64,000 nt of DNA, from the NCBI GenBank assembly GCA_018971045.1, contig JAGWVF010000001.1, positions 75,480 through 139,479 of the forward strand. The letters are read 5' to 3'. Numbering within the stretch: position 1 is the stretch's first letter; each line of letters begins with the position of its first letter. A program made the translations under genes and the position numbers. Under the pieces are notes generated by a model, which saw only the letters and a program-made list of their open reading frames with translations, made no database searches and had not been told where the DNA came from. Source of the stretch: Patescibacteria group bacterium (GTDB taxonomy: Bacteria; Patescibacteriota; Minisyncoccia; Phycocordibacterales; Phycocordibacteraceae). Below are positions 1 through 64,000 of this stretch, piece after piece.

Positions 1-588
1 TTTGTCGATCAAGCCGTATTTTTTAGCCTCGTCCGCGGTCATGAAGAAATCGCGTTCGACATCTTTCTCGATCTTCGCGAGCGGCTGGCCGGTATTCTTG
101 GAGAGAATCTTGTTGAGCGTCGCGCGCAACTTCAGGATCTGCTTCGCGGTGATCTCGATATCCGTCGCCTGGCCCTCGGCGCCGCCGTGAGGCTGATGGA
201 TCATGACCTCGGCGTTCGGAAGCGCGTGGCGCTTGCCCTGCTCTCCGGAAGAGAGCAGAATCGCCGCGCCCGAAGCCGCCATACCGACGCACACGGTCGA
301 AACCGCCGGCTTGATATGGTTCATAGTGTCGACCATCGCCAAGGTCGCGGTAACCGAGCCGCCGGGGCTGTTGATGTAAAGCGAGATATCCTTCTTCGGA
401 TCTTCGGCTTCGAGAAAGAGAAGCTGGGCAATCACGAGATTTGCGACGTCGTCGTCGATGGGGCCGCCGAGAAATACGATTCTCTCCTTGAGGAGGCGCG
501 AGTAGATATCGTAGGCGCGTTCGCCGAATTGGCTCTTTTCAACCACCATCGGGACAAGCATCGAAGCGCGCGGCTGCATATTTTTCAT
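1..588 (-). CDS. clpP: ATP-dependent Clp protease proteolytic subunit ClpP (C-terminus runs off window start)
   Basis: Reverse-strand translation from ATG ~588 reads [46 protein letters not shown]...[18 protein letters not shown]...YGLIDK, typical ClpP with catalytic Ser/His motifs; no stop before position 1. Confidence 0.9.
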
Positions 589-612
589 AGGATTAAAAAT
601 AAATGATAAATT

Positions 613-864
613 TTACTGGGTAGAAGAAGCGGCGGCGTTGGTAAGCGCGTCATTCTGAGCGATGCGCTTCCCCCACGCATAGAATGCGCCGACGATGATC
701 ATCATCACGATGACCACGATCGAGATCACCACGCCCCACGACTGCGCCTTAGCCGAAGGAACGCCCGCGGCAAGCAAGGCGGCGTCGGGCGTCGGATCCG
801 CTTTCGCCGCAAAGAGCTCGCTCGGCGAGAGCGGGGCGCGTTCGAAACGCGGTTCGGGCTCCAT
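613..864 (-). CDS. small single-TM membrane protein (hypothetical)
   Basis: ORF with one strongly hydrophobic helix (VVISIVVIVMMIIVGAFYAW); start moved to an internal Met so it does not overlap ppa. Confidence 0.3.
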   Translation of the reverse strand: MEPEPRFERAPLSPSELFAAKADPTPDAALLAAGVPSAKAQSWGVVISIVVIVMMIIVGAFYAWGKRIAQNDALTNAAASSTQ

Positions 865-865
865 A

Positions 866-1384
866 CTACTTCGCATTCTGATATTTCGCGCGGCCATCCT
901 CGAATGCGGCTTCGGCTTCGGCGCGGCCCTTAAAGCCGGTTACCGAAACTTCTTTGTTTTGGAGTTTCTTATAGGTTGCGTAGAAGTGTTCGATCTCCTT
1001 GAGCGTATGTTTGTTGATGTCGGAAAGATCCTTTACCTCCTTCCATCGCGGATCGTCAATGGGTACCGCGATGATCTTGTCGTCAACGTCGCCGCTGTCG
1101 ATCATGTTCATAAGCGCAACGGGGCGCGCCCGCACCAAGATTCCCGGAAGGAGCGGGTAGGTCGTGAGGAGAACGACATCGAGCGCGTCTCCGTCGTCCC
1201 AGAGCGTCTGGGGAACGAATCCGTAGTCGAACGGGAAATCCTGCCCCGTGTACGCGACGCGGTCGAGCGCGATAAGACCGTTCTTCTTGTCGATTTCGTA
1301 CTTATTGTGAGACCCTTTGTTGATCTCGACGATCACATTCATCTCTTCTTTCGATCCCGGATCAATATCGTGAAGTAAGTTCAT
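866..1384 (-). CDS. ppa: inorganic pyrophosphatase
   Basis: 172 aa with family I PPase signature (DGDALDVVLL, YGFVPQTLWDDGD). Confidence 0.9.
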   Translation of the reverse strand: MNLLHDIDPGSKEEMNVIVEINKGSHNKYEIDKKNGLIALDRVAYTGQDFPFDYGFVPQTLWDDGDALDVVLLTTYPLLPGILVRARPVALMNMIDSGDVDDKIIAVPIDDPRWKEVKDLSDINKHTLKEIEHFYATYKKLQNKEVSVTGFKGRAEAEAAFEDGRAKYQNAK

Positions 1385-1411
1385 ACGGGTAAGTATACAC
1401 GAACGATTCGA

Positions 1412-2785
1412 TTACTCATCTTTCGCGCTGTCGCGATCCTCTTCGGCATCGGCGGCAGTTTCATCGCTTGCCGGAAGCTCGACTAGCTCTTCTTCAGCCG
1501 GAAGCTCGGTTACCTGCGGAACTTCGTCAGTTACCACCTCGACGCTCTCAGTCGGCATGACGCCCGCGACGTCAGCGGGATCTTCTTCAACGGAGCCGCC
1601 CGCGGCCGCGATGTCGACATAGCCGGCGTCGCTCGCCTCCGCGACCGGCTCGCCGCCGGCCGAGACGATATCGATATTCCACCCCGTGAGCTTGGCGGCG
1701 AGCCGCACATTCTGGCCGCCGCGGCCGATCGCGAGCGACTGCTCGTCTTCGGCGACGGTAACCGTCGCGCGATGATTGGCTTCGTCGAGCGCCACCTCGA
1801 GCGGAGCGGCGGGGGAGAGCGCCTCTTTCACGAAGACCTGCGCATCATCACTCCACTCGATGATATCAATGCGCTCCCCTCCGAGCTCGCTCATCACGGT
1901 CGAGACGCGTACGCCGCGCTGGCCGACGAGAGATCCCACCGGATCCACGTGCGGGTCGAGCGAAGAAAGCGCGATCTTGGTGCGGCTGCCCGGTTCTCGC
2001 GCGAGCGCCTTTACCTCGATGGAACCGGCCGCGAGCTCCGGCGCCTCGAGCTCGAAGAGTTTCACGACAAACTTGGGATGCGCGCGCGAGAGACGCAGGT
2101 ACACGCCGCGGAATCCTTCATCAACGGCATAGAGATAGGCGCGAATGCGCTCGCCCATGCGGTACCGCTCGCCGGGAATCTGCTCCTCGTAGGGAATGAT
2201 GCCGGTCGTACGCCCGAGATCGACGAAGATAGCGCCGCGCTCCATGCGCTGCACGACGCCGCTTACGATCTCGCCCTTCTTTTCGCCGAACTCCTCCATC
2301 ATCGAGAGTTTTTCCGCTTCGCGCACCTTCTGTATCACGACTTGCTTGGCCGTCTGGGCGGCGATTCGGCCGAAATCGTCCTGCGGCTCGAGCGGAAACA
2401 CGATCTCCTCGCCCACTGCCACGCCGCGTTTAATCAGCTTGGCATTCTCGAGAAGAATGTGCTTTTCAGAGTCGAAGCGGGGAAGTTCGCCTTCTGCCAG
2501 ATGTTCTTCCTCGGCGTGGGAGCCGTGCATATGCTCCTCATTCACCACTTCATCGGGTTCAGGGAAGCGCACGGTCGTCTCGTCAACAACCGTCTTCACC
2601 TGTTCGAAGGCGATGGTGCCGGTATTGAGATCGAGCTTCGCGCGAACGACTTGGCCGCGCTTGCCGTATTCACGCTTGTAGGCGGTCGCCATCGCGCTCT
2701 CGATCGCCTCGATCATCGTCGAGCGGGAAATGCCCCGGTCTTCAAATTCGCCGAGGATGGTATTGATGGTTTTCAGATCAATCAT
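1412..2785 (-). CDS. nusA: transcription termination/antitermination factor NusA
   Basis: MIDLKTINTILGEFEDRGISRSTMIEAIESAMATAYKREYGK... N-terminal domain, S1 and KH regions, acidic C-terminal tail; start moved to MIDLK, the upstream 61 codons of the ORF are unlike NusA. Confidence 0.85.
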   Translation of the reverse strand: MIDLKTINTILGEFEDRGISRSTMIEAIESAMATAYKREYGKRGQVVRAKLDLNTGTIAFEQVKTVVDETTVRFPEPDEVVNEEHMHGSHAEEEHLAEGELPRFDSEKHILLENAKLIKRGVAVGEEIVFPLEPQDDFGRIAAQTAKQVVIQKVREAEKLSMMEEFGEKKGEIVSGVVQRMERGAIFVDLGRTTGIIPYEEQIPGERYRMGERIRAYLYAVDEGFRGVYLRLSRAHPKFVVKLFELEAPELAAGSIEVKALAREPGSRTKIALSSLDPHVDPVGSLVGQRGVRVSTVMSELGGERIDIIEWSDDAQVFVKEALSPAAPLEVALDEANHRATVTVAEDEQSLAIGRGGQNVRLAAKLTGWNIDIVSAGGEPVAEASDAGYVDIAAAGGSVEEDPADVAGVMPTESVEVVTDEVPQVTELPAEEELVELPASDETAADAEEDRDSAKDE

Positions 2786-2960
2786 ATGGAATGTGTATGT
2801 AGCGCACGTTTTTGATAAAGAAAGCCCCATTGGGGCGTTTCTGATAATCAGAATATACCTCACGCCGTCAAATTTGCAACTCGTTGTGTAAAACGCAACA
2901 TCGCCTCCAACGGCCTTGCGATTTGTTACACTAACCGTATATTCGTAATTCATTTCACTT

Positions 2961-3200
2961 ATGTCCATGGAAGGCTCTTGGGCGAGCGAAAACGCAAACA
3001 GGCCGGAATTTCACCTAGCCGAAGAAAAGGATCCCGTTCTGGATCTACTCGAGCAAAAGGGTCCGGAGGGCGCAGTTAATCATCTCACCGAACTACTCGA
3101 CAAGGACCCCGATAATGAAGAGATCCGTAGGGAGTTAAAGCTTCTTGAAAACCGCCTCGAAGATCTGCTCGGGATGATAAGAAAAAGAACAGGGAATTAA
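2961..3200 (+). CDS. small acidic hypothetical protein
   Basis: 79-aa ORF divergent from nusA; charged, predicted coiled-coil; no recognisable family. Confidence 0.3.
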   Translation: MSMEGSWASENANRPEFHLAEEKDPVLDLLEQKGPEGAVNHLTELLDKDPDNEEIRRELKLLENRLEDLLGMIRKRTGN

Positions 3201-3256
3201 CGATTCCACAATCAATACGTTTCTTAAACATGTGAAGTCTGTGTGTTGCAACGGCA

Positions 3257-3744
3257 ATGGATAGACTTGAGATTGGCCAAGCATACCTTATCGAATACGA
3301 AGACGCGTCGTACTCCTACGCTAATGAGCTCCCACATGATGCTCGACCAAAAACAGTACTCGTTGTCGGCCGTCTTCGCAGACACACCGATTCTTTTCTC
3401 GATGTCGCGATGACCTGGCTAGACGGAACGGATATCTATCAGGATGGGTGTATCATCCCAAAAAGGGCTGTGTTGCACGTCAATACGCTTACGTACCTAT
3501 GAAGAAAGGTATCGTTGGGGTCTCCTGGAATGATGTTCGCGTGTATCACGATGGCGGACTATACGGACCAACACCTGCTTATACTGAAGGCAGTCTCATT
3601 GTTCAACATGACGAATACGTGATTATACAGAACCCTGAAACCTTGCTCATGAGTCATGAGGGCACTAAGAATCATCCGGTCGAGGCGCCAAGATTTTATT
3701 ACATTCCCCGTTCTCTCATTCAGAAAATCGAGAAGTATGGCTAA
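3257..3744 (+). pseudogene. hypothetical gene in a low-GC islet, apparently split by a frameshift at an A5 run (two ORFs 3257..3502 and 3448..3744)
   Basis: Two overlapping ORFs in different frames meet at ccc-aaaaa-ggg (~3455-3465); composition clearly lower in GC than flanks. Confidence 0.25.
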
Positions 3745-3961
3745 CAAACAGCTTCCTAAAATTGAGCAGATTTGTTGGATAACGAAATTGGGTCTCGAAC
3801 CTCACGTCACTTGTGCCATTGGATTTATACGATCCGAAACGCTTGATGAAATACTATTGGTTTCAACTCTGGGAGTACACGGCGATCTTGATGTTCATAC
3901 AATACCTGTTCCACAAATAGTTAAGCGCCATCAACTTGCTCCTCAAGAGAGGAGGGTGTGA
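3737..3961 (+). CDS. small hypothetical protein (low-GC islet)
   Basis: ATG directly after preceding stop; 74 aa; no recognisable motifs. Confidence 0.25.
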   Translation: MANKQLPKIEQICWITKLGLEPHVTCAIGFIRSETLDEILLVSTLGVHGDLDVHTIPVPQIVKRHQLAPQERRV

Positions 3962-4004
3962 AGTTCCTCCGTTGTCGAGGCGATAGCACGCTATACTTAT
4001 AGTC

Positions 4005-5756
4005 ATGCACGTTTCGGAAGGAGAGCTGAAAGAGTTCATTATCGATTCCGGTCTCGTCGCCAAAAAAGACATTGATGCGGCTGACGAAGAAGCGAAGAGT
4101 CGCGGACAGTCGCTCGGCGACATTCTCGTCGCGCGCGGCGCGCTGACCTCCGACACGCTCCGCCGCATCCAAGCCTACGTTCTCGGCATCCCTTTCATCG
4201 GCTTGAAGGAGACCCATATTCCGGCTGACGTTCTCGCGCTTATTCCCGAGCCGATCGCCCGCACCCACAATATCATCGCCTTCCGCAAAGACGGGGATTC
4301 GCTCGAGGTCGCCATGCTCGACGTCATTGATCTCGTCGCGATTGATTCCGTGCGTAAAAAGACGGGATTGAAGATATTGCCGCGCCTCACCGACACCGAG
4401 AGCATCAAATCATCGCTCCTTCAGTATCAGAAGTCGCTCAAAGACGAATTCGGCGACATCATCTCGGCCGAAGCAGGGAAGATCAAAGTGATTTCCGAGA
4501 ATAATAAAGATCTTTCTGACGTCGATCTTAAAAAAATGGCCGAGGACCTGCCGATCGTGCGCATCGTCGACACGCTTCTGCGCCACGCGATCGTTCAAGA
4601 TGCTTCTGACATTCATATCGAGCCGATGGAGACCGAGGTGCTCGTTCGCTACCGCATCGACGGCATTCTGCATGACGCGATGACCCTGCCGTCATCGGCG
4701 GCGGCCGGTATCGTCGCGCGCATCAAGGTGCTCTCGAATCTCAAGCTTGACGAGAAGCGTCTTCCCCAAGACGGGCGCTTCAAGATGGAAACCGAGGCTG
4801 AAAAAGTCTCCTTCCGCGTATCGATTATGCCGACGTTCTTCGGAGAAAAGACCGTGATGCGCCTCCTGCGCGAGACCGGGGGAGAGGGATTCACACTCGA
4901 AGCGCTCGGCTTCCACGGCGAAAATATGGAGCGTGTCCACCACGCGCTGAAGCAGACGACCGGCATCATCCTTATTTCCGGACCGACCGGCAGCGGCAAG
5001 ACCACCACGCTCTATACCATGCTCGATATCTTGAACCAGCCGGACGTGAATATTTCTACCATCGAAGACCCGATCGAATACCAAATGAAGCGCGTGAACC
5101 AGACCCAGGTCAACCCGCAGATCGGATTCACGTTCGCGAACGGGCTCCGCTCGTTGGTGCGCCAGGATCCGGACATCATCATGGTCGGCGAGATCCGCGA
5201 CGGCGAAACCGCTTCTCTCGCGATCAATGCGGCGCTCACCGGCCACCTCGTGCTCTCCACGATCCATACCAACAGCGCCTCGGGCGCGATTCCGCGGCTT
5301 ATCGATATGGGCGTTGAGCCGTTCCTCCTCGTGTCGACCGTCCGCATCATCGTTGGCCAGCGCCTCGTCCGCAAGCTCTGCGATCCGAAAGAGGAGTATG
5401 CACTTACCAAGGCGGCGCGGGATAAAATCGGCACCGACGAACAGTTCGGAATCGCCTTCAAAGCGTTGGAAGAAGAAAAGCTCGTCAAATCCGGATCAAA
5501 TCTCGACGATCTGGTATTTTACCGCCCCACTCCGTCAACCGAATGCGAGGACGGCTACAAAAGCCGAATCGGAATCCATGAGGTGCTCGCGATCTCTCCA
5601 GCCATCCGCGACGTTATTCTCACCTCAAGCACGAGCGACGCTCTTGAGACTCAAGCGAAGAAAGAAGGCATGCTCACCATGTTTGAAGACGGTATCTACA
5701 AAGCGGCTCGAGGTATCACGAGCATCGAGGAAGTCCTGCGCGCCGTGAGCGAATAA
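4005..5756 (+). CDS. pilB: type IV pilus assembly ATPase PilB / GspE family
   Basis: N-terminal GspII_E domain, Walker A GPTGSGKTTTLYTML, Asp box, Walker B DPDIIMVGEIRD, His box LVLSTIHTN. Confidence 0.9.
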   Translation: MHVSEGELKEFIIDSGLVAKKDIDAADEEAKSRGQSLGDILVARGALTSDTLRRIQAYVLGIPFIGLKETHIPADVLALIPEPIARTHNIIAFRKDGDSLEVAMLDVIDLVAIDSVRKKTGLKILPRLTDTESIKSSLLQYQKSLKDEFGDIISAEAGKIKVISENNKDLSDVDLKKMAEDLPIVRIVDTLLRHAIVQDASDIHIEPMETEVLVRYRIDGILHDAMTLPSSAAAGIVARIKVLSNLKLDEKRLPQDGRFKMETEAEKVSFRVSIMPTFFGEKTVMRLLRETGGEGFTLEALGFHGENMERVHHALKQTTGIILISGPTGSGKTTTLYTMLDILNQPDVNISTIEDPIEYQMKRVNQTQVNPQIGFTFANGLRSLVRQDPDIIMVGEIRDGETASLAINAALTGHLVLSTIHTNSASGAIPRLIDMGVEPFLLVSTVRIIVGQRLVRKLCDPKEEYALTKAARDKIGTDEQFGIAFKALEEEKLVKSGSNLDDLVFYRPTPSTECEDGYKSRIGIHEVLAISPAIRDVILTSSTSDALETQAKKEGMLTMFEDGIYKAARGITSIEEVLRAVSE

Positions 5757-5758
5757 CC

Positions 5759-6976
5759 ATGCTTTTCCGCGTCATCATCCGCAAAGAAGGCCTTCCCGAC
5801 GAAACGCGCACGGTCGAGGCGCCGACCCGTTTCGCCGTATACGATCAGGTGCGCGGCGAAGGCGGCGTTGTCCTCTCGATCAAGGAGCGCACAGGCTTCG
5901 GCCGAATGGTGCTTTCCCGCCTCAATATAACGTTCGGCAGCGGCATCAAGCGGCAGGAAATCATCCGCTTCGCGCGCAATCTCTCCGCAATGATCGTCGC
6001 CGGCCTCTCGATCTCCCGCGCGCTCAGCGTCATCGAGCGGCAATCGAGCAATCCCCGAATGAAGGCCGTGGCTACCGGCCTCTCCGAATCGATTAAAAAA
6101 GGTTCTTCATTTAATGAAGCCTTGGCGCTCTATCCGCGCGTCTTTCCCGAGATCTTCGTGGCGATGGCGCGCGCCGGCGAGGAATCGGGATCGCTCTCGG
6201 AATCTCTGAACGTCGTCGCCCTTCAGATGGGGCGATCCGAAGAGCTGTCGCGGAAGATCCGCGGCGCGATGATCTATCCCTCGATCGTCATTATCGGCGT
6301 TCTCATTGTCGCGATTCTGATGCTCATCTTCGTCGTACCGACGCTCACGAATACCTTTACCTCGCTCGGCGTGCAGGTTCCGCTCGCGACGCGCATTATC
6401 GTGGCGATGTCCGATTTCTTGGTGAATAACGCCGTGCTTATCGCGCCTGTTCTCATTCTTCTCGCCGGCGTCGGCGTATCGTTCGCGCGTTCGCGCATCG
6501 GCGGGAAGCTCTTGCTTCTCGGCTCGCTTCACCTGCCCGTTATCGGCGAACTTATCCGGGAGACCTACACCGCGCGCGCCGCCCGTACGCTCTCCTCGCT
6601 CCTCGTCGCCGGCGTGCCCGTCTTGAACGCGCTCGCGATTACGAAGAGCGTCGTACACGCCGAAGTATTCGCAAATGTCGTTAGCGAAGCCGAAGAGCAT
6701 GTGCGCAAAGGCGACTTGCTCTCGAAGGCGTTCTCCGAACATACCGGACTCTATCCGATACTGATGAGCGATATGCTCGCGGTAGGGGAGGAGACCGGTA
6801 AAGTCGCCGAGATGTTGAAGCAGATCGCCGAATTCTACGAAGATACCGTATCGGAGAAAACCAAAGATCTCTCGACCATCATCGAACCGGTATTGATGCT
6901 CATCATCGGCGCCTTCGTCGGCGTTTTCGCGGTCGCGATGATCGCGCCGATTTATCAGCTCTCCTCGGCTATATGA
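5759..6976 (+). CDS. pilC: type IV pilus inner-membrane platform protein PilC / GspF family
   Basis: 405 aa, two T2SSF repeats, polytopic; directly downstream of pilB. Confidence 0.9.
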   Translation: MLFRVIIRKEGLPDETRTVEAPTRFAVYDQVRGEGGVVLSIKERTGFGRMVLSRLNITFGSGIKRQEIIRFARNLSAMIVAGLSISRALSVIERQSSNPRMKAVATGLSESIKKGSSFNEALALYPRVFPEIFVAMARAGEESGSLSESLNVVALQMGRSEELSRKIRGAMIYPSIVIIGVLIVAILMLIFVVPTLTNTFTSLGVQVPLATRIIVAMSDFLVNNAVLIAPVLILLAGVGVSFARSRIGGKLLLLGSLHLPVIGELIRETYTARAARTLSSLLVAGVPVLNALAITKSVVHAEVFANVVSEAEEHVRKGDLLSKAFSEHTGLYPILMSDMLAVGEETGKVAEMLKQIAEFYEDTVSEKTKDLSTIIEPVLMLIIGAFVGVFAVAMIAPIYQLSSAI

Positions 6977-8676
6977 CGCTCCGATTCCGCGGAATGAGTC
7001 TGATTGATATTATTATCGGAAGCGCTCTTCTCCTTACTGTTTTCCTCTCCATCTTCGCTTCGCTTCGCGGTTCACTCAGCCTTTCGAATCTTGCTCGAGC
7101 GAATGTTATCGCCACAGAACTCGCAAATTCCCAGATCGAATTTATGCGCGGTTTTTCTTACGATGCTCTCGGAACCGTGGGCGGTATCCCGGCTGGATCT
7201 ATTGCTCAAAGTACGACAACAACCATTAGCGGGATCCCTTTCACAACCCGAACTCTGATTGAATATAAAGACGACCCTGCCGATGGTCTCGGTGCCTTGG
7301 ATTCAAACCATGTAACCACTGACTATAAAGTCGTCAAAGTGACGGTTTCTTACCAATTGTATGGGACAACTCATGCGGTCACCTACCTCTCAACGTATAC
7401 TTCTCCTGTTATCGAATCGTCAACCGGGGGCGGTACGCTCTCGATCCATGTTGTAAATGCGACCGGTGCAGATCTTGCAAACGCGGCCGTGCAAATCGTG
7501 AACGCGTCAACCTCTCCAACGGTTAATTTGACTACAAACACCGACAACTCAGGGATGACGATCATTGGAGGAGCGGCGACGTCGACGCAGTACCAAATCT
7601 TGGTCTCTCGGCCAGGCTACTCGAGTGCCCAAACCTATGCCCGCACCGCACTGAACGTAAATCCCACGCCGGGGTATCTGACGGTTGTGAAGGATATGAC
7701 GACAAGTGTGACTTTCGCTATTGACCTCCTCGCGAACCTCACTCTGTCGAGCTTGGCCGTCCCGGCGGTAAACGTTTTTTCAGACACGTTTTTGAACAAC
7801 AATAATCTTGGATCGCAAATTAATACAGTCGTGACCAACAACTCGATTGTGTTGGCCGCCGATCAATTCTCTGGATCCGCGCTATCGATCCCTATTTCTC
7901 CGACCGGACTCCTGGGGTGGGGGGTTCTTTCGGCCGCTATAGCGGCGCCGGCACAAACAAGCGTGATAGTACATGTCGCTGACAGATCGGGAAATCTTCT
8001 ACCCGATACGGTCCTTGCGGGTAATGCCGCCGGATTTTCAGCGTTTCCCGTGTCACTCACTGGAGTCGCAGCCTCAAGTTATCCCAGTCTCACTCTGCGC
8101 ACCGACCTTTCCCGCGTAGCCACCTCATCGAACCCTCAGTTGAATAGTTGGTCGCTCTCCCACACAGACGGACTCACGCCTGTTCCGGCAATCTCCTTTA
8201 CTCTCACCGGCGCGAAGACAATCGGCACGAATGGTAGCGGGCAGTCAATTTATAAAACGAATGTAACCGGTTCGACGGATGCAGGTGGATCCGTTAAAGA
8301 GATGCTCGAGTGGGATGCATATTCGCTCACCCTCTCGAGCTCGACTAGCCTTGAAAGCTGTCCTATCCCGCCGTATGCGCTTTCGCCGGGAACGAATGTT
8401 TCAGCGCAGTGGCAGATTGGTTCTCTCTCGGCGAACACGCTCCCTATTCTGGTACAAGACTCGCTCGGCTCGCCAATCATGAACGCACTCGTTGTACTCT
8501 CGAACGCTTCATTTGCAGAAACAATTCCAACCGACGCGTGTGGAGTCGCTTTCTTCAACGGTCTTTCAAACGCAACCTATTCGGCAACCGCAAGCGCTCC
8601 AGGCCATGCAACGACAACGATCAACTCGCTGTCAGTGTCGGGACATGCCGCGACAACAGCAATTACACTTCCATGA
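6973..8676 (+). CDS. large minor pilin / PilV-like pseudopilin with prepilin-type N-terminus
   Basis: N-terminus RGMSLIDIIIGSALLLTVFLSIFASL (class III signal-like), rest Thr/Ser-rich beta-type; start overlaps pilC stop. Confidence 0.55.
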   Translation: MTLRFRGMSLIDIIIGSALLLTVFLSIFASLRGSLSLSNLARANVIATELANSQIEFMRGFSYDALGTVGGIPAGSIAQSTTTTISGIPFTTRTLIEYKDDPADGLGALDSNHVTTDYKVVKVTVSYQLYGTTHAVTYLSTYTSPVIESSTGGGTLSIHVVNATGADLANAAVQIVNASTSPTVNLTTNTDNSGMTIIGGAATSTQYQILVSRPGYSSAQTYARTALNVNPTPGYLTVVKDMTTSVTFAIDLLANLTLSSLAVPAVNVFSDTFLNNNNLGSQINTVVTNNSIVLAADQFSGSALSIPISPTGLLGWGVLSAAIAAPAQTSVIVHVADRSGNLLPDTVLAGNAAGFSAFPVSLTGVAASSYPSLTLRTDLSRVATSSNPQLNSWSLSHTDGLTPVPAISFTLTGAKTIGTNGSGQSIYKTNVTGSTDAGGSVKEMLEWDAYSLTLSSSTSLESCPIPPYALSPGTNVSAQWQIGSLSANTLPILVQDSLGSPIMNALVVLSNASFAETIPTDACGVAFFNGLSNATYSATASAPGHATTTINSLSVSGHAATTAITLP

Positions 8677-9263
8677 ACACTTCTCGACCCAACGGATTTA
8701 CTCTCGTCGAAGCCCTTGTGGTCGTCTCTCTCACGGCCATTATGTCAATGGCGATTGCGTCGCTTATAGTAATGTTTTATAGAACATCGGGATTCACTCT
8801 TGAGAACACGAAAGCGATTAATATCGCTCGCCAAGGCGTCGAACAAGCTGTGCGCGACATCCGCGAAGCCACGTATGGGAACGATGGCTCGTATTTAATA
8901 ACCTCGGCGGGAACGTCGACTATCGTTATGTATTCTCAAGCTGACGCCGATGCTCAAGTGGAGCGCGTAACGTACACGCTCTCAAACGGGACGCTGTATC
9001 GCTCCACTGCTGAGCCAAGCGGAAACCCTCTCTCGTACACAAATCCAACGTACTCTACAACAACAGTATCCCAATCAGTTACGAACGGAACATCGACTCC
9101 CTTATTTCAATACTATGACACGACAAGTACTGAAATATTTCCCCCCCTTAATGTTACTTCCATTTCGAGTGTTAAAATAACGCTTATTATCGACATCAAC
9201 ACAAATGCGACCCCGCTCCCATTCACCCTCACGGGCTGGGCACACCTGCGTAATCTTCCATGA
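8673..9263 (+). CDS. prepilin-type N-terminal cleavage/methylation domain protein (pilin/pseudopilin)
   Basis: Internal start MNTSRPNGFTLVEALVVVSLTAIMSMAIASL: canonical G|FTLVE prepilin motif; ATGA overlap with upstream gene. Confidence 0.7.
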   Translation: MNTSRPNGFTLVEALVVVSLTAIMSMAIASLIVMFYRTSGFTLENTKAINIARQGVEQAVRDIREATYGNDGSYLITSAGTSTIVMYSQADADAQVERVTYTLSNGTLYRSTAEPSGNPLSYTNPTYSTTTVSQSVTNGTSTPLFQYYDTTSTEIFPPLNVTSISSVKITLIIDINTNATPLPFTLTGWAHLRNLP

Positions 9264-10669
9264 AGAACTTTTTCTCTCGCGGATCAATTACGCTTCTCGT
9301 GCTTGTTTTCGCGGGAATATTTGTAACTGTAATTCTGAGCCTCACGACATTTGTTCTCACGGTGAATCGCGCTCAGAGCGTGACCCAAGAGCGGGGAGAG
9401 GCCTTCGACCTTGCTGAGGCCGGCATTCAATACTACCGCTGGCTTCTCCAACATTACCCGGGTGATATTACGAATCATACTGGACACGGAGGTCCTTACG
9501 TCACAACGTATGCCGACCCGGAGGGCGGTTCTACCGGAACCTATACGCTCTCTGTCACAGGAAATTCCTCATGCGGGATAGTCCAGTCCATCGATGTCAC
9601 GAGTATCGGCTCCCCCTCAGATGCGCCCGGCGTTATTGCCACGATCTCTGCTCGATATGCAGAGCCTTCCGTCGCGGCCTATTCGTACATTATCGGAAGT
9701 AGCGTATGGGCGGGTGCCGATCGTGTTATTAACGGCCCCTACCACAGCAACGGCGGTATTCGTATGGATGGCGTATCAAATGCTCCCGTTACCAGCTCAT
9801 TGTCGACCTGGGATTGTGATGCGAACTTCGGGTGTACACCTGAACAAAAATTAGCACCAGGCGTAGTCGGGAGTGGAGCCAAGCCCCAGTTCTGGTCGTA
9901 TCCAACGCCACAGGTCGATTTCGCAGCCATTTCCTCAAACTTTGGCACATTAAAAACCGCCGCTCAGACAAACGGTCTATATCTCCCGCGCTACAGCACA
10001 TCGAAAAATCCTCATAACGGCTATCACCTCATTTTTAATGCAAACGGGACTGTGACGGTAAGGCGCGTCTCCAAAATCACCACGCTTGCAGTTATACCAG
10101 TTAATAGTACTAATTCCTCCTCTGATTACACGCTTATTAATACTGAGACGGCGTATCAGACTCTCTCTCTCCCTGCTCAATGCGGTCTCATTTTCGTCGA
10201 AGACAATGCGTGGATTGAGGGAACCATTCCCCAGAAGGTTACACTTGTGGTGGCAAATGCGACGACCCCGGGCGTACTGCCGGATGTCGTTCTCCATAAC
10301 AACATTACATATGCAGCGACTGATGGATCCGACGGACTCACGGTTATCGGTGCTCACGATATATTGATCGCTCCTGATTCTCCTCAGGTAATGACCTTGA
10401 ATGGGGTCTTCGTCGCTCAGTCAGGCGCCTTTGGGCGAAATTATTACGGATGCCCGAGCGCCTATGAGCCGCGGACTTCCCTTACCATCCTCGGAACAAC
10501 AGTATCGAACCTGCGTACTGGTACCGCGTGGGAATGGGGGTGTGGTGCGACAAACGCAGGATATCTCTCGCGTATTGATTCTTACGATCGGCAAAATATG
10601 AAGAATCCGCCACCCTTCACTCCCAATACCTCAACGCAATGGCAAATTGTCGACTGGGAACAAAAATAG
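9260..10669 (+). CDS. PilX-like pilus minor pilin / pilus-tip associated protein
   Basis: N-terminal TM followed by ...AFDLAEAGIQYYRWLL typical of PilX-type N-terminal domain; 469 aa. Confidence 0.5.
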   Translation: MKNFFSRGSITLLVLVFAGIFVTVILSLTTFVLTVNRAQSVTQERGEAFDLAEAGIQYYRWLLQHYPGDITNHTGHGGPYVTTYADPEGGSTGTYTLSVTGNSSCGIVQSIDVTSIGSPSDAPGVIATISARYAEPSVAAYSYIIGSSVWAGADRVINGPYHSNGGIRMDGVSNAPVTSSLSTWDCDANFGCTPEQKLAPGVVGSGAKPQFWSYPTPQVDFAAISSNFGTLKTAAQTNGLYLPRYSTSKNPHNGYHLIFNANGTVTVRRVSKITTLAVIPVNSTNSSSDYTLINTETAYQTLSLPAQCGLIFVEDNAWIEGTIPQKVTLVVANATTPGVLPDVVLHNNITYAATDGSDGLTVIGAHDILIAPDSPQVMTLNGVFVAQSGAFGRNYYGCPSAYEPRTSLTILGTTVSNLRTGTAWEWGCGATNAGYLSRIDSYDRQNMKNPPPFTPNTSTQWQIVDWEQK

Positions 10670-10689
10670 AATGATATAGTGAGAATACT

Positions 10690-11433
10690 ATGCTTATTGT
10701 AGCGAATTGGAAAGCGTATATCGAGGATCTCGCGAAAGCGAAAAAAATCTTTCTCGTGAGCCGCAAGCTCGCGAGAGAAACAGAGCATACGATCGTGCTC
10801 GCGCCGCCCGGTCCGTTTCTCGGCGTTTTCACCGAGAAGAAGCAGTCTGAGGTGATGTTCGCCGCGCAGGACGTATCGGCGACTGTCGGCGGAGCCGAAA
10901 CCGGCGAAGCGACGGCCGCGGCCTACGCCGCCGTCGGAACTGCCTATGCGATTATCGGCCATTCGGAGCGCCGCGCGCGCGGCGATACCGACGCAATCGT
11001 GGCCGAGAAACTCGTGCGGGCGCTCGCACAGGGACTCATCCCGATCCTCTGCGTCGGCGAGCGCGAGCGCGACGGAGAAGGGCGTTACCTCGGATCAATA
11101 CGCGAGGAGCTTACGGTCGCGCTCTCGGCACTGCTTCCGAATGAGCGCGCCGCAGTCATCGTCGCGTATGAACCGCTGTGGGCGATCGGCAAGACCGCCG
11201 CTGAATCCATCTCCGTAAATGATCTCGCGGAAATGATCCTCTATATCCACAAAGTGCTCACCGAGCTGTTGCCGGGGAAGAGCTCGGCCAAGTCTCGAGT
11301 ACTCTACGGCGGATCAGTTGAGCCGGGGAATGTTCGTATGCTCGCGGATAATTCCGGCGTTGATGGATTTCTTATCGGCCACGCCTCAGCCGACGCGCCT
11401 ACATTCGCTGCCCTCGTCCGAGAGCTGTCTTAA
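10690..11433 (+). CDS. tpiA: triosephosphate isomerase
   Basis: ANWKAY..., AYEPLWAIGKTA, YGGSV motifs. Confidence 0.9.
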   Translation: MLIVANWKAYIEDLAKAKKIFLVSRKLARETEHTIVLAPPGPFLGVFTEKKQSEVMFAAQDVSATVGGAETGEATAAAYAAVGTAYAIIGHSERRARGDTDAIVAEKLVRALAQGLIPILCVGERERDGEGRYLGSIREELTVALSALLPNERAAVIVAYEPLWAIGKTAAESISVNDLAEMILYIHKVLTELLPGKSSAKSRVLYGGSVEPGNVRMLADNSGVDGFLIGHASADAPTFAALVRELS

Positions 11434-11436
11434 AGC

Positions 11437-12588
11437 ATGCGTACGGTTCGCGATATTCCCGTTTATGAAAACATACCCGTTTTGGTGCGCGCCGCGCTGA
11501 ATGTGCCGGTCGCCTCTCATACCGTCGTTAATGATTACCGTCTGCGCCGCGCGCTTCCGACGATTCAATACCTCACTCAGCGCGGTGCGCGCGTCATTCT
11601 TATTAGCCATATCGGAGAACAAGGAACCGAGACTCTGGAGCCGGTAGCGCGGGCGCTCGGCCGCCTCATCCCGTACGTCTCTTTTTGTCCGGATACGCTC
11701 GGCCCGAATGCGCGGGCGGCTATCCGCGGTCTCACGCCCGGGAAGATCCTGGTACTCGAAAACCTCCGCCGCAATCGCGGAGAACGGGACAATACCGCAT
11801 CGTTTGCGCGCGACGTCGCCGCGCTTGGCGACGTATTCGTCCAGGACTCTTTCGACACGTGCCACCGCCCGCACGCCTCTATCATCGGCATTCCGGCGTT
11901 CCTCCCCTCATACGCCGGCCTTCTGCTTGAAGAAGAGGTGCAGGAGCTCTCCCGCGCGCTCTCGCCCGCGCATCCGGCGCTCGCCGTCATCGCGGGCGCA
12001 AAATTTAATACGAAAGAGCCGGTGCTGCTGCGCCTCCTCGGCGACTACGACCGCGTATTCGTGGGCGGCGCGCTCGCCAATGACTTCCTGAAGGCCGACG
12101 GGCAGGAAGTGGGGAAGTCGCTCGTCTCGATTGCCGACCAAGAAAAGGTGAAGAATGTCCTGCGCAATCCGAAACTCCTGATTCCCGTTGATTCCCGCGT
12201 TGTCGATGCTCGCGCCCTTAAAGAGGCGAATATGCGCGAGACGGCGCGAATTGCCGCGGCTGGACAAATTGAACCTACCGATGTCATCCTCGATCACGGT
12301 CCCGGTACGAGCGCGCTCCTTGCCGATCATGCGGCAAGAGCCAAGACCATCCTCTGGAACGGCCCTCTCGGCATGTATGAAAAAGGATTTGTGGATGCGA
12401 CCGATGCTCTCGCGCGGGCGATTGCCTCGTCAAAAGCGTTCTCGATCGTCGGAGGCGGCGACACCATCGCCGCCATAGAGAAACTCGGCCTTCTGCCGCG
12501 CTTCTCCTTCGTCTCTACGGGCGGCGGCGCGATGCTCGACTTCCTCGCCAAAGGATCGCTCCCCGGCATCGACGCGCTTAATCGCTAG
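11437..12588 (+). CDS. pgk: phosphoglycerate kinase
   Basis: ILISHIGEQG, VGGGDTIAAIEKLGL, STGGGAMLDFLAKG motifs. Confidence 0.9.
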   Translation: MRTVRDIPVYENIPVLVRAALNVPVASHTVVNDYRLRRALPTIQYLTQRGARVILISHIGEQGTETLEPVARALGRLIPYVSFCPDTLGPNARAAIRGLTPGKILVLENLRRNRGERDNTASFARDVAALGDVFVQDSFDTCHRPHASIIGIPAFLPSYAGLLLEEEVQELSRALSPAHPALAVIAGAKFNTKEPVLLRLLGDYDRVFVGGALANDFLKADGQEVGKSLVSIADQEKVKNVLRNPKLLIPVDSRVVDARALKEANMRETARIAAAGQIEPTDVILDHGPGTSALLADHAARAKTILWNGPLGMYEKGFVDATDALARAIASSKAFSIVGGGDTIAAIEKLGLLPRFSFVSTGGGAMLDFLAKGSLPGIDALNR

Positions 12589-12947
12589 CGCAGAGCCGCG
12601 CGAAGCTTCTCGGCATTCTCCTCAAGCGCGTGAACGTCTCCGTGCGCCTCATTGCTCGGGAAGACCCAGATGTGCGCATGCGGGACTTCATCGCCAACGA
12701 TTTTCGACAAGATCCAATCGGTCCCGAACACGCTGCGCTGTGCGACCGCGATCTTCCGCACCACCTCGAAATAGTCGCCGGCATTCGGCACGTCCCAGAC
12801 CCAGCGATAGTGCCGCTTCGGGATTACCTGCGCGTGCCCCGGAGTCTGCGGATGGATATCGAGAAAAGCCATGAAATGTTCGTCTTCATAGATCTTGTGC
12901 GCCGAAATATCGCCCGACACGATGGTGCAAAATATGCAGTCGTCCAT
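12585..12947 (-). CDS. HIT-family (histidine triad) nucleotide hydrolase
   Basis: MDDCIFCTIV...HAHIWVFP histidine triad; start moved to MDDC (upstream part of the ORF is antisense to recJ). Confidence 0.75.
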   Translation of the reverse strand: MDDCIFCTIVSGDISAHKIYEDEHFMAFLDIHPQTPGHAQVIPKRHYRWVWDVPNAGDYFEVVRKIAVAQRSVFGTDWILSKIVGDEVPHAHIWVFPSNEAHGDVHALEENAEKLRAALR

Positions 12948-12990
12948 AAACACAGCATACCTTATTCGATTCCTGCTACAATCCTCACAC

Positions 12991-14715
12991 ATGTTCCCGC
13001 TCCATGACCCGCCCTCCGAGACGATTCGCGCTGAACTCGCGGCGTATGACGATCTCACCGCCGCGCTCCTTGCGCGGCGCGGCATCGAGACGAAAGATGC
13101 CGCCGAGAGATTTCTCTCGCCTTCGTATGACCTCCATCTGCATGATCCGCTTCTCATGACCGATATGCCGAAGGCGGCGGAGCGGCTCGCGCGCGCGATT
13201 TCCGCAGGAGAAAAGATTGCGGTGTGGAGCGACTATGACTGCGACGGCATTCCAGGCGGCGTTCTTCTCCATGACTTTCTGAAGAAATGCGGCGCGGATT
13301 TCGAAAACTACATTCCGCATCGCCACGACGAAGGGTACGGGATGAACGTACCGGGCGTAGAAAAGCTTGCGAAAAACGGCGTGTCTCTCATCGTTACGGT
13401 GGATTCTGGCATTACGGATGTCGAACCAATCGCGCGCGCGAACGCGCTTGGCATGCAGGTAATTGTCACCGATCATCATCTGCCCGGCGCGGCGCTGCCG
13501 GATGCGTTCGCGATAGTGAATCCGAACGCCCGTGATGACGAGCGGTATCCGTTCCGCTCGCTCTGCGGATCGGGCGTCGCGTGGAAGCTCGTCTGCGCGA
13601 CGCTCGCGACCGCCCCCGCTCTCCGCGAGAGCATACCGCTCGGTTGGGAGAAGTGGCTTCTCGACATGGTCGGACTCGCGACCATCGCAGACATGGTTCC
13701 GCTTCTTGACGAGAATCGCGTGCTCGCGGCGTACGGACTTCTCGTGATGCGCAAGTCGCCGCGAGTAGGTCTGCAAAAACTGTGCCGCGGGATGCGCGTC
13801 GAACAGAGAACCATTACCGAAGATGATGTCGGCTTTATGATCGCGCCGCGGATTAACGCGGCGAGCCGGATCGGATCGGCTCGGGACGCCTTTGATCTTT
13901 TCACGACTTCTGACGAGGGCACTGCCGATCTTCTCGCGAAGAAACTCGAGAAGGCGAACCGCGCGCGCAAGGCTGAAGCAGGCGCCATCACGCGTGCGGT
14001 GCACGCGCGTCTCACAGAGCGCGGCGAGATGCGAAGCGTGATCGCGATTGGCGATCCGGAGTGGCGGCCTGCGCTTCTCGGACTCGTCGCGAACACGATC
14101 GCCGACGAATACGAGCGGCCTGTTTTCCTTTGGGGGAGAGAGGGGAACAATCGTCTGAAGGGATCGGTGCGCAGCGGCGGCTCGGTACACGCGCTTGAAC
14201 TCATGCGCGGCGCCGAAAAGGTATTTGAGGACTTCGGCGGGCACGCGGCGGCCGGCGGTTTCACCGTTCTTGATACCGAAATATTTTATTTGGAAGACCA
14301 TTTGGTTGCGGCATACGATCGTCTGGCGACCGAAGGAACTCTCGCCGACGATCTCTCGACGCGCGCCGATATGCTCGTAACGCCGGAAGACATTACCGAT
14401 TCATTTTTACGGCGTATCGAAAAGCTCGCTCCGTTCGGCCAAATGAATCCGAAGCCGGTGTTCTTGCTCCGTGAGGTGATAGCGAGAGAGATTACACGTT
14501 TCGGAAAATCCGAAGAACATTTAAAGATGAGAATCGCATCGGCGGACGGACGCGCGCTTGATGCGGTCGCCTTCTTCGTCAAAGGCGCGATCGCGCGCGC
14601 CGCCGGCGCACTCACCCGGGGCAATCGTGTTCACGTTCTCGCGCATCTCGAGCGCGACGCCTTTTCTCGCGGCAACCCGGTACGATTACGGTTGCTCAAT
14701 CTGAAAGGTGTATAG
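12991..14715 (+). CDS. recJ: single-stranded-DNA-specific exonuclease RecJ
   Basis: DHH motifs (DYDCDGI, VIVTDHHLPG), DHHA1 region; start moved to MFPLHDPP. Confidence 0.85.
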   Translation: MFPLHDPPSETIRAELAAYDDLTAALLARRGIETKDAAERFLSPSYDLHLHDPLLMTDMPKAAERLARAISAGEKIAVWSDYDCDGIPGGVLLHDFLKKCGADFENYIPHRHDEGYGMNVPGVEKLAKNGVSLIVTVDSGITDVEPIARANALGMQVIVTDHHLPGAALPDAFAIVNPNARDDERYPFRSLCGSGVAWKLVCATLATAPALRESIPLGWEKWLLDMVGLATIADMVPLLDENRVLAAYGLLVMRKSPRVGLQKLCRGMRVEQRTITEDDVGFMIAPRINAASRIGSARDAFDLFTTSDEGTADLLAKKLEKANRARKAEAGAITRAVHARLTERGEMRSVIAIGDPEWRPALLGLVANTIADEYERPVFLWGREGNNRLKGSVRSGGSVHALELMRGAEKVFEDFGGHAAAGGFTVLDTEIFYLEDHLVAAYDRLATEGTLADDLSTRADMLVTPEDITDSFLRRIEKLAPFGQMNPKPVFLLREVIAREITRFGKSEEHLKMRIASADGRALDAVAFFVKGAIARAAGALTRGNRVHVLAHLERDAFSRGNPVRLRLLNLKGV

Positions 14716-15142
14716 TACCGCTATGCATTTCACGATTCACGCCGATGGCGGTTCCCGGGGGAACCCCGGACCGAGCGGCGCGGGCGCGATGATCCGCAAC
14801 GGCCTCGGCAATTCGATCGGATCCGTCTCACAGTACCTGGGCATCCGCACCAATAACTTCGCCGAATATGAAGCGGTCATTCTCGCATTTCACGCGCTCG
14901 CTCGTCTCGTGCCGGAAGACCGGCGCGGCAAGGCGAGCGTTGAAGTCAAAATGGACAGCGAACTCGTCGTAAAACAAATGAACGGCCTTTATAAAGTGAA
15001 GCATCCCGTGCTGAAAGATCAGCGAGCGCGTCTCGTGCGTGCCGCCGCCGGCTTCAAATCGGTTATCTTCACTCATGTTCCGCGTGCGCAAAACTCCGAC
15101 GCCGACGCTCTCGCAAATGAAGCGATGGATCGGGGCGCATGA
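14708..15142 (+). CDS. rnhA: ribonuclease HI
   Basis: IHADGGSRGNPGPSG, AEYEAVILAF, HVPRAQNSDADALAN. Confidence 0.8.
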   Translation: MYSTAMHFTIHADGGSRGNPGPSGAGAMIRNGLGNSIGSVSQYLGIRTNNFAEYEAVILAFHALARLVPEDRRGKASVEVKMDSELVVKQMNGLYKVKHPVLKDQRARLVRAAAGFKSVIFTHVPRAQNSDADALANEAMDRGA

Positions 15143-16629
15143 ACGCGCTCATTTCTCTTGTCGCCGGATTCGCGTTTGGCATTTTCACGCGATCATTGCT
15201 TTTTGCGAGCGGGTGGCCGATACTTTTCGTCCTCCTCCTCGCGGCGCTCATTGGCGCCGCGAATGTTCTACGGCCGCGGCGCGCGTATGCGCTCGGCGTT
15301 TTATTTTTTATATTCTGCGCGCTCGGGATGCTGCGCGCGATGACGGCCGACACACCGCCGTCGAAAACCTTCATGGGCGACCTGCGCCACCGCGTCGCCT
15401 ACGACGGCATCGTCGCGGGCGATCCTGACGTGCGCGAGAAGAATCAGCGCATCCCGCTCGTGATCGAAAAGGAGGGAGAGCGGGTCGGCGCGCTCGCGGT
15501 GATGCCGCTTGCTACGCGCGTCGCGGTCGGCGATCGCGTGCGCGTGTATGGGTCGCTCTTTGTTCCCATGGCATTTGAAACTGACAACGGCCGCACGTTT
15601 CGCTATGACAAATATCTGCAAGCGAAGGGGGAACGATTCTTAATCGAGTTCGGATCAATCACCGCGATCGCGCCGGCGCCATGGTACTCGGCGAGCGCCG
15701 CGCTCGCGCGCATTAAGCACGCCCTCCTCGACGGACTCGGTGCGGCGCTCCCTCAGCCCGATGCGGCGCTTGCGGGCGGTATCGTCATCGGCGGAAAGGT
15801 TGGGTTGAGCGCCGAATTACAGGACGCCTTCACTCGATCCGGATTGGTGCAAATCATCGTACTCTCGGGCTACAACGTCATGATCGTCGCTGAGTGGGTG
15901 ATGGCCTTCCTCGCCGCTCTGCGGTTGCCGCGCCGACTGCAGTACGTTGCCGGCGGGGCGGCGCTTCTTCTCTTCGTCGGCATCGCGGGTATCACGTCTA
16001 CGGCGGTGCGCGCGGCGATTATGGCGATCATCGCGCTCTACGCGCGCGCGAGTGGCAAGACGTATGCCGCGAGCCGCGCGCTTCTGGTCGCCGTATTTCT
16101 CATGCTTGCGTGGAATCCGCTTACGCTTTGTTTCGACCCCGGCTTCGATCTTTCGGTCGCGGCGACCGCGGGCGTTATCTGGCTCTCGCCGATAATTGAA
16201 AAGGCTCTGCGCGTCAAGTACGCGTCCTTGAAAAACGCGATCGCCACCACGCTCGCGGCGCAGACGAGCGTTCTGCCGCTTCTTCTCTATATGAGCGGAC
16301 TATTATCGTTTGTCGCGCTCCCCGCGAACCTGCTCGTAAATGCCGTCGTGCCGCTCGCGATGGCGGGAGCGGCCGTCGCGGGAGTGATCGGAATGCTTTT
16401 CGGCGCCGTTGCGCCGCTTCCGGTGCAAATCATCGGTCTGCCGACGCTCGCGCTCACGCGCTACATCATCTTCATCGCAACGAAAAGCGCGGCGCTCCCG
16501 TACGCCGCGCTCACGCTTGAACGGTTTCCTTTCGTGTTCGTCGTGATTGCTTATGCCGCGCTGATCGCATTCGCGAAACGTTTCTCGACAACCGACCAGT
16601 TCACGTTTTCGAAAAACGCATCGACATAA
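15139..16629 (+). CDS. comEC: DNA internalization competence protein ComEC/Rec2 (membrane channel domain only)
   Basis: Polytopic membrane protein with competence-domain signature GLVQIIVLSGYNVMIV; ATGA overlap with rnhA. Confidence 0.75.
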   Translation: MNALISLVAGFAFGIFTRSLLFASGWPILFVLLLAALIGAANVLRPRRAYALGVLFFIFCALGMLRAMTADTPPSKTFMGDLRHRVAYDGIVAGDPDVREKNQRIPLVIEKEGERVGALAVMPLATRVAVGDRVRVYGSLFVPMAFETDNGRTFRYDKYLQAKGERFLIEFGSITAIAPAPWYSASAALARIKHALLDGLGAALPQPDAALAGGIVIGGKVGLSAELQDAFTRSGLVQIIVLSGYNVMIVAEWVMAFLAALRLPRRLQYVAGGAALLLFVGIAGITSTAVRAAIMAIIALYARASGKTYAASRALLVAVFLMLAWNPLTLCFDPGFDLSVAATAGVIWLSPIIEKALRVKYASLKNAIATTLAAQTSVLPLLLYMSGLLSFVALPANLLVNAVVPLAMAGAAVAGVIGMLFGAVAPLPVQIIGLPTLALTRYIIFIATKSAALPYAALTLERFPFVFVVIAYAALIAFAKRFSTTDQFTFSKNAST

Positions 16630-17147
16630 CTCTTTTTATCGGACGATCCGTAGTCAACCATATACGCGTGCTCCCAGAGATCGAGCGCGAGAATGACGGG
16701 AAGCCCCGCGAGCTGTCCGACTTCGTGATCGGCAACGAAAACGACGTGAATCATTTTATTGGCCGGATCGGCGTACGCGACGACCCAGCCGATACCGCGC
16801 GCTCCGGCGACCTCTTTAAGGTGCGATATGAATGTCTCGCCGCCGTACTTCTCTCTAACCGCTTTCGCGAGCGCGGACTCCGGGTCATCGCTCTTGTCTC
16901 CTTCAAACTGTTCGAAGTAATATTCGTGCATCCGCATTCCGTTAAATTCAAACGCGAAGCGGCGGCGAAGCTCGGCGGTTGTATACGGATCGAGCTCGAG
17001 TTTCCCTTCGCGTGCCGCCTGCAGTTTTTCAAGAATAAGGTTCACGTGCTTCACGTAGCCCTCATAGAGGGCAAGGTGCGCCTGTATTTGCTTCTCTGAT
17101 AATCCCTCGAGGGAGGGGAGGGTAAACGTTTTGGGTGTATAGGTCAT
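16551..17147 (-). CDS. sodA: Fe/Mn superoxide dismutase
   Basis: DLWEHAYMVDY metal-binding signature, N-terminal HH region; start moved to MTYTPK. Confidence 0.85.
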   Translation of the reverse strand: MTYTPKTFTLPSLEGLSEKQIQAHLALYEGYVKHVNLILEKLQAAREGKLELDPYTTAELRRRFAFEFNGMRMHEYYFEQFEGDKSDDPESALAKAVREKYGGETFISHLKEVAGARGIGWVVAYADPANKMIHVVFVADHEVGQLAGLPVILALDLWEHAYMVDYGSSDKKSYVDAFFENVNWSVVEKRFANAISAA

Positions 17148-17169
17148 AGATATAAACTGTAGCACAAAA

Positions 17170-17205
17170 AGAAAATCCCCTTGCGGGGAATCGGCGCGGG
17201 AAGCG
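17170..17205 (-). terminator. rho-independent terminator downstream of rpmB
   Basis: Minus-strand hairpin tccccgcaaggggattttctttttg (stem tcccc/gggga plus T-run) just 3' of rpmB. Confidence 0.5.
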
Positions 17206-17209
17206 TACC

Positions 17210-17452
17210 CTAGATCACTCCGGCTTTCTTAAGAGCGGCATAGGCGCCGTTCTTTTTGATGGTCTTGAGGCCTTTCATCGAGACATCCACGATGACGGTT
17301 TTATTCAGTTCGGGAACGTAGATGCGGCGCTTCTGGAGATTGGCCTTGCGGCGAACCTTGCCGGTGGGGTTAAATTGCGTCGCACGGACGCGATTGCTGT
17401 ACCGCCCGCCGATTTGCGTGCTTTTGCCGGTAATGTCGCAGGCGCGTGCCAT
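17210..17452 (-). CDS. rpmB: 50S ribosomal protein L28
   Basis: MARACDITGKSTQIGGRYSNRV...NLQKRRIYVPELNKTVIVDVSMKGLKTI matches L28; start moved to MARACD (upstream ORF portion is spurious). Confidence 0.85.
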   Translation of the reverse strand: MARACDITGKSTQIGGRYSNRVRATQFNPTGKVRRKANLQKRRIYVPELNKTVIVDVSMKGLKTIKKNGAYAALKKAGVI

Positions 17453-17491
17453 AGTCGTCTCATGGTAACATACCGAAGTAATTCGGCAACC

Positions 17492-18127
17492 ATGATCACC
17501 CTTCTCTCGTTCGTCATTCTTATCGTCTCGATCATCGCCCACGAAGTAGCTCACGGCTATGCGGCCGACTCTTTGGGCGACCCGACTCCGAGGATCGCCG
17601 GCCGCCTGACCCTCAACCCGCTTCCGCATATCGATCCTGCGGGGTCGATCCTCATTCCGGCGCTTCTTCTGTTTACTGGCTCGCCCATCTTCTTCGGTTG
17701 GGCCAAGCCGGTGCCGTACAATCCGTACAATTTGAGCAATAAACGCTGGGGCGAAGCCTTGGTCGCGATCGCCGGGAGCGCGACCAACCTCCTTATTGCG
17801 ATTATCTTCGGATTTCTCGCGCACTATGGCGCCGCGATCGGATTCGACGCGACCGCGCTTTCTTTCGCGGCGACGATTTCTTTCGTCAACTTATTCCTCG
17901 GCCTTTTTAACATGATTCCGTTCCCTCCGCTCGACGGCTTCACCGCGCTGCGCGCCGCGCTCCCGTGGAATCTCTCGGCGGGAATGGGCCGTTTCGAGCA
18001 TCGTGTCCGCGGCGCGGGCATCCTTTCTCTGTTGCTGTTTCTCTTTCTCTTTTCCGCTTTTCTTTCGGGACCGTTCTTTCATTTCGTTGCGTGGATCTAC
18101 GGACTGCTCGTTCCTGGCGGGGGATAA
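17492..18127 (+). CDS. site-2 protease family zinc metalloprotease (peptidase M50)
   Basis: HEVAHG (HExxH) in first TM, several further TMs, LDG motif; start moved to MITLLSF. Confidence 0.7.
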   Translation: MITLLSFVILIVSIIAHEVAHGYAADSLGDPTPRIAGRLTLNPLPHIDPAGSILIPALLLFTGSPIFFGWAKPVPYNPYNLSNKRWGEALVAIAGSATNLLIAIIFGFLAHYGAAIGFDATALSFAATISFVNLFLGLFNMIPFPPLDGFTALRAALPWNLSAGMGRFEHRVRGAGILSLLLFLFLFSAFLSGPFFHFVAWIYGLLVPGGG

Positions 18128-18129
18128 CC

Positions 18130-18603
18130 ATGCCGCGAAGTGTTACACTGGAGAAAATGGAGTACCAGGTACCGCAATTTATTGAGGCTGAAGATAAAAT
18201 CGTCGGACCGCTGACGTTTAAACAATTCTTGTATCTCGGCGGCGCGGCCGGAATCTGCGTTATTTCTTTCTTGTACCTGAATATTCTTCTTGCCGTCCTT
18301 ATTGCATTGCCCGTGATTGGACTCGCCGCGGCTCTTGCGTTCTACAAAGTGAACGGAAAGCCCTTTATCGAAGTTCTTGAGGCAGGTTTTAATTATTTCA
18401 TCGGCGCAAAGCTTTTCCTCTGGCGGCGCAATGAGGAAGCCCAGAAGCGGAAGCAGGCCGCCGCGGCAACCGCGGCGGCCGAGGCGGCAACCGCGGCGGC
18501 AGCTCTGCCGCGGAATACCCCGCGGCTTACGAGAGGCAGACTCTCCGAGCTCGCTTGGTCTCTCGACGTGCGAGACTCGGCGAGCAATGAGAATCGATCA
18601 TAA
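18130..18603 (+). CDS. VirB3/PrgI-like small membrane protein of T4SS-like locus
   Basis: 158 aa, long hydrophobic hairpin (FLYLGGAAGICVISFLYLNILLAVLIALPVIGLAAALAFY), directly upstream of VirB4 pieces; low-complexity Ala-rich tail. Confidence 0.45.
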   Translation: MPRSVTLEKMEYQVPQFIEAEDKIVGPLTFKQFLYLGGAAGICVISFLYLNILLAVLIALPVIGLAAALAFYKVNGKPFIEVLEAGFNYFIGAKLFLWRRNEEAQKRKQAAAATAAAEAATAAAALPRNTPRLTRGRLSELAWSLDVRDSASNENRS

Positions 18604-18604
18604 T

Positions 18605-19243
18605 ATGGCAACCGCTCCGCAAGCCAATCCCACACAGCAGTTCGTTCCGGTCAAAGAAATTCGGAACGGCGTCGTAATTCTCAAAGACGGCAGTTACCGG
18701 GGCATTTTGATCTGTTCATCGATAAACTTCGGTCTGAAATCGGAAGAAGAGCAACATGCGATCACGATTGGGTTTCAGAATTTCCTCAATACGCTCGATT
18801 TCTCGATTCAGATCGTGGTGAACTCGCGCCGCATGGATCTGCGGCCGTATCTCGCGCTTCTCGAAGAAAAAGCTTCGGAACAGAAAACCGAGCTTATGCG
18901 TATCCAGCTCCGCGAATACATCGAGTTCGTGCGATCCTTCGCCGATCAAGCGAACATCATGACGAAGTCGTTTTATGTCGTGGTACCGTACGCTCCCCAT
19001 CTCTCGGCCCGCGCCGCGACGGCCGGACTTCTCCATCGCGACACGGCATCGGAAAAGAAGACGGCGGATATGTCATTTGAGACTGATCGCGTACAACTTG
19101 AACAGCGTCTCACGCTCGTCGCCGGCGGACTCGCCGGCACCGGCGTGCGCGCCGTCCCTTTGGGAACCGAGGAGGTGATCGAGCTTTTGTACCGCTCGTT
19201 TAATCCCGGAGAGCTTGAAAACCCTATCCGTCTCGAAGCTTGA
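18605..19243 (+). CDS. VirB4-family N-terminal domain protein (upstream piece of a split VirB4)
   Basis: 212 aa; together with the next ORF reconstitutes VirB4 length and puts the Walker A at a canonical position; separated from the next ORF by 1 nt. Confidence 0.45.
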   Translation: MATAPQANPTQQFVPVKEIRNGVVILKDGSYRGILICSSINFGLKSEEEQHAITIGFQNFLNTLDFSIQIVVNSRRMDLRPYLALLEEKASEQKTELMRIQLREYIEFVRSFADQANIMTKSFYVVVPYAPHLSARAATAGLLHRDTASEKKTADMSFETDRVQLEQRLTLVAGGLAGTGVRAVPLGTEEVIELLYRSFNPGELENPIRLEA

Positions 19244-19244
19244 T

Positions 19245-21068
19245 ATGTCTCTCCTCGACTTTCTCAACAAGAAGAAGGAAATGGAATTGCCGGAAATCGT
19301 ACCGGTGCTCCCGCACGATATCTACAAGCAAGGCGCGCTTGACCTCGTCGACACGATCGCTCCTACGGCGCTCAAGATCGGCTCGCGCGAACTCGAGCTC
19401 GGAGAGAAGTTTGTCCGCGCATTCTATACCATTTCGTATCCGCGATTTCTCGCCGACAGCTGGTTCGCGCCCGTGATCAACCTCGACAAAGTGCTCGATG
19501 TATCGATCTTTATCCACCCTATTGAAACCGAACAGGCGCTCCGCGCCTTTCAGAAGAAGGTCGCTGAATACCAGAGCCAGATCAGCGAACGGGAAACGAA
19601 AGGGCTCGTGCGTGATCCGCTACTCGATACGGGCTATCAGGATCTGGAGCGGCTCCGCGACAGCCTTCAACAAGCGCAGGAAAAGCTTTTCGACGTCGGC
19701 CTCTATCTTGCGCTCTATGGCGATACCAAAGAGGAGATTGATAAAACAGAAGGGGATATCCGCGGCATCCTCGACGCGAAGCTCGTTTATACCAAGCCGG
19801 CGCTCTTCCAGCAGGAGCAGGGATTCAAATCGTGCCTGCCGCTCGGTACCGATGAGTTGCTCGTCAATTCAAAACTCAATTCCTCGCCGCTTTCTTCCAT
19901 TTTCCCGTTCGTCTCCTTCGATCTCACGAGCGATCGCGGCATTCTCTACGGCATCAACCGCCATAACTCCTCGCTGATCCTCTTTGATCGCTTCTCGCTT
20001 GAGAACTATAACTCCGTCATCTTCGCGAAGTCCGGCTCGGGCAAGAGCTACTCAACGAAGCTCGAGATCTTGCGTTCCCTGATGTTCGGCACGGACGTGA
20101 TCGTGATCGACCCGGAACGCGAATATGAACAGCTTGCCGAAGCGACCGGCGGCCGCTCTTTCCATATTTCACTCTCATCAGAAAACCACATCAATCCGTT
20201 CGATCTCCCGCCCGTCAAAGAAGACGAGGATCCCCGGGATATCTTGCGCTCCAATATCATCGCGCTTGTCGGCCTCTTCCGCATCATGCTTTCCGGCCTC
20301 TCGCCCGAGGAAGACGCGATTATTGACCGCGCGATCAGCGAGACCTACGCGCTCAAGGATATCACCGGCGATGCCGACTTCACCGGCGCTGAACCGCCTC
20401 TTCTTTCCGACTTCGAACAGGTGCTCTCTGGCATGGAGGGAAGCGAGTCGCTTATCGAGCGATTGTCGAAGTATACTCGCGGAACCTGGGCCGGCTTTCT
20501 CAACCAGCCGACCAATATCGATCTTAAACAGCAGTTTGCCGTTTTCTCGGTGCGTGATATGGAGGACGAGCTCAAGCCGGTGGCGATGTACATCATCACG
20601 CACTATATTTGGAACGCAATTCGCCACGATCTCAAGAAGCGCCTGCTTATTATTGACGAGGCGTGGTGGATGATGCGCAGCGAGGACACGGCCTCATTCC
20701 TCTACTCTTTGGCGAAGCGCGGCCGCAAATACTATCTCGGCGTATGCACGATCACCCAGGACGTCGAGGACTTCCTCAAGAGCCCGTATGGCCGCCCCAT
20801 TCTGACGAACTCCTCGCTCCAGTTGTTGTTGAAACAATCGCCGACAACGATCGACGTGCTCCAGCAAACCTTCAATCTCACCGACGAGGAGAAATACCTT
20901 CTGCTTGAGGCCGGGGTAGGGGAGGGGCTCTTCTTCGCGGGACTGAAGCATGTCGCGATCAAGATCGTCGCGAGCTACACCGAGGATCAGATCATCACCT
21001 CGGACCCGTCACAGCTCTTGGCGATCAAACAGGAAAAAGAGCGTTATAATGCCGCTGATCGGAAATAA
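19245..21068 (+). CDS. VirB4/TrbE/CagE-family type IV secretion ATPase (C-terminal ATPase portion)
   Basis: Walker A FAKSGSGKSYST, Walker B LLIIDEAWWMM, CagE_TrbE_VirB-like core; start set to the ATG at 19245 (the ORF finder used TTG at 19215). Confidence 0.8.
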   Translation: MSLLDFLNKKKEMELPEIVPVLPHDIYKQGALDLVDTIAPTALKIGSRELELGEKFVRAFYTISYPRFLADSWFAPVINLDKVLDVSIFIHPIETEQALRAFQKKVAEYQSQISERETKGLVRDPLLDTGYQDLERLRDSLQQAQEKLFDVGLYLALYGDTKEEIDKTEGDIRGILDAKLVYTKPALFQQEQGFKSCLPLGTDELLVNSKLNSSPLSSIFPFVSFDLTSDRGILYGINRHNSSLILFDRFSLENYNSVIFAKSGSGKSYSTKLEILRSLMFGTDVIVIDPEREYEQLAEATGGRSFHISLSSENHINPFDLPPVKEDEDPRDILRSNIIALVGLFRIMLSGLSPEEDAIIDRAISETYALKDITGDADFTGAEPPLLSDFEQVLSGMEGSESLIERLSKYTRGTWAGFLNQPTNIDLKQQFAVFSVRDMEDELKPVAMYIITHYIWNAIRHDLKKRLLIIDEAWWMMRSEDTASFLYSLAKRGRKYYLGVCTITQDVEDFLKSPYGRPILTNSSLQLLLKQSPTTIDVLQQTFNLTDEEKYLLLEAGVGEGLFFAGLKHVAIKIVASYTEDQIITSDPSQLLAIKQEKERYNAADRK

Positions 21069-22080
21069 TCCCGCGCCGCCGAAAGTAATGACCTGGACGA
21101 AAGCGTTGCCGGCTCTTTTGGTGGCCGGTATCTTTGACGCGCTTCGCCTCTTCTTTGAGATGTTCTGGTTCTTCGGGCCGGCGCTCGGCGCGGCGCTTTG
21201 CACCGCCGCGGTAAATGACTATGCGGGCACCACGATCGCCGCAACCGGAGGACAAGTCGTAGCCGGACTGTGCACCGCGGCCGCCGCGGCGGCCGGCGTC
21301 GCCTTCGTCGGCCCCTTCGAGATGTTCGGATACCTTATGTCGGATGCGTTCGCTCTTGCCGGATTCTTGATGCTTATTATTCTTCTGTTCGTCACCAATG
21401 CGCGCCTCTTCAAGGCGAATAAAGCCGGCTTGCTCTGGCTTGCGGGGGGGTTGGGAATCGGATCGATTCCGTTTATCGGAGCCATTCCTTCATATAGCAT
21501 CATTCTTTTCAGACTATACGCCCATCAGATCAGGACTGAGAAAGCAGAACTTAAAAAATATATCGAGGAGCGCGCGGCGGCTCAGCTAAAGGAACGCCGC
21601 GAGCAAGAGGCCGTGCTTATTGAACAACGCGCCGCGCAGCAAGAATATGAGGAGGAACAGTATCGACAGGAAGAGGAGGATCGGTATCAACAAGAAGAGG
21701 ATCAGCGGGCCGCGCGCGAGCGCGAGGCACCCGAGGGAAACATCGGCGCAGGGGAGTCTGGAGAGCCGTCAATCGATACTGAGGCGTCGGCGATTCAATT
21801 TGAAACACTTAAAGACGCGCTCTCCGAGCTTAATGCGAAGATGAATCGCACGCCGGAAGAAAACGGACGGCTTAACCGGGCGAGAGAAATCATGAAGAGC
21901 GTGTCGATTAATCCGTATGAGGTCCGCGATCCGGTCTTTCTCGCCGCCTTCGAGCGGGCGCACGCCGGACAGAAAGTGTATGACGGGAGTTATGAAAATC
22001 GTAATGGATTCAAGTTCCTCAATCTGCGGCCGGAACGGCAAGGCTCTCCGAACAATGCCCCGTACAACCCACAAGGGTAG
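21049..22080 (+). CDS. membrane protein with Gln/Glu-rich coiled-coil tail (T4SS-like locus component)
   Basis: Four Gly/Ala-rich TM helices then EQRAAQQEYEEEQYRQEEEDRYQQEE coiled coil; overlaps VirB4 stop. Confidence 0.45.
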   Translation: MPLIGNNPAPPKVMTWTKALPALLVAGIFDALRLFFEMFWFFGPALGAALCTAAVNDYAGTTIAATGGQVVAGLCTAAAAAAGVAFVGPFEMFGYLMSDAFALAGFLMLIILLFVTNARLFKANKAGLLWLAGGLGIGSIPFIGAIPSYSIILFRLYAHQIRTEKAELKKYIEERAAAQLKERREQEAVLIEQRAAQQEYEEEQYRQEEEDRYQQEEDQRAAREREAPEGNIGAGESGEPSIDTEASAIQFETLKDALSELNAKMNRTPEENGRLNRAREIMKSVSINPYEVRDPVFLAAFERAHAGQKVYDGSYENRNGFKFLNLRPERQGSPNNAPYNPQG

Positions 22081-22126
22081 CAAAAAACTGCATAGCCACC
22101 CGCCCGATACGCGATATACTAAGACC

Positions 22127-23122
22127 ATGCGCCTTTGTCTTCTCGCCCTTGGTGCCGTCGCTCTCCTCCCGCTCACGGCGTCTGCGCAGCTTATGGGAAC
22201 CGCGAATTCGGTCGGGCAGACGCCCTTCACGATTACCGTCAACCCTCAGTCTCCGGTACCCTTCGGCTCCGCTTCGCTCTCTTTTCTCTCCGACACGATG
22301 CTCCTCGCAAACGCGACGATGACCGTCTCGGTAAACGGTAAAAAGACTTATGCCGGGAGCGTCCAGACTACCGCCGTCCCGCTCGGAAAGGCGGGGGTGC
22401 CCGTAGTTGTCGCTGTAACCATCACATCAAACGGCGCCGGATATTCCCAGTCAGTAACGATTCAGCCGCAGGATGTTTCGCTTATCGCCGAACCCGTCTC
22501 CTCGGCGCCGCCTCTCTACCCCGGCAAGCCGCAGGTGCCGCTTGATGGGAGCGTGCGCGTTGTCGCGATCGCGAATCTGAAAAACGCCGCGGGCAAGACC
22601 ATTGACCCCGCGAACCTCTCATATACTTGGACTGTCGACGGTACCATGATCGCGAACTCCTCCGGCATCGGAAAACAGGTCCTTCTTGTCGCCTCTCCGC
22701 TCCAATACCGCAACCGCGATGTCTCGGTAGCGGTTATGAGTCAGGACGGAACGCTCAGCGGCGGGGCCGCCATCACCCTTATCGCTGAAAAGCCCACTAT
22801 ACAGATCTATGAAAACGACCCCCTCCTCGGTATTCGCTTCGACCATGCCCTTGGAACGTCCTACACGATAGCCGGCGCGGAATCCACGCTCTATGCCGCT
22901 CCCTTCTCGTTCTCGATATCGAGCAGTCCGCCGTCGCTCCAGTGGTTCTTGAATGATGCGGCAGCGCAGACCGGCAATTCAATCACTCTGCGCCCGGCAG
23001 GATCGGGGTCGGGAAACGCATCTCTCTCCTTAACCGCTTCGGCAGGAGATTATAATACGGCGAGTGCGAGCATCTCGCTCCTGTTCGGCTCTTCCGGCAG
23101 AACTAATCTCTTTGGCTTATGA
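22127..23122 (+). CDS. secreted protein (signal peptide) of T4SS-like locus
   Basis: MRLCLLALGAVALLPLTASAQ signal peptide; Ser/Thr-rich beta-type protein. Confidence 0.45.
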   Translation: MRLCLLALGAVALLPLTASAQLMGTANSVGQTPFTITVNPQSPVPFGSASLSFLSDTMLLANATMTVSVNGKKTYAGSVQTTAVPLGKAGVPVVVAVTITSNGAGYSQSVTIQPQDVSLIAEPVSSAPPLYPGKPQVPLDGSVRVVAIANLKNAAGKTIDPANLSYTWTVDGTMIANSSGIGKQVLLVASPLQYRNRDVSVAVMSQDGTLSGGAAITLIAEKPTIQIYENDPLLGIRFDHALGTSYTIAGAESTLYAAPFSFSISSSPPSLQWFLNDAAAQTGNSITLRPAGSGSGNASLSLTASAGDYNTASASISLLFGSSGRTNLFGL

Positions 23123-24096
23123 AAAAACTGACTCTTGGTGTCGCGTTTCTCATATTCGCAATGCTCTGCGCGGCTCCCGTCGTCTTTGCCGAAAGTTCTC
23201 CCTCTCCAGCCGCGCCCGGCGCTCCGAGCGGCTTCGTCGCGCTCGCGCCGATACTCGGGTTGACCGACGCCAATTCGACCAGCGTCATCAACTCGGGATC
23301 GTTCGCAAATTTTTTCAATAATCTCTATAAATATCTCATCGGCCTCGCGGCGATACTCGCCATCATCGAGATCATCTGGGGCGGACTCGAGATCTCGACC
23401 CAGGATTCGGTAAGCAAGCAGAGCAATGGTAAAGAACGCATCACGCAGGCGATTATCGGTCTTATCCTCGTCCTCTCCCCCGTCCTCGTCTTCTCTATCA
23501 TCAACCCCAGTATTTTGAATCTATCGCTTGGCATTGATAAGCTCGATACAGTCACTCCCGCGAGTAATAATAGCGACGGGTCAACTGGAAATCAGCCATC
23601 AGTCATTGATCCTGCCAGTGGGTGCAACGTTGTTGGCTCGAATGGGCTCTTTAAAACAGCGTCCTGCCCAAACCAGGCTGCGGCGAATAGCTTTAATTGT
23701 AATGATCCAGCTCTGTCTCAAGTCGTTCCTGCCTGTAAATCAATTGATCCAATCACACACGCGTGCCTTGATCAAACAATTACTATTTATTGTGCCGGGG
23801 GGAAGAGTCCAACACTAACTTATTATATCTACCTTGGTAAACTCTCATTATCGACTCCATCGGTGGCAAAGCAAACGATTATTTCTAGCCAGAAGGCGAC
23901 ATTTGATTCGTTTATAGCCAGTTGCAAAGCTGCTGGTGGGGTTCCGAGTGATCCTCCTTCGACAGTATTTACTGGCATGTCCACAATCCCATGTACAGCC
24001 GATATGAATATTCCTCCCATCAATGTGTCCATATATGGAACGAATGGTGAGGCGCGGTGTCTCACAAGTAAGTTGACTTGTAACGCGCCTTCATAA
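23119..24096 (+). CDS. VirB2/TrbC-like pilin domain fused to a Cys-rich C-terminal domain
   Basis: Signal peptide; two hydrophobic helices (LIGLAAILAIIEIIWGGLEI, AIIGLILVLSPVLVFSII) resembling T4SS pilins; ~10 Cys in the C-terminal 170 aa. Confidence 0.4.
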   Translation: MKKLTLGVAFLIFAMLCAAPVVFAESSPSPAAPGAPSGFVALAPILGLTDANSTSVINSGSFANFFNNLYKYLIGLAAILAIIEIIWGGLEISTQDSVSKQSNGKERITQAIIGLILVLSPVLVFSIINPSILNLSLGIDKLDTVTPASNNSDGSTGNQPSVIDPASGCNVVGSNGLFKTASCPNQAAANSFNCNDPALSQVVPACKSIDPITHACLDQTITIYCAGGKSPTLTYYIYLGKLSLSTPSVAKQTIISSQKATFDSFIASCKAAGGVPSDPPSTVFTGMSTIPCTADMNIPPINVSIYGTNGEARCLTSKLTCNAPS

Positions 24097-24097
24097 T

Positions 24098-25282
24098 ATG
24101 CGGCGCACCCTTACCATCCTTGCAGTACTGATAGTGATCCTCGGGATTGTTCTTGCCGTGTACTTCTTCTACTTCCGCACCACCGCCACGGTTACCGTCT
24201 CGCCGACCGGCGGCACGCTCCCTTCTGCCGGCCAGACGACTTCCTCCAGCACCGCTGTCATACCTGCTGTTACAAATAGCCCGGTCGCGGTCTCGCCGCG
24301 ACTCGTGAAGATCGCGTCCGGTCCGATCGTACCCGGCATGGTCATTGTCGACACTCCGGCGGCTTCGGCGAGTTCCTCTCCCGAGACGATAGTGAGCTAT
24401 ATCGAGCGCCAAAGCGGCAATATCTACACCTACAGCGTCCAGAGCCAGACGACGACCCGAACGAGTAATAAGACGGTGCCGGGCATCCAATCCGCTTCGT
24501 GGCTCCCCGACGGCTCGCTCGCCTTTGTCCGCTATCTCACCGGTACCGATTTCAGTACGGTCAACACCTACGGACTTCCTTCAAACGGATCAAACGGATT
24601 CTTCTTAAACCAGGATCTCGCCGGCCTCGCCGTCTCTTCAAGCTCGGTATTGATGCTCGCGTCGGGCGTGAATGGTTCGGTCGGCCTGCTCGCCCATACG
24701 GACGGCACGAGCTCAAAGTCAGTTTTTACGTCTCCGCTCTCTTCGCTCCGAGTCTCCTTCGCGGGGAGGGGGTATCTCGCTTTCACCAAGCCCTCGGCGC
24801 TTCTTGACGGGGACGCCTTCCTTGTCGACAGCTCCGGGCGCTTCTCCCGCATCGCCGGCCCCGCAAGCGGATTGGTCGCGCTCGCCAGTCCTTCAGGAAA
24901 ATGGGTGCTCGTGAGTTCATCCCATGACGGAACGATGCAAATGCAGCTTATTAACACTGCAACCGGTGAAGCGCTCCCGCTCCCGGTCGCGACGATTGCC
25001 GATAAATGCGTCTGGACGGCTAATGAGTCAGCAATCTATTGCGGCATACCGATGAATCCTCCGAGCGCCTCCTATCCCGATGACTGGTATCAAGGAGTCG
25101 TGTCGTTCTCTGATCGCCTATGGAAGATTGACGTGGCCGGCCGCTATGCCGCGCTCGTTCTCGACTTTTCGAAAGAAACCAAAACATCGCTTGACGCTAC
25201 CGCACTCACCCTCGATAGCGGGAATACGACGATCGCCTTTATTAATAAAAATGACGGTTCGCTCTGGAGTTTCTCTCTATAA
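24098..25282 (+). CDS. N-terminally anchored extracytoplasmic protein (beta-rich) of T4SS-like locus
   Basis: N-terminal TM (ILAVLIVILGIVLAVYFFYF), Ser/Thr-rich; function unknown. Confidence 0.4.
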   Translation: MRRTLTILAVLIVILGIVLAVYFFYFRTTATVTVSPTGGTLPSAGQTTSSSTAVIPAVTNSPVAVSPRLVKIASGPIVPGMVIVDTPAASASSSPETIVSYIERQSGNIYTYSVQSQTTTRTSNKTVPGIQSASWLPDGSLAFVRYLTGTDFSTVNTYGLPSNGSNGFFLNQDLAGLAVSSSSVLMLASGVNGSVGLLAHTDGTSSKSVFTSPLSSLRVSFAGRGYLAFTKPSALLDGDAFLVDSSGRFSRIAGPASGLVALASPSGKWVLVSSSHDGTMQMQLINTATGEALPLPVATIADKCVWTANESAIYCGIPMNPPSASYPDDWYQGVVSFSDRLWKIDVAGRYAALVLDFSKETKTSLDATALTLDSGNTTIAFINKNDGSLWSFSL

Positions 25283-26008
25283 GGCTTCGTCTGCTTTAAG
25301 AGTCCGGCGCACATGCCATTCCTGAAATGAACCGGCGATATTGGTCGTGACGAAATACAGCGCGACGGCTCCGGAAGTGGTGTAGGAAATGGTTCCGATA
25401 AGAAAGGGAAATATGTATTTTAATTGCATCCCCATCACGCGCTGAAAATCGTTCTGCATTCCTTTTCCTTCCGCAGGCTTCATCGTTCCGGAGAGGGCGA
25501 GATGCGCCTGAAAATACTGAGTAATGCCGGCGAGCACCGCAAGCACCGTGCTTTTCCCCGTCACTGAAATGAGGCCGATGAACTGGAGCGACACTGCGTG
25601 CGGCAGAGGGGTAAAGGAGTAGAGCCGCGCCGAATCAAGGGTGGAGAACGGCTCATATCGAAAGACCCAGTAAAGCGCGAGGAGGACGGGGATCTGGATA
25701 AAAACAGTGGCGATGCTCGCGAAGGGGTTTACCTTCGCCTCCCGGTAGAGCGCGAGCGTTTCGAGCGCTTCCTTCTCTTTGTCGCCTTTATGCCTCTCTT
25801 TCAATTCTTTTATTCTCGGCTCGAGTTCTTTCATCGCCCGCTGGGTGCGTGCCGCCGAAAGGGAGAACGGGAGGAGTACGAGCCGGATAATGATCGTAAC
25901 GAGGATGACCGCGATCCCGACATCCCCGCCGGGAACGATCGCGATAAGCGCCACGAGCGCGTTGTAGATCGGATTATAAAAAGCGGCGTGGAAGAAAGCT
26001 GAAATCAT
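25277..26008 (-). CDS. yidC: membrane protein insertase YidC (short form)
   Basis: 243 aa, conserved YidC/Oxa1 core TMs; classic rpmH-rnpA-yidC arrangement. Confidence 0.85.
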   Translation of the reverse strand: MISAFFHAAFYNPIYNALVALIAIVPGGDVGIAVILVTIIIRLVLLPFSLSAARTQRAMKELEPRIKELKERHKGDKEKEALETLALYREAKVNPFASIATVFIQIPVLLALYWVFRYEPFSTLDSARLYSFTPLPHAVSLQFIGLISVTGKSTVLAVLAGITQYFQAHLALSGTMKPAEGKGMQNDFQRVMGMQLKYIFPFLIGTISYTTSGAVALYFVTTNIAGSFQEWHVRRTLKADEAL

Positions 26009-26041
26009 AGGGGTATTGTACGCTAAAACGCCTCGAATTAT

Positions 26042-26358
26042 CTACTTACTCATCGCCCGTCCGAGAAGCGCGGCGAGATCGGAACGTAAATGCAGTGAAT
26101 CAAGCCTAAACGCCGACGGTTTCGGAAAAATGATGAGAGATTTCGGAAGAAGAGGAAAGGATTGGAGCGCTCCGATGACTTGGCGCTTCATTCGGTGGCG
26201 CGCTACCGAGAGGCGGGCGATTTTCTTTGGAACAACAACGGCGTATCCGCTCGTTTTTTCCGGAATGACGGCCGTAAAATACTCAGAAGAGATCCTCCGT
26301 CCGTTCCTTAAGGCGGAAGGGAAAAGGGTCCGGCTAATTCGTTTTCGGCGCGGGAACA
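26042..26358 (-). CDS. rnpA: ribonuclease P protein component
   Basis: LRNGRRISSEYFTAV...KKIARLSVARHRMKRQ RnpA signature; start trimmed to a GTG overlapping the rpmH stop, because the annotated ORF N-terminus overlaps rpmH in another frame. Confidence 0.75.
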
Positions 26359-26359
26359 C

Positions 26360-26498
26360 GCTAGGGAGTAAGGCGTTTACGCCCGACGCGCCGACGCGCC
26401 TGGACGATTTTACGGCCTGAAGGCGTGGCACTGCGTGAGAGGAACCCGTGCGTTTTAGCGCGTTTCCGCTTCTTTGGTTGATAGGTTCGTTTGGCCAT
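26360..26498 (-). CDS. rpmH: 50S ribosomal protein L34
   Basis: Minus-strand translation [45 protein letters not shown]: canonical L34 (absent from the ORF track because it is <60 aa). Confidence 0.85.
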
Positions 26499-26590
26499 GA
26501 AGCTCTGAAAATTTAGATTATACACAGGATAGTACCAGTTTTTCCGCGAAATGCCACTCGTGCCTTGTTTCTCATATCGGCGTATACTCC
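26499..26590. promoter_or_regulatory. dnaA upstream region with DnaA box
   Basis: TTATACACA (fits TTATNCACA) at ~26517-26525 between rpmH and dnaA. Confidence 0.45.
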
Positions 26591-27955
26591 ATGGTACTTA
26601 TGGATAAGAGAAATCCGAAAGAACTGTGGGAGTACGTTTTGACGCAAGTGGAGCTCTCTATTTCATCAGCTAATTTCAATACATGGTTCCGCAATAGTTT
26701 CATCGTGAGGATCGGGGACGACGGTGTCTTGTACGTCGGCGTTCCCAGCCAATTCTTCAAAGATTGGTATTTAAAAAAATTTCACACCCTTCTCTTGAAG
26801 ATCGTCCGCGATATATCGTATGAGTTTCGCAATATTGACTACCTTATTGTGAAAGACGAACGCCGAAAGGCGCAATCGAGAGAAATAAAAAATCCCCGCG
26901 GAGCGATTGAATTGCCGCTTGATGAATTCTATATCAACAAAAGCGATAATTTGAATCCACGATATACCTTCGATACGTTCGTTATCGGCGCCTTTAATAA
27001 TCTTGCCTATGCGGCGTCGCAAGCGGTGCTCGCTCGCCCCGGTATCACCTATAACCCGCTTTTCATTTACGGCGATACCGGGCGGGGGAAGACCCATTTG
27101 ATACAGGCGATTGGGAATCAATTTAAGAAACAGTATCCCGGACGGAAGGTCTTTTATCTCACTTCGGAGAAATTCACGATTGATTATACGGATTCCGTGC
27201 AGGCGGGAACCGCAAACCGCTTCAAAGATAAATACCGCCAATTCGATCTTCTCATTATGGATGACGTTCAATTCCTCTCAAAAAAACAGAAGACGGAGGA
27301 GGAGCTCTTTCATCTCTTCAATACGCTTCACGACACGAATAAACAAATTATTTTTTCATCGGATCGCGCGCCAGCCGCTATTCCCGACATCGCGGAACGG
27401 TTGAAGGGCCGTTTGGCGAGCGGTATGACGATTGATATCGGAGAACCCGATCCTGAATCGCGTATGGCGATCGTGCGGAAGAAAGCCGCCCTGCACGGCA
27501 TAATTCTCTCCGACGAAGTCATTGAATACGTTTCAACGACGATAAGCGGCTCAATCCGCGAGCTGGAAGGAATGGTGAATAACATTATCTGTCACGCCCA
27601 AGTAAAAGGGGCGGCTCCTGATATCGCCGAAGTTCGCCAATCACTGCGCTCTTTCACCCGCCCACAGAAAAGTATTTCAGTGAAGAACGTCGTTGATAAA
27701 GTCGCGTCGTTTTACGGGATTGATGAAGAGAGTATTTACGAGAAAACACGAAGAAGGGAAGTGGTGCGGCCGCGCCAGGTGATCATGTATATTCTGCGCG
27801 AAGATTTTAACATTTCCTATCCGACTATCGGAACAAAGCTCGGGGGCCGCGATCACACGACAGTTATCCACTCTTGTGAGAAGATAAAGCGTGAAGTAGT
27901 TGTGGATACCGAGCTCGCAAAGGAGATTCAGAATATTCGCACCCTTCTCGTATGA
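26591..27955 (+). CDS. dnaA: chromosomal replication initiator DnaA
   Basis: AAA+ Walker [11 protein letters not shown], Walker [12 protein letters not shown]-terminal DNA-binding domain. Confidence 0.95.
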
Positions 27956-28067
27956 AGTTATTCGCCGCGTTATACCCACATTACCGGAGATTACAATATG
28001 AAAATAGCTTCATTCTTCCGCTCTTTTCCGGCTTATCCCCATTATTCACACCCCTAATAAATCCCGT
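27956..28067. promoter_or_regulatory. putative oriC (dnaA-dnaN intergenic) with DnaA-box cluster
   Basis: TTATACCCA, TTATCCCCA, TTATTCACA boxes and an AT-rich stretch between dnaA and dnaN. Confidence 0.5.
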
Positions 28068-29168
28068 ATGAATATTTCCATAGAAAAAAGAAAATTTTCT
28101 GAAGCAGTGTATATCGTCGCGCGATTTGCCGAGCGGAAAAGCGCAACACTTCCCGTGCTCGGCTCAATCCTTATCCTGGTTGGCGATGAAGGAATTAAGA
28201 TGCGCGCGACGAACCTTGAAACAGGCATCGATCTCAAGATCGAAGGCGCGTGTACCGCGAAAGGAGCCGTTGCGATTCCGGCGGCGATTTTACAACAGAT
28301 CGCTTCTTCTCTCGCGGGCGAAGGAAAGATTACTCTCGATCATACCGGAGATATCGTTACGCTTACAAGCGGCACAGGAAAGAGCAGTGTCAGGACAGTT
28401 CCGTATGATGATTTTCCTTCCATTCCCTTTCCGGAAAACCCGAAGAATCGAATCATTCTCCCCGGGGCGCTATTGAAAAATCTATTCCAAACGATCGCTT
28501 CATGCGCATCAACTTCGACTATCCGGCCGGAACTCGCGAGTATCTATCTCTCAATCGAGGGAGGCGTACTTACGGCGGTCGCTACCGACTCATTCCGCCT
28601 CGCCGAAAAGAAAGTGCCGCTCTCCAATAAAGGCACTCAAGGCAAGTTTCTTATTCCCGCAAAAAATGCTCTAGATATCGCCCAGGCGCTTCCCGATGAT
28701 GAAATTATCCTGTCATTTGACGAGCACCAATGCGCCTTCGTCAGTACTATCGGCATGATAGTGTCGCGGCTCACGAATGCCGTGTATCCCGATTATCGCC
28801 AGATAATCCCGAAAGAATCCGTCGTCGAGGCGGTGGTGTTGCGTAAGGATTTTGAAATGGCGCTCAAGCGAACAACCATCTTCGCGGATTCGTTCCAAAA
28901 AGTACGTCTCAGTTTTGATCCGAAGAAAAACACTTTTTCGTTCTTCGCGCGCAATTCGGATATTGGAGAATCTTCAGAAACGCTTGCCGCCCGCATAACG
29001 GGGAGTCCGCTCGAATTATCTTTTAATCATCGGTATCTCTCTGCCGCGCTCTCGCTCACAGCCGCGGAGAGCCTCTCTCTCACAGCCGCGGGGATCGGCC
29101 GCCCGCTTCTTATGAAAGGGGTTGGCGATACGTCGCTTCTGTACCTCATCTCGCCGATGAATCAATAA
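28068..29168 (+). CDS. dnaN: DNA polymerase III beta sliding clamp
   Basis: 366 aa, three-domain clamp architecture, N-terminus MNISIEKRKFSEAV..., follows dnaA. Confidence 0.9.
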   Translation: MNISIEKRKFSEAVYIVARFAERKSATLPVLGSILILVGDEGIKMRATNLETGIDLKIEGACTAKGAVAIPAAILQQIASSLAGEGKITLDHTGDIVTLTSGTGKSSVRTVPYDDFPSIPFPENPKNRIILPGALLKNLFQTIASCASTSTIRPELASIYLSIEGGVLTAVATDSFRLAEKKVPLSNKGTQGKFLIPAKNALDIAQALPDDEIILSFDEHQCAFVSTIGMIVSRLTNAVYPDYRQIIPKESVVEAVVLRKDFEMALKRTTIFADSFQKVRLSFDPKKNTFSFFARNSDIGESSETLAARITGSPLELSFNHRYLSAALSLTAAESLSLTAAGIGRPLLMKGVGDTSLLYLISPMNQ

Positions 29169-31349
29169 TTATATACCGGTGCTTGTCGCGGTACTCGCCG
29201 CTTGAGGAGTGTCGGGAGTGAGAGGAACCGGAAGCATTACGCCGCCGAAGAGTTCAGGATGAGAAGCGTACCACGCCGCAATACCGTATTCCCAATAGGC
29301 AAATTGAGGATCAGAAGCGGGATTGCTCGGCGGCGGACCTGTGGGATTATTTTTATCAGTCCAATAAAGGAGATCGTGGGGAGCGATCGATCCGGCCGCG
29401 TCTTTTATGCGCCAATTGCCCTGGAGCATCGGAGGAACCGAGGAGAAAATAGGATCGGCTTCGCCGAAGTAAGTTTTTGGGTACTTTGAGAGCGCATAAG
29501 ACATCGCTTCATGCCACATCGGTACGGCGATAAAACCGGCGATCGTCTTCACCATCGGCGTATTGTCGTTGTTACCCACCCAGACGCCTATAGTGATTGA
29601 CGGAGTATAGCCGACGGTCCATGCGTCGCGCGTGTCATTCGTGGTTCCTGTTTTCACCGCGACTTCATACCCGGGAAATGAAAGAGGAGAATTGAGAGCG
29701 TATTCAGGAACGCGCGCCGGCGCGTCAGAGAGCATTGCCGACATATCGCGCGCGATATTCACAGGAATCACTTGCATCGGCGCCTGATTGTATTTTTCAA
29801 GGACGTTTCCTTGGGCGTCGTCGACCTCGAGTATGCCGGCCGGATGGTTTTGAACCCCGTCATTCGCGAAAACGGAATAGGCGCTCGTGAGGTCAAGAAG
29901 GCGCACTTCGCCGCCGCCAAGAACGAGAGTAAGTCCGTATTGGTTCGGATCGCCGAGCGAGGTAAGGCCGAATGATTTTGCGAGATTGATAGCGTTTTGG
30001 ATGCCTACGAGATACAGCACTTTGACGGCCGGAACGTTAATTGACTGTGCGAGAGCCGTTTCAAAGGTCATGGGACCGCGGAAAGTGTTATCGAAGTTGC
30101 CCGGAGAATAGCAGGGAGGGGTGCCGTTATATATGTCGGAGGGCAAACATTTCGTTGAAAATTGAGTCGGCGTATCGAAGACGACAGTATCCCGCGTATA
30201 TCCGTGCATAAGCGCAAGGGCATAGATAAAAGGCTTCATTGTGGAACCTGGCTGCCGAAGTGCGAGCGTAGCGTTGTACTGCCCGTCGATTTTCGTGTCA
30301 AAGAAATCGCGCGACCCTACCATAGCGAGAATTTGACCCGTCGAGGGTTCGATAGCGATCAGTGACGCATTGGTTGCCTTGAATTTTTCCACGTTATCAA
30401 GCGCATACCGGTTTACAATCGACTCCGCTTTCGTTTCCAAATCGGCATCAAGCGTGGTTGTTACCTTTAATCCAGACATCAATGCCTGCGTTCCATACGT
30501 TTGTTCCAATTGGTTCAGGATATAAAAGACGAAGTGAGGAGCAATAATCGCGTTGGTGCTTGCCGGAGCGAAGGACACCTTCTCTGTCTTCGCCGCCGCA
30601 TATTCCGCGTCATCAATAAAACCAAGGGTATGCATACGCTCGAGAACAAGATCTTTTCGAGCGGCGAGTTCGGTTCGGTGCGTGCCATTCGGCGAGTAAT
30701 AGGAGGGCGCTTGAATCATTGCGGCCAGATACGAGGCTTCAGCGAGCGTGATATCCTTAGCCGGTACTCCGAAATAAGCTTCTGATGCCGCTTCGACGCC
30801 GTAGAGCGTCCCCCCGTACGGAATGTTATTGAGATACGTTTCCAGAATCTGATCCTTGGTGTAGATTTGTTCGAGCTTAATGGCGAGGATCCACTCATTG
30901 ATTTTGCGTACGACGCTCTTCTTATTGGTCAGAAGTTCATTTTTTACCACTTGTTGGGTGATTGTTGACCCTCCTTGCGCGAGCGATCCTCCGAGCGCAT
31001 CGACAACTATGGCGCGAAGAATCGAGGTAAAACGAATGCCGCCGTGCTGATAGAAACTCGAATCCTCAATCGCGACGGTTGCTTTAATGATATTCGGAGA
31101 GATCTCGTCAATAGGGATGATGCTGCGTTTTGCATCACGATTGTAATCAAAGAGGAGAACTTGCCCGGTTCGATCGTAAATCTTCGTCGATTGGTTGATC
31201 TGCCGCGCCGAGAAGGAGTTGATATCAGGAACAGGAGTGAGCGCGACCATAATCGCGATACCGCCGACCGCGACAAGCAAAAGGCCGAAAAGAACCAGAG
31301 CGCCCGCAAGAAGCGCGTGCCGCCACGAGAAGTGTCGACGGGAAGTCAT
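29169..31349 (-). CDS. class A penicillin-binding protein (transglycosylase/transpeptidase) PBP1A
   Basis: GT51 motifs (EDSSFYQHGGIRF, GGSTITQQVVKN), transpeptidase motifs, N-terminal TM. Confidence 0.9.
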   Translation of the reverse strand: MTSRRHFSWRHALLAGALVLFGLLLVAVGGIAIMVALTPVPDINSFSARQINQSTKIYDRTGQVLLFDYNRDAKRSIIPIDEISPNIIKATVAIEDSSFYQHGGIRFTSILRAIVVDALGGSLAQGGSTITQQVVKNELLTNKKSVVRKINEWILAIKLEQIYTKDQILETYLNNIPYGGTLYGVEAASEAYFGVPAKDITLAEASYLAAMIQAPSYYSPNGTHRTELAARKDLVLERMHTLGFIDDAEYAAAKTEKVSFAPASTNAIIAPHFVFYILNQLEQTYGTQALMSGLKVTTTLDADLETKAESIVNRYALDNVEKFKATNASLIAIEPSTGQILAMVGSRDFFDTKIDGQYNATLALRQPGSTMKPFIYALALMHGYTRDTVVFDTPTQFSTKCLPSDIYNGTPPCYSPGNFDNTFRGPMTFETALAQSINVPAVKVLYLVGIQNAINLAKSFGLTSLGDPNQYGLTLVLGGGEVRLLDLTSAYSVFANDGVQNHPAGILEVDDAQGNVLEKYNQAPMQVIPVNIARDMSAMLSDAPARVPEYALNSPLSFPGYEVAVKTGTTNDTRDAWTVGYTPSITIGVWVGNNDNTPMVKTIAGFIAVPMWHEAMSYALSKYPKTYFGEADPIFSSVPPMLQGNWRIKDAAGSIAPHDLLYWTDKNNPTGPPPSNPASDPQFAYWEYGIAAWYASHPELFGGVMLPVPLTPDTPQAASTATSTGI

Positions 31350-31574
31350 GTCCCGTATGGTACCACTCTCCGCATTTCAAATATATTCTTCCTCGCTTTC
31401 ATCATCGGGAATCTCGAGATCTTCTTCGGAAAAATCTTCCTCGAAGTCGCTATCCTCCTCGTTGTCCGGTAAGGCGAAGGCCAGCGGCTCGTCTACGTGC
31501 TGATTATCATCCATATAGGAATATATGTAGCAAAAAATATTCAGCGCGCAAGTGGGGGCAATCCGGTATGTGGA

Positions 31575-32051
31575 CTACTTTTTACGGAGTCCGAAAGCGA
31601 GCGCGGTGATGCCGATGGCGATAGCATCAGCCTCATCGTCAAGGCGATTCTTTTTTGGCAGCGAGAGAAGGTGGGGAAGTATCAGAGCCACGGCCGCTTT
31701 TGACGATCCGCCGTGACCGGTAACCGCGAGTTTCACTTGCTGAGGCGAGCACTCGATAACAGGAAGTCCGGCGATTCCGGCAACCGCGAGAATGGCCCCG
31801 CGCGCTTCGGCGACGCCAATCGCGGTCTTTACATTAGCGCTGAAAAATAAAGTTTCGAGCGAGAGCGCCGCCGGCGCGTATTCGTTGATCGCGTCGCTTA
31901 TGGCGCGCGAAACATGCGCGAGACGCGCCTCGCGCGAGCCTTTCTCCGGCTGTACGCACGCGCTCATACATAAGACGGGGCGCGAGGGATCTCCCTCCAC
32001 CACGGCGATGCCGAGCCGGTCGTAACCGGGATCAATCGCCAGTACTCTCAT
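31575..32051 (-). CDS. ruvC: Holliday junction resolvase RuvC
   Basis: MRVLAIDPGYDRLGIAVV...DEADAIAIGI catalytic residues; start moved to the MRVLAIDPG-type N-terminus. Confidence 0.85.
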   Translation of the reverse strand: MRVLAIDPGYDRLGIAVVEGDPSRPVLCMSACVQPEKGSREARLAHVSRAISDAINEYAPAALSLETLFFSANVKTAIGVAEARGAILAVAGIAGLPVIECSPQQVKLAVTGHGGSSKAAVALILPHLLSLPKKNRLDDEADAIAIGITALAFGLRKK

Positions 32052-32586
32052 AATCGCGCGCATTCGTGAAGACTTGCTGTACGTCGTCGTGTTCGTCAAG
32101 CGCCTCGAGAATGGCGCCGAGCCGGGTCCCGTCTTCTTCGTTCAGATCGATGCGAGGTTCGTTCGGGATATAGGTCGCGCCGGTTTTAGTAAAAGCCCAG
32201 CTCGCCGCTCCCGGATTCGAAAGTTCGACTTCCTGGAGCGCCAAAAGGTGCTTTATTTCCTGCGTTGTACGATTTTTATTATCAGTTAGTGCGTCGACGA
32301 TCACCGCGACGCCGCCGGGTCCGTAACACTCGTACACGACCTGTTCGAGACTGCCGGAATCCTTCGACAATCCCTTCGCGATCGCGCGCTCGATATTGTC
32401 CTTCGGCATATTAACCGCCTTGGCGCGGGCAATGGCGACCGCGAGGCCGGGGGCCGAGAGCACCCCATTCGCCTTTTTCGACTCAAGCGTGATCAGTCGC
32501 GCGAAGCGCGAGAAGACACGACTCTTCGCCGAGTCGGTAACCGCCTTTTGGCGCTTGATCTGCGACCATTTACTGTGTCCGGACAT
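32032..32586 (-). CDS. yebC: YebC/PmpR-family DNA-binding regulator
   Basis: MSGHSKWSQIKRQKAVTDSAKSRVFSRFARLI N-terminal signature. Confidence 0.85.
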   Translation of the reverse strand: MSGHSKWSQIKRQKAVTDSAKSRVFSRFARLITLESKKANGVLSAPGLAVAIARAKAVNMPKDNIERAIAKGLSKDSGSLEQVVYECYGPGGVAVIVDALTDNKNRTTQEIKHLLALQEVELSNPGAASWAFTKTGATYIPNEPRIDLNEEDGTRLGAILEALDEHDDVQQVFTNARDYESTGD

Positions 32587-32591
32587 GATAA

Positions 32592-33593
32592 TTAGAACAT
32601 ACCACCGGATTTTTCTTCATTCAAATACTCACGGCCCTTTTGGGTAAGGATGCGGCCGCGCGGGGAGCGCTCGATGAAGCCGAGCCGCAGGAGATACGGC
32701 TCATAGACGTGCTCCATCGTGTCCACGTCCTCGTGAAGCGCGGCCGCCAAGGCGGCGACGCCCGCCGGCCCGCCACGAAATCCGGTGAGGAGGGTCTCGA
32801 GATAACGGCGATCGTCCTTGGTAAGGCCGAAATCATCAATACCAAAGAGCGCGAACGCCTCGTCACAGAGCTCGCCCGAGAGCGGGCGTTCATGCACCTC
32901 GGCGTAGTCGCGAACGCGCTTCAGAAGCGCGTTCGCGACGCGCGGGGTCGCTCGACTGCGCGCGGCAATGTGCTCAATTACCGTTTCAGGCGCATGAAGC
33001 CCGAGTAGATGCGCCGATCGGCGGATGATGTCTTTCAAGTCCTCATTATTATAAAAATCAAGCTGATAGACGCCTCCGCCGAAGCGCGAGCGCAGGGGGC
33101 CGGAGAGCTCGGCGACGCGCGTGGTTGCCCCCACGAGGGTGAAGGGCGGCAGAGCGAGCTCGACGGTGCGCGCCGACGGCCCCTTCCCAAGCACGATATC
33201 GAGATGTCCCGACTCGAGAGCGGGATAAAGAAGTTCCTCGATTTTGCGCGAGAGGCGGTGGATCTCGTCGATGAAGAGAACCGTATGGGGATCGAGATTG
33301 GTGAGGATCGCGGCGAGGTCTCCGGCGCGCTCAATAGCAACGCCCGAGGTGCTCTTCAGAGGCGATTTAAGCGTCGCCGCGACCAAATGCGCGAGGGTGG
33401 TTTTACCGACGCCCGGCGGTCCGTAGAAGAGGATATGCTCGGGCATGCTCCCGCGCTTCTTGGCGGCGTCGATGGCGATACGAACGTTCGCTTTGACTTG
33501 TTTTTGGCCGACATACTCTTCCCAATCGGCAGGGCGGAGCGCCGCATCGAGCGATTGGGAGAGAGGAAGAGTAGTTTCCGAGAGGGTTGACAT
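32592..33593 (-). CDS. ruvB: Holliday junction branch-migration helicase RuvB
   Basis: AAA+ Walker A GPPGVGKTTLA, Walker B LFIDEIHRL, sensor motifs. Confidence 0.9.
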   Translation of the reverse strand: MSTLSETTLPLSQSLDAALRPADWEEYVGQKQVKANVRIAIDAAKKRGSMPEHILFYGPPGVGKTTLAHLVAATLKSPLKSTSGVAIERAGDLAAILTNLDPHTVLFIDEIHRLSRKIEELLYPALESGHLDIVLGKGPSARTVELALPPFTLVGATTRVAELSGPLRSRFGGGVYQLDFYNNEDLKDIIRRSAHLLGLHAPETVIEHIAARSRATPRVANALLKRVRDYAEVHERPLSGELCDEAFALFGIDDFGLTKDDRRYLETLLTGFRGGPAGVAALAAALHEDVDTMEHVYEPYLLRLGFIERSPRGRILTQKGREYLNEEKSGGMF

Positions 33594-34163
33594 AGAAATA
33601 CTATAATGCTAACATTCTATCACAGTTTGTTGATCCTATTCATACTCCTCTAGGCAAGGCTTGACGGCTTCGGGCGTTTCCCCAAGGACTCTCTGGTCTG
33701 CGATTTCGGTCGTGGCGCTGGGGACATCCTCAGGTGTCTCGTTCACCCCGCGATTTGTTGCGGGATTTGCCTTGAGGACTATGGACGGGATCAGTTTTCA
33801 GGAAGCCGCCCGCGGGCGGCTTCTGTTTTATCAGAATGGCGGTAAGATACGTTCACGACTCGCGGGGAGTCGGCGAAAGGAGATCCAGGTGAGTAAAAAG
33901 GAAGTTCTCTTTTGGGAAGGATGGTTCAAGTCTGTTCCTCCAACGTCTGAAGAATCCGCACACGGCGTCATTCAGGTCATCGTGGCCGGTCCGGGCATGA
34001 TTCGACGCCATCCAGGATCGGTCGAGGAACTCTGCTTATTTCTCGAGATGCTCGATCTTGATTTAAGTCAGGCGCGAATTCCGGAAGGAATAAAAATCGC
34101 CGTATACAGAAAAAGAGACAAGAAATAAGCCGTTCGGGCGGAGCCGCCCGGACGGCTTCGATC

Positions 34164-35846
34164 TTAACGCGGGAGATTGACCGTCGCGATGACCTCCGAG
34201 AGGGAAGTGGCGCCCGCGAGCGCTTTCAGCACCCCGTCTTGGGCCATCGTGAGATATCCTTGTTTTTCGGCGAGTTTCGCAATTTCATTCTCGGGAGGAT
34301 TATCGCGGAGGAAAGAGGCGAGCTCGTCGTCCATAAAGACGGCTTCATAGAGTCCGACGCGGCCGTGATAACCGGTTTCATCCTCGCTTGCGGGCGCGGG
34401 CTCCCACGTGGTCTCGATTTTCTCTGGGAGAAGCGAGACATCGGTAATAGTAGAAAGGATTTTATGGATCAGTTCTTTTTCGTCAGCGGTCAGCGGACGT
34501 TGTTTCTTCTTTTTCGGATCGAGTTTGCGCACCAGCCGCTGTGCCATCGAGACGGTGACTGCCGAACCGAATGATTTAGGGTCGGCGCCGAGATCAACGA
34601 GGCGGGGGAAGGTTCCTGCGGCATTGTTCGTGTGGAGCGTCGAGAAAACGAAGTGGCCGGTAAGCGCCGCCTGAATCGCAATATTCGCGGTCTCGCCGTC
34701 GCGGATCTCGCCGACCATGATGATGTCCGGGTCCTGGCGCACGATCGATCTCAATCCCTCGGCAAACGTGTATTTTTCACCCGCCACCTGCGTCTGCACG
34801 ATCCCGTCAAGGTGGTATTCGACGGGATCTTCAATCGTAATAATTTTTATCTCCGGCGTATGGATCTCGCGGAGGAAGGAGTAGAGAGTCGTCGTTTTGC
34901 CGCTTCCCGTTGGTCCGGTGGTGAGAAGCATTCCATTTGGCCGCCGGATCTCAGACTCGAGGCGCGCGAGAAGCTTCGGATGAATGCCGAGATCCCGATA
35001 CGAGACCATCGTCGCCTCCGGGTCGAGAATACGCATCACGATCGACTCCCCGAAGTTTCCGGGAATGAACGATACGCGGATCTCAACCTGGTTCGATCCT
35101 TTCATCACGGAGAAGCGGCCATCCTGCGCCTGATGAGTGATATTAATCTTCACGCCCGAGAGGAGCTTGATGCGCGAATTAAATTGGCGGAAGATTTCGT
35201 GTTCAAAAAGATAGGTATCCGAGAGAATGCCGTCGATGCGGAGCCGCAATAACACCTTCTTTTCCCCCGATTCAAAATGAATGTCAGAAGCACGGAGCGC
35301 AAATGCTCCGGCCATCACGATTTCAAAGAGGCGGGAGATGCGATCAAGCGGCTTGAGTTCGAGCGCCGCGTCGAGTTCTTCCTTAACGGCGGTCTTGGTG
35401 CCGCCGCGCTTCGCGATAGCCGCGAGCGCTTCTTCAGAAACCGAGAGAACTCCTGCTTTTTTTGCCACTGCGAACGAGAGATCATGATAGCGGTCAAAAG
35501 CTTTTTCGAGGCTCTTCTTCGACGCGAGAAAAAATGAAGAGGAATAGCCGCGCTCGCGAAGTTCATTCACGAGCTTCGCGAGCGCGGGCGTGTCGGGATT
35601 GCGGACGGCGAGCGAGAGCGCCTTGGCCGTCTTCGCGAAGGCGGCCGCATCGGCCTCGCGCGCTTGCGCTTCGGGAATGACGCGCAGTGCGTCGCTGTCG
35701 ATTTCCCTAAGCGAGAGATCGACGTACGGAAGGCCGTACTTCTCAGAGATGATGCGCGCCACGTCCTCCTCCTCGCGCTCGCGGATCTCTGTAATCTTGG
35801 AGTTCTCCTCTTCGGTATTAAACGGTAAATCCATAGCGAGCATCAT
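34164..35846 (-). CDS. second GspE/PilB-family secretion ATPase
   Basis: Walker A GPTGSGKTTTLYSFL, DPDIIMVGEIRD, FVFSTLHTN; 560 aa paralog of pilB. Confidence 0.85.
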   Translation of the reverse strand: MMLAMDLPFNTEEENSKITEIREREEEDVARIISEKYGLPYVDLSLREIDSDALRVIPEAQAREADAAAFAKTAKALSLAVRNPDTPALAKLVNELRERGYSSSFFLASKKSLEKAFDRYHDLSFAVAKKAGVLSVSEEALAAIAKRGGTKTAVKEELDAALELKPLDRISRLFEIVMAGAFALRASDIHFESGEKKVLLRLRIDGILSDTYLFEHEIFRQFNSRIKLLSGVKINITHQAQDGRFSVMKGSNQVEIRVSFIPGNFGESIVMRILDPEATMVSYRDLGIHPKLLARLESEIRRPNGMLLTTGPTGSGKTTTLYSFLREIHTPEIKIITIEDPVEYHLDGIVQTQVAGEKYTFAEGLRSIVRQDPDIIMVGEIRDGETANIAIQAALTGHFVFSTLHTNNAAGTFPRLVDLGADPKSFGSAVTVSMAQRLVRKLDPKKKKQRPLTADEKELIHKILSTITDVSLLPEKIETTWEPAPASEDETGYHGRVGLYEAVFMDDELASFLRDNPPENEIAKLAEKQGYLTMAQDGVLKALAGATSLSEVIATVNLPR

Positions 35847-35987
35847 ACCACTTCACTGAGGCGGTTTGGACGGGGGCTGATATGATATTGACCAGAAGTA
35901 GAAATAGTGTATAGTATCATTGAGGATGGCTTTCCGTTTAGGATTTCCCGAAAACGCAGCTATTTCCTCGTGAAGGAGATGGATGGT

Positions 35988-36143
35988 ATGAATGCAAACA
36001 AGTCCGCTGCTTCGGTAGCACCAGCAACAGGCACAGTTCCACTCGCTTTCGATCTGGCTGTCGTCGCTGAGCCGCAGGAAGGGGATCACGAGTTGATTTC
36101 TACTCCGACTGGTAGCGGATATCCGCCGGAGGACGATGCCTGA
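35988..36143 (+). CDS. putative graspetide (omega-ester/amide RiPP) precursor peptide
   Basis: 51-aa ORF MNANKSAASVAPATGTVPLAFDLAVVAEPQEGDHELISTPTGSGYPPEDDA; AAGGAG RBS 9 nt upstream; stop 14 nt before the ATP-grasp ligase; C-terminal T/S...YPPEDD resembles microviridin-type core logic. Confidence 0.4.
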   Translation: MNANKSAASVAPATGTVPLAFDLAVVAEPQEGDHELISTPTGSGYPPEDDA

Positions 36144-36157
36144 CGGGGCCGCATGCC

Positions 36158-36856
36158 TTGAATGAAGAGGACGGTTGTCGCATGCGACCGTCCTCTCTAC
36201 GTACCCTCATGCGTTTAAGGAGAAAGAATGATTCTCATATGGACATGCCGGGGGATAAGACGGTCGATTGGTTCATCGATCGATATCTGGTCCGAAGTGG
36301 ATTGTCATGGGTCCGGTTTGATTCCGACGCTTTCCCTGAAAACTACAAGATCGATGGAGGATTAGACCGCGTGCTCATACATGATCAGTACGGAGAGATG
36401 GTTCTTAACTCAACAGAAATATCTTCGGTGTGGTATCGAAGGAATCTGCCAAGCGTATTCCAAGCGACAGTGCTCGCGGCTGATGTCTTGGGGTACGCAC
36501 GCTCCGAAGCTCAAGCAGCATTGCGCGCACTCAACACGGCCTTATCTGGCGCGTACTTTGTGAATAAACCAGATGCCAATCACACTGCCTCAGACAAGCT
36601 CGGCCAATTGTTGGATGCGAGTGCGAGGGGGCTGCGAGTACCAAAAACGCTCATCACCAACGATAAGTCACTCGCATTGGAGTTCGTGGATACTTGCGGT
36701 GGCGAGGTGATTGTCAAACCGCTGCGTAAAGGAACAATCGCTCCGGGCAAGGTCTTCTACTCAACTCTTATAAGAGCTGTCGACCTGGAAACACGCGGGA
36801 ACGCGATTGCCATCGCACCCGTAATTTTCCAGGAGCCGATTAAGAAAGCCTATGAA
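36158..36856 (+). pseudogene. MdnC/MdnB-type graspetide ATP-grasp ligase, N-terminal 2/3 (disrupted by IS30 insertion)
   Basis: RFDSDAFPENYKIDG, EISSVWYRR, VIFQEPIKKAYE follow microviridin ligase MdnC almost position by position; the reading frame runs into the IS after ...KKAYE. Confidence 0.7.
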
Positions 36857-37972
36857 TGTAGTTTCAAGAATATAATGCAACACCCGTTGCCTTGAAGAAT
36901 ACCTCCTCAGGAGTGAGTCCGCCATGTCGTCTGCGTGGCCGGGTGTTGATCAGATACTCAGCACGCGCAATCTCCTCGCCAGTGAGCAGTGCGAGATCAG
37001 TTTTCTTCGGGAAGAACCTTCTGATGAGTCCATTGGTATTCTCGTTGGTACCACGCTCATGTGAACAGTATGGGTGAGCGAAGAACACATCGAGTCCGAG
37101 CGATTGCTCAACCTCTTGCCAGCGCAGATTCTCTTTTCCTCGATCACGAGTGAGTGTCTTGCGAACTGATGAAGGGAGTGCTCCCAGCCGATGGATGAGC
37201 ACGGCATCACAGTTCTCGGCGGTACCATCATCCGTCTTGCCAAAGAGGGTGACGCCGCTCCTGCGTTCCGTGACATTCTTGATTCTCGCTAGAGAAGCTC
37301 GCGACACGAGCGTATCATCCTCCCAGTCGCCAATGCGAGAACGTTTCTCGACGACGAGCGGGCGTCTCTCTATGGACGGCAGTGAAGCATCGCGTTCGGC
37401 TTTCTGTACTTTCCTGAAGCCCTTTTTCGCTCTTTGCTTGTGTCGCCTTGCAAGGTACGGCCGCAGATCAAGCGTGCCTTTCTTCACCGCGCCATTGCCG
37501 CCCCGATACACTCTTCGGTATACCTCCTGATATATGGTCTCGGGAGCCACGCGCATGCGTGAGTCATTGGGGAATTCGATCGGCAGTCGCAAGCTCACCT
37601 GCTCGGGTGACCATCGCTCATCGCGCATCTTCGTCTCAATATATGACCGCAATAGTTCGTGCTTCACCGTTTTCGGCACATTGCCACGACTACCGATACG
37701 ATCCAACGCCTTCGCATGGGCACGATCGGCATCATATTTCCCGCTGCCGATCCGGGGCTTTCCATCGAGCTCACGAGAGATTGAGCTCTTATTCCTTCCC
37801 AGTTCGTCTGCGATCTCGGTGACCGTCCTGCCATCTCGACACCACCGAAGCTCGATGATGCTTCGTTCTCTGAGTGAAAGGGGTTTGCCACCTCGTCTTT
37901 TCCTCTGTTTCTTCTGCATACCCAATCAGCTTACCTGCTAATGGGGTGTTGCAATTAATTCTGGAACTCATG
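36857..37972. mobile_element. IS30-family insertion sequence (~1.1 kb) inserted in the ATP-grasp ligase gene
   Basis: Imperfect terminal inverted repeats (left tgtagtttcaaGAATATAATGCAACACCC, right rc catgagttccaGAATTAATTGCAACACCCC), 3-bp direct repeat GAA at 36854-36856 and 37973-37975; contains an IS30 transposase. Confidence 0.7.
36864..37925 (-). CDS. IS30-family DDE transposase
   Basis: N-terminal HTH (RERSIIELRWCRDGRTVTEIADELGRNKSSISREL), DDE region (IGDWEDDT...HPYCSHERGTNENTNGLIRRFFPKKTDL). Confidence 0.85.
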   Translation of the reverse strand: MGMQKKQRKRRGGKPLSLRERSIIELRWCRDGRTVTEIADELGRNKSSISRELDGKPRIGSGKYDADRAHAKALDRIGSRGNVPKTVKHELLRSYIETKMRDERWSPEQVSLRLPIEFPNDSRMRVAPETIYQEVYRRVYRGGNGAVKKGTLDLRPYLARRHKQRAKKGFRKVQKAERDASLPSIERRPLVVEKRSRIGDWEDDTLVSRASLARIKNVTERRSGVTLFGKTDDGTAENCDAVLIHRLGALPSSVRKTLTRDRGKENLRWQEVEQSLGLDVFFAHPYCSHERGTNENTNGLIRRFFPKKTDLALLTGEEIARAEYLINTRPRRRHGGLTPEEVFFKATGVALYS

Positions 37973-37975
37973 GAA

Positions 37976-38296
37976 CTGAGGATTGCAGTGGTGGACGAAG
38001 AGTGCTTCGGGGTAAAGATCTTTTCCCAGGAGCACGGAATTACTTCTATCGACTGGCGCAGATCCCCGTTGCTCATCAGGCATGAGATTGCAGAACTACC
38101 TCAACATATTGCTTCGGCATGTGTCGAGATGGTGAAGGCAAGCGGTCTGGTCTATAGCGCTTTTGACTTCATTGTCTCTCCCGAGGGAGAGCACGTCTTT
38201 CTTGAGCACAATCCAGGAGGTCAATTCGCATGGTTAGAGGAATTGACGGGTATTCCGATTGGTCGCGGACTCCTCGGTGCTCTGAGCAAGTCGTGA
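37976..38296 (+). pseudogene. MdnC/MdnB-type ATP-grasp ligase, C-terminal third (resumes in frame right after the IS)
   Basis: LRIAVVDEECFGVKI...IDWRR...AFDFIVSPEGEHVFLEHNPGGQFAWLEELTG matches the MdnC C-terminus; removing IS plus one GAA copy restores ...KKAYELRIAVV... (340 codons). Confidence 0.7.
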
Positions 38297-38315
38297 TAAA
38301 TAGCAGTATAATTGA

Positions 38316-38996
38316 GTGGCGAGCATGCTCGCCACTCCTCATTTCATACTCTCCATGAATTTTAAAAGAAACGCTCAAGAAAAGTTTAATACTCTCTTTG
38401 AGAGGGAACTTACAAATTATAAATACGCAGAAGGAGTCAAGAAACTGCAAACTTTCCTGGACACCCATAGCTTTCTTAAAGAGAATCCAGAAAATCTGAC
38501 CAAATTGGGCCTCCTGTACGACCACGCAGCGATGGTCGACAAGAAAGATCAGAAATCACTTGAAGGTAAAGCGAGAGGGAATTACAAAAAAGCACTGAGT
38601 CTCAACAGCATTTTTCCACCTGCGTGGTGGGGTCTCGCCAGAATTTATTGGCACAATGGCGATAAGCGCGCGGTACCCCTCGCACTAAAAGCGTATCGAT
38701 ATGCGAAGGCGGCTGCACGTAAAGATGATGGCCAGTATGCTCAAAATATAGGACTTGTATACCATAAGTTGGGCAATAACCGACGTGCTAAATATTGGCT
38801 TGAGCGAGGAGTCGCCAAGTCTCCACGTGAGTGGGGCGTCCATTATAATTTGATGCGATTTTATTTGGATACGCAAAACCACAATGCTGCAAGGAAATCA
38901 GCAAGAAAAGTGCTTTCGCTACTCACAAACGAGAAAAATAGTCAGTGGACCAAAGATGTGCGTAGGCTGGCAGAGGCGACACTTGCCGGCCTTTGA
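38316..38996 (+). CDS. tetratricopeptide-repeat (TPR) protein
   Basis: 226 aa with repeated W/Y-LG-Y-A-P TPR-like helices; low-GC composition. Confidence 0.55.
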   Translation: MASMLATPHFILSMNFKRNAQEKFNTLFERELTNYKYAEGVKKLQTFLDTHSFLKENPENLTKLGLLYDHAAMVDKKDQKSLEGKARGNYKKALSLNSIFPPAWWGLARIYWHNGDKRAVPLALKAYRYAKAAARKDDGQYAQNIGLVYHKLGNNRRAKYWLERGVAKSPREWGVHYNLMRFYLDTQNHNAARKSARKVLSLLTNEKNSQWTKDVRRLAEATLAGL

Positions 38997-39076
38997 CGCT
39001 CTCGCTCTCCGCAAAAGTGGAGGTCAAATAGGAGAGTTTGACTTCCCCAATACCACATTCCGAGCGGATGGTAAGC

Positions 39077-39106
39077 TTGACAAAGTTGTCATATTAGCGG
39101 TATAAT
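39077..39106 (+). promoter_or_regulatory. near-consensus sigma70-type promoter
   Basis: TTGACA (39077-39082), 18-nt spacer, TATAAT (39101-39106), ~25 nt upstream of the small lipopeptide ORF. Confidence 0.4.
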
Positions 39107-39131
39107 AAAAAAAGATAAAAGGAGATCCTGA

Positions 39132-39308
39132 ATGAAGGTATTTTTTGTTTTCTCCGCCCTCCTGACGCTCCTGGTGATTTCCGGGTGCATGATTGTTCCA
39201 CCGGCGCCAAATACGTGTTCGGTGATGATAGTACAGCGTGGCAACAATGTTGTTGCCACGCGGAATGGCCCCTGCGGCCATTCCTACTATATGCAGTGGG
39301 GCCGGTAA
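39132..39308 (+). CDS. small secreted Cys-containing lipoprotein/peptide (58 aa)
   Basis: MKVFFVFSALLTLLVISGC lipobox signal then MIVPPAPNTCSVMIVQRGNNVVATRNGPCGHSYYMQWGR; AAAGGAG RBS 8 nt upstream; below the ORF-track length cutoff. Confidence 0.4.
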   Translation: MKVFFVFSALLTLLVISGCMIVPPAPNTCSVMIVQRGNNVVATRNGPCGHSYYMQWGR

Positions 39309-39311
39309 ATC

Positions 39312-39355
39312 GCGCCCGTTTCCGCAAGGAAACGGGCGCGCACTCATTTTTGACG
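39312..39355 (+). terminator. rho-independent terminator
   Basis: gcgcccgtttcc-gcaa-ggaaacgggcgc perfect hairpin followed by a T run (ctcattttt). Confidence 0.55.
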
Positions 39356-39370
39356 GTACAATAAGCCGGT

Positions 39371-39805
39371 ATGGGAAAAGAAATCCAGACTCCTGCGGAT
39401 CTCGAGCTTGAAGCCAGACGTTTCGTGGAGTCGCTTGAACCCGGGGAGGCGGCGACCCTCATTACGCTCTCGGGAGAGCTTGGAGCAGGGAAAACCGCAT
39501 TTGTGAAGGCGGTCGCCCGCGCGCTTCAGATCGAGAGCGTAGTGACGAGCCCGACATTTGTTTTGGAAAAAATTTACAATCTTCCCGAAGACAAGCCTTT
39601 TAAACGCCTGATTCACATTGACGCCTACCGTCTTGAAAGCGGATCCGAACTCGCGCCGCTCGGTTTTGACGAGCTTCTTCGCGACCCGGGGAATTTAATA
39701 CTGCTTGAGTGGCCCGAGAAGGTGGCGGAGACGCTTCCCGCTCCTGCGGCGCGTATCTCTTTCCAACTGCTTCCAAATGGTTTCCGCGACGTTTCGTATG
39801 ATTAA
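39371..39805 (+). CDS. tsaE: tRNA t6A37 biosynthesis ATPase TsaE (YjeE)
   Basis: P-loop LSGELGAGKTAFVKAV, SPTFVL motif. Confidence 0.8.
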   Translation: MGKEIQTPADLELEARRFVESLEPGEAATLITLSGELGAGKTAFVKAVARALQIESVVTSPTFVLEKIYNLPEDKPFKRLIHIDAYRLESGSELAPLGFDELLRDPGNLILLEWPEKVAETLPAPAARISFQLLPNGFRDVSYD

Positions 39806-42188
39806 AAAATCTCTTACTAAAAAACGCATCGTCCTGCTCGATACGCACGCGATCATTCACCGCGCGTATCACGCCCTGCCTGAATTCACGGGTCCCGACG
39901 GCGCGCCCACCGGCGCGCTCTACGGCCTCGTGACGATGCTTCTCAAGATCATCGCCGATCTCAAACCAGACTATATCGCCGCGTGCTATGACCTGCCGAA
40001 GCCGACGATTCGCCACGAGGCGTACGACGGGTATAAAGCGACGCGCGTGAAGACGGAGGACGCGCTCGCGCTCCAGATCAACCAGTCGCGCAAGGTCTTT
40101 GAGGCGTTTTCAATACCCGTCTACGAGCGGGAAGGGTTTGAGGCGGATGATCTTCTCGGCACCATCGCGGGCAAGCTGCGCGCCGAAGGGGTCGACGTGA
40201 TCATCGCTTCCGGCGATATGGATACGCTTCAGCTCGTCGATGATGATCGAGTACGCGTGTACACTCTCAAAAAGGGAATGAACGACGCGATCCTCTATGA
40301 CGAGAAGGCGGTGATCGAACGATTCGGCTTCGGCCCCGCGCTCATTCCCGACTGGAAAGGATTGCGCGGCGACCCCTCGGACAACATCAAGGGAATTCCC
40401 GGTATCGGCGAGAAGACAGCGACCGAACTCATTACGGCTTTCGGTTCGATTGAAAAAATATACGCCGCGCTTCGGAAGAAAAACGGTGAAGCGATCTTTT
40501 TGAAAAAAGGAATAAAGGCGCGGATGATTGCGCTCCTTCAAGAGCATGAAGAGGACGCGCGTTTCTCGAAGTCGCTTGCGACCATACGCCTCGACGCGCC
40601 TATCGCCTTTGCACTCCCTCAGCGCCCCTGGCAGGAAACAGTGATGACGTCGAAGGTGCTCTCGATGTGCGGTGAATTCGGCTTCCGATCGCTGCGCGAT
40701 CGGGTGCAGCGGATTCTCGCGAATAATCGCGGCGGCGAGATTGACGAGGAAGAAGCGCCGATACCCGACGCGGAGACCGTTGATCCGGCGGCGCTTGCCG
40801 AGGCGCAGGTGATGCTCTGGCTGATCTCGTCAGAATTTACCAATCCCTCGCTTGACGATATTCTCGCTTTTTCTAAAGAACGTACGTTTGAGGCGGCGCG
40901 GGCTGAACTGGAGAAGCAGTTGTCTGCTATGGGGCGGGTGCAGGACGTGTATCGCGATATCGAGAGGCCGCTCATACCGGTGGTGCGCCGTATGGAGGAA
41001 CGCGGAGTGCTGATTGATCCCGCGGCGCTCGACGATCTTGCCGTCACCTATCGTGCCGAGCTCGAGGCTATCGAGAAGCGCATCTACGCGGCCGCCGGAC
41101 ACGAGTTTAACGTGAGCTCGCCCAAACAGCTCGGCGACGTGCTTTTTGACGAGTTGCAGATTATTCCCGAGAAGCAGAAGAAGACGGCAGGCGGCCAGCG
41201 TTCGACCCGCGAGAGCGAACTGGAGAAGATCCGCGATAAGCATCCGATCGTCGCAGATATTCTGGAATACCGCGAGCTCAAGAAGCTCCTTTCAACCTAT
41301 ATCGAGAATCTGCCGCCGCTTCTCGACGCCCGCCATCGGCTCCATGCGGAGTTTCTTCAGACCGGCACCACGACCGGGCGCATGGCGAGCCAGAATCCCA
41401 ATCTCCAAAATATCCCGCTTCACTCTGAGCGCGGACGCGCGATCCGCCACGCGTTCATCGCTTCACCGGACTTCTCGCTTGTCGGACTCGATTATTCGCA
41501 GATCGAACTGCGGCTCGCGGCGATTCTCTCGGGCGACGAGAAGCTCTGCGCGATTTTCAAAAGCGGACGCGACGTGCACGCCGAGGTCGCGTCGTTTGTC
41601 TTTCATGTGCCGCCTGAACAGATCGATCTCGAGATGCGCCGCCGCGCGAAGGTGATTAACTTCGGCATTCTCTACGGAATGGGAGTGAATGCGCTTCGAG
41701 CGGAGCTCGGTTCGACGACGGCCGAGGCGCATCGGTATCTCGAGGAGTATTTCACGACCTTTAAGACATTGTCCGAATATTTGGAGAGCACGCGCGGCTT
41801 CGCGCGGAAGCACGGCTACACCGAGACGCTCTTCGGCCGCCGCCGGCAATTTCCGGAGATGAAGTCGTCGCTCCCGTACGTCAGGGCGCAGGCCGAGCGG
41901 ATGGCGATCAATGCGCCTCTGCAGGGCACTCAAGCGGATATCATCAAGCTGGCGATGGTGCGCGTGGACGACATGCTTAAAAAAGAACAGGCCGATAACG
42001 ACGCCTATCTGCTTCTGCAGGTGCACGACGAGCTCGTCTATGAGATTCGCCGTTCGCGCGCGAGCGATTTGGGCTCGAAGATACGGCGAATTATGGAGAC
42101 GATCCTCTCGAGAGAGGAGACGCGCGCGGTTCCGATTATTGCGAAGATAAAGATCGGTCCCGACTGGGGTTCGATGCACGAGGCATGA
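39798..42188 (+). CDS. polA: DNA polymerase I (5'-3' exonuclease + polymerase domains)
   Basis: 5'-nuclease N-terminus (VLLDTHAIIHRAYHAL), polymerase motifs A/B/C (DYSQIELR, RRAKVINFGILYGMG, LLQVHDELVYE); ATGA-type overlap with tsaE. Confidence 0.9.
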   Translation: MIKKSLTKKRIVLLDTHAIIHRAYHALPEFTGPDGAPTGALYGLVTMLLKIIADLKPDYIAACYDLPKPTIRHEAYDGYKATRVKTEDALALQINQSRKVFEAFSIPVYEREGFEADDLLGTIAGKLRAEGVDVIIASGDMDTLQLVDDDRVRVYTLKKGMNDAILYDEKAVIERFGFGPALIPDWKGLRGDPSDNIKGIPGIGEKTATELITAFGSIEKIYAALRKKNGEAIFLKKGIKARMIALLQEHEEDARFSKSLATIRLDAPIAFALPQRPWQETVMTSKVLSMCGEFGFRSLRDRVQRILANNRGGEIDEEEAPIPDAETVDPAALAEAQVMLWLISSEFTNPSLDDILAFSKERTFEAARAELEKQLSAMGRVQDVYRDIERPLIPVVRRMEERGVLIDPAALDDLAVTYRAELEAIEKRIYAAAGHEFNVSSPKQLGDVLFDELQIIPEKQKKTAGGQRSTRESELEKIRDKHPIVADILEYRELKKLLSTYIENLPPLLDARHRLHAEFLQTGTTTGRMASQNPNLQNIPLHSERGRAIRHAFIASPDFSLVGLDYSQIELRLAAILSGDEKLCAIFKSGRDVHAEVASFVFHVPPEQIDLEMRRRAKVINFGILYGMGVNALRAELGSTTAEAHRYLEEYFTTFKTLSEYLESTRGFARKHGYTETLFGRRRQFPEMKSSLPYVRAQAERMAINAPLQGTQADIIKLAMVRVDDMLKKEQADNDAYLLLQVHDELVYEIRRSRASDLGSKIRRIMETILSREETRAVPIIAKIKIGPDWGSMHEA

Positions 42189-42874
42189 TCTATTTCTTTC
42201 ACGGATCGGATAGTGAAAAAGTGCGAACTAAGGCGTTTGCATGGGTCGCGGTAGCGCGCGCGAAAGAGCCGAATCTGGTGTATTCGCGCTTGGCGCGCGA
42301 GGATCTCTCGCCGGCGGTACTTCAGGAAACGGCGGCGTCAGGCGGACTTTTTGTGAATCGGCTCCTCATTCTGCTTGATGAGCCGTTTCCCCAAAATGTG
42401 GATTTCGTACACCCACAATATGATGAAGGGAGTGCGAAGTCCGGAAGCGTTGTTGAAGAGTACCTTGACCTGCTCGCCGAATCAGACAACGTATTCATTA
42501 TCCTCGCTCCCCGGCTCGCGGCGGCAAAGGCTAAGAGCGTGAGCGCGAAAGCAAAGAAGGTTTACGAATACGCGAAGACCGAGCGCGATGAATCGCGAGG
42601 ATTTAACAGCGCGCTCGTAAACGCGCTTGCGGCGCGAGAGAGGGAAAGGTTCTGGCTCGAGCTCATGCGCGCGCTTCGGGCGGGGGACGCGCCCGAGATG
42701 CTTCACGGCCTTCTTCATTGGAAAGCGCGCGATTTGATGGAGAAAGGCTCTCGCGCATATTCGAGAGCCGAGGCGCGCGCTCTCTCGCTCCGGCTTATCG
42801 ACCTCCTCCAATCCTCGCGCCGCGGCGGTCTCTCGCTCCCGCTCCTCCTCGAGCGCTTCGCTCTCTCGATCTGA
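42185..42874 (+). CDS. holA: DNA polymerase III delta subunit (HolA)-like
   Basis: N-terminus MIYFFHGSD... and overall helical pattern typical of HolA; weak similarity judged by eye. Confidence 0.45.
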   Translation: MIYFFHGSDSEKVRTKAFAWVAVARAKEPNLVYSRLAREDLSPAVLQETAASGGLFVNRLLILLDEPFPQNVDFVHPQYDEGSAKSGSVVEEYLDLLAESDNVFIILAPRLAAAKAKSVSAKAKKVYEYAKTERDESRGFNSALVNALAARERERFWLELMRALRAGDAPEMLHGLLHWKARDLMEKGSRAYSRAEARALSLRLIDLLQSSRRGGLSLPLLLERFALSI

Positions 42875-42877
42875 CTC

Positions 42878-42952
42878 GGTGCGCCCAGCAGGTTACGATC
42901 CTGCGACCTTCTCCTTAAAAGGGAGCTGCTCTACCAGCTGAGCTATGGGCGC
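42878..42952 (-). tRNA. tRNA-Lys (anticodon UUU)
   Basis: Minus-strand GCGCCCATAGCTCAGCTGGTAGAGCAGCTCCCTTTTAAGGAGAAGGTCGCAGGATCGTAACCTGCTGGGCGCACC: perfect 7-bp acceptor stem, 4-bp D stem, 5-bp T stem, anticodon loop CTTTTAA. Confidence 0.8.
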
Positions 42953-42986
42953 GTTCCTATACCGTACCCTTTCCAGAGGGTTTTTT

Positions 42987-43943
42987 CTAGTAGGTGAACG
43001 CGTCAACGGTATTCCCCTTGCTGTCGAGAAGCTTAACGACTTCGTTCTTTGTGCGCCACATCGAATTGTTGCGGCCGAGATAGACGCGCCAGACGGTTCC
43101 TTCAAAATCGGCGTCAGACTGGTGAGCATCGACGCAGCCATTGTAGTTGAGATACTTTACGATGAAGCTCTGGCACGCGCCCGACACGTTGACCGGCGGC
43201 GAGAGAGCTACCTGACACCGCGAGAGAGTATTCACGTAGTTGATGCACGCGGCATCGCGGATATAGCCGTTGCCGTAAAATGCGGATAACTCATCCGAAG
43301 GCGAGGGGCAGTTTTGCGGCAGGGAGGGGGAGAAATTTTGGAACGTGCTGAAATAGCCGATACATTTATTCTCTCGGAATGAGGCGCCGATGGGCGATTG
43401 GCCGGAGATAATGATCACGCGCTCGCCCGGGGAGAGCACGATATCCTGGACAGGATTCACGATGCCGGAGGTCGGTACCTCGGTCCCTTTCGGGATGACG
43501 ACCGCATTTCCGGTCGCTTCGCTCATAAGCGTCCATCCGGAGATGTCGACCGGTACGCCCGCGTCCTGGGCGACTGAAATAGTCAGATATTCATTTCGAG
43601 GATCCAGCGAGCCGGCGCCCGAGACGTAATGGCTCATCGAAACGCCGCTGCTATAGATGGAAGAGTTGCCGAAAGAGACGCCCTTAAGCATGGGTATGGA
43701 TCCCTTTGAACCTGCCGTGCCGATAGCCCCGCCGCCGTTTGAGGATCCGGGGAGTGAAATATTCGTGCCGCCGACCACAAAGGCTGAACGGGGAAGTTGA
43801 AGATAAGAACCGCCGCCAAGCTCCTGCGGTTGGGCAAGCGTCGGGCCGGTGAACGAGATCGGGCGCGTGGGGCCGCCGATCGCGATCCAAATGAGAAATA
43901 TGAACACGAATATTCCTAAGAAGAACCAGGCGTCGTGTTCCAT
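42987..43943 (-). CDS. membrane-anchored lamin-tail-domain (LTD)-containing protein
   Basis: N-terminal TM; ...DISGWTLMSEATGNAVVIPKGTEV...VLSPGERVIIISG resembles LTD motif; Cys-rich C-terminus. Confidence 0.45.
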   Translation of the reverse strand: MEHDAWFFLGIFVFIFLIWIAIGGPTRPISFTGPTLAQPQELGGGSYLQLPRSAFVVGGTNISLPGSSNGGGAIGTAGSKGSIPMLKGVSFGNSSIYSSGVSMSHYVSGAGSLDPRNEYLTISVAQDAGVPVDISGWTLMSEATGNAVVIPKGTEVPTSGIVNPVQDIVLSPGERVIIISGQSPIGASFRENKCIGYFSTFQNFSPSLPQNCPSPSDELSAFYGNGYIRDAACINYVNTLSRCQVALSPPVNVSGACQSFIVKYLNYNGCVDAHQSDADFEGTVWRVYLGRNNSMWRTKNEVVKLLDSKGNTVDAFTY

Positions 43944-43961
43944 ACGGGAATAGTAGCAAAT

Positions 43962-44504
43962 TTATTTGGAAGAGAGTGCCGCTTTCAGACGATTATCCTT
44001 GCCCGCGACCGTGTCGGGGACGGATTGAAGAGCTTTGCGCGCCTCCCGCTCGGTATAGCCGAGCGCGACGAGAGTGTCGAAGACCTCTCCGTCGGCGTTG
44101 TCGTGCGTGCGCGGCCCCACCTTGTCGGCGAGCTCGACCAGCATCTTTTCCGCGCTCTTTTTCCCGAGCCCGACCACTTTGGTGAGATAATCGAGATCGC
44201 GCTTTCCGATCGCGCCCTCGAGCGCCTCGCGCGGAGCGCGCCGGAGCGCGCCAAGAGCCGTTTTTGGCCCGACGCCGGCTACCGTCAAGAGGAGCTCGAA
44301 GAAATCGCGATCGCCGTCAGCGGGGAAGCCGTAGAGTTCGAGCCCGTCCTGTTTAAGCGCGAGGTGCGTCGCAAGGGTCGCTTCACTCCCGATCGAGAGC
44401 GCCTCGGGAGCGCTCATCCGCACCTCAATGCCGAAGCCGGCCGCCTCGATAGTGGCACTCGCTGGCCCCACCGAGAGCACCTTCCCGCGAATCTGGCGAA
44501 TCAT
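43962..44504 (-). CDS. ruvA: Holliday junction DNA helicase subunit RuvA
   Basis: MIRQIRGKVL... OB-fold, HhH motifs (VAGVGPKTALGAL), C-terminal domain III. Confidence 0.85.
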   Translation of the reverse strand: MIRQIRGKVLSVGPASATIEAAGFGIEVRMSAPEALSIGSEATLATHLALKQDGLELYGFPADGDRDFFELLLTVAGVGPKTALGALRRAPREALEGAIGKRDLDYLTKVVGLGKKSAEKMLVELADKVGPRTHDNADGEVFDTLVALGYTEREARKALQSVPDTVAGKDNRLKAALSSK

Positions 44505-44558
44505 GAGATTATCGTACCATCCTTGCGCGGATCGGCTGAGTACAGTAGATTGAGCGCT

Positions 44559-44828
44559 ATGGCTATCACCCGTTCAGCGAAGAAGGCGGCGCGCTCCTCG
44601 GCGCGCAAGCGCGTCTTTAACCTGCGCCGGAAAGACGCTCTGCGCGACACGACGAAGCTCCTCACCAAGGCGCTCGCGAAGAAGGATGTCGCCGGAGCGG
44701 AAAAACTCCTCCCGGCCGCCTATCAGGCGATCGACAAAGCGAAGAAGCGCGGGGTCATCAAGGCGAATACCGCCGATCGTAAAAAGTCTCGGCTTACCGC
44801 CGCGATCACTCGCGCCAAGGCGCTCTAG
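44559..44828 (+). CDS. rpsT: 30S ribosomal protein S20
   Basis: MAITRSAKKAARSSARKRVFNLRRKDALRDTTKLL...AITRAKAL; start moved to MAITRS (the rest of the 297-aa ORF is antisense to ruvA). Confidence 0.85.
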   Translation: MAITRSAKKAARSSARKRVFNLRRKDALRDTTKLLTKALAKKDVAGAEKLLPAAYQAIDKAKKRGVIKANTADRKKSRLTAAITRAKAL

Positions 44829-45416
44829 AAAGAGGTGCCCCCGCTCGGTCTCGACCCTAGCACAGTGAGACCCTGCAAGGGTTCTTTGGCGACTTTCAGA
44901 ATAGCACAGCGAAGCCTCTCGGTCAGGGGTCTGCGCCCCGGATTATGACAAACCGAACACAAAAGCGAACTTTCGCAGTGTTCGCTTCCTGTTCGCCTTT
45001 CTTCAAAACAGCAAGAGGATAAAAGGCAATCTACGCAAACACGCCCATTGTTGCAGCCGCGGCTTATCCACACCACCAGCTTGCTCGCATACGCTGCGCC
45101 AATAGTCACAGACCGGTACAATGTAAGTACGCGAGTCCGGAAGGCAAACCCTGAAAGACATCGGCGACCGATTGCAAAGGCAAATGCAGTCGTTGAACGG
45201 AACAGAAGACTCGACGGACAGCCTCTTAGAGAATTCCCGTTCAAGCGAATCTAAGAAACAGAGTACGGCAACCCCGGAATCTAGAACTTCTTACCTTCGA
45301 GCCGGATCTCCCACGCCACAAGGCTAAGGATCCAAGCAAAAGCATTAGCGTCTGCGAGTATAGCGAGATCGCTCTGCACTCCTGCTTGGTTTTTCTTATG
45401 TACCTAACAACTGAAT

Positions 45417-46742
45417 ATGACAAAGCACGATCTAAAGATAGAGTACGTGGCGCTCTCCTCCCTCCGCCACCCTGAACGAAATCCTCGCATATGGTCGAAG
45501 GAGGCGACCGCACAACTCAAAGAAAGTATCGAACAAAACGGAATCGTTGACCCGCTCATCGTGAACAATGCGCCAGAGAGAAAAGGAATCATCGTCGGTG
45601 GAAATTTTCGCGCAGAGGTCTTGAAAGAAATGGGGTATGACACGGTGCCGGTCGTATACGTGAATATCCCTGATCCCGCGAAAGAAGCTGCTCTCATAAT
45701 CCGCCTCAATAAGAACACTGGGGACTGGGATCTCAACTTGCTTGCTGAATTCGATTCCTTTCTACTCTCTGGCATTGGATTCACCTCCGAAGAACTGGAT
45801 GGGATATTTCCAGCTGAGGAGAATCCTGAGGTGTTCGACCTCCAGCGCGAACTCGCCAAACTCGAAATTACGAATGTCGATATCAAGCCCGGCGACAAGT
45901 TCGCATTCGGCGATTCATTCGTACGGTGCGGCGACAGCATGAGTGAAGCAGACATGCTCGCGCTCATGGGTGGCGAGCAGGCGGATATGGTGTGCACAGA
46001 TCCTCCGTACATACTTGATTATCTCAAAGGGAAAAAGAAGCAGGATGGCAAGGTGACTGAAGGATTCGGTCTGAAACGTGATCGCATCTATCTCGGCACA
46101 ACATCGCTCCCAGACAATTTCAGCGACCTATGGATGGCAGCCGTGGCGAAAGTGCAGAAGCCAGACTTCTCGATTCTCATCTTCGAGCACCCCAAGAACC
46201 TGAAGACCATCTGGACCGCGCTTGAGAAGCATTGGAAGTACCGCAACACCATCACCTGGCACGTCCCGAATCGCGTCCAAGGATTCGCAGCTAAGCACAA
46301 GTTCTTTAACAAACAGGATATTGCTCTTGTGGGCACGGGCGGCGAAGTATCGCTCAATCTCGAAGCCGAGGACGAGTTGTTCCAGAACGAGTACGAGAAT
46401 GCGATTTATGCCACTTCGGGCAAACCGCACTTCGAGTCGTACGAGAAGGGCAAGAAAATCTGCCCCACAGACTTCATTGAACATATCGCTGCCGATGCAA
46501 AATCCTCGGGCCAAAGCATTATCTTCGGCACGAAACCAATCGAGCTACTCATCCCGTACATCAAGGTGCTCACAAAGCGTGGCGACATCGTACTTGAGCC
46601 ATTTGGGGGTAGTGGTTCAAGTGCCGTGGCCGCATGGAAGCTCGGCCGACGATTTTTCCTGATGGAAAAATCGCCCGTGTACACGGCTGTCATCTTGAAA
46701 AGGCTCGAGAAGGTTACCGGCATCAAGCACAAGAAGGTATGA
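45417..46742 (+). CDS. ParB-like nuclease domain fused to N6-adenine/N4-cytosine DNA methyltransferase (phage-type)
   Basis: N-terminal ParB motif (GIVDPLIVNN, GGNFRAEV); MTase motif IV TDPPY and motif I EPFGGSGSS. Confidence 0.8.
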   Translation: MTKHDLKIEYVALSSLRHPERNPRIWSKEATAQLKESIEQNGIVDPLIVNNAPERKGIIVGGNFRAEVLKEMGYDTVPVVYVNIPDPAKEAALIIRLNKNTGDWDLNLLAEFDSFLLSGIGFTSEELDGIFPAEENPEVFDLQRELAKLEITNVDIKPGDKFAFGDSFVRCGDSMSEADMLALMGGEQADMVCTDPPYILDYLKGKKKQDGKVTEGFGLKRDRIYLGTTSLPDNFSDLWMAAVAKVQKPDFSILIFEHPKNLKTIWTALEKHWKYRNTITWHVPNRVQGFAAKHKFFNKQDIALVGTGGEVSLNLEAEDELFQNEYENAIYATSGKPHFESYEKGKKICPTDFIEHIAADAKSSGQSIIFGTKPIELLIPYIKVLTKRGDIVLEPFGGSGSSAVAAWKLGRRFFLMEKSPVYTAVILKRLEKVTGIKHKKV

Positions 46743-47128
46743 GAGGTGCGCACTGCAAGAAGATCCTCATCGAGGAGCTTAAGAAGAAGCCCGTTGTTGA
46801 GGCGGCGTGCCTGAAAGCAGGTGTCGGCAGAACCGCCTTCTACGATTGGAAAAAGAAGGACCCGAAATTTGCAAAAGCCGTTGAGCTGGCACTTCAATTC
46901 GGCAAGGACTTTGTCTCGGACATCGCCGAAATGCAACTCCTGAATGCCATAAAGTCGGGAGACTTTCGAGCTCTCGCTCTGTGGCTTAAGACGCATAAAA
47001 AGGAATACGGAAACCGGATGGAAATCGAAGGCGCACTCACCCTCATCGAGGAACTATCACCTGAAAAGAAAGAGGTCGTAAAAAGATCGCTCGCTCTAGC
47101 AAACCTAACTCTCAACAACCATGAATAA
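46739..47128 (+). CDS. phage terminase small subunit (HTH type)
   Basis: CLKAGVGRTAFYDWKKKDPKFAKAVELA HTH signature common in TerS proteins; ATGA overlap upstream and 8-nt overlap with TerL. Confidence 0.5.
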   Translation: MRGAHCKKILIEELKKKPVVEAACLKAGVGRTAFYDWKKKDPKFAKAVELALQFGKDFVSDIAEMQLLNAIKSGDFRALALWLKTHKKEYGNRMEIEGALTLIEELSPEKKEVVKRSLALANLTLNNHE

Positions 47129-48668
47129 CGACACTGCAAAGAAACCGTTAGACGATGACTCTTTGGACGCCGTATTGAACGACCGCGCCGTACGGCAAGC
47201 CGTCACGCGAGAGAGCCATCTGATGTTCTTTCATCTGTACTTCCCGCACTACGTGAAGTATGCGATTGCGGAATTTCAGAAAGATATCTTCCGCATCACA
47301 GAGGATTTGTCGAACCGTCTCGCCTGTATCGTTGCATTCAGAGGATCCGGCAAGTCGACTCTTGTGACCTTCTCGTATTCACTCTGGGCGATTCTCGGCA
47401 TCCAGCAGAAACGTTTCGTGCTCATCATCTGCCAGACCCAAGCACAGGCACGACAGCATATGAGCAACCTGAAATATGAGCTTGAACATAACGCACTGCT
47501 CAAGAGCGACCTCGGACCCTTCCGCGAGGATCAGACAAGCGGCGACTGGGCGATGTCATCGCTCGTCTTCCAGAACACGGGTGCTCGCATCATGATCGCA
47601 TCGGTGGATCAGAGTATTCGCGGTATCCGTCATCGAGAGTACCGACCTGACCTCATGATTCTCGACGATATCGAGGACATGCAGTCGGCAAAGACCATGG
47701 ACAGTCGTGCGAAGCTCTTCGATTGGTTCACCCGCGAGGTCGTGCCGCTTGGCGATGTTGGAACGCGCATCATCATTGTCGGGAACTTGCTCCATGAGGA
47801 CGCGCTCGTGATGAAGCTGCGGCGGTTGATAGACAAGAAAGAACTCAAAGGCGTGTACCGCTGGTTTCCATTCCTCGATGAATTTGGCGGCTCGATGTGG
47901 CCGGGCAAGTTCGATACCAAGGAGAAGATAGAGGAACTGCAGCAGAGCGTCGCAAATGAACTTGCATGGCGGCAGGAGTACCTCCTTGAGATTGTCTCTG
48001 ACGCAACGCGCGTCATTCATCCCGAGTGGATCCATCACTACAAGAAAATGCCCGCGACCACTGCTGCCAATGTCTACCGCGAGGCATACATCGGCATGGA
48101 CTTGGCGATCTCAGAACGGGAGAAGGCGGACAAGACCGCCATGGTCGTCGGACGGGTATTCGGCTGGGGTACCGATATGCGCATATACATTCAACCGAAT
48201 CCTGTGAACGAGAGGATGGACTTCCCGACGTCGCTTGAGAAAGCAAAGGTTCTGTCATCGACGCTTGATAACGGCAGGAAGGCGAAGATGTATATCGAGG
48301 ACAATATGTATCAGCGCGCTCTACCGCAGATGCTACAACTCGCCGGATATCCTGCCTTCGGTGTTGTGTCGCTCGGAGACAAGCGGTCGCGTATCGCGCT
48401 CATCAGCCACCTCATCAAGCAAGGCGTCGTCCTATTCCCCGAGACTGGGTGCGAGGAGATGATCTCTCAACTCACTGACCTCGGCAGAGAGCCGCATGAT
48501 GACTTGGCGGATGCCCTCGCGCTTCTCGTGTCAGAAGTGTCGAAATTGAATCAGGTGTATCAGCCATTTCCTGACCCGAGCAGATACTGGTCGAAAGAGC
48601 CCGGTGAGGAAGACGGTCTTGATAACAGCTACCCGATTACGAGAGGTATGAGAGACATGATTTTTTAG
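47121..48668 (+). CDS. phage terminase large subunit
   Basis: Walker A AFRGSGKST, Walker B MILDDIED, C-terminal RNaseH-like nuclease region (IGMDLA, ...DD); 515 aa. Confidence 0.8.
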   Translation: MNNDTAKKPLDDDSLDAVLNDRAVRQAVTRESHLMFFHLYFPHYVKYAIAEFQKDIFRITEDLSNRLACIVAFRGSGKSTLVTFSYSLWAILGIQQKRFVLIICQTQAQARQHMSNLKYELEHNALLKSDLGPFREDQTSGDWAMSSLVFQNTGARIMIASVDQSIRGIRHREYRPDLMILDDIEDMQSAKTMDSRAKLFDWFTREVVPLGDVGTRIIIVGNLLHEDALVMKLRRLIDKKELKGVYRWFPFLDEFGGSMWPGKFDTKEKIEELQQSVANELAWRQEYLLEIVSDATRVIHPEWIHHYKKMPATTAANVYREAYIGMDLAISEREKADKTAMVVGRVFGWGTDMRIYIQPNPVNERMDFPTSLEKAKVLSSTLDNGRKAKMYIEDNMYQRALPQMLQLAGYPAFGVVSLGDKRSRIALISHLIKQGVVLFPETGCEEMISQLTDLGREPHDDLADALALLVSEVSKLNQVYQPFPDPSRYWSKEPGEEDGLDNSYPITRGMRDMIF

Positions 48669-48695
48669 AAAAAATCATGTTTCTATCCAACGCAA

Positions 48696-48727
48696 AAAGC
48701 TCGTAGATACCTGCGAGCTTTTTCGTC
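48696..48727. terminator. bidirectional rho-independent terminator between convergent genes
   Basis: aaaaagctcg-tagatacctg-cgagcttttt hairpin flanked by A/T runs on both sides. Confidence 0.5.
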
Positions 48728-48729
48728 CA

Positions 48730-49449
48730 CTATTTGAGTAGACCAAAATCTTTTTGCACCAGAGCGAAATCCGCATCTACGCTCGTCTCGTCTTTCATCA
48801 GTTGCGCGGTCGTCTTGCCGCTAACCTGCCAGTCGATCGCGTCCGATCCCCAAGTATTGAGGTCGCTATCAAGCTGCGCCATGTCATCACGCCAGGTACC
48901 GAGCGCGTCGGGTTCCGTCTGATTGCTGCCTGAGTAGCAATCGGAGGCTGTGGTGTATGCCTTGACGATTGAGTCGTAGAAGGAGGGTTCGTATGTAGAC
49001 CATGTCTTGCGCCACGCTGAGAAGTTGCTGGCCGCAGAACCCGGCACGGTGAGCGCCTGAAGGCCCGTAGAGCTGTTTGGGTACTGAGACGTACCAAGAG
49101 CGTCTTTCCCGTCCTTGTATGCCTTTGCATAGGCAGCAGTGACCTTCGGGAAAGAAGCGAGTATCGCTTGGGTACAAGAACTCGGCGTAGGTGCCGCTTT
49201 ATCGGTTGCTGGAGCTGGCGCTGTCGTTATAGGCGTCTCCGTTACAGCTTGCGCCACTGGCTGCGACAATGATTCTGCCGTTGGAGAAATAAGCGGTCTG
49301 GTAAATGCGTATCCGAGAAACGCGACGATCATTGTGGCGATAAGAAGATCGCGAGATCGAGGAATCGATTTAAGCAGTTCAGGTTTGGTAAAGGAGAGGA
49401 TAAAGCCGATAACGGACGCTACAAGAAGTAGCGCAAAGAAAGTGCTCAT
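48730..49449 (-). CDS. membrane-anchored hypothetical protein
   Basis: Start moved to MSTFFALLLVASVIGFILSF (single N-terminal TM); Thr/Pro/Ala-rich linker then soluble domain. Confidence 0.45.
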   Translation of the reverse strand: MSTFFALLLVASVIGFILSFTKPELLKSIPRSRDLLIATMIVAFLGYAFTRPLISPTAESLSQPVAQAVTETPITTAPAPATDKAAPTPSSCTQAILASFPKVTAAYAKAYKDGKDALGTSQYPNSSTGLQALTVPGSAASNFSAWRKTWSTYEPSFYDSIVKAYTTASDCYSGSNQTEPDALGTWRDDMAQLDSDLNTWGSDAIDWQVSGKTTAQLMKDETSVDADFALVQKDFGLLK

Positions 49450-49610
49450 GGTTTGCTGGTCGCGATTTGTAATGCCCGGAGGAGAGACGCACTGAACCCG
49501 CCACCGGGTGGGTCTTGCGACCCGACAAGGATTTCTCCCTGCCACGCGACCAGCGTTCCCCGATGACGGGTTCAGTACGCTGGTCGCGATTTTCGGCCAT
49601 GCCGGGAGAA
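49450..49610 (-). promoter_or_regulatory. structured 5' leader with alternative helices (putative attenuator/riboregulator)
   Basis: Minus-strand leader carries AATCGCGACCAGCG ... CGCTGGTCGCG ... AATCGCGACCAGC (segment 2 can pair with 1 or 3; segment 3 ends ~6 nt before the ATG), plus CTGAACCCG/CGGGTTCAG and a duplicated ATCCTTGT. Confidence 0.3.
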
Positions 49611-49902
49611 TCACAAGGATCCTCAAGCCGGTTTAGGCCTCTTTATTCGGTTTACAAGAACATGATAGCTCATTCGGGACTATCGTTGTAGACCCTAGCT
49701 TAGTATTGGAGGCTTGCGAAGGTGGTAGCTTTGCGTCCTTATGTAGGGCTCGGAATTCTGGTTCCGCACCCCTTCTGTTCCTGGTGGATTTGTGTGTGGT
49801 GAATGTTGAAAGTGGCAAGGTCATGGAATTGCCTGTGCGGGGTACCTAATCAGCTACTCATTTCGATATAAATCTGGTAAACTACAGGTAAGTTGGATTT
49901 AC

Positions 49903-50103
49903 ATGTCAAATCGCAAACAAATACCCAAAGACGAGATTATTACCCTGCAAGAGGCGTGCGAGATTTTCAATAGTCATTTGAATACGCTTCATAACGGGGA
50001 CAACAAAAAGGATACTTTAAGCGGTTTGTTTTGGTATGAGACGTGTCCAGAAATATCGAAAAGTTCAGGTGCTAAATCTTTTACGCAAAAGAAAATGATA
50101 TGA
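49903..50103 (+). CDS. small hypothetical protein at 5' edge of the AT-rich gene cluster
   Basis: 66 aa; first ORF after the GC drop; no family recognised. Confidence 0.3.
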   Translation: MSNRKQIPKDEIITLQEACEIFNSHLNTLHNGDNKKDTLSGLFWYETCPEISKSSGAKSFTQKKMI

Positions 50104-51614
50104 ACTTCTTTACTTCAGCTCGTCGAAATAGGGAACCTGCGGCATCATTTGTTGTTGAATCAACTGGATCAGTATTTACCTACTCCCATTTAGATGCGTT
50201 ATCAGCTCAATTCGTCAACACTCTTGTCAAGCTTGGAGTAAGAAAAGGAGATAGGGTAATGGTATGTGCAGAAAAAAGCCTAGAAGCATTAGTAGTGTAT
50301 ATTGCTTGTTTGCGCGCAGGGTTTATTTTTGTACCAATTAATCCAGCATACACCAAAGCCGAATTAGAGTATTTTATTACAGATGCGCGCCCTGCGATAA
50401 TTATTGTTGATCCAGATAAGAAGAAAGACATCCATTCAATTCCACGAGCACTAAATATGCTTATTGAAACTCTTGGGGTGGATGGGAGAACAGGATCCTT
50501 CTTAGAGAAGGTAAGAGAAATGCCTGCCAAGTTCAACGATGTTGAATGTGATGATGATGATTTGGCAGCAATAGTCTATACGTCTGGAACAACCGGGAGG
50601 TCTAAGGGTGCAATGATTAGCCATAATAACCTGCGATCAAATGCGGAGGCACTTTGTCAAAGTTGGCGATTCTCAAATTCGGATGTGTTACTTCACGCAC
50701 TACCGATTTTCCATGTCCACGGACTTTTTGTTGCAACTAATGTAACACTTACAGCGGGCTCATCAATGATCTTTCTTCCCAGTTTTGAGGTTAATGAAGT
50801 CATCAGTCATTTGCCGCGTGCCACAGTTATGATGGGCGTGCCAACCTTCTACACTCTACTTCTGCAGGATGGACGGCTTACGCGGGATTTGGTCGAGCAT
50901 ACTAGATTATTTATTTCCGGTTCGGCCCCGTTATTGGTGGAAACACATAGAGAGTGGTTGGAGAGAACGGGGCATGAAATATTGGAGCGCTATGGCATGA
51001 CAGAGGCCGGCATGATAACTTCCAATCCTTATAATGGAGAACGTGTTCCTGGTGCAGTTGGATTTCCTCTGCCAGGCATAATTCTGCGCATAGTCGATCA
51101 GAACACCAAGGAACTTCTAGCTAATGGTCAAGTTGGCTCAATTGAAATCAAAGGGCCTAACGTTTTTAAGGGATATTGGCAAATGCCGGAAAAGACCAAG
51201 GATGAATTTCGAGAAGATGGTTTCTTTGTGACTGGTGATTTGGGGTTTATAGACGACAAAGAGTATGTTCATGTCATAGGTAGGCAGAAAGATTTAATCA
51301 TTACATGCGGACTTAATGTATATCCTAAAGAAATAGAGGAAAATCTTAACAAGATTCTCGGAATAACTGAAAGTGCTGTCATAGGCGTGCCGCATCATGA
51401 ATTTGGGGAAGGTGTTGTTGGGGTGGTAGTCAGTAAAAAGCACAACTTGTCAGAAGAGCAAATATTAGTTGAATTAAAGAAGAATCTGGCACCTTATAAA
51501 ATCCCACTAAAGATATTTCTGGTTGACGTACTCCCAAGAAATATTATGGGAAAGGTCCAGAAAAGCGCCTTGCGGGCATCGTACAGTAATTTATTTACGC
51601 GAAAATATGAATAG
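50100..51614 (+). CDS. matB: malonyl-CoA synthetase (MatB-type acyl-CoA synthetase)
   Basis: AMP-binding motifs YTSGTTGRSKGAM, ...ALPIFHVHGLFVATNVTL..., GPNVFKGYW, GKVQK; long stretches near-identical in pattern to rhizobial MatB as recalled. Confidence 0.8.
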   Translation: MNFFTSARRNREPAASFVVESTGSVFTYSHLDALSAQFVNTLVKLGVRKGDRVMVCAEKSLEALVVYIACLRAGFIFVPINPAYTKAELEYFITDARPAIIIVDPDKKKDIHSIPRALNMLIETLGVDGRTGSFLEKVREMPAKFNDVECDDDDLAAIVYTSGTTGRSKGAMISHNNLRSNAEALCQSWRFSNSDVLLHALPIFHVHGLFVATNVTLTAGSSMIFLPSFEVNEVISHLPRATVMMGVPTFYTLLLQDGRLTRDLVEHTRLFISGSAPLLVETHREWLERTGHEILERYGMTEAGMITSNPYNGERVPGAVGFPLPGIILRIVDQNTKELLANGQVGSIEIKGPNVFKGYWQMPEKTKDEFREDGFFVTGDLGFIDDKEYVHVIGRQKDLIITCGLNVYPKEIEENLNKILGITESAVIGVPHHEFGEGVVGVVVSKKHNLSEEQILVELKKNLAPYKIPLKIFLVDVLPRNIMGKVQKSALRASYSNLFTRKYE

Positions 51615-53055
51615 CAACAACGATAGAAACGAACGGAAGGAAATAACAAAACGTAGCGAAGATTATTCGCAATGGTATCTGGACGTCATCGCCGCGGCAG
51701 ATCTTGCAGAAAATGGTCCGGTACGCGGCACCATGATAATAAAGCCGTATGGCTATGCGATTTGGGAGCGCATACAGCGTATTCTTGATGAACATTTCAA
51801 GGAGCTAAACATAAAAAATGCCTATTTCCCTTTATTTATTCCAGAAAGGTTGCTCAAGCGTGAGACAGAGCATGTAGAAGGTTTTGCACCGGAGGTTGCT
51901 GTTGTGACTCATGCTGGTGGCAAGAAGCTTGAGGAACCACTGGTGGTGCGTCCAACGTCCGAGACAATCATGTACGAGACGTTTTCAAACTGGGTACAAT
52001 CATATCGCGATCTGCCACTTCTTATAAACCAGTGGGCAAATGTGGTGAGGTGGGAAATGCGTCCACGTCTCTTTTTGCGCACAACCGAATTTCTATGGCA
52101 AGAGGGGCATACGGTACACGAATCAATGAAGGAAGCAGATGCGTGGGCTCGACAAATGCTTAGTGTCTATCAGTATCTAGCAGAACAGGTGATGGCCATT
52201 CCGGTTATCCCAGGAATAAAATCGGAGTCCGAGAAATTTGCCGGAGCGTTCTGCACCTACACGATTGAGGCAATGATGCAGGACGGCAAAGCACTTCAAT
52301 TCGCAACGTCCCACAACTTAGGTACAAACTTCGCGAAAGTATTCAACGTGTCTTTTTTGGACCGAGATGGAAATCGTCAATACGGTTCGCAGACAAGCTG
52401 GGGATTATCTACGCGTACGATTGGTGGTCTCATTATGGCCCACAGCGACGACAAAGGGCTTGTCTTGCCCCCCTGGCTCGCCCCTATTCAGGTAGTTATT
52501 ATAACCATCGGACATGCCGACAGTACTGGTGTGGTCGAACAAAAAGCTAGAGAAATTGCTGAAGAGCTTAAAAAGGCGGGTATTCGAGTTGAAATTGATG
52601 CGCGGCAACTGCGTCCTGGAGAGAAGTTTTATGAATGGGAGAAGAAAGGGGTTCCAGTACGGATTGAGCTCGGCCCTAAGGATCTCGCAAACAATGAGGC
52701 GATTCTTGCTCGGCGAGATGGTGGTGAAAAAGTTAGCATCCCAGTTAACTTTCTAGCTAGAAAAATAAATTCCCTTCTGGCAGACATTCAAACGAATTTA
52801 TACAAAAAGGCTTCGCAAAACATGGTATCCAAAATCAAGAAAGTCGATACTTGGGACGAATTCTCTCGAGCCGTTGAGGCAGGCAACTTCGTTCTTGCTC
52901 ATTGGTGTGGTGACGCAGAGGTCGAGAAGCAAATTAAAGAGGAGACGGGTGCAACTATACGATGCATTCCGTTTGAACAAAAGGCTGAGGATGGTGAATG
53001 TGTGAAGAGTGGGAAACCATCCGTTACGCGTGTAATATTTGCCAAGGCGTATTAA
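51607..53055 (+). CDS. proS: prolyl-tRNA synthetase (archaeal/eukaryote-like class II type)
   Basis: Class II motifs and ProRS-specific region RPTSETIMYETFSNWVQSYRDLPLLINQWANVVRWEMRPRLFLRTTEFLWQEGHT; start at MNSNNDR overlapping the matB stop. Confidence 0.85.
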   Translation: MNSNNDRNERKEITKRSEDYSQWYLDVIAAADLAENGPVRGTMIIKPYGYAIWERIQRILDEHFKELNIKNAYFPLFIPERLLKRETEHVEGFAPEVAVVTHAGGKKLEEPLVVRPTSETIMYETFSNWVQSYRDLPLLINQWANVVRWEMRPRLFLRTTEFLWQEGHTVHESMKEADAWARQMLSVYQYLAEQVMAIPVIPGIKSESEKFAGAFCTYTIEAMMQDGKALQFATSHNLGTNFAKVFNVSFLDRDGNRQYGSQTSWGLSTRTIGGLIMAHSDDKGLVLPPWLAPIQVVIITIGHADSTGVVEQKAREIAEELKKAGIRVEIDARQLRPGEKFYEWEKKGVPVRIELGPKDLANNEAILARRDGGEKVSIPVNFLARKINSLLADIQTNLYKKASQNMVSKIKKVDTWDEFSRAVEAGNFVLAHWCGDAEVEKQIKEETGATIRCIPFEQKAEDGECVKSGKPSVTRVIFAKAY

Positions 53056-53069
53056 GTGTAGTAATTAAT

Positions 53070-53864
53070 ATGCTTGAAAATGTTTTGGAGCTAAAGAATT
53101 TGCCAATTCCGCAACCAGGTTTTGATGTTGAATTGGTCAGAAATTATCAAGGTGTGAAGATCAATAAGGAAGGTTCGTTCTTCCGAGAAGAATTAGTTGA
53201 TATTCGAACCCTTGGTGTGAAGGGGTTGAACTACTATAATTCCACCTTCAATCCACCTTACTATCAATCCATTCCTGGATCTATTTCTTCATTGAAAGTG
53301 CGTAAGACAGTAGCTGAGAAGCTAGCGGCAGTAAATGAGAAGTTAAAAACAATCGGCCTCGAAATTTTTGTTTTTGATGCTTTCCGGCCGCTTGCTGTTC
53401 AGAACTATTTTTATTATGAGTGGGTCCCACGATATTTGCGCTCGATATATCCAGATAAAGATGAATTGTGGATTCTCCAGGAGTCCAATGCCTATTGGGC
53501 TAAGGGGGCCAGAAACAAAGATGAGCTATTGGCGTCTGCTCCGCCACATTCGACTGGTGGAGCGGTGGATATGACGTTTTGTTTTAAGGAGACGGGACAT
53601 TTGCTTGAAATGGGATCCATTTTTGATGATATAACAGAAAAATCCCACACTATTTTCTTCGAAAAAGATTTGGATCTCAAGAGCTTTACGGCCACAGAAG
53701 CGATGAAGAATCGTCGATTACTTTATCACCTGATGACGACGGAAGGGTTCGCTTCTCACCCGAAAGAATGGTGGCACTTCAGTTATGGGGATCAAATGTG
53801 GGCATTAATTACTAACCAGGCTGAAGCATTATATGGTTATGCAGGCAATGACTTCCAAACATAA
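53070..53864 (+). CDS. VanX-family D-Ala-D-Ala dipeptidase (peptidase M15D)
   Basis: Zn-ligand motifs SAPPHSTGGAVDMTF (SxHxxGxAxD) and KEWWHFSYG (EWWH); start moved to MLENVLELK. Confidence 0.75.
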   Translation: MLENVLELKNLPIPQPGFDVELVRNYQGVKINKEGSFFREELVDIRTLGVKGLNYYNSTFNPPYYQSIPGSISSLKVRKTVAEKLAAVNEKLKTIGLEIFVFDAFRPLAVQNYFYYEWVPRYLRSIYPDKDELWILQESNAYWAKGARNKDELLASAPPHSTGGAVDMTFCFKETGHLLEMGSIFDDITEKSHTIFFEKDLDLKSFTATEAMKNRRLLYHLMTTEGFASHPKEWWHFSYGDQMWALITNQAEALYGYAGNDFQT

Positions 53865-54636
53865 ATTCTGGCAGATTACGCCCCGTTTCTCGCCAGACAC
53901 AAAAAGTCTGATGGATGTTTGCGTTCATATCGCTCGGGTTCCCACAGACGGCTTGCTGTTGGAGGATTGTCTTAAAGTTTTGGACAGAACAGAACGTGAG
54001 AGAGCGCAGTCTTTTCGATTTGTCGAGGACAGAAATGCCTATATTACCGCACACGCATTACTGCGTTTTGCAATGAGCCATCGTTCCCGAGTTCTTCCAG
54101 AAGATTGGATTTTCAGAACATCACCTTCAGGGAAGCCGGAGCAAATTAATCTGCCAGGGCAGATGTATTTCAATATATCCCATACGCGAGGAATGGTCTG
54201 TTGCGCGTTATCCTCCACTAGTGTAGGAGTCGACATAGAAAATATTGATGCGCTGAGTAATTTTGGAAACCTGGATCCCCTCTTCAACAAGGAGGAAATC
54301 AATGAGGTCAGTTGTTTACCGGAACGGGACAGGAATTTCCGGTTTATAATTTACTGGACTCTACGAGAATCTTTGCTCAAGGGCACGGGAGAGGGAATTG
54401 GCGGTATTTCAAGGGACTTCTCCTTTTTTGTTAGTGACAATAAGGAAATCTTCCTCAAGGAGGCACGGCACCCTTCTTTACTGAACGGGTGGAAATTTGC
54501 CACTTTTCTGGTTGATAACCATTACATTGTTTCGGTTTCTACGTGTAATCTTACTAATAAGACTCAGAATATTTATCCGAATTTTAGAGGTGAGGTCGAG
54601 CTGATTGGTGCGTCGCAATATATCAAATCTTTTTGA
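53848..54636 (+). CDS. Sfp-type 4'-phosphopantetheinyl transferase
   Basis: PPTase motifs FNISHTRG, GVDIENI, WTLRESLLKGTGEG. Confidence 0.8.
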   Translation: MTSKHKFWQITPRFSPDTKSLMDVCVHIARVPTDGLLLEDCLKVLDRTERERAQSFRFVEDRNAYITAHALLRFAMSHRSRVLPEDWIFRTSPSGKPEQINLPGQMYFNISHTRGMVCCALSSTSVGVDIENIDALSNFGNLDPLFNKEEINEVSCLPERDRNFRFIIYWTLRESLLKGTGEGIGGISRDFSFFVSDNKEIFLKEARHPSLLNGWKFATFLVDNHYIVSVSTCNLTNKTQNIYPNFRGEVELIGASQYIKSF

Positions 54637-54648
54637 ATTCATAGTCAT

Positions 54649-55491
54649 ATGAACTATTTATCTTCAGAAACATTCGGGGCGGGCGACCTAAACTCAATTG
54701 GATATTTATATCGCCTTGTAGACTTTAAGAACAGGATTGAACTCATTCCCGCCTGTACAGAAAACAATGAAAAATTTATTGCGACAATGACAGAATTGTG
54801 GGCCTTTCTAACGTCCATAGAGGATGATGATGTCATCATTGAATTGCAGGGCGATAAACGATTTCCGTTAGTTCAGCAATATCTGGCTAAAAAATGGCAC
54901 GAGTATATAAGTATCATTGAAACCGATGAGGCCGAGAGATTTCTCTCGAAGACAGATTCCAAAGAGGCTAATTCAATGCTAGCTGAGGAAGACTATATGG
55001 GCGTGAATTATGAATTATCGCTACTCAGCGAAAAATTAACAGGCCTTAGCGTAATCATGGTTGGCTGCGGCCCGTTTCCAGAGACACTAATGGAAGTTTA
55101 TAAAGACAATAAGGATATAAAGTATGCAATCGGAATTGAGGGGAGAAATGACGTATCGCAGCTTGCAAATAGGATTGTCACGAAGGTATTCCCAGGTGTC
55201 GAGAATGTCAAAGCAGTAGCATCGGATGCGGAATCATTTGATTATAGAGATGCTGATGTTATTTTTCTTGCTAATGGACTAATAAAGAAGGACTTAATTC
55301 TCCAAAGAATCTACGATACCGCAAAGGATGGCGTAAAAATTTTAGCCAGAAACCCAATCTTGATGGGCAGGTTGTTTTACGAGGATCTATACTCTTTGCC
55401 TTCCATCCAGTACTTTGTTATTTGCGGTTCGGTAAGGGCAAGTAAATTGAGTGAAACTATTTTGTTCAGGAAGCGTGATAAAATTATATGA
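54649..55491 (+). CDS. nicotianamine-synthase-like (CntL/NAS family) SAM-dependent 3-amino-3-carboxypropyl transferase
   Basis: VIMVGCGPFPETL (cf. NAS VAFVGSGPLPLTS), DADVIFLANGL, VKILARNPILMGRLFY align with conserved NAS blocks by eye. Confidence 0.5.
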   Translation: MNYLSSETFGAGDLNSIGYLYRLVDFKNRIELIPACTENNEKFIATMTELWAFLTSIEDDDVIIELQGDKRFPLVQQYLAKKWHEYISIIETDEAERFLSKTDSKEANSMLAEEDYMGVNYELSLLSEKLTGLSVIMVGCGPFPETLMEVYKDNKDIKYAIGIEGRNDVSQLANRIVTKVFPGVENVKAVASDAESFDYRDADVIFLANGLIKKDLILQRIYDTAKDGVKILARNPILMGRLFYEDLYSLPSIQYFVICGSVRASKLSETILFRKRDKII

Positions 55492-57362
55492 CTAACGCAT
55501 GCTCGCATTTCTTTAAATGTGCCTCAAAATGGCCTAACAAAACGGCACTGGTTTTTGATTGTCAAGAAATAAGCTATAAGGACTTAGCAGATCGTGCGAA
55601 TGTTCTCGCTCACAGGCTAAACATTCTTGGGGTTAAGAGCGGGACTCTTGTTGGGGTGTATCTTCCCAGATCAGTTGATCTAATAGCATCAATACTCGCC
55701 GTATTGAAGATTGGCGCTGGATACGTTCCTCTCGACGTTTCTCTTCCAGAGGGACGTATCAAATACATCCTATCTAATTCTGGAGTGAAAGTTGTTGTCA
55801 CAAGCAGGGAACCTGGTTCAAAAAATACAGCCCCCATTATTGAGGGGGTAGGGTTACTGTATGTAGATGATCTAATGGCCTCTCATTTCAATGAGACGGA
55901 GATAGCAGAGGGGAAGACTGCTTACGTGATGTATACCTCAGGGTCTACTGGTTTGCCAAAGGGGGTTCAAATGGGACATAGTGTGCTTATTAATTTAGTT
56001 GAGTGGCAAAGTAAGGTCACCAATATTTCCGATGGCATTACATTACAGTATGCGCCAGCAAGCTTCGATGTCTCTTTCCAAGAAATATTTTCCACCCTCT
56101 CATTTGGTGGGACTTTGATCTTGTGCAATGAAGACACTCATCGTGATCCAGAGAGGTTGTTGTACCTAATTGCATCTGAAAAGATTGAAAGGATTTTCCT
56201 GCCTTTCATTGCGCTTCAGCAGTTGGCAGAAATTGCGCAAATAGGACAGGTCCCCAGCAACTTGCGTGAGGTGATTACTGCAGGTGAGCAGCTACGAATC
56301 ACCCCAGCGATAAGGGCCTTCTTCAAAGCATCGCAGGATTGTAGGTTAATCAATCAGTACGGCCCAACAGAAACTCATGTAGTCACAGCCTACGAGCTTT
56401 TGGGAGACCCGGTGCGGTGGCCGCCCTTGCCTCCGATTGGGAAACCAATACAGAATGTTCAGGGATTTATATTCGACGAATTCAAACAGGAGGTACTAGC
56501 TGGTGAGATTGGTGAGTTGTATATTGGCGGAACCTGTTTGTCGGAGGGGTACATTAATAATCCATCTCTTACTGATGCCAGTTTTGTCCAACACCCTCTC
56601 TCGGGAGAGAGATTATATAAGACCGGGGATCTCGCACGACTTCTTGAAGACGGGAATCTTGAATTTGTGGGAAGAAAGGATAACCAGGTTAAGATACGGG
56701 GATATAGAATTGAACTGGGAGAAGTTGAGATAGTACTGGCCGAGCATCCAGCTATACGAGAGTGTGTTGTTGACGCAAGAAAAGATGTTTTTGACCGGAC
56801 TAAGCTAGTGGCGTATCTTGTAATTCGAGAAGAATATAAGATGCGTTTAACATCCACCCTATATGACGGTGCCGAATGGACTTCTTTTTTAAGAGAAAGA
56901 GTGCCTGATTATATGATTCCCTCAACGTTTATAGTGTTATCGTCCTTACCACTCACTACAACAGGGAAGGTCGACCGAAAATCTCTTCCAACCCCATCAA
57001 AACAAAGGCCGGAACTCGTGTCTACTTGGGTGGCGCCTGGAAATGAAATGGAAATGAAAATAGCCAAGACCTGGAGAAATGCACTTGAATTGAATGACGT
57101 CGGTGTAAATGACAATTTCTTCGAAATTGGCGGCAATTCTTTACTTGTCGCGTTTGTGCAGCAAGAACTCATGCAGGTGCTGTCAACAAAAATTTCGGTC
57201 GCTGATCTATTTCAATACCCGACTATCCGATCCCTTGCAGAAGAGATAGAAAACCGGCGGAATACCCCTTATACGCACAAACCGCTCTATGGTCACCCGA
57301 AAACAGGCAATCTTTCGCCCGCATCGAAGAGAATAAACGCAAGAAAACGTTATGAGAAGTGA
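55488..57362 (+). CDS. stand-alone NRPS loading didomain (adenylation + peptidyl carrier protein)
   Basis: A-domain cores (YTSGSTGLPKGV, FDVS, GELYIGG, YKTGDLAR, GRKDNQVKIRGYRIELGEVE, TGKVDRKSL) and PCP motif FFEIGGNSLL; no C or TE domain. Confidence 0.85.
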   Translation: MTNACSHFFKCASKWPNKTALVFDCQEISYKDLADRANVLAHRLNILGVKSGTLVGVYLPRSVDLIASILAVLKIGAGYVPLDVSLPEGRIKYILSNSGVKVVVTSREPGSKNTAPIIEGVGLLYVDDLMASHFNETEIAEGKTAYVMYTSGSTGLPKGVQMGHSVLINLVEWQSKVTNISDGITLQYAPASFDVSFQEIFSTLSFGGTLILCNEDTHRDPERLLYLIASEKIERIFLPFIALQQLAEIAQIGQVPSNLREVITAGEQLRITPAIRAFFKASQDCRLINQYGPTETHVVTAYELLGDPVRWPPLPPIGKPIQNVQGFIFDEFKQEVLAGEIGELYIGGTCLSEGYINNPSLTDASFVQHPLSGERLYKTGDLARLLEDGNLEFVGRKDNQVKIRGYRIELGEVEIVLAEHPAIRECVVDARKDVFDRTKLVAYLVIREEYKMRLTSTLYDGAEWTSFLRERVPDYMIPSTFIVLSSLPLTTTGKVDRKSLPTPSKQRPELVSTWVAPGNEMEMKIAKTWRNALELNDVGVNDNFFEIGGNSLLVAFVQQELMQVLSTKISVADLFQYPTIRSLAEEIENRRNTPYTHKPLYGHPKTGNLSPASKRINARKRYEK

Positions 57363-60300
57363 TACAAACAATCGAATAAAGGAAACTGACATTGCAATAA
57401 TAGGCATGTCTTGTCGTTTTCCGGGTGCTCAAAATGTAGAAGTATTTTGGGAAAATTTAAAAAATAGCAAGGAGTCCATTTCATTTTTCACTAATGACGA
57501 ATTGGAAAATGGGGACAAGGAGATAGTAAAAGATCCACACTTTGTTAAAGCTGGCTCCGTATTGGATGAAGTGAAATCTTTCGACGCTGGTTTCTTTGGT
57601 TTTTCTGAACAAGACGCAAAGATTTTAGATCCTCAGCACCGGAAGTTCCTTGAGTGTTCATGGGAAGCGTTGGAGGATGGGGGATACAACCCCGACGTCT
57701 TTAAAGGAAGCATCGGTGTTTTTGGCGGTTCAGGTATGAGTACGTATTTTTTGAATAACGTCCATCCGAACATCGGATACCATCCAAATCGGACGTTCCT
57801 TGAATCAATGGGGGATTTGCAGCTATTAACAGCAAACGACAGGGATTATCTTACTACACGTGCTGCATACAAACTTAATTTGCGCGGTCCGAGTATTAAC
57901 GTACAAACAGCCTGTTCCACTTCATTAGTCGCAGTTCATCTTGCATGCCAAAGTATTCTGAACGGAGAGTGTGATATGGCTCTTGCAGGGGCGGTAACAA
58001 TCTTGTGTCCGCAAAAAACCGGCTATTTATATCAGCAGGACATGATTCTTTCCCCTGATGGCCATTGTCGCCCATTTGATGCGAAGGCAAAAGGAACAGT
58101 TTTCGGTAGCGGTGTAGGGGTCATACTGCTCAAAAGATTTTCCGATGCAATCCATGATGGGGACGCTATTCATGCAGTCATTAAGGGAACGGCAGTAAAT
58201 AATGATGGGGCAGTTAAAGTGGGGTATTCTGCGCCAAGCGTAAATGGACAATCGGCAGTAATTGAAGAGGCTATGGCGGTTGCCGATGTTGAACCGACGA
58301 ATGTTACTTACATTGAGGCACACGGGACGGCAACACAGATTGGTGATCTTGTGGAAGTCACAGCGCTTAAACAGGCGTTTCAAACTGAAAAAAGAAATTT
58401 TTGTGCACTCGGTAGCGTAAAATCGAATGTTGGGCACCTTGCTTGGGCTTCAGGGATGGCGGGGCTTATAAAAGTTATTCTCGCGCTTAAACATAAAAAG
58501 ATTCCAGCTACTCTCAATTTCGAGAAGGCGAATTCTCAGATAGATCTTGAGAACTCCCCTTTCTATGTCAATGCCGACCTTGTTGACTGGGAGACAGACA
58601 GCACAAGAACCGCAGGAGTCAGCGCTTTTGGTCTTGGTGGCACAAACGCACACATAGTTTTAAGCGAGGTTTCGGGAGCAAAAACCTCTGATCTCAAAAA
58701 AGACGACAGTCATATTTTCACATTGAGTGCCAGAAACGAAGGGGATCTCAGAACGCTTGCTGAGCGATATGTACAATTCTTAAACAAAACAACAGAAGTG
58801 TCCTTAGTCGATATTTGCTATACGTCGAATATAGGTAGAAGGCACCTCGATAAGAGGTTGGGATTCGTAGTCTCATCGGTGTCTGAACTTCAAGAGAAGT
58901 TGCGGTGTTTCATTGATTGCGTTTCTATACAAAAATACGTTCAGTCACGACTACAAAGTAGTGCAGCAATACATATGAGCGAGAGGGCACAAGTATTGGT
59001 TCGTCTGGCACAACAGTATGAATCTGGTGTGAATGTTGATTGGGGGACTGTATATACCGGATGGGCGGGACAGAGAGTTCACATGCCAACCTACCCATTT
59101 CAACGAAATGAATACTGGATAGAATCTATTGCAAAACTCAGACCAGCACAGAGGAATGAACAGATGGACTTGGCGGGTAACCTGTATGATATGCAGTATG
59201 AAAAACTGCCGCTATACGGAAGCGCCTCACGATATCTACCAAGTGTTCAACAGCTAAGCAGGGAATTGAATAAGAGATTTAAGGAGATAGCCGTGTCGTC
59301 TGGAATGAAGGGCTACACTAAAGAGTTGAATTTGCTGGAGAAAATCAGTTACCAAATGATTATTAACGCTTTTGTTCAACTCGGCTGTAAGTTTGATGTA
59401 AAGAACATCACAACAGAAGAGTTCGTGCGGCGATTTAATGTAGTTCCTCAATACAAGAAACTCATAGATAGATTTTTTGAGATTCTTGAGGAAGAGGGGG
59501 TTGCGAGCCGGGATGATTTTCACTGGAAGTTGCTCAAAAAGCCAAAAATTGCGGACGTTTTATTAACAGGGCAGAAGCATAGTTTATGTGAATTTGATTT
59601 TCTAAATCGTTGTGGTTCTAATCTCGCAGATGTTCTGCGTGGAGTAAAAAGTCCATTGGATTTGCTGTTTCCAAATGGAGACACTTCTCTTCTAAAAAAG
59701 CTGTATAGTGAATCACCCACCCTGAAAGCAATGAATATGCTTGTCGCCGAAGCAGTTTCATTGCTGGAACAGAGTACTCCGAAAAAAATGGGTTTAAGGA
59801 TCTTAGAGATAGGCTCTGGGACTGGTAGTGCCACCGCATCTGTTTTGTCGAAACTCTCATCCAGTAAGACCGACTACACATTCACCGACTTATCAAACAG
59901 CTTCATATCGGAAGCGAAAAATAATTTTGTAGATTATTCTTGCATATCATATGCGCAGCTTGATATAGAAAAAACCCCAAGTACCCAAGGTTTTTCTGAG
60001 GAGAAGTATGATGTAATTATTGCTGCAAATGTTTTACACGCGACTCAAGATTTGAGGGGGGCCATTTCTAATGTCAATAAATTATTGGCTCCTGGCGGAA
60101 TATTGATCCTTCTTGAAGGAACGGCACCTGTACGTTGGGTCGATCTCACCTTTGGTTTAACAGATGGGTGGTGGCATTTTACTGATTATGACCTAAGATC
60201 TCGCTATCCACTTTTACCGCCCAAAGAATGGGAAAGGGAATTGCTAAATCATGGCTTTGCTGAGGTAGAAACTCTGACGTCAGAGGAAATTGGTTCCTCA

Positions 60301-63300
60301 ATTAAAATTGATGGAGGCTTGCCGCAAGCAGTCATTCTTGCCAAGAAAAATTCTACAGTCTATCAGTCCACCCATCAAACCTGGGTTATTTTTGCGGACA
60401 GAAGCGGCACGAGCGACATTTTGATTAAACGGCTTACAGAGCGCGGCGATAACTGCATTGTAGTTCAAAGGGGAGATTTCTTCAGAGAAGAAGTTGCTAA
60501 TCAGAAATACACAATCAATCTTTTTAGACCGGAAGATTTTGAGGATTTGTTTGAGCATATACAGCAGCCTATTCATAATGTTCTTTATTTGTGGTCTTTG
60601 GATGAAATATCTGACCTGATTTCTAATCTTGAGCTTCTAAAGCGTCAATATCTGCAGGATTGTGGAGGGTTACTTAATACAGTGAAATCGATACTAAATA
60701 AGTTACCGACACCGCCAGCTCTCTTCGTGATAACGCAGGGAGCCCAGTGCCTGGATGCCAGTTCCGGCCTAGGCGGACTACTACAATCATCTGTCTGGGG
60801 CATGCATAGAGTTATTACAGTCGAACACCCTGAACTTTGTTGCAAAATTATTGATATTGAATCAACCAAACAAGTCACTGATCTCGTAGACGAGTTGTTT
60901 GCTAGAGACAAAGAACATCAGGTGATATTAAAGTCTGACTCTCGATATGTATCGCGAATAACCCGCGCGAGTGTTAATTTAACATCCTCAGGTACCCAAC
61001 CTCTCTTCAAAGAGGATGCGGTCTATATAATTACAGGTGGTTTAGGGGGCCTTGGTATAAAAGTTGCCGAGTGGATGGCGGGTATCGGCGCTAGACATAT
61101 CGCGCTTGTCGGACGACATGAGCCGACAGACGATGTTAAAGAAAAAATAAATCTTTTGATTAAAAAAGGTATAGATATACACGTTGCAAAATGTGATGTA
61201 TCCAATTACGAGTCCCTAAAAAGCTTATTTTTCAACCTGAAGCAGATAGGGCCTGTAAAAGGTATTATTCATGCGGCGGGTGTTATCGACGACGGAATTT
61301 TGCTACAGCAAGATTTTGAACGTTTGCTCAAGCCTGCTTATGCTAAAGTATTTGGTTCTTGGAATTTGCATATTCTTTCTCAGGATGAATCAATAAATCT
61401 TGATTTTTTCATCCTGTTCTCTTCAGTTGTTAGTACGATTGGCAATGTCGGGCAATCAAATCATGCGTCAGCAAACAGTTTCATGAACAACTTGGCGCTA
61501 TATCGTAAATATCAAGGGCTACCGGCAACCGTTATTCAATGGGGTGCGTGGGCCGACATCGGTACATTGGCAAAATATCCCGATGTTGTAGAGAAACTCA
61601 ACACTATTGGCTTTGGGCTAATACAGCCAGCCGAAGGTGTCAAAGTACTTGAGTTCATTTTACGTAAAGGTATTACAGCAGCAATCTTTGCTCCTATAAA
61701 TTGGGAGCGATTCCTCAAATTCAATAAATCAGAAGAAACCCATCTTTTTGCATCACTAGTGTCATCGTCCCAACGGAAGCCAGAGGAATTGTTTGTGGAA
61801 AATTTTGTATCAAGGCTTGCGTTGCTAACGGGGGCAGAGCAGCTTGCACTCATTGAAAGAAAGGTCGCGGAGAATGTTAGTCGAATTCTCGGCCTCCAGC
61901 AGGAGAGTGGCTTTGAGGATAAAGATTTCTTTGATTATGGGATGGATTCCCTGACTTCAATTCAGTTGAGAAATAATTTGCAATCAGATTTTAAATGTTC
62001 TTTGCATCCGACGCTTGCATACAAGTACCCGACAGTACGAAAGTTGTCGGAATATATAGTCAGTGTTGTTAGGCTAGATAGTCGCAGCGGTATTATTTCA
62101 ACAAATCAAAAAGAATTCACGTCTGTTTCTGGTACGAGAGAAATTTCAATGCAACAGAGAAGATGGATACGACTTGCTGCAAAAGATTATGGGCGCCTCC
62201 TTGTCCCCATCTTGTTCCATGCAGAATTGAACAAGAAAGCCTTCCTTTCGGCGCTTGAGCAGGTGGTAAATAGACACGAGGTGCTTAAGTACAGGTTCTT
62301 AAATGATCAGGCTTTTGTTGTCGATGCCGGAACCTTTCTGCTAAATGACCCCGAGTTGTTTGTCGACGCAAGTAACGAGACTGATCAAGCCCTAGTGATT
62401 AAGCAACAGGCCGATAATCTACGATTCTCTCCCCCAGATCCGCGGGACAGACCCACGTGGATGATTCGGTGCATAAGACTCAATAAAGATAAGTTCCTTG
62501 TGCTCCTACATATCCAACACCTCGAATTCGATGGGGCTTCAATATCAATCTTTGTGGACGATTTAAGAATGTTTTATTCGGATTTTGTAAATGGTATTGA
62601 CGCAACATACTTACCCGCTGTTCAATACGCAGACTATGTCGAATGGCAGAAACACTATCTAAATTCAGATATTTCTGAGGATCGAGAATTCTTCAAAAAG
62701 TTATTTTCTGATACCCTCTCCTCTACGATTTTGCCAAACCATTCTGGTCGTAGTTCAACTGAAAGTTACCCATCAGCTTGTTATACGCCATCGCAAATCA
62801 AGGGTCTTTGGAGAAAGCTTCAGGCGGTCGGGAAGAAAATGAAAACATCACCTTTCGCAATTCTTTGTTCAACGTACGCTCAACTGGTTGGAGAAATTGT
62901 AAATAATGACCATGTCGTCATTGGAACGATTGTAAGTAGTAGGCCATCTTGTGAATTCGAAAGGACCATAGGTCCTTTCGTTCAGCCTTTCCCAATGAAA
63001 ATATCCCTCAATGATCCTTTGCGGGATATGATTTCTACGGTACATACCTTAGTCACGGAGATTAATGAAAGAAGTGGGTATCCAGTTGCGGATATGATCA
63101 ACCATATTCCGGCTTTTAAAGAAATGGAAATCGACACTTATTTCACAGATTCGTTTATTATGCTTAATAATTATTCTCGTGAAGCAGATACTCAACCAAG
63201 AGTGGAGGTGTTTGAGTCACTCGGACCAATTTTGGAAGATGGACTGTCAGGCATAAGTCCTAAAAAGATCAACGAAATTGCCGGACTATTCCTAATAGTT

Positions 63301-63432
63301 GATTATTATGAAGGAGAAATGAGGTTCAATTTTTGGTACCATTCACATCGCTTCTTTAAGAAGCAGGTTCAAGAGTGGGCTGATAGATATTCAGATCTTC
63401 TCAAACAAAATATACAGTCACTAGAAGGCTAA
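57352..63432 (+). CDS. hybrid PKS-NRPS megasynthase, AT-less: KS - flanking subdomain - C-methyltransferase - KR (Tyr->His) - ACP - condensation domain
   Basis: KS triad (TACSTSLVAVH, EAHGTATQIGD, KSNVGHL); no GHSxG acyltransferase motif anywhere; cMT LEIGSGTGSAT; KR Rossmann TGGLGGLG but GQSNHASAN instead of NYAAAN; ACP DYGMDSLTS; C-domain His motif HIQHLEFDG; 2026 aa. Confidence 0.9.
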   Translation: MRSDTNNRIKETDIAIIGMSCRFPGAQNVEVFWENLKNSKESISFFTNDELENGDKEIVKDPHFVKAGSVLDEVKSFDAGFFGFSEQDAKILDPQHRKFLECSWEALEDGGYNPDVFKGSIGVFGGSGMSTYFLNNVHPNIGYHPNRTFLESMGDLQLLTANDRDYLTTRAAYKLNLRGPSINVQTACSTSLVAVHLACQSILNGECDMALAGAVTILCPQKTGYLYQQDMILSPDGHCRPFDAKAKGTVFGSGVGVILLKRFSDAIHDGDAIHAVIKGTAVNNDGAVKVGYSAPSVNGQSAVIEEAMAVADVEPTNVTYIEAHGTATQIGDLVEVTALKQAFQTEKRNFCALGSVKSNVGHLAWASGMAGLIKVILALKHKKIPATLNFEKANSQIDLENSPFYVNADLVDWETDSTRTAGVSAFGLGGTNAHIVLSEVSGAKTSDLKKDDSHIFTLSARNEGDLRTLAERYVQFLNKTTEVSLVDICYTSNIGRRHLDKRLGFVVSSVSELQEKLRCFIDCVSIQKYVQSRLQSSAAIHMSERAQVLVRLAQQYESGVNVDWGTVYTGWAGQRVHMPTYPFQRNEYWIESIAKLRPAQRNEQMDLAGNLYDMQYEKLPLYGSASRYLPSVQQLSRELNKRFKEIAVSSGMKGYTKELNLLEKISYQMIINAFVQLGCKFDVKNITTEEFVRRFNVVPQYKKLIDRFFEILEEEGVASRDDFHWKLLKKPKIADVLLTGQKHSLCEFDFLNRCGSNLADVLRGVKSPLDLLFPNGDTSLLKKLYSESPTLKAMNMLVAEAVSLLEQSTPKKMGLRILEIGSGTGSATASVLSKLSSSKTDYTFTDLSNSFISEAKNNFVDYSCISYAQLDIEKTPSTQGFSEEKYDVIIAANVLHATQDLRGAISNVNKLLAPGGILILLEGTAPVRWVDLTFGLTDGWWHFTDYDLRSRYPLLPPKEWERELLNHGFAEVETLTSEEIGSSIKIDGGLPQAVILAKKNSTVYQSTHQTWVIFADRSGTSDILIKRLTERGDNCIVVQRGDFFREEVANQKYTINLFRPEDFEDLFEHIQQPIHNVLYLWSLDEISDLISNLELLKRQYLQDCGGLLNTVKSILNKLPTPPALFVITQGAQCLDASSGLGGLLQSSVWGMHRVITVEHPELCCKIIDIESTKQVTDLVDELFARDKEHQVILKSDSRYVSRITRASVNLTSSGTQPLFKEDAVYIITGGLGGLGIKVAEWMAGIGARHIALVGRHEPTDDVKEKINLLIKKGIDIHVAKCDVSNYESLKSLFFNLKQIGPVKGIIHAAGVIDDGILLQQDFERLLKPAYAKVFGSWNLHILSQDESINLDFFILFSSVVSTIGNVGQSNHASANSFMNNLALYRKYQGLPATVIQWGAWADIGTLAKYPDVVEKLNTIGFGLIQPAEGVKVLEFILRKGITAAIFAPINWERFLKFNKSEETHLFASLVSSSQRKPEELFVENFVSRLALLTGAEQLALIERKVAENVSRILGLQQESGFEDKDFFDYGMDSLTSIQLRNNLQSDFKCSLHPTLAYKYPTVRKLSEYIVSVVRLDSRSGIISTNQKEFTSVSGTREISMQQRRWIRLAAKDYGRLLVPILFHAELNKKAFLSALEQVVNRHEVLKYRFLNDQAFVVDAGTFLLNDPELFVDASNETDQALVIKQQADNLRFSPPDPRDRPTWMIRCIRLNKDKFLVLLHIQHLEFDGASISIFVDDLRMFYSDFVNGIDATYLPAVQYADYVEWQKHYLNSDISEDREFFKKLFSDTLSSTILPNHSGRSSTESYPSACYTPSQIKGLWRKLQAVGKKMKTSPFAILCSTYAQLVGEIVNNDHVVIGTIVSSRPSCEFERTIGPFVQPFPMKISLNDPLRDMISTVHTLVTEINERSGYPVADMINHIPAFKEMEIDTYFTDSFIMLNNYSREADTQPRVEVFESLGPILEDGLSGISPKKINEIAGLFLIVDYYEGEMRFNFWYHSHRFFKKQVQEWADRYSDLLKQNIQSLEG

Positions 63433-63557
63433 CTTCGTTCGTGATATGAAGAACTAAATAAATCACCGAATTTAATAGCAAAGGTTTATCTGCTCCAAAT
63501 GGAACTGAAGCAAAGCAGCATAGACCTCCAAGAAGGAGGTGCCAAATGGTACATATG

Positions 63558-64000
63558 TCAGCGAATAGGTGTTTTACGAGCAGTTTGTAAATTTTCCTTT
63601 AAAGTATTTGCCAACTCGTCGCTTTGGATAATCAGAGCAAATTTTTCTGCGGGCGCGATAAGAGCAATCTTGTTTTTAAGAATCCTCACCTCAGCGGATT
63701 GATTATTTGCTGCCACATTTTTGGCTCCAAGTATTTCCTGGCGCGCCGCTTCTATACCCTCGTCACCATCAAAAAACTGCACCCGTGGCTTTTGCTTCGC
63801 CCCGCTCTGCATCGCTCTCAGTTTAGGCAGCAGGGACTTAGTTGTGGCAGTCAACTCTTTATATTTATCAGCAGACTCCTGCGCAATCTTCACCAGTCTC
63901 TCTGGAGATGCAGCAGTGTACAGCCTGACATTCTGCACATCTGAAGTGCTCACAAATCCGCGCTTCGCTAGAAAACTGAGCACGACATACACGGTACTCC
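63558..64000 (-). CDS. hypothetical protein, N-terminus beyond window end (possible regulator)
   Basis: Open frame continues past position 64000 (the M in the ORF track is a GTG); no transposase or enzyme motifs. Confidence 0.35.
   Translation of the reverse strand, partial: STVYVVLSFLAKRGFVSTSDVQNVRLYTAASPERLVKIAQESADKYKELTATTKSLLPKLRAMQSGAKQKPRVQFFDGDEGIEAARQEILGAKNVAANNQSAEVRILKNKIALIAPAEKFALIIQSDELANTLKENLQTARKTPIR

Follow-up and report, generated by a model that had tools for sequence, protein, structure and literature searches.

aaRS self-resistance genes are carried in antibiotic clusters, among them IleRS with mupirocin, ThrRS with borrelidin, and SerRS with albomycin; a literature search found no ProRS example of such a gene in a cluster. 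The chemistry closest to that predicted here has been described in three settings. PipC of pseudotetraivprolide, which belongs to the detoxin/rimosamide-like (DRL) compounds, extends proline held on a PCP with one malonate by means of an AT-less KS-(AT-docking)-KR-ACP module, for which FabD serves as the trans-AT (PMC12828459). The dolaproine unit made by AesA/AesB in the biosynthesis of aetokthonostatin (dolastatin-10-type) combines proline and one malonate with ketoreduction and C-methylation (PMC10556625). In the jamaicamide pathway, JamQ is a stand-alone C-like enzyme proposed to cyclize an amino acid-ketide unit to a pyrrolinone (as cited in PMC13643306).

Here, we describe a related locus at one end of a 64,000-nucleotide stretch of DNA (the window), whose NCBI source label, "Patescibacteria group bacterium," agrees with the host type proposed in a preliminary description of the sequence. 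That description considered the assembly logic unusual. Given the precedents of PipC, in which proline passes to an AT-less KS-KR (PMC12828459), and of the dolaproine skeleton (PMC10556625), its core is not. What is new is the obligate partnership with ProRS, M15, and NAS-like genes, together with the host, a member of the candidate phyla radiation (CPR).

Gene content and composition of the locus

Seven ORFs, all on the + strand and each abutting or overlapping the next, occupy positions 50100 to 63432, an arrangement consistent with a single operon; NCBI also annotates seven genes (MBU6214352-358). A MatB-type malonyl-CoA synthetase of 504 aa (50100..51614; PRK07514, 742.8 bits, cutoff 558) is followed by an archaeal/eukaryote-like type I prolyl-tRNA synthetase (ProRS) of 482 aa (MBU6214353.1, 51607..53055; TIGR00408, 588 bits, cutoff 437), a VanX-type M15 metallodipeptidase of 264 aa (53070..53864; Peptidase_M15, 88 bits; an alternative longer ORF starts at 52998), and an Sfp/HetI-type 4'-phosphopantetheinyl transferase (PPTase) of 267 aa (53833..54636; ACPS/AASDHPPT_N matches). 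Next come a NAS/CntL-fold SAM enzyme of 280 aa (KGM48_00720, 54649..55491; profile and fold matches), a free-standing NRPS A-T didomain of 624 aa (55488..57362; AMP-binding and PP-binding), and an AT-less single-module PKS with a terminal condensation (C) domain (MBU6214358.1, 2026 aa, 57352..63432; domain matches), directly downstream of which lies a TrmB-like fragment. Upstream, a 66-aa ORF (49903..50103, + strand) has island composition; its stop codon and the start codon of MatB share the sequence ATGA. Since it lacks a Pfam match and the related loci contain no equivalent, its membership in the cluster is doubtful. The nine co-oriented genes counted previously are indeed co-oriented but number seven, or eight with this small unconserved ORF; the domains named at that stage were all recovered by domain searches.

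Sliding-window checks showed the block to be compositionally foreign to its left flank in GC, GC3, and tetranucleotide profile. GC content was 43% across 50100-63432 versus 55% in the left flank, and 1-kb values were 0.41 to 0.47 at 50001-64000 versus 0.46 to 0.62 (mean, 0.55) at 1-49900. GC3 was 0.36 to 0.46 in island genes versus 0.67 to 0.72 in the genes for PolA and the T2SSE ATPase, the tetranucleotide profile switched between 48 and 52 kb, and the GC change was abrupt (~300 bp around 49.7-49.9 kb). The block had been portrayed as AT-rich and embedded in ~60% GC DNA. The contrast on the left holds, but the flank is at ~55%, and "embedded" is only half verified: GC is still 42% at the end of the window, which leaves only the left flank in view. 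The junction adjoins an sRNA gene and the remains of a phage, surroundings typical of insertions; a search for att-like repeats found none. Among related loci, PKS genes were more AT-rich than their own flanks in L001, L007, and L020, and clusters often neighbored tRNA genes, a large serine recombinase, a zeta toxin, or phage genes. The copy in the window had the highest GC3 in the family (0.39 versus 0.17 to 0.37 elsewhere), which fits amelioration in a high-GC host.

A recurrent gene family

The core ProRS-M15-(PPTase)-NAS-like-A-T-PKS-C recurs in the same order in ~11 metagenomic lineages, at identities down to 39% for the PKS and 35 to 37% for the NAS-like enzyme. The gene combination had not been recognized from any characterized cluster, and our literature and database searches likewise found no characterized cluster with this gene set; it is, however, a recurrent syntenic family and not a one-off. 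ProRS, M15, and the NAS-like enzyme are conserved core members, the most distinctive point of the family and one absent from the preliminary description. At every locus the A-T gene lies upstream of and overlaps the PKS gene. A cis-AT is kept in two lineages (L009 and L020), in which the gene order begins with ProRS, at the edge of the cluster, and MatB was not seen on the contigs. In every AT-less relative whose contig extends that far, MatB lies upstream of ProRS, so that ProRS and M15 are flanked on both sides by biosynthetic genes. The contigs that carry the relatives are all short and low in GC, and some have been assigned to bins of unrelated phyla. The conserved core contains no exporter, which counts against the explanation favored below.

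ProRS has the GC3 of the island (0.45, versus 0.67 to 0.72 in host genes). Ten of ten cluster-linked ProRSs (linkage known or inferred by shared contig) fell inside one 19-member neighbor-joining clade containing no proteins from contigs >30 kb. This constant association suggests that the product may act on proline charging, and putative self-protection is the probable reason that ProRS is carried. Two observations count against that role: at 68 to 79% identity to ordinary Patescibacteria ProRSs (on contigs of 0.2 to 0.7 Mb), the enzyme is not visibly divergent, and no resistance signature common to all cluster-linked ProRSs was found, the single clade-specific change (W261S) being missing in L009 and L019.

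The M15 protein retains counterparts of VanX Arg71 (FRP), the HSTGGAVD zinc motif, and EWWH. Among the accessory proteins of the family it ranks first in conservation, and both it and ProRS are better conserved than the biosynthetic genes. Its subfamily is not cluster specific (79 clusters at 50% identity, E ≤ 1e-30), which also counts against the favored explanation. The fifth gene product had no Pfam match but was matched by profile to CntL (E = 4e-6) and the archaeal nicotianamine synthase MtNAS, and its fold matched both over the full length (TM, 0.7 to 0.8; E = 1e-14), compared with ~1e-8 and partial-length coverage for generic methyltransferases. Sequence identity to these enzymes is ~16 to 18% (~17% for CntL), and a search of 5.8 billion proteins yielded only 14 homologues. 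It carries a SAM motif, VGCGPFPET, and an invariant Glu91 aligned with a CntL Glu that we take to be catalytic Glu84. The earlier assignment as a NAS-like transferase is thus borne out as NAS/CntL-like at the profile and fold levels only, with putative 3-amino-3-carboxypropyl (aminobutyrate) transferase activity.

Synthase domains and proposed pathway

The A domain has the Pro-type specificity code DVQFIAQVVK, identical in six family members when read with the same motifs, and the PCP serine lies in GGNSL. Val236/Gln239 is the hallmark of Pro-activating A domains (PMC12283262), and the code points to proline or a close analogue as the substrate. In the PKS-C protein (all domains on the + strand), the KS (57385..58524) has an intact Cys (TACSTS) and two intact His residues (HGTAT and NVGH) and is followed by a KS-AT linker or AT-docking-type subdomain (58531..58917; KAsynt_C_assoc, CurL-like_PKS_C, and RhiE-like_linker). 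An AT portion of ~310 aa is missing relative to the cis-AT relatives, and the synthase had no Acyl_transf_1 match, in keeping with the hybrid NRPS/AT-less PKS character first proposed. No acyltransferase or trans-AT gene was found across the 64-kb window, a further point against the favored explanation; to our knowledge, FabD is not expected in Patescibacteria. The remaining domains are a C-methyltransferase (cMT; 59263..60267; HTH_51 lid and class I MT, motif LEIGSGTG), a KR with structural and catalytic subdomains (60367..61557; NADPH motif TGGLGGLG, B-type IDD), an ACP (61861..62058; GMDSL serine), and the terminal C domain (62149..63420; HIQHLEFDG, with the second His and the Asp kept), which among solved structures is closest to ordinary NRPS C domains. 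Related KSs (55 to 57% identity) come after C-A-T NRPS modules in the fused proteins P0075 and P0115, and the nearest PKS homologues beyond the family are cyanobacterial or Chloroflexi-type modules. The KR had been called doubtful. Its catalytic Tyr position (EryKR1 reference) is occupied by His (GQSNHASAN) in all family members, but this is not grounds for inactivity: the NH[AS]AAN motif is also found in related KRs from modules with DH and ER domains (P0022, P0043, and P0052), so the KR is probably active.

Our preferred explanation, held at slightly less than even confidence, is that the locus is a horizontally acquired, self-contained operon for a small proline-derived aminoacyl-ketide, in which ProRS, a member of a set whose closest relatives are Patescibacteria ProRSs, probably provides self-protection. 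Taken jointly, the claims that the pathway is mobile, that it makes a proline mimic, and that ProRS serves as self-protection fall a little short of an even chance. The PPTase would prime the PCP and ACP, the A-T protein would adenylate and tether L-proline or a near analogue, as its code suggests, and MatB would convert malonate to malonyl-CoA. In what is the weakest step, the ACP may be malonylated by an acyltransferase encoded outside the window, by self-loading, or with the assistance of MatB. The KS would then join Pro-S-PCP to malonyl-ACP. Domain order and intact motifs predict methylation at C-2 by the cMT followed by reduction at C-3 by the His-type KR, giving a dolaproine/detoxinine-like 3-hydroxy-2-methyl-3-(pyrrolidin-2-yl)propanoyl-S-ACP. 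The terminal C domain would off-load the chain through amide formation. Speculatively, the acceptor could be an amine that the NAS/CntL-like enzyme produces through aminobutyrate transfer from SAM, possibly to an amino acid that the M15 dipeptidase releases, or it could be the chain's own pyrrolidine nitrogen, yielding a bicyclic lactam. By analogy with cluster-borne aaRS resistance genes, the cotransferred ProRS might sustain tRNA-Pro charging despite a proline-mimicking product.

Alternative explanations

ProRS and M15 might instead be housekeeping neighbors that were swept up, or beside which the pathway inserted, with no role in product formation or resistance. The pathway proper, on this unlikely though not negligible account, would be PPTase, NAS-like, A-T, and PKS-C, plus MatB in AT-less forms. 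The Patescibacteria-typical ProRS sequence, the better conservation of ProRS and M15, the edge position of ProRS in cis-AT forms, the wide occurrence of the M15 subfamily, and the lack of a common resistance substitution are all compatible with bystanders. Bystanders would hardly keep their order across lineages whose PKSs are just 39 to 55% identical, however, nor lie downstream of MatB in every AT-less form; moreover, the whole block including ProRS is of island composition, its high-GC host necessarily charges tRNA-Pro already, and cluster-linked ProRSs form a separate clade. It is distinctly less probable that the NAS-like enzyme cyclizes SAM to azetidine-2-carboxylate (AZE), with the A-T protein loading AZE instead of proline and ProRS discriminating against AZE to limit misincorporation. 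Typical Pro codes have His at position 322. The A domain in the window has Gln there, as does one AZE code, DMQLVSQQVK; A domains of the Pro type also take AZE, and the codes for the two substrates need not differ (PMC12283262). Ring closure is also within the NAS family, as in the terminal-unit chemistry of plant nicotianamine synthases, and AzeJ-type AZE synthases adjoin aaRS genes in CPR bacteria (PMC11794875). ProRS is, in addition, the route of AZE toxicity. Against these points, sequence, profile, and fold searches showed no similarity of the NAS-like enzyme to AzeJ/VioH, the AzeJ motifs PFNxxGN and RxxYYxxC are missing, and no azetidine is formed by the solved relatives CntL and MtNAS, which pass aminobutyrate on to an external amine. 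An extra ProRS would also protect poorly, since a sensitive host ProRS would still mischarge the analogue.

In both sequence and fold, the solved proteins nearest to the NAS-like enzyme are CntL and MtNAS, as would suit an opine/nicotianamine-like metallophore, for which we see a small chance: the NAS-like enzyme would aminobutyrylate an amino acid (for example, D-Ala from the M15 dipeptidase, analogous to the D-His used by CntL), the C domain would join it to the proline-ketide to give a polydentate chelator, and ProRS would be incidental. A D-amino-acid supplier beside a CntL-like gene recalls the CntK-CntL pairing of staphylopine biosynthesis, and the predicted product has amine, hydroxyl, and carboxylate ligands. 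Yet no family locus contains a CntM-type opine dehydrogenase, importer, or exporter, the low identity to CntL is a further weakness, and the conserved ProRS would be left unexplained. A misjoin of DNA from a different, low-GC organism to high-GC DNA during assembly or binning, with no island at all, is very improbable. The abruptness of the GC shift, the position of the right flank beyond the window, the lack of att-like repeats, and the short, variably binned contigs of the relatives would suit such an artifact; the family-high GC and GC3 of this copy, expected after residence in a GC-rich genome, the same kind of AT-rich contrast with flanks in three other loci, the 150,636-bp contig with NCBI genes annotated continuously across the junction, and the insertion context at that junction would not. 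Least probable is a reversed logic in which the PKS takes an acyl group or a decarboxylated malonyl unit as its starter and the C domain N-acylates Pro-S-PCP, making the A-T protein an acceptor module and not a loader. The C domain does resemble elongation domains with carrier-bound acceptors, and C domains commonly accept proline, but this scheme would have no domain to load the starter or to release the Pro-S-PCP product, and it runs against both the A-T-before-PKS gene order and the placement of related KSs after C-A-T modules.

Comparison with known systems

The operon that we favor would share with PipC the loading of proline, one extension on an AT-less KS-KR, an AT supplied from outside the cluster, and a Pro-derived beta-hydroxy acid; PipC, however, lacks a cMT, terminates in a TE, and forms one protein with an upstream NRPS module, and DRL clusters contain PipDFG and a hydroxylase but no ProRS, M15, NAS-like, or MatB genes (PMC12828459). 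The carbon skeleton of dolaproine is the one predicted here, whereas AesA/AesB modules lie within long cis-AT assembly lines, use stand-alone methyltransferases, and yield an O-methylated hydroxyl (PMC10556625). In the window cluster, this unit would be the whole polyketide part, released by a C domain. In the case of JamQ, too, an amino acid is paired with one ketide unit and a condensation-type domain is proposed to close or release the chain via nitrogen, but JamQ is stand-alone, acts last in a long lipopeptide line, and is only a proposal (as cited in PMC13643306). The C domain here is fused and resembles ordinary C domains, and cyclization is one of two options. The NAS-like enzyme has the two-domain fold, GxGPxPxT-type SAM motif, and conserved Glu of CntL and MtNAS, but it is distant in sequence, has no CntM/CntK partner, and is located in an NRPS-PKS operon. 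As in aaRS self-resistance, the biosynthetic operon contains, and is transferred with, a complete aaRS of second-copy type, although this ProRS, with its putative resistance role, is not visibly divergent. AzeJ-type AZE clusters in CPR bacteria use a class I MTase-like SAM lyase instead of a NAS/CntL-like enzyme and have a class I aaRS and B12-rSAM genes without a PKS; like the locus described here, they place a SAM-aminocarboxypropyl enzyme beside an aaRS, sometimes with an NRPS, in mobile-looking islands with proline-mimic chemistry (PMC11794875).

Gene content and boundaries of the island

The AT-rich right part of the window carries a real, uncharacterized, and apparently horizontally mobile variant of hybrid NRPS-PKS clusters, and we have high confidence that the pathway on this island is of a proline-type aminoacyl-ketide kind. 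A preliminary description counted nine co-oriented genes; by ORF listing we count seven plus-strand genes, all overlapping or abutting (50100 to 63432), encoding MatB, ProRS, an M15 peptidase, a PPTase, a NAS-like enzyme, an A-T protein, and PKS-C, or eight with a 66-aa ORF (49903 to 50103) that shares an ATGA with the MatB start. That ORF had no Pfam match and no counterpart in any related locus. Identical proteins (MBU6214352-358) are deposited at NCBI under "Patescibacteria group bacterium" on a contig of 150,636 bp, where MBU6214350-358 carry the locus tags KGM48_00690-00730.

GC content in 1-kb segments was 0.41 to 0.47 from position 50001 to the window end, compared to an upstream mean of 0.55 (range, 0.46 to 0.62). 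GC3 was 0.36 to 0.46 in the seven island genes and 0.67 to 0.72 in PolA and the T2SSE ATPase, and the tetranucleotide profile switched between 48 and 52 kb. The cluster had been described as AT rich and embedded in a high-GC chromosome. The compositional break is clear at the left flank, while "embedded" is only half verified, since the window ends at 42% GC and the left flank alone is visible. The C-terminal part of a TrmB-like winged-helix protein (63433 to 64000, minus strand; weak match, E = 0.008), convergent with the PKS gene, is itself still 42% GC, so AT-rich DNA reaches beyond the conserved cluster. Further GC dips (0.46 to 0.49) at 3001 to 4000, 26001 to 29000, and 38001 to 39000, in a host region otherwise at 0.52 to 0.62, may be other small foreign segments.

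A full-length LOOT sRNA (RF03000; 49510 to 49639, minus strand; 70.2 bits versus a gathering score of 46.4) lies exactly at the host/island junction and could be a marker of the insertion site. The TTG start of a mechanically called ORF (48730 to 49626) falls within the sRNA, so that the first ~60 codons of this ORF are probably noncoding. Directly left of the island is a phage-like block (45417 to 48668, plus strand; 50 to 54% GC) consisting of a ParB-N6/N4 DNA methylase fusion (phrog_498), TerS, and TerL (phrog_38, E = 4e-73). No portal or capsid genes follow TerL, which identifies the block as a truncated prophage or satellite remnant. Other contigs, as long as 66 kb, carry relatives at least 90% identical to this TerL. 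A phage-borne origin of the cluster was rejected: no relative was found in IMG/VR, and the ParB-methylase/TerS/TerL block differs in composition and ends before the cluster. The window contains no integrase, and neither att sites nor long repeats were found around the island, the right end of which lies outside the window. The sole tRNA gene of the window is tRNA-Lys(ttt) (42878 to 42952, minus strand), adjoined by three imperfect 19-nt direct repeats (GCGCTCTCTCGCTCCGGCT-like; 42777 to 42876) spaced 48 and 33 nt apart. Upstream of the operon, no leader RNA (T-box or riboswitch) was found, the LOOT sRNA on the opposite strand being the only match; promoter and terminator scans performed at or below shuffled expectation and were left unused.

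The window's copy has the highest GC3 in the family (0.39, compared to 0.17 to 0.37). This is expected from amelioration in a GC-rich host and argues against a chimeric contig. The sole other copy found, a 1.5-kb Logan contig from an independent run, was 99.9% identical.

A syntenic and apparently mobile family

Rather than a one-off, the cluster belongs to a syntenic family, and its PKS has full-length homologues at 55 to 61% identity. The NAS-like protein had 14 homologues, and no more, among 5.8 billion proteins; their contigs keep the order MatB-ProRS-M15-PPTase-NAS-like-A-T-PKS-C. Three more distant lineages retain a core of ProRS-M15-(PPTase)-NAS-like. In one of these (contigs L009, L010, L016, and L018), the core is followed by A-T and by a PKS-C of 2,350 aa with a cis-AT; in the second (L020), it is likewise followed by A-T and by a cis-AT PKS-C, 39% identical overall. 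The contig of the third (L019; 4 kb) stops after the NAS-like gene, the product of which is 37% identical to that of the window.

Several loci carry features suggestive of mobility. A large serine recombinase gene adjoining tRNA-Asn lies directly upstream of MatB in L007/L008 (Moraniibacteriota MAG contig; L007, 2166 to 4400; L008, 2 to 2191), and in two other lineages tRNA-Ala/His or tRNA-Asn lies directly downstream of the PKS gene (L001, 12998 to 13225; L009, 20058 to 20132). A zeta toxin gene is near the cluster in L005, and L011 carries genes for an MmeI-type methylase and for a protein resembling LexA/S24 repressors. In L001, L007, and L020, too, the flanks are less AT rich than the PKS gene. 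MAG labels of the related contigs comprise Moraniibacteriota, WS2/Lithacetigena, "Gammaproteobacteria," and "bacterium," a spread that could reflect either transfer or binning error. ProRS of L006 (JGI metagenome contig 3300009537) is 98.8% identical to that of L015, binned as "Candidatus Lithacetigena glycinireducens"; judged from this identity, one cluster lineage has effectively received two taxonomic labels. AT content is highest in L004 (GCA_036681025.1, JAXDEL010562786.1; 28% GC, PKS GC3 of 0.17), whose source assembly has more than 560,000 contigs.

Domains of PKS-C and loss of the acyltransferase

Pfam and curated-profile searches of the ORFs recovered every domain named in the preliminary description. 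PKS-C (2,026 aa) has Pfam matches to KS, the KS-AT linker, cMT, KR, ACP (PP-binding), and C, with none to Acyl_transf_1. It contains the motifs TACSTS, HGTAT, and NVGH (the KS Cys-His-His) and GMDSL (the ACP Ser). The KS triad, cMT SAM motif, KR NADPH motif, ACP serine, and C-domain His/Asp (HIQHLEFDG) are intact and kept in eight family members. This terminal C domain is similar to standard NRPS C domains, including those of the bacitracin, teixobactin, microcystin, and tyrocidine synthetases, which points to amide formation. The PPTase is of the Sfp/HetI type.

At the AT position, PKS-C is ~310 aa shorter than its cis-AT relatives and has the features of an AT-less type I module. With these ~310 aa missing and linker remnants kept, the AT-less form seems to derive from a cis-AT ancestor by deletion. 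To look for a discrete acyltransferase, we used the AT-like protein of L002 and the cis-AT domain of L009 as tblastn queries; neither had a match in the 64 kb. Three AT-less contigs (L002, 13981 to 15204; L003, 8665 to 9888; L007/L013, L007 17843 to 19060; all minus strand) carry a convergent gene for an AT-like protein of 405 to 407 aa directly after the PKS gene. Its motifs are degenerate (GQGSH, GNSLG, AFHS), and in L002 and L007 it is subthreshold in Pfam (25.6 bits versus 32.7), so we regard it as a candidate discrete AT in some AT-less loci only. In the window, L001, and L005, unrelated genes and no AT-like gene directly follow the PKS gene. MatB scored above its curated subfamily cutoff (PRK07514, 742.8 bits versus 558) and was present in every AT-less locus that reaches upstream of ProRS (window, L001, L002, L005, L006, L007, L008, and L011); it was seen on neither cis-AT contig (L009 or L020). 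This distribution suggests that AT loss is linked to MatB gain. It is possible that MatB supplies the substrate or could even load the ACP.

The KR had been considered of doubtful activity. A His indeed stands where EryKR1 has its catalytic Tyr, and does so in all family members, yet the same motif (NH[AS]AAN) occurs in KRs of related modules carrying DH and ER domains (P0022, P0043, and P0052), and we therefore rejected inactivity as an inference. Because DH and ER need a working KR, we treat that of PKS-C as probably active; were it inactive, a beta-keto group would be kept in the product. His replaced the canonical Tyr in 29 of the 38 KR motifs recovered by pattern among the 120 best PKS homologues. 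The motif looks like the mark of a sizeable His-type KR clade, for the chemistry of which we found no description.

Proline loading and predicted product

The A-T protein matched TIGR01733 (388.6 bits versus a cutoff of 317) and has A-domain core motifs and the PCP Ser. Its A-domain code, read from the anchors FDxS, ITAGE, NxYGPTE, and GKxDR, is D-V-Q-F-I-A-Q-V-V-K, and the code positions read in this way were identical in six family members. We take the canonical Pro codes to be DVQ[LF]IAHVVK, from which the window's A domain would depart solely in His322 to Gln. The code includes Asp235, Val236, Gln239, and Lys517. Pro-activating A domains are characterized by Val236 and Gln239 (PMC12283262); Pro and azetidine-2-carboxylate (AZE) codes can coincide (PMC12283262). 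By its code, the A-T protein is a predicted proline-activating didomain.

The A-T gene overlaps the PKS gene, and related KS domains (55 to 57% identity) come after C-A-T modules in fused proteins; hence, we read the two proteins as collinear, from Pro-S-PCP to KS. On PKS-C, the prolyl unit would receive one malonate and undergo alpha-C-methylation and ketoreduction. The predicted thioester is 3-hydroxy-2-methyl-3-(pyrrolidin-2-yl)propanoyl, which is the dolaproine/detoxinine skeleton. As a free acid it would be C8H15NO3 (173.1 Da), and addition of an aminobutyrate unit would raise the mass by 101 Da. The acceptor for the C domain might be an amine from the NAS/CntL-like enzyme, possibly built on an amino acid freed by the M15 dipeptidase. 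It might instead be the chain's own ring nitrogen, as has been proposed for JamQ (PMC13643306). Our confidence in any specific final structure is low.

The NAS-like enzyme

The product of the fifth gene (54649 to 55491, plus strand; 280 aa) had no Pfam match, including to NAS (PF03059), and scored 16.8 bits against CntL NF033601, below the cutoff of 350; a precomputed PF03059 match exists in one homologue only (P0131). A profile of 13 homologues matched CntL at an E value of 4e-6 and MtNAS, the archaeal nicotianamine synthase, at 0.006 to 0.02. The AF2 model (pLDDT of 87) aligned over its full length with MtNAS and CntL (TM of 0.7 to 0.8, E of about 1e-14), compared to about 1e-8 for generic methyltransferases, which matched the Rossmann half only. 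The model combines a helical N-domain with a Rossmann fold, and the protein has a NAS-type SAM motif and an invariant Glu91. Glu91 aligns with a CntL Glu that is presumably its catalytic Glu84. Since the curated thresholds are not reached, the enzyme is a family member at the fold level only.

ProRS, the M15 peptidase, and possible function

The ProRS (51607 to 53055) is of type I (archaeal/eukaryote-like; TIGR00408, 588 bits versus 437), with three Pfam domains (class II core, anticodon binding, and ProRS-C_1). The VanX-like M15 peptidase scored 88 bits (versus 27) against Peptidase_M15, and its alignment to VanX (1R44) keeps FRP, the zinc motif HSTGGAVD, and EWWH, giving equivalents of the His/Asp/His Zn ligands and the catalytic Glu; the Arg of FRP is presumably the counterpart of Arg71 in VanX-type enzymes. 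The peptidase falls below equivalog level for the D-Ala-D-Ala dipeptidases VanX (NF033115, 54 versus 320 bits) and DdpX (PRK10178, 66 versus 176 bits). Nor is this M15 type specific to the cluster, as matches at E ≤ 1e-30 form a continuum that comprises 79 clusters at 50% identity.

In AT-less loci, ProRS and M15 are flanked by MatB on one side and by the remaining pathway genes on the other, and the window's ProRS has the composition of the island, not that of the host. Taken with the Pro-loading A domain, these features most simply suggest a product that mimics proline or prolyl-adenylate and a cotransferred ProRS that protects the producer, a reading that we hold with moderate to low confidence. 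All ten ProRSs known, or inferred from a shared contig, to be cluster linked fell inside one 19-member neighbor-joining clade, none of whose proteins come from contigs of more than 30 kb. The chief alternative has ProRS and M15 as conserved housekeeping neighbors that were mobilized along with the pathway. On the island, ProRS is complete, looks like an ordinary enzyme of the Patescibacteria type, and is 68 to 79% identical to proteins on contigs of 0.2 to 0.7 Mb. A single clade-specific site, W261S, adjoins the QTSWG strand: residue 261 (YG-S-QTSWG) is Ser in 17 of the 19 clade members and Trp in 87% of other Patescibacteria-type ProRSs. We place it three residues ahead of the motif 3 SWG strand (human Tyr1269). 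The cis-AT lineage L009 and L019 keep Trp, and no resistance signature is common to the cluster-linked ProRSs. This, the lack of an exporter in the cluster, and the widespread M15 subfamily hold down the protective-ProRS reading.

A chemically attractive route, in which the NAS-like enzyme makes AZE, would draw on its NAS family affinity and on Gln322, which is common to one AZE code; CPR AzeJ clusters with aaRS neighbors have also been described (PMC11794875). AzeJ/VioH enzymes have a class I MTase-like fold with the motifs FY, PFNxxGN, and RxxYYxxC (PMC11794875), but the NAS-like enzyme had no sequence, profile, or fold match to AzeJ/VioH-type AZE synthases, and PFNxxGN and RxxYYxxC are absent from its 280 aa. 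The route is further weakened because a sensitive host enzyme would go on mischarging despite an extra, discriminating ProRS. The proline-mimic reading can be extended, in a form that we consider unlikely: ultrasmall CPR/Patescibacteria would harbor, and pass among themselves, a compact and mobile pathway to a Pro-mimic antimetabolite of a new class, directed against ProRS and joining a dolaproine-like ketide to a SAM-derived aminobutyrate, with its own protective ProRS and with MatB replacing the lost AT in AT-less forms, as a possible episymbiont weapon against hosts or competitors.

Significance and comparison with known systems

Assembly-line natural-product pathways have rarely been tied convincingly to CPR/Patescibacteria; here, one lies on a 150-kb contig with CPR-type neighbors. 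ProRS is a validated drug target via halofuginone, and its obligate link to a Pro-loading NRPS-PKS is a lead for target-guided mining. The 13-kb operon is a compact lead, unusual in hinting at its own target, from a lineage with scant documentation of such pathways. Two natural experiments can be found within the family, one in cis-AT and AT-less versions of a single module, with MatB seen only beside the latter, and one in the recruitment of a NAS/CntL-fold enzyme into thiotemplate chemistry.

Proline is passed to an AT-less KS-KR-ACP, with housekeeping FabD as trans-AT, in detoxin/rimosamide-like PipC (PMC12828459), and proline, malonate, KR, and C-methylation yield dolaproine in dolastatin-type lines (PMC10556625). 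Given these precedents, the core assembly is of a known kind. The preliminary description did not recognize the gene combination from any characterized cluster; we likewise found no such cluster described, but the assembly logic at its core is already known (PMC12828459, PMC10556625). DRL clusters have a PipC-type fused NRPS-PKS ending in a TE, together with PipD/F/G, whereas the window has a terminal C domain, no TE, and no PipDFG; no further conserved genes were present in any family locus. Our literature search yielded no BGC with a ProRS, no report of this gene set from CPR, and no NAS-like enzyme associated with NRPS/PKS. Four features are new here in that we did not find them described: a minimal, stand-alone format ending in a C domain; the obligatory partners ProRS, M15, and NAS-like enzyme; the association of MatB with AT loss; and the CPR setting.

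What the first reader, a model, noticed from the sequence alone, without database searches (positions are those of the whole stretch)
51607..53055. Prolyl-tRNA synthetase encoded inside the biosynthetic cluster (possible self-resistance or target marker)
A complete class II ProRS sits between matB and the VanX-like gene. It shares the cluster's low GC and overlaps the matB stop, indicating co-transcription. aaRS copies inside gene clusters are the classic signature of self-resistance to an aaRS inhibitor (mupirocin/IleRS, borrelidin/ThrRS, indolmycin/TrpRS, albomycin/SerRS). No bacterial pathway making a ProRS inhibitor is known to me, so this would predict a new target-directed antibiotic class. 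Alternatives are that this is the only proS of a reduced genome, or an aa-tRNA-dependent tailoring function.
Basis: inference. Interest (0 to 1): 0.75.

Follow-up and report, generated by a model that had tools for sequence, protein, structure and literature searches.

The report
ProRS gene inside Patescibacteria biosynthetic island
A complete, normal-looking proline-tRNA ligase gene travels as a fixed part of a very rare, proline-using polyketide/peptide gene cassette that was imported into an ultra-small (Patescibacteria) bacterium; it is probably a protective spare copy of the enzyme, but whether the genome has a second copy could not be checked.

Summary
ORF 51607-53055 encodes an intact 482-aa archaeal/eukaryote-type ProRS. 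Its start overlaps the stop of a malonyl-CoA synthetase gene by 8 nt, and it lies in a tightly packed eight-gene operon.

The window comes from a Patescibacteria MAG. The cassette (~49.9-63.5 kb) is a low-GC island (GC3 0.35-0.46) in a GC3 ~0.7 chromosome.

The cassette family is extremely rare: 14 protein clusters among 5.8 billion. In all seven versions whose gene order I could read, proS sits directly upstream of the VanX-like gene. One deeply divergent version carries a ProRS of a different lineage in the same slot, so the linkage appears to be selected.

The island ProRS is not the host-lineage orthologue. The pathway is proline-centred: its A domain has a 9/10 proline code, and it sits next to a nicotianamine-synthase/CntL-like SAM enzyme.

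Three points weaken the reading as a specialised resistant enzyme:
- There are no cluster-specific active-site changes.
- Cluster-linked ProRSs are interleaved with ordinary housekeeping ones.
- A second proS in the genome could not be searched for.

The best reading (~0.4) is a cluster-dedicated spare copy of the target that buffers proline charging against a proline mimic. The main rival is a sole or anchor housekeeping copy.

The parts
51607..53055 (+). proS: E-type (archaeal/eukaryote-like) prolyl-tRNA synthetase, 482 aa; NCBI MBU6214353.1
   Evidence: TIGR00408 588 bits. Pfam domains. 1H4Q alignment, 575 bits. Exact match P0001, 'Patescibacteria group bacterium'.
49903..50103 (+). 66-aa ORF of unknown function, first gene of the low-GC operon; overlaps the matB start by 4 nt
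   Evidence: no Pfam hit. Other versions carry an XRE-type HTH gene at this position.
50100..51614 (+). matB-like malonyl-CoA synthetase
   Evidence: NF005702 743 bits, cutoff 558. AMP-binding domains.
53070..53864 (+). VanX-like M15 zinc dipeptidase (ORF opens at 52998; the start at 53070 is inferred from homologues)
   Evidence: Peptidase_M15 88 bits. VanX 1R44 at E 2e-12 with the HS..D and EWWH motifs aligned. N-termini of homologues.
53833..54636 (+). Sfp-type 4'-phosphopantetheinyl transferase
   Evidence: ACPS and AASDHPPT_N.
54649..55491 (+). Nicotianamine-synthase/CntL-like SAM-dependent enzyme (KGM48_00720, MBU6214356.1)
   Evidence: Profile hit to CntL at E 4e-4. AF2 model with pLDDT 86. 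Foldseek full-length matches to MtNAS 3FPE (E 2e-13) and CntL 7C9M (TM 0.7). Only 14 clusters in 5.8e9 proteins.
55488..57362 (+). Stand-alone A-PCP didomain with specificity code DVQFIAQVVK (proline-like)
   Evidence: Pfam. The code was extracted against GrsA and is identical in six cluster versions. Pro codes DVQFIAHVxK and DVQYIAHVTK are listed in PMC2866473.
57352..63432 (+). Hybrid PKS-NRPS: KS, C-methyltransferase, KR, ACP and a terminal C domain; no AT domain
   Evidence: Pfam.
49510..49639 (-). LOOT RNA motif at the left edge of the island, on the host side
   Evidence: Rfam RF03000 70.2 bits, gathering score 46.4.
45417..48668 (+). Phage-like genes next to the island: ParB-N6/N4 DNA methylase, small HTH protein, terminase large subunit
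   Evidence: Pfam.

Best explanation
The proS is a fully functional ProRS that belongs to a compact, self-sufficient, mobile PKS-NRPS cassette. The cassette reads small ORF, matB, proS, vanX-like, PPTase, NAS/CntL-like, A-PCP, then KS-cMT-KR-ACP-C. It is co-transcribed with the pathway.

The pathway is built on proline-like chemistry. A proline-code A domain loads proline or a proline analogue onto the PCP. The adjacent nicotianamine-synthase-like SAM enzyme can make azetidine or aminobutyryl amino-acid derivatives. The PKS then extends the chain.

The most likely role of the ProRS is self-protection of tRNA-Pro charging. It would act as a pathway-linked spare copy of the target, keeping Pro-tRNA-Pro synthesis going while the cell makes a proline mimic. 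That mimic could be a free imino-acid intermediate such as azetidine-2-carboxylate, or a pyrrolidine-bearing final product that occupies the proline pocket. Protection could come from extra dosage or from lower sensitivity.

Shown: integrity, operon position, conservation, double recruitment, foreign origin, and the proline-type A-domain code.

Inferred: the protective role, the existence of a native second proS, and the nature of the product.
For: 1. The ProRS is an intact canonical enzyme.
2. The operon is tightly packed, with 4-8 nt overlaps and no internal promoter or terminator signal.
3. proS lies directly upstream of the M15 gene in 7/7 readable versions of a cassette family that has only 14 protein clusters in 5.8e9 sequences.
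4. The divergent version L175 carries a ProRS of another lineage in the same slot.
   - It is excluded from the main-group clade in 100/100 bootstraps.
   - The distance ratio d(L175 to main)/d(within main) is 2.25 for ProRS against 1.22-1.48 for the five other genes.
   - So the slot was filled or refilled independently, which implies selection for linkage.
5. The island is compositionally foreign, with GC3 0.35-0.46 against ~0.7. The ProRS is not the orthologue of the Kaiserbacteria-like host lineage. The recipient therefore must have had its own proS when the island arrived.
6. The A-domain code DVQFIAQVVK is invariant in six versions and matches the Pro code at 9/10 positions.
7. The neighbouring enzyme is NAS/CntL-like. 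Plant NAS forms an azetidine ring, Pro-type A domains accept AZE, and AZE-synthase genes in other bacteria, including CPR, are often next to aaRS genes (PMC11794875).
8. E-type ProRS without an editing domain mischarges AZE (PMC5741666).
9. There is precedent for cluster-borne aaRS copies with protective or dual roles: AcmD and SbzA (PMC12945691).
Against: - No residue is shared by all cluster-linked ProRSs and rare elsewhere. The S261/T240 changes belong to a wider subclade that includes housekeeping-context genes.
- In 100/100 bootstraps the smallest clade holding the cluster-linked ProRSs also holds ProRSs from ordinary contexts such as dnaG, rplU/dnaB/cysS and pheST/gyrB/serS. The enzyme therefore looks like, and can probably serve as, a housekeeping ProRS.
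- A second proS in this MAG or in any other carrier was not demonstrated.
- The NAS/CntL fold more often means aminobutyryl transfer (opine-type metallophores) than free AZE synthesis. AzeJ and VioH were not among the top 50 fold matches. A metallophore would not need ProRS protection.
- Extra dosage does not cure misincorporation of an analogue.
- No exporter is present in the cassette.
Confidence: 0.4

Rival explanations
1. Sole or anchor housekeeping copy. The cluster-borne proS is simply the cell's working ProRS. In native carriers it would be the only copy. After transfer the resident copy is lost, so the essential gene locks the cassette into a streamlined genome. It has no chemical connection with the product.
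For: - The host is a reduced-genome Patescibacterium.
- The ProRS is canonical, without special substitutions.
- Cluster-linked and housekeeping-context ProRSs are interleaved.
- In L001 and L175 the cluster matches its flanks in GC3, so it is native there.
- In L175 proS is the first gene of the operon.
- No second copy appears among the top 120 ProRS hits under this MAG's naming.
Against: - Accidental hitch-hiking does not explain why two unrelated ProRS lineages occupy the same slot next to the M15 gene.
- It also does not explain why proS lies between cluster genes (matB and vanX-like) in the main group.
- In this window the gene is foreign to a host lineage that must have had its own proS.
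- The proline-code A domain makes a purely coincidental link to proline metabolism unlikely.
Confidence: 0.27
2. Biosynthetic supplier. The ProRS provides Pro-tRNA-Pro (or prolyl-AMP) as a building block for a tRNA-dependent step of the pathway, as VlmL SerRS does for valanimycin and AcmD AlaRS does for ascamycin.
For: - proS is conserved as an operon member.
- Any housekeeping-type ProRS would do the job, which fits the double recruitment and the absence of special substitutions.
- The terminal C domain has no obvious acceptor module.
- There is precedent in PMC12945691.
Against: - No known aminoacyl-tRNA-dependent transferase family (Fem/GNAT, CDPS, LanB-type, aaRS-like transferase) was detected in the eight cassette genes.
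- The cassette already has its own proline-code A-PCP to activate proline.
Confidence: 0.15
3. Artefact. The contig is an assembly or binning chimera that joins a high-GC Kaiserbacteria-like genome to a low-GC Patescibacteria fragment, in which the cluster and its proS are native.
For: - GC changes sharply at ~49.8 kb.
- One related contig is binned as 'WS2 / Ca. Lithacetigena', which shows that binning of these contigs is unreliable.
Against: - GC rises again to ~0.50 after the PKS stop, where a TrmB-like host-type ORF fragment lies. That gives two junctions, as expected of an insertion.
- The conservation and double-recruitment results do not depend on this contig.
Confidence: 0.06

Closest known systems
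Cluster-borne resistant aaRS copies (MupM IleRS/mupirocin, BorO ThrRS/borrelidin, and others; own knowledge plus bioRxiv 10.1101/2020.06.01.128595)
   Same: A complete aaRS gene lies inside a PKS-type cluster. It is conserved across homologous clusters and moves with them by horizontal transfer.
   Different: Those copies are strongly divergent from the housekeeping enzyme, which is known to coexist with them (MupM is 23% identical to its housekeeping copy). Here the ProRS is 70-79% identical to ordinary Patescibacteria ProRSs, has no special substitutions, and a second copy is unverified. No ProRS case and no CPR case is on record in what I could search.
AcmD (AlaRS, ascamycin) and SbzA (IleRS-like, SB-203208) (PMC12945691)
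   Same: These are extra aaRS copies in a cluster with a protective and/or biosynthetic role tied to the cognate amino acid of the product.
   Different: Those pathways contain recognisable aa-tRNA-dependent transferases and make aminoacyl-sulfamoyl nucleosides. This cassette has none and is a PKS-NRPS hybrid.
AzeJ/VioH-type azetidine-2-carboxylate clusters, including a CPR clade, often next to aaRS genes (PMC11794875)
   Same: These combine a SAM-consuming enzyme, a Pro-type A domain and an aaRS gene. They are mobile, rare, and present in Patescibacteria. AZE is a ProRS substrate mimic.
   Different: The SAM enzyme here has the NAS/CntL fold, not the AzeJ fold. The figure legend of that paper names a class I tRNA ligase among the neighbouring genes, not ProRS. 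AZE production here is only a hypothesis.
Nicotianamine synthase and CntL (staphylopine) aminobutyryl transferases
   Same: The 280-aa neighbour matches them full-length in fold (TM ~0.7) and weakly in sequence.
   Different: Identity is 15-18%. It is coupled to an A-PCP/PKS rather than to an opine dehydrogenase. Substrate and product are unknown.
Thermus thermophilus ProRS (PDB 1H4Q) and other E-type ProRSs
   Same: The architecture and catalytic motifs are the same end to end.
   Different: Two of the four Zn-ligand cysteines of the Thermus C-terminal domain are absent. This is also true of most background homologues, so it is not cluster-specific.

Membership tests
Prolyl-tRNA synthetase, E-type (TIGR00408 proS_fam_I) | Full-length match above the curated cut-off, with class II core, HGTP anticodon-binding domain and ProRS-C_1 domain | tested here: met
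   588 bits against a cutoff of 437. Three Pfam domains.
Prolyl-tRNA synthetase, E-type (TIGR00408 proS_fam_I) | Catalytic and proline-pocket motifs conserved (PTSET, RWE, FLWQEGH, TSH, TSWG, C-terminal Tyr) | tested here: met
   Alignment to 1H4Q. The motifs are identical in all cluster-linked copies. The list of pocket residues is from my own knowledge.
Prolyl-tRNA synthetase, E-type (TIGR00408 proS_fam_I) | Aminoacylates tRNA-Pro | not testable with these tools
   Needs an enzyme assay.
BGC-embedded self-resistance aaRS | Located inside the cluster and co-transcribed with it | tested here: met
   8-nt overlap with matB and operon packing.
BGC-embedded self-resistance aaRS | Conserved in homologous clusters | tested here: met
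   7/7 readable versions, plus 2 more by contig-length matching.
BGC-embedded self-resistance aaRS | A separate housekeeping copy exists in the same genome | not testable with these tools
   Only 64 kb of the MAG is visible. The genome is absent from the GTDB-representative scan. Exact-protein look-up failed.
BGC-embedded self-resistance aaRS | Phylogeny or composition discordant with the host (acquired with the cluster) | tested here: met
   GC3 0.45 against ~0.7. Host PolA has more than 120 relatives at 76-82% identity, whereas the ProRS has 3 hits at >=77%, all cluster-linked.
BGC-embedded self-resistance aaRS | Diverged from housekeeping enzymes at the inhibitor or substrate site | tested here: not met
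   No cluster-specific residue. Interleaved with housekeeping-context ProRSs in 100/100 bootstraps.
BGC-embedded self-resistance aaRS | The product inhibits the cognate aaRS | not testable with these tools
   The product is unknown.
aa-tRNA-dependent biosynthetic pathway with a dedicated aaRS | A tRNA-dependent transferase is present in the cluster | tested here: not met
   Pfam and NCBIfam scans of the cassette genes show none. The scans cannot exclude a novel one.
Nicotianamine synthase / CntL family (for the neighbouring 280-aa gene) | Full-length fold match including the N-terminal helical domain, and the SAM-binding Rossmann core | tested here: met
   Foldseek 3FPE at E 2e-13 and 7C9M at TM 0.71-0.77. 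The Pfam NAS hit is below the gathering score (25.6 against 27.1) in one homologue.
AzeJ/VioH AZE synthases (for the neighbouring 280-aa gene) | AzeJ fold and the FY, PFNxxGN and RxxYYxxC motifs (PMC11794875) | tested here: not met
   Neither enzyme is among the 9 PDB profile hits or the top 50 Foldseek hits. I did not see these motifs in consensus A2.
Proline-activating NRPS A domain | Stachelhaus code DVQ[FLY]IAHVxK | tested here: inconclusive
   The code DVQFIAQVVK matches at 9/10 positions, with H322Q, and is invariant in 6 versions. The substrate could be Pro or an analogue.

The most novel reading that the evidence does not exclude
An episymbiotic, genome-reduced Patescibacterium carries a mobile 13.6-kb cassette. 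The cassette makes a proline-mimicking small molecule, either azetidine-type or a pyrrolidine-polyketide, that poisons prolyl-tRNA synthesis in other cells. The co-transferred ProRS is the immunity determinant. This would be the first microbial pathway aimed at ProRS or proline decoding, and the first target-directed antibiotic system in the CPR.
Probability: 0.25. Interest if true: 0.85.

Novelty: new variant of a known kind. Interest (0 to 1): 0.6.

Why it matters
aaRS genes embedded in clusters are the most successful pointers to target-directed antibiotics, but in what I could search no microbial pathway is tied to ProRS. The only natural ProRS inhibitor listed in the review I read is plant febrifugine.

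Here the link to proline rests on independent evidence: the proline-code A domain, the NAS-like enzyme, and the proS slot filled twice. This gives a concrete, clonable 13.6-kb cassette to express.

It also matters for CPR biology. These ultra-small bacteria are thought to have almost no secondary metabolism, yet this cassette brings its own PPTase and malonyl-CoA supply, and it moves between lineages.

If instead the proS proves to be the only copy, it would be an example of an essential gene locking an accessory island into a minimal genome.

Tried and rejected
- Exact-protein look-up of the window ProRS to get the rest of the contig found nothing on record.
The best hits were only 71% and 70% identical, none had cluster genes, and the window genome was absent.
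- A plasmid DNA search gave no match.
- I searched for a resistance signature.
  - S261 and T240 (against W and Q in ~88% of homologues) looked promising but are shared with housekeeping-context relatives.
  - F232 is common.
  - No residue is shared once L175 is included.
- I considered a zinc-independent paralogue in a metallophore operon. The Zn-ligand cysteines are missing in the main group but also in most background sequences, and they are present in L175. Rejected.
- I considered that the cluster-linked ProRSs form a discrete monophyletic subfamily. NJ bootstrap does not support this: 19% and 0-1%.
- I tested for phage carriage of the cassette. The NAS-like gene is absent from IMG/VR, and only distant ProRSs (56-63%) occur there.
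- No housekeeping-context locus retains remnants of cluster genes.
- The NCBI accession-block trick to find a second proS gave the accessions MBU6214353.1 and MBU6214356.1, but none of the other nine accessions retrieved lies in that block.
- No riboswitch or T-box lies upstream of the operon.
- 'Kaiserbacteria' L028 was rejected as a proxy for the host ProRS because its GC is 31%.
Full report
**Observation**

The ORF 51607-53055 (+) encodes a 482-aa protein. It matches NCBIfam TIGR00408 (proS_fam_I) over its whole length at 588 bits against a cut-off of 437. It carries the class II core, the HGTP anticodon-binding domain and the ProRS C-terminal domain. It aligns residue for residue with Thermus thermophilus ProRS 1H4Q (575 bits), and all catalytic motifs and the terminal Tyr are conserved. 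It is the archaeal/eukaryote-like type without an editing domain.

- Its ATG overlaps the TAG of a malonyl-CoA synthetase gene (NF005702, 743 bits) by 8 nt.
- The next gene is a VanX homologue in which the HS..D and EWWH motifs align with VanX.

**Where it sits**

The exact protein is NCBI MBU6214353.1, 'Patescibacteria group bacterium', on a 150,636-bp contig. The left 49 kb of the window is ordinary chromosome.

- It carries nusA, type IV pilus genes, recJ, comEC, VirB4/T4SS-pilin genes, ruvB, a PBP and polA.
- dnaA-dnaN lie next to the cumulative GC-skew minimum.
- GC3 is 0.67-0.75 for most of these genes.

From ~49.9 to ~63.5 kb lies a compact operon with GC3 0.35-0.46. Its genes are:

- a 66-aa ORF;
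- matB;
- proS;
- the vanX-like gene;
- an Sfp-type PPTase;
- a 280-aa protein;
- a stand-alone A-PCP;
- a 2026-aa KS-cMT-KR-ACP-C protein without an AT domain.

After the PKS stop, GC returns to ~0.50 and a TrmB-like host-type ORF fragment follows. This is therefore an inserted island with two junctions. It lies beside a ParB-methylase/terminase remnant.

**Is proS part of the cluster?**

The 280-aa protein is the best marker of the cassette because it has only 14 protein clusters in 5.8 billion sequences. I could read the gene order in seven distinct versions:

- the window;
- L001/L002;
- L003;
- L084;
- L085/L086;
- L174;
- L175/L176.

proS is directly upstream of the M15 gene in every one. 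Two more versions are inferred by matching contig lengths. Pairwise identities in the main group are ProRS 70-79%, M15 64-75%, PKS 56-63%, A-PCP 54-60%, the 280-aa protein 45-59% and PPTase 40-50%.

The most divergent version, L175, has no matB and a PKS that contains an AT domain. It still begins proS-M15-PPTase-....

**Two ProRS lineages in one slot**

The L175 ProRS is only 50-55% identical to the other cluster ProRSs. It groups with Patescibacteria ProRSs L011 and L013. It is excluded from the main-group clade in 100/100 NJ bootstraps, and the smallest clade holding both has 146 of 275 sequences.

The ratio of distances (L175 to main group, over within main group) is 2.25 for ProRS. It is 1.22-1.48 for M15, the NAS-like protein, A-PCP, PKS and PPTase. 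So the ProRS did not simply co-diverge with the cassette. The slot was filled or refilled from a different lineage. An accidental neighbour would not be expected to be replaced like-for-like, so this is the strongest evidence that the linkage to proS is selected.

**Host or donor?**

The host PolA (KGM48_00650) has more than 120 relatives at 76-82% identity. They are named Parcubacteria 21-58-10, GW2011_GWB1_57_6, Ca. Kaiserbacteria and the like, which marks an abundant high-GC lineage.

The island ProRS has only three hits at >=77% identity, all cluster-linked and from low-GC contigs. None of the PolA relatives' contigs reappears in the ProRS hit list. Together with GC3, this shows that the ProRS came in with the island and is not the orthologue of the host lineage.

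The recipient must therefore have had its own proS at the time of transfer. Whether it still has it could not be tested, for these reasons:

- The MAG is not among the GTDB representatives that were scanned.
- Exact look-ups failed.

From the lack of visible amelioration I estimate about 0.7 that two copies coexist. This is inference.

**Does it look like a resistance enzyme?**

It does not. Across 275 homologues, no residue is shared by the cluster-linked copies and rare elsewhere. W261S and Q240T/E mark a wider group that includes ProRSs in ordinary contexts:

- next to dnaG (L090);
- near rplU/dnaB/cysS (L173);
- on a 694-kb contig beside pheST, gyrB and serS (L087).

In 100/100 bootstraps the smallest clade holding the cluster-linked copies also holds such housekeeping-context genes. 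The enzyme is thus interchangeable with housekeeping ProRSs. This is unlike MupM- or BorO-type resistance copies, and it keeps the sole-copy reading alive.

**Why ProRS? The chemistry of the cassette**

The A-PCP specificity code is DVQFIAQVVK in all six versions examined. That is nine of ten positions of the proline code DVQFIAHVxK (PMC2866473).

The 280-aa protein, translationally coupled to the A-PCP, gives a confident model (pLDDT 86). Its only full-length structural matches are archaeal nicotianamine synthase (3FPE, E 2e-13) and CntL (7C9M, TM ~0.7).

- Plant NAS enzymes build an azetidine ring from SAM.
- AZE synthases of another fold occur in CPR bacteria and often neighbour aaRS genes.
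- Pro-type A domains accept AZE (PMC11794875).
- E-type ProRS charges AZE onto tRNA-Pro without editing it (PMC5741666).

The pathway is therefore proline-centred. It may generate a proline mimic, either as an intermediate or as a pyrrolidine/azetidine-bearing product.

This gives a rationale for a co-expressed ProRS as a protective spare target. It does not prove it. The NAS/CntL fold could equally signal an opine-type metallophore, for which a ProRS would be unexplained.

**Verdict**

- The self-resistance interpretation is partly supported. Three of the usual criteria are met (co-localisation, conservation and horizontal origin), one is untestable here (duplication), and one is not met (divergence).
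- My best explanation, at ~0.4, is a cluster-dedicated, functionally ordinary ProRS copy that buffers tRNA-Pro charging against proline-mimicking chemistry.
- The rivals are a sole or anchor housekeeping copy (~0.27), a Pro-tRNA supplier (~0.15) and an assembly chimera (~0.06).
- I found no report of a ProRS embedded in a biosynthetic cluster, nor of a microbial ProRS-directed natural product.

**Limits**

- The trees are neighbour-joining on Kimura distances, not ML.
- Contexts are known for seven cluster versions and four housekeeping loci only.
- Names of MAGs are unreliable: one cluster contig is binned as WS2.

Noticed in passing
window 49510-49639 (-): A LOOT RNA motif (Rfam RF03000, 70 bits against a gathering score of 46) sits exactly at the left border of the island. 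It overlaps the annotated 5' end of ORF 48730-49626, whose real start is probably the internal ATG. Its function is unknown.
   Followed up: partly
window 50100-51614 and 57352-63432; L175 12758-19810: There is a complementary pattern between versions. Main-group cassettes have matB and an AT-less PKS with no trans-AT gene. The divergent L175 version has no matB but a PKS with an AT domain. This suggests that the MatB-like ligase may substitute for AT in loading malonate, or that malonyl loading is otherwise unusual.
   Followed up: no
window 54649-55491: The NAS/CntL-like protein family is extraordinarily rare, with 14 clusters in 5.8 billion proteins. Every member whose gene context I could read lies in this cassette. 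Named members are from Patescibacteria-type MAGs (Moranbacteria, 'bacterium').
   Followed up: partly
window 45417-48668: A ParB-N6/N4 DNA methylase fusion, a small HTH protein and a terminase large subunit (weak Terminase_6C/6N hits) lie next to the island without other phage structural genes. tRNA-Lys lies at 42878-42952 (-). This may be a prophage remnant or a mobile-element scar.
   Followed up: partly
window 24000-29200: The cumulative GC-skew minimum lies next to dnaA (26591-27955) and dnaN (28068-29168). This is the probable chromosomal replication origin, and the island is only ~23 kb from it. dnaA, dnaN and pbp1 have lower GC3 (~0.55) than other host genes.
   Followed up: no
window 43935-44828: The ORF has a ribosomal protein S20 domain only in its C-terminal 80 residues. 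Either this is an N-terminally extended rpsT or the mechanical ORF call puts the start too far upstream.
   Followed up: no
L174 (NCBI QLUP01000012.1, GCA_018725485.1): A full copy of the cassette is deposited in a MAG named candidate division WS2 / 'Candidatus Lithacetigena glycinireducens'. Either the cassette occurs outside Patescibacteria or the contig is mis-binned.
   Followed up: no
L003 83-304, L174 968-1180, L085 1-34, L172 504-704: An XRE-type HTH gene precedes matB in several cassette versions. A related one (32-36% identity) sits directly upstream of a cluster-less proS in L172. The window has an unrelated 66-aa ORF at that place.
   Followed up: partly
window 17000-25300: A block of VirB4/TraG-like ATPase, T4SS pilin and several unannotated large ORFs, together with two PilB/PilC sets and comEC, is typical of the Patescibacteria DNA-uptake and surface apparatus.
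   Followed up: no

Follow-up and report, generated by a model that had tools for sequence, protein, structure and literature searches.

A seven-gene NRPS-PKS operon in Patescibacteria with an embedded prolyl-tRNA synthetase, a VanX-family dipeptidase and a nicotianamine-synthase-like enzyme

What would an ultra-small bacterium do with a VanX-like dipeptidase, an Sfp-type 4'-phosphopantetheinyl transferase (PPTase) and an enzyme resembling nicotianamine synthase (NAS), all encoded side by side next to an AT-less polyketide synthase (PKS)? The first-pass annotation had placed these three co-directional ORFs at 53070-53864, 53833-54636 and 54649-55491 of the 64,000-nucleotide stretch of DNA analyzed here (the window), which is exactly where we found them. 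It had also called their co-location unusual, and neighborhood comparison bears this out and shows the arrangement to be evolutionarily conserved, with the same block recurring across related cassettes. The trio is real and occupies the middle of a compact seven-gene operon, in which genes for a malonyl-CoA synthase, a prolyl-tRNA synthetase (ProRS), the VanX-family M15 dipeptidase, the PPTase, the NAS-like enzyme, an A-PCP protein and a KS-cMT-KR-ACP-C protein follow one another at spacings of -32 to +14 nt. The coordinates of the trio thus stood, but the boundaries drawn around it had left out the most tightly linked gene, as ProRS lies directly upstream of M15 in every cassette.

At least 11 independent metagenomic contigs, most of them from CPR/Patescibacteria, carry the block running from ProRS to the megasynthase, and the operon so far comes almost only from ultra-small CPR bacteria. 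Flanks of the related cassettes (designated by L numbers) are unrelated to one another, and include a serine recombinase, LexA/MmeI, HD/HisKA, a zeta toxin and housekeeping genes. The block is kept even in L023, where the genes other than ProRS fall to 24%–50% identity. In this window, the operon is compositionally foreign: GC3 is 0.36–0.46 throughout, ProRS included, versus 0.56–0.74 in host genes. The change falls between genes, where host-like high-GC DNA meets the low-GC operon (49640..49902, no strand), with GC over 250 nt dropping from 0.54 to 0.38 between 49501 and 50250, and GC3 passing from the host range upstream to the operon range downstream. A higher-GC flank beside a low-GC cassette was likewise found in L007, which comes from an independent assembly. 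Carriage by phage was considered and rejected, as the NAS-like and terminase-like proteins had no relative in IMG/VR. No riboswitch or T-box leader was detected upstream of the operon, where the only matches were an unrelated LOOT RNA and a tRNA-Lys, and promoter and terminator scans gave no signal above shuffled expectation. The product of orf66, upstream of matB, had no Pfam match, and the gene is not kept in other cassettes.

The first member of the trio (53070..53864, + strand) encodes a VanX-family (M15D) zinc dipeptidase of a long form of about 265 aa. The protein is 264 aa from an internal ATG (mechanical ORF start, 52998), and it is this form that is on record, whereas a 288-aa form has no record. 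It matched Pfam Peptidase_M15 (PF01427) with 88.1 bits (gathering score, 27) and VanX (1r44) with an E value of 1.8e-12. In VanX, H116, D123 and H184 are zinc ligands and E181 is the general base; equivalents of these residues and of R71 and D142 are all present, and do not vary among 10 homologs from cassettes and 110 others. Hence, the HMM search and the catalytic residues agree with the original description of a VanX-type enzyme with intact ligand motifs. Like VanX and DdpX (MEROPS M15D, PF01427), the protein keeps the zinc ligands, catalytic Glu, transition-state Arg and FD motif, and it has no N-terminal hydrophobic segment, as judged by eye from the sequence. Unlike them, it is about 265 rather than about 200 aa long, with an N-terminal extension and two insertions, has no vanH/vanA or ddp transporter genes beside it, and scores below the NCBIfam equivalog cutoffs (VanX, 54.4 versus 320; DdpX, 66.3 versus 176). 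It belongs to a widespread long-form subfamily (Vibrio, Runella, Hirschia, Bradyrhizobium and others; 43%–52% identity), of which we know no characterized member. Identity is 65%–75% among the closer cassettes, 50%–53% in the most divergent (L013 and L023) and about 43%–54% with non-cassette relatives, from which the cassette proteins are set apart by only two specific residues. Activity on D,D-dipeptides is predicted, and the role of the enzyme in the pathway is putative. An immunity function of the van type, as had been proposed, lacks support because neither the window operon nor any related cassette contains vanH/vanA-like genes.

Sfp-type PPTases combine an ACPS domain and an AASDHPPT_N lobe in about 230–270 aa, and carry the motifs (V/I)G(I/V)D and (F/W)(S/T)xKE(S/A)xxK. 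The second gene of the trio (53833..54636, +) encodes such an enzyme of 267 aa, with both domains above cutoff (PF01648, 43.9 bits, cutoff 25; PF22624, 28.7 bits, cutoff 27) and both motifs present, as VGVD and WTLRESLLK, the latter with the K of KE replaced by R. Its scores were below the HetI and AusB equivalog cutoffs.

The third gene (54649..55491, +; 280 aa) is predicted to encode a divergent SAM-dependent 3-amino-3-carboxypropyl (acp) transferase of the nicotianamine-synthase/CntL family. The window protein had no Pfam match, PF03059 (NAS) included, and its similarity to CntL is weak by sequence (NCBIfam equivalog, 16.8 bits, cutoff 350; PDB sequence match, E 0.002). In a fold search with the AlphaFold model (pLDDT 87, pTM 0.84), the top 12 PDB matches were MtNAS and CntL (E 1e-11 to 1e-14, TM 0.64–0.81), while generic methyltransferase folds began at E 2e-8. 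Catalytic residues in this family are E81 and Y107 of MtNAS and E84 of CntL. The MtNAS residues align with E91 and Y116, neither of which varies across the 13 family members, and E91 is conserved at 90% or more in a 50-sequence set. Among 49 distant relatives scanned, 29 matched Pfam NAS (E ≤0.01, best 5.7e-11), and weak precomputed NAS matches exist for family members P0011 and the L023 homolog. The protein thus resembles MtNAS, plant NAS and CntL in its two-domain NAS fold, catalytic Glu and Tyr, GxGPxPxT SAM loop (here GCGPFPET) and D-V-I-F-L-A motif (DVIFLANG), but is only 15%–18% identical to NAS and CntL. In contrast, of the AzeJ/VioH motifs FY(17-18), PFNxxGN and RxxYYxxC (PMC11794875), the last two are absent, and AzeJ and VioH structures were not among the top 50 fold matches. 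The family assignment made in the first-pass annotation is therefore upheld by fold and catalytic residues, and the same evidence agrees with aminocarboxypropyl transfer from SAM. The analogy drawn with staphylopine-like opine metallophores is not upheld: no cassette contains a CntM-type opine dehydrogenase, a racemase or a transporter (exporter or importer), and the gene, unlike cntL with its CntM, CntK and transporter partners, is embedded in an NRPS-PKS operon. We found no literature report in which a NAS-family enzyme acts alongside an assembly line.

Downstream of the trio lies a loading module, A-PCP (55488..57362, +; AMP-binding, AMP-binding_C and PP-binding domains). Extraction of the Stachelhaus code, a check that had been suggested for this A domain, gave DVQFIAQVVK in eight cassettes and DVQFNAQVVK in L023; the same procedure returned DAWTIAAICK for GrsA. 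This is the Pro code, DVQFIAHVxK (PMC2866473), with one invariant change, H322Q, and the exact code DVQFIAQVVK had no match in the literature. Because the code is of the Pro type, D-Ala is not the loaded residue, which contradicts the earlier suggestion that the dipeptidase feeds D-Ala to the A domain. The adjacent megasynthase (57352..63432, +) is a PKS module with a terminal condensation domain, KS-cMT-KR-ACP-C, whose motifs are intact (KS, TACSTS/HGTAT/NVGH; ACP, GMDSL; C domain, HLEFDG). It has no Acyl_transf_1 match in Pfam and no GHSxG motif, in keeping with its description as AT-less, and Pfam identified neither a TE nor an R domain. In L003 and L007, the PKS is followed by a free-standing AT (GNSLG); the window, which extends 568 bp beyond the PKS, showed none, and L005 and L023 carry a cis-AT instead. 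The best PDB match of the C domain was 8z0q, an unannotated "special condensation domain" that is uninformative as to subtype.

The operon opens with a MatB-like malonyl-CoA synthase for extender-unit supply (50100..51614, +; NCBIfam NF005702, 742.8 bits, cutoff 558). This gene is the first of the operon in AT-less versions and precedes the ProRS-to-megasynthase block only in these (L002/3, L007/8, L010, L014, L015 and L017); it is absent from the cis-AT cassettes L005 and L023. Next comes a full-length ProRS of the archaeal/CPR type (51607..53055, +; TIGR00408 proS_fam_I, 588 bits, cutoff 437). Of the twenty aaRS types, the one linked to the operon is that matching the A-domain code. In the window, its GC3 (0.45) is cassette-like rather than host-like, which indicates that it was acquired together with the operon. 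Cassette ProRS are 67%–79% identical to ordinary CPR ProRS and have no cassette-specific residue signature relative to housekeeping copies; the few clade-specific positions considered are common to the non-cassette proteins P0048 and P0062 and are missing from the L005 and L013 copies. Nor are they strictly monophyletic, because two proteins from housekeeping contexts nest inside their clade. A native CPR pairing of ProRS with M15 could be ruled out, as neither M15 nor the cassette adjoins any of four non-cassette ProRS genes, the closest relatives among them, and an apparent extra pairing (P0164/P0134) proved to be the same cassette in a more divergent version. ProRS is most likely a co-travelling protective copy. 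Given that it has no residue signature, protection would come from dosage or intrinsic insensitivity rather than from a specialized resistant variant, against which both the missing signature and the lack of monophyly appear to count.

Parts of this arrangement have counterparts in known pathways. Aminocarboxypropyl transferases occur in NRPS pathways, and microcin C, which inhibits an aaRS, comes with an immunity peptidase of its own (PMC11869996). Isonocardicin synthase Nat, MccD (microcin C) and mollusc ACT (bursatellin) resemble the operon in SAM-derived acp decoration of a peptide or non-ribosomal product, but belong to other methyltransferase-like families, not NAS. An aaRS gene inside the cluster, here putatively an extra copy, is shared with ascamycin (AcmD/E/F), SB-203208 (SbzA), mupirocin and borrelidin, although here the copy is not divergent and the scaffold is NRPS-PKS, not nucleoside. 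To our knowledge, there is no precedent for ProRS among such clusters. Extra aaRS copies occur with hydrolases in aaRS-directed pathways (ascamycin AcmD/AcmE, SbzA), and the ascamycin hydrolase, which removes an aminoacyl group, is a further likeness to the M15-bearing operon (PMC12945691). AzeJ/VioH clusters likewise combine SAM-derived proline-mimic chemistry, Pro-type A domains, aaRS neighbors, CPR hosts and mobile-element association (PMC11794875). They differ in enzyme family (AzeJ motifs are absent here, and NAS/CntL top the fold search), and the ligases beside them are class I, not ProRS (PMC11794875).

We propose that the trio represents dedicated parts of a self-supplied, translationally coupled and horizontally mobile operon that makes a small proline-type amino-acid/polyketide hybrid, an explanation that, taken as a whole, has about an even chance of being right. 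It builds on the gene content, order and conservation of the operon, its intact catalytic residues and its Pro-like A-domain code, and such self-supply would suit a genome-reduced CPR host. MatB would make malonyl-CoA, and the PPTase would prime the PCP and ACP. The A domain would load proline or a close cyclic analog, to which KS-cMT-KR would add one malonate, yielding a methylated, reduced ketide, predicted to be a 3-hydroxy-2-methyl-3-(pyrrolidin-2-yl)propanoyl thioester (a dolaproine-like skeleton). As TE and R domains are both missing, release is proposed to fall to the terminal C domain, which would pass the chain to an amine, forming an amide. With SAM, the NAS-like enzyme would put a 3-amino-3-carboxypropyl group on an amine, and most economically would make the amine partner itself, with D-Ala liberated by the M15 dipeptidase as one possible starting material; this step would parallel CntK-to-CntL in staphylopine synthesis. 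The embedded ProRS, presumed to be an extra ordinary copy, may keep tRNA-Pro charging going when an intermediate or product mimics proline. In this scheme, the acceptor used by the NAS-like enzyme and what M15 cleaves are guesses. Supplying D-Ala by destroying D-Ala-D-Ala is metabolically odd, and the cassette contains no exporter, both of which count against the scheme.

Proline mimicry could also arise if the NAS-like enzyme closed the aminocarboxypropyl part of SAM into a ring, giving azetidine-2-carboxylate (AZE) or an N-substituted form of it, with the H322Q "Pro" A domain loading AZE and the operon ProRS buffering translation. Plant NAS cyclizes its terminal unit, and the NAS fold and catalytic residues, the single pocket position at which the code invariantly differs from that for Pro and the constant ProRS linkage all fit such a route. 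Moreover, ProRS mischarges AZE, Pro A domains accept it, and AZE synthases occur in CPR beside aaRS genes (PMC11794875). We nonetheless regard azetidine formation as unlikely, since MtNAS and CntL, the two structurally solved NAS-family enzymes, make no ring, the AzeJ/VioH motifs are missing, the ProRS shows no discriminating substitutions and M15 is left unexplained. Distinctly improbable, too, is a Trojan-horse product, in which a prolyl-adenylate or transition-state mimic would bear an aminocarboxypropyl "carrier," M15 would detoxify or process the prodrug in the manner of MccF or AcmE, and ProRS would be the protected target copy. ProRS (69%–79%) and M15 (65%–75%) are the two most conserved proteins in most cassettes and are always adjacent, and there are precedents both for clusters of aaRS inhibitors that contain an aaRS copy and a hydrolase and, in microcin C, for acp transfer. 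However, VanX-type pockets take small free dipeptides, whereas the predicted product is spaced differently around its amide; M15 is barely distinct from its widespread relatives, ProRS bears no resistant signature, and no exporter or uptake-mimicry element was identified. The metallophore hybrid suggested by the first-pass annotation, opine- or nicotianamine-like and with the VanX-like enzyme conferring D-Ala-D-Ala immunity or feeding D-Ala, retains its NAS/CntL assignment, and chelating groups would be present in an acp-bearing product of the amino-acid/hydroxy-acid type. Without CntM, a racemase or a transporter, with a CntL equivalog score so far below cutoff, a Pro-like rather than Ala code and no vanH/vanA partners, and with the ProRS linkage unexplained, it appears very unlikely.

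Two further possibilities concern the locus itself. ProRS, and possibly M15, may have no role in the pathway if the cluster inserted downstream of a housekeeping proS, used its promoter and dragged it along. Cassette ProRS is indeed indistinguishable from housekeeping CPR ProRS and is the first gene in L023 and L005, and the L023 copy, which has host-like GC and lies after hisS/grpE-type genes in a housekeeping neighborhood, is what would be expected if the cluster arose by inserting beside proS. Such hitchhiking is decidedly unlikely, though, as the linked aaRS matches the A-domain code (a prior of 1 in 20), the linkage is kept in every cassette even after transfer to a 55% GC host, M15 is beside none of the four non-cassette ProRS genes examined, and matB stands upstream of proS in AT-less versions, making proS internal to the operon. 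Alternatively, the low-GC block could have been misjoined to a high-GC CPR contig, so that the host assignment of this copy would be wrong. The sharp intergenic GC step, which, judging from locus-tag order, is probably close to where the 150,636-bp source contig ends, is compatible with a chimera, but the same pattern of flank and cassette in the independent L007 assembly makes this highly improbable, and the cassette is real and CPR-associated regardless.

A bolder and somewhat unlikely reading is that CPR episymbionts exchange this self-sufficient 13-kb mini-cluster for a proline-mimetic aimed at prolyl-tRNA charging (an azetidine/proline-ketide antimetabolite or a Trojan-horse ProRS inhibitor), with ProRS and the dipeptidase as protection and the first NAS-family enzyme to work with an assembly line. 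The strict ProRS linkage, together with a Pro-like A domain, makes the operon a clean test case for resistance-gene-guided genome mining. As it is only 13.3 kb, direct synthesis and expression are feasible, and it offers an experimental entry to CPR small molecules, to NAS-family function in an assembly-line context and to the question of whether bacteria make a natural compound that targets ProRS or mimics proline. Secondary metabolism is generally considered almost absent from CPR bacteria, whose genomes are tiny; hence, a rigidly conserved mobile NRPS-PKS operon with its own malonyl-CoA supply and carrier-activating enzyme would be a rare CPR chemical weapon or signal.

The VanX-like dipeptidase, Sfp-type PPTase and nicotianamine synthase (NAS)-like enzyme proposed in a first-pass annotation at 53070–55491 were borne out as three co-directional genes by ORF listing and profile searches, and lie at the centre of a seven-gene, forward-strand operon with intergenic gaps of −32 to +14 nt. 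The operon opens with genes for a malonyl-CoA synthase (matB, 50100–51614; NF005702, 743 bits) and a full-length archaeal/CPR-type ProRS (51607–53055; TIGR00408, 588 bits; CPR being ultra-small bacteria of the Patescibacteria type). It closes with an A-PCP protein (sixth gene, 55488–57362) and a KS-cMT-KR-ACP-C megasynthase (seventh gene, 57352–63432), in which profile searches detected no AT, TE or R domains, in agreement with its initial description as an AT-less PKS.

Neighbourhood comparison placed the trio within a conserved cassette, running from ProRS to megasynthase, whose gene content and order were identical in every metagenomic contig long enough to judge (L002/3, L005/6/11, L007/8/9, L010, L014, L015/16, L017, L013 and also L023/24, which is far more divergent). 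Cassette flanks vary, and include a serine recombinase, LexA with an MmeI-type enzyme, HD/HisKA, zeta toxin and housekeeping genes. Two architectures differ in extender-unit supply: an AT-less version with a malonyl-CoA synthase gene (the window and most loci), and a cis-AT version with an AT within the PKS (L005, 12758–19810; L023, 13835–20659) and no malonyl-CoA synthase gene. A free-standing AT (GNSLG) follows the PKS on the opposite strand in L003 (13981–15204, minus) and L007 (17843–19060, minus); none was seen in the window, where only 568 bp remain beyond the PKS. One complete cassette (L010, QLUP01000012.1) was located on a 14.7-kb contig from a MAG labelled Candidatus Lithacetigena glycinireducens/candidate division WS2, outside CPR, so that the cassette has either moved between phyla or been binned wrongly.

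The VanX-family M15D peptidase (M15, 53070–53864) matched Peptidase_M15 (PF01427, 88.1 bits, cutoff 27) and VanX 1r44 (E 1.8e-12), and scored far under both the NCBIfam VanX and DdpX equivalog cutoffs. Its start is taken as 53070 (264 aa, the form on record); a mechanical ORF from 52998 (288 aa) is not on record. Equivalents of R71, H116, D123, D142, E181 and H184 (VanX numbering) are invariant in an alignment of 120 homologues plus VanX. The protein belongs to a widespread long-form subfamily (~260 aa, 43–52% identity) with members in Vibrio, Runella, Hirschia and Bradyrhizobium, among others. Q27 and K232 are the sole positions invariant in cassette M15 but rare among 110 other long-form M15D relatives, and K232, immediately before the catalytic Glu, may tune specificity. 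In the PPTase (53833–54636), both Pfam lobes scored above cutoff, and the motifs VGVD and WTLRESLLK are present.

The NAS-like protein (54649–55491) itself had no Pfam matches, including to Pfam NAS, and only marginal CntL matches. Nonetheless, Pfam NAS matched 29 of 49 distant relatives scanned, and an AlphaFold model built from 13 family members (pLDDT 87, pTM 0.84) displayed the NAS/CntL fold: the best 12 PDB matches were MtNAS and CntL (E 1e-11 to 1e-14, TM 0.64–0.81), with ordinary methyltransferases entering only from E 2e-8. The family profile has an invariant E91, equivalent to the CntL catalytic Glu and MtNAS E81, and an invariant Y116, equivalent to MtNAS Y107; the protein also carries GCGPFPET (the NAS-type GxGPxPxT loop) and D-V-I-F-L-A-N-G. 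Profile, residue and fold evidence therefore uphold the three family assignments made by eye. When 1.84 billion representatives were scanned in full with HMMER, 462 relatives emerged; close homologues number just 14 among 5.8 billion clustered proteins.

Composition sets the operon apart from its host. GC drops from ~0.55 to ~0.42 at 49.75–50.0 kb, and GC3 is 0.56–0.74 for host genes (TadA, ComEC, PolA, PBP and others) versus 0.36–0.46 for the seven operon genes, including a cassette-like 0.45 for ProRS against a host value of about 0.7. Low GC (~0.42) persists over 49750–64000, past the PKS gene, hence the foreign block has no visible right-hand limit within the window, whose end is probably close to that of the 150,636-bp source contig, judging by locus-tag order. 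A rival explanation is a chimera, with the operon misjoined to this particular contig; L007, an independent assembly, likewise has a low-GC cassette beside a high-GC flank, and the cassette is real whether or not the window contig is misjoined. A LOOT RNA (RF03000; 49510–49639, minus strand; 70.2 bits, gathering score 46.4) sits exactly on the junction, upstream of a minus-strand ORF ending at 48730. Just upstream of the operon, a fusion of ParB_N with an N6_N4 DNA methylase is accompanied by an ORF resembling a terminase large subunit (45417–48668, plus strand). The two have the look of a remnant left by a phage or mobile element; their GC is host-like, Terminase_6C/6N matches are weak and IMG/VR yielded no relatives. 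Also observed were a tRNA-Lys(UUU) (42878–42952, minus strand) between polA and an LTD-domain gene, and a mechanical ORF containing ribosomal protein S20 (43935–44828, plus strand), whose 210 additional N-terminal residues probably go untranslated.

To read the Stachelhaus code, A domains were aligned to the GrsA segment (GrsA itself gave the canonical DAWTIAAICK). All eight cassettes tested share the code DVQFIAQVVK despite A-PCP identities of just 48–59%, and L023 (39% identity) has DVQFNAQVVK. DVQFIAHVxK is a documented proline code (PMC2866473); the cassette code therefore differs from the proline code by an invariant change of His322 to Gln, which suggests that the substrate is proline or, with greater likelihood, a cyclic compound closely related to it. 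This argues against the earlier proposal that the dipeptidase supplies D-Ala to the A domain. ProRS lies directly upstream of the M15 gene, inside the operon, in every related cassette, and the only aaRS always accompanying the cassette is the proline enzyme (1 in 20 by chance). Judged by sequence, it is an ordinary CPR enzyme, indistinguishable from housekeeping ProRS: it shares 67–79% identity with hundreds of CPR ProRS sequences, from which no residues separate it, and two other non-cassette ProRS nest within the cassette clade in a neighbour-joining tree. Two high-identity homologues examined were in housekeeping contexts without M15. Given this ordinariness, and the host-like GC of the L023 ProRS downstream of hisS/grpE-type genes, the linkage may have begun when the cluster inserted beside proS. 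It has persisted from then on, even where the operon moved into a host of 55% GC and where matB lies upstream of ProRS. A rival view is that ProRS is a hitchhiker with no pathway role.

The most likely mechanism, whose steps we infer except for the intact KS and C motifs, would run as follows. MatB would provide malonyl-CoA and the PPTase holo-carriers; many CPR genomes lack fatty-acid synthesis. The A domain would load a Pro-type residue. Its condensation with malonyl-ACP would fall to the KS, in which Cys-His-His is intact, and cMT and KR would then yield a 2-methyl-3-hydroxy-3-(pyrrolidin-2-yl)propanoyl thioester. Since TE and R domains are absent, the terminal C domain (HLEFDG intact) would have to release the chain onto an amine, for which enacyloxin and vibriobactin are precedents. 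As no other operon genes are left, this amine would be made or tailored by the NAS-like enzyme and M15. Most economically, M15 would free D-Ala and the NAS-like enzyme would couple a SAM-derived 3-amino-3-carboxypropyl unit to an amine, echoing the CntK-to-CntL sequence of staphylopine synthesis. ProRS would guard tRNA-Pro charging against a proline mimic. Pathways directed at aaRS are known to carry additional aaRS genes, in some cases together with a hydrolase (ascamycin AcmD/AcmE, SbzA; PMC12945691), and aminocarboxypropyl transferases are known in peptide pathways, although rarely and from other enzyme families (PMC11869996).

In an attractive alternative, the NAS-like enzyme would make azetidine-2-carboxylate (AZE) for loading by the modified A domain, with ProRS as a buffer against AZE toxicity. 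Its appeal is that it accounts for three features together and that CPR are reported to have AZE pathways neighbouring aaRS genes (PMC11794875). However, the protein lacks AzeJ motifs, cyclisation is not carried out by MtNAS or CntL, the NAS-family enzymes with solved structures, and M15 is left unexplained. M15 would have a role, as an immunity or processing peptidase, if the product were a Trojan-horse ProRS inhibitor, but its VanX-type pocket and near lack of cassette-specific residues fit this poorly. The opine-metallophore product or van-type immunity suggested initially is opposed by the absence of CntM, a transporter, vanH and vanA.

Since each operon protein falls in a known family, nothing here is categorically new. 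What our literature search did not find described is the combination: an NRPS-PKS operon with a NAS-family member, always linked to ProRS and an M15D dipeptidase, whose Pro-like A domain has one invariant alteration in its pocket, whose AT-less versions bring their own PPTase and malonyl-CoA supply, and which is mobile among genome-reduced CPR bacteria. Its small size makes the operon amenable to direct testing.
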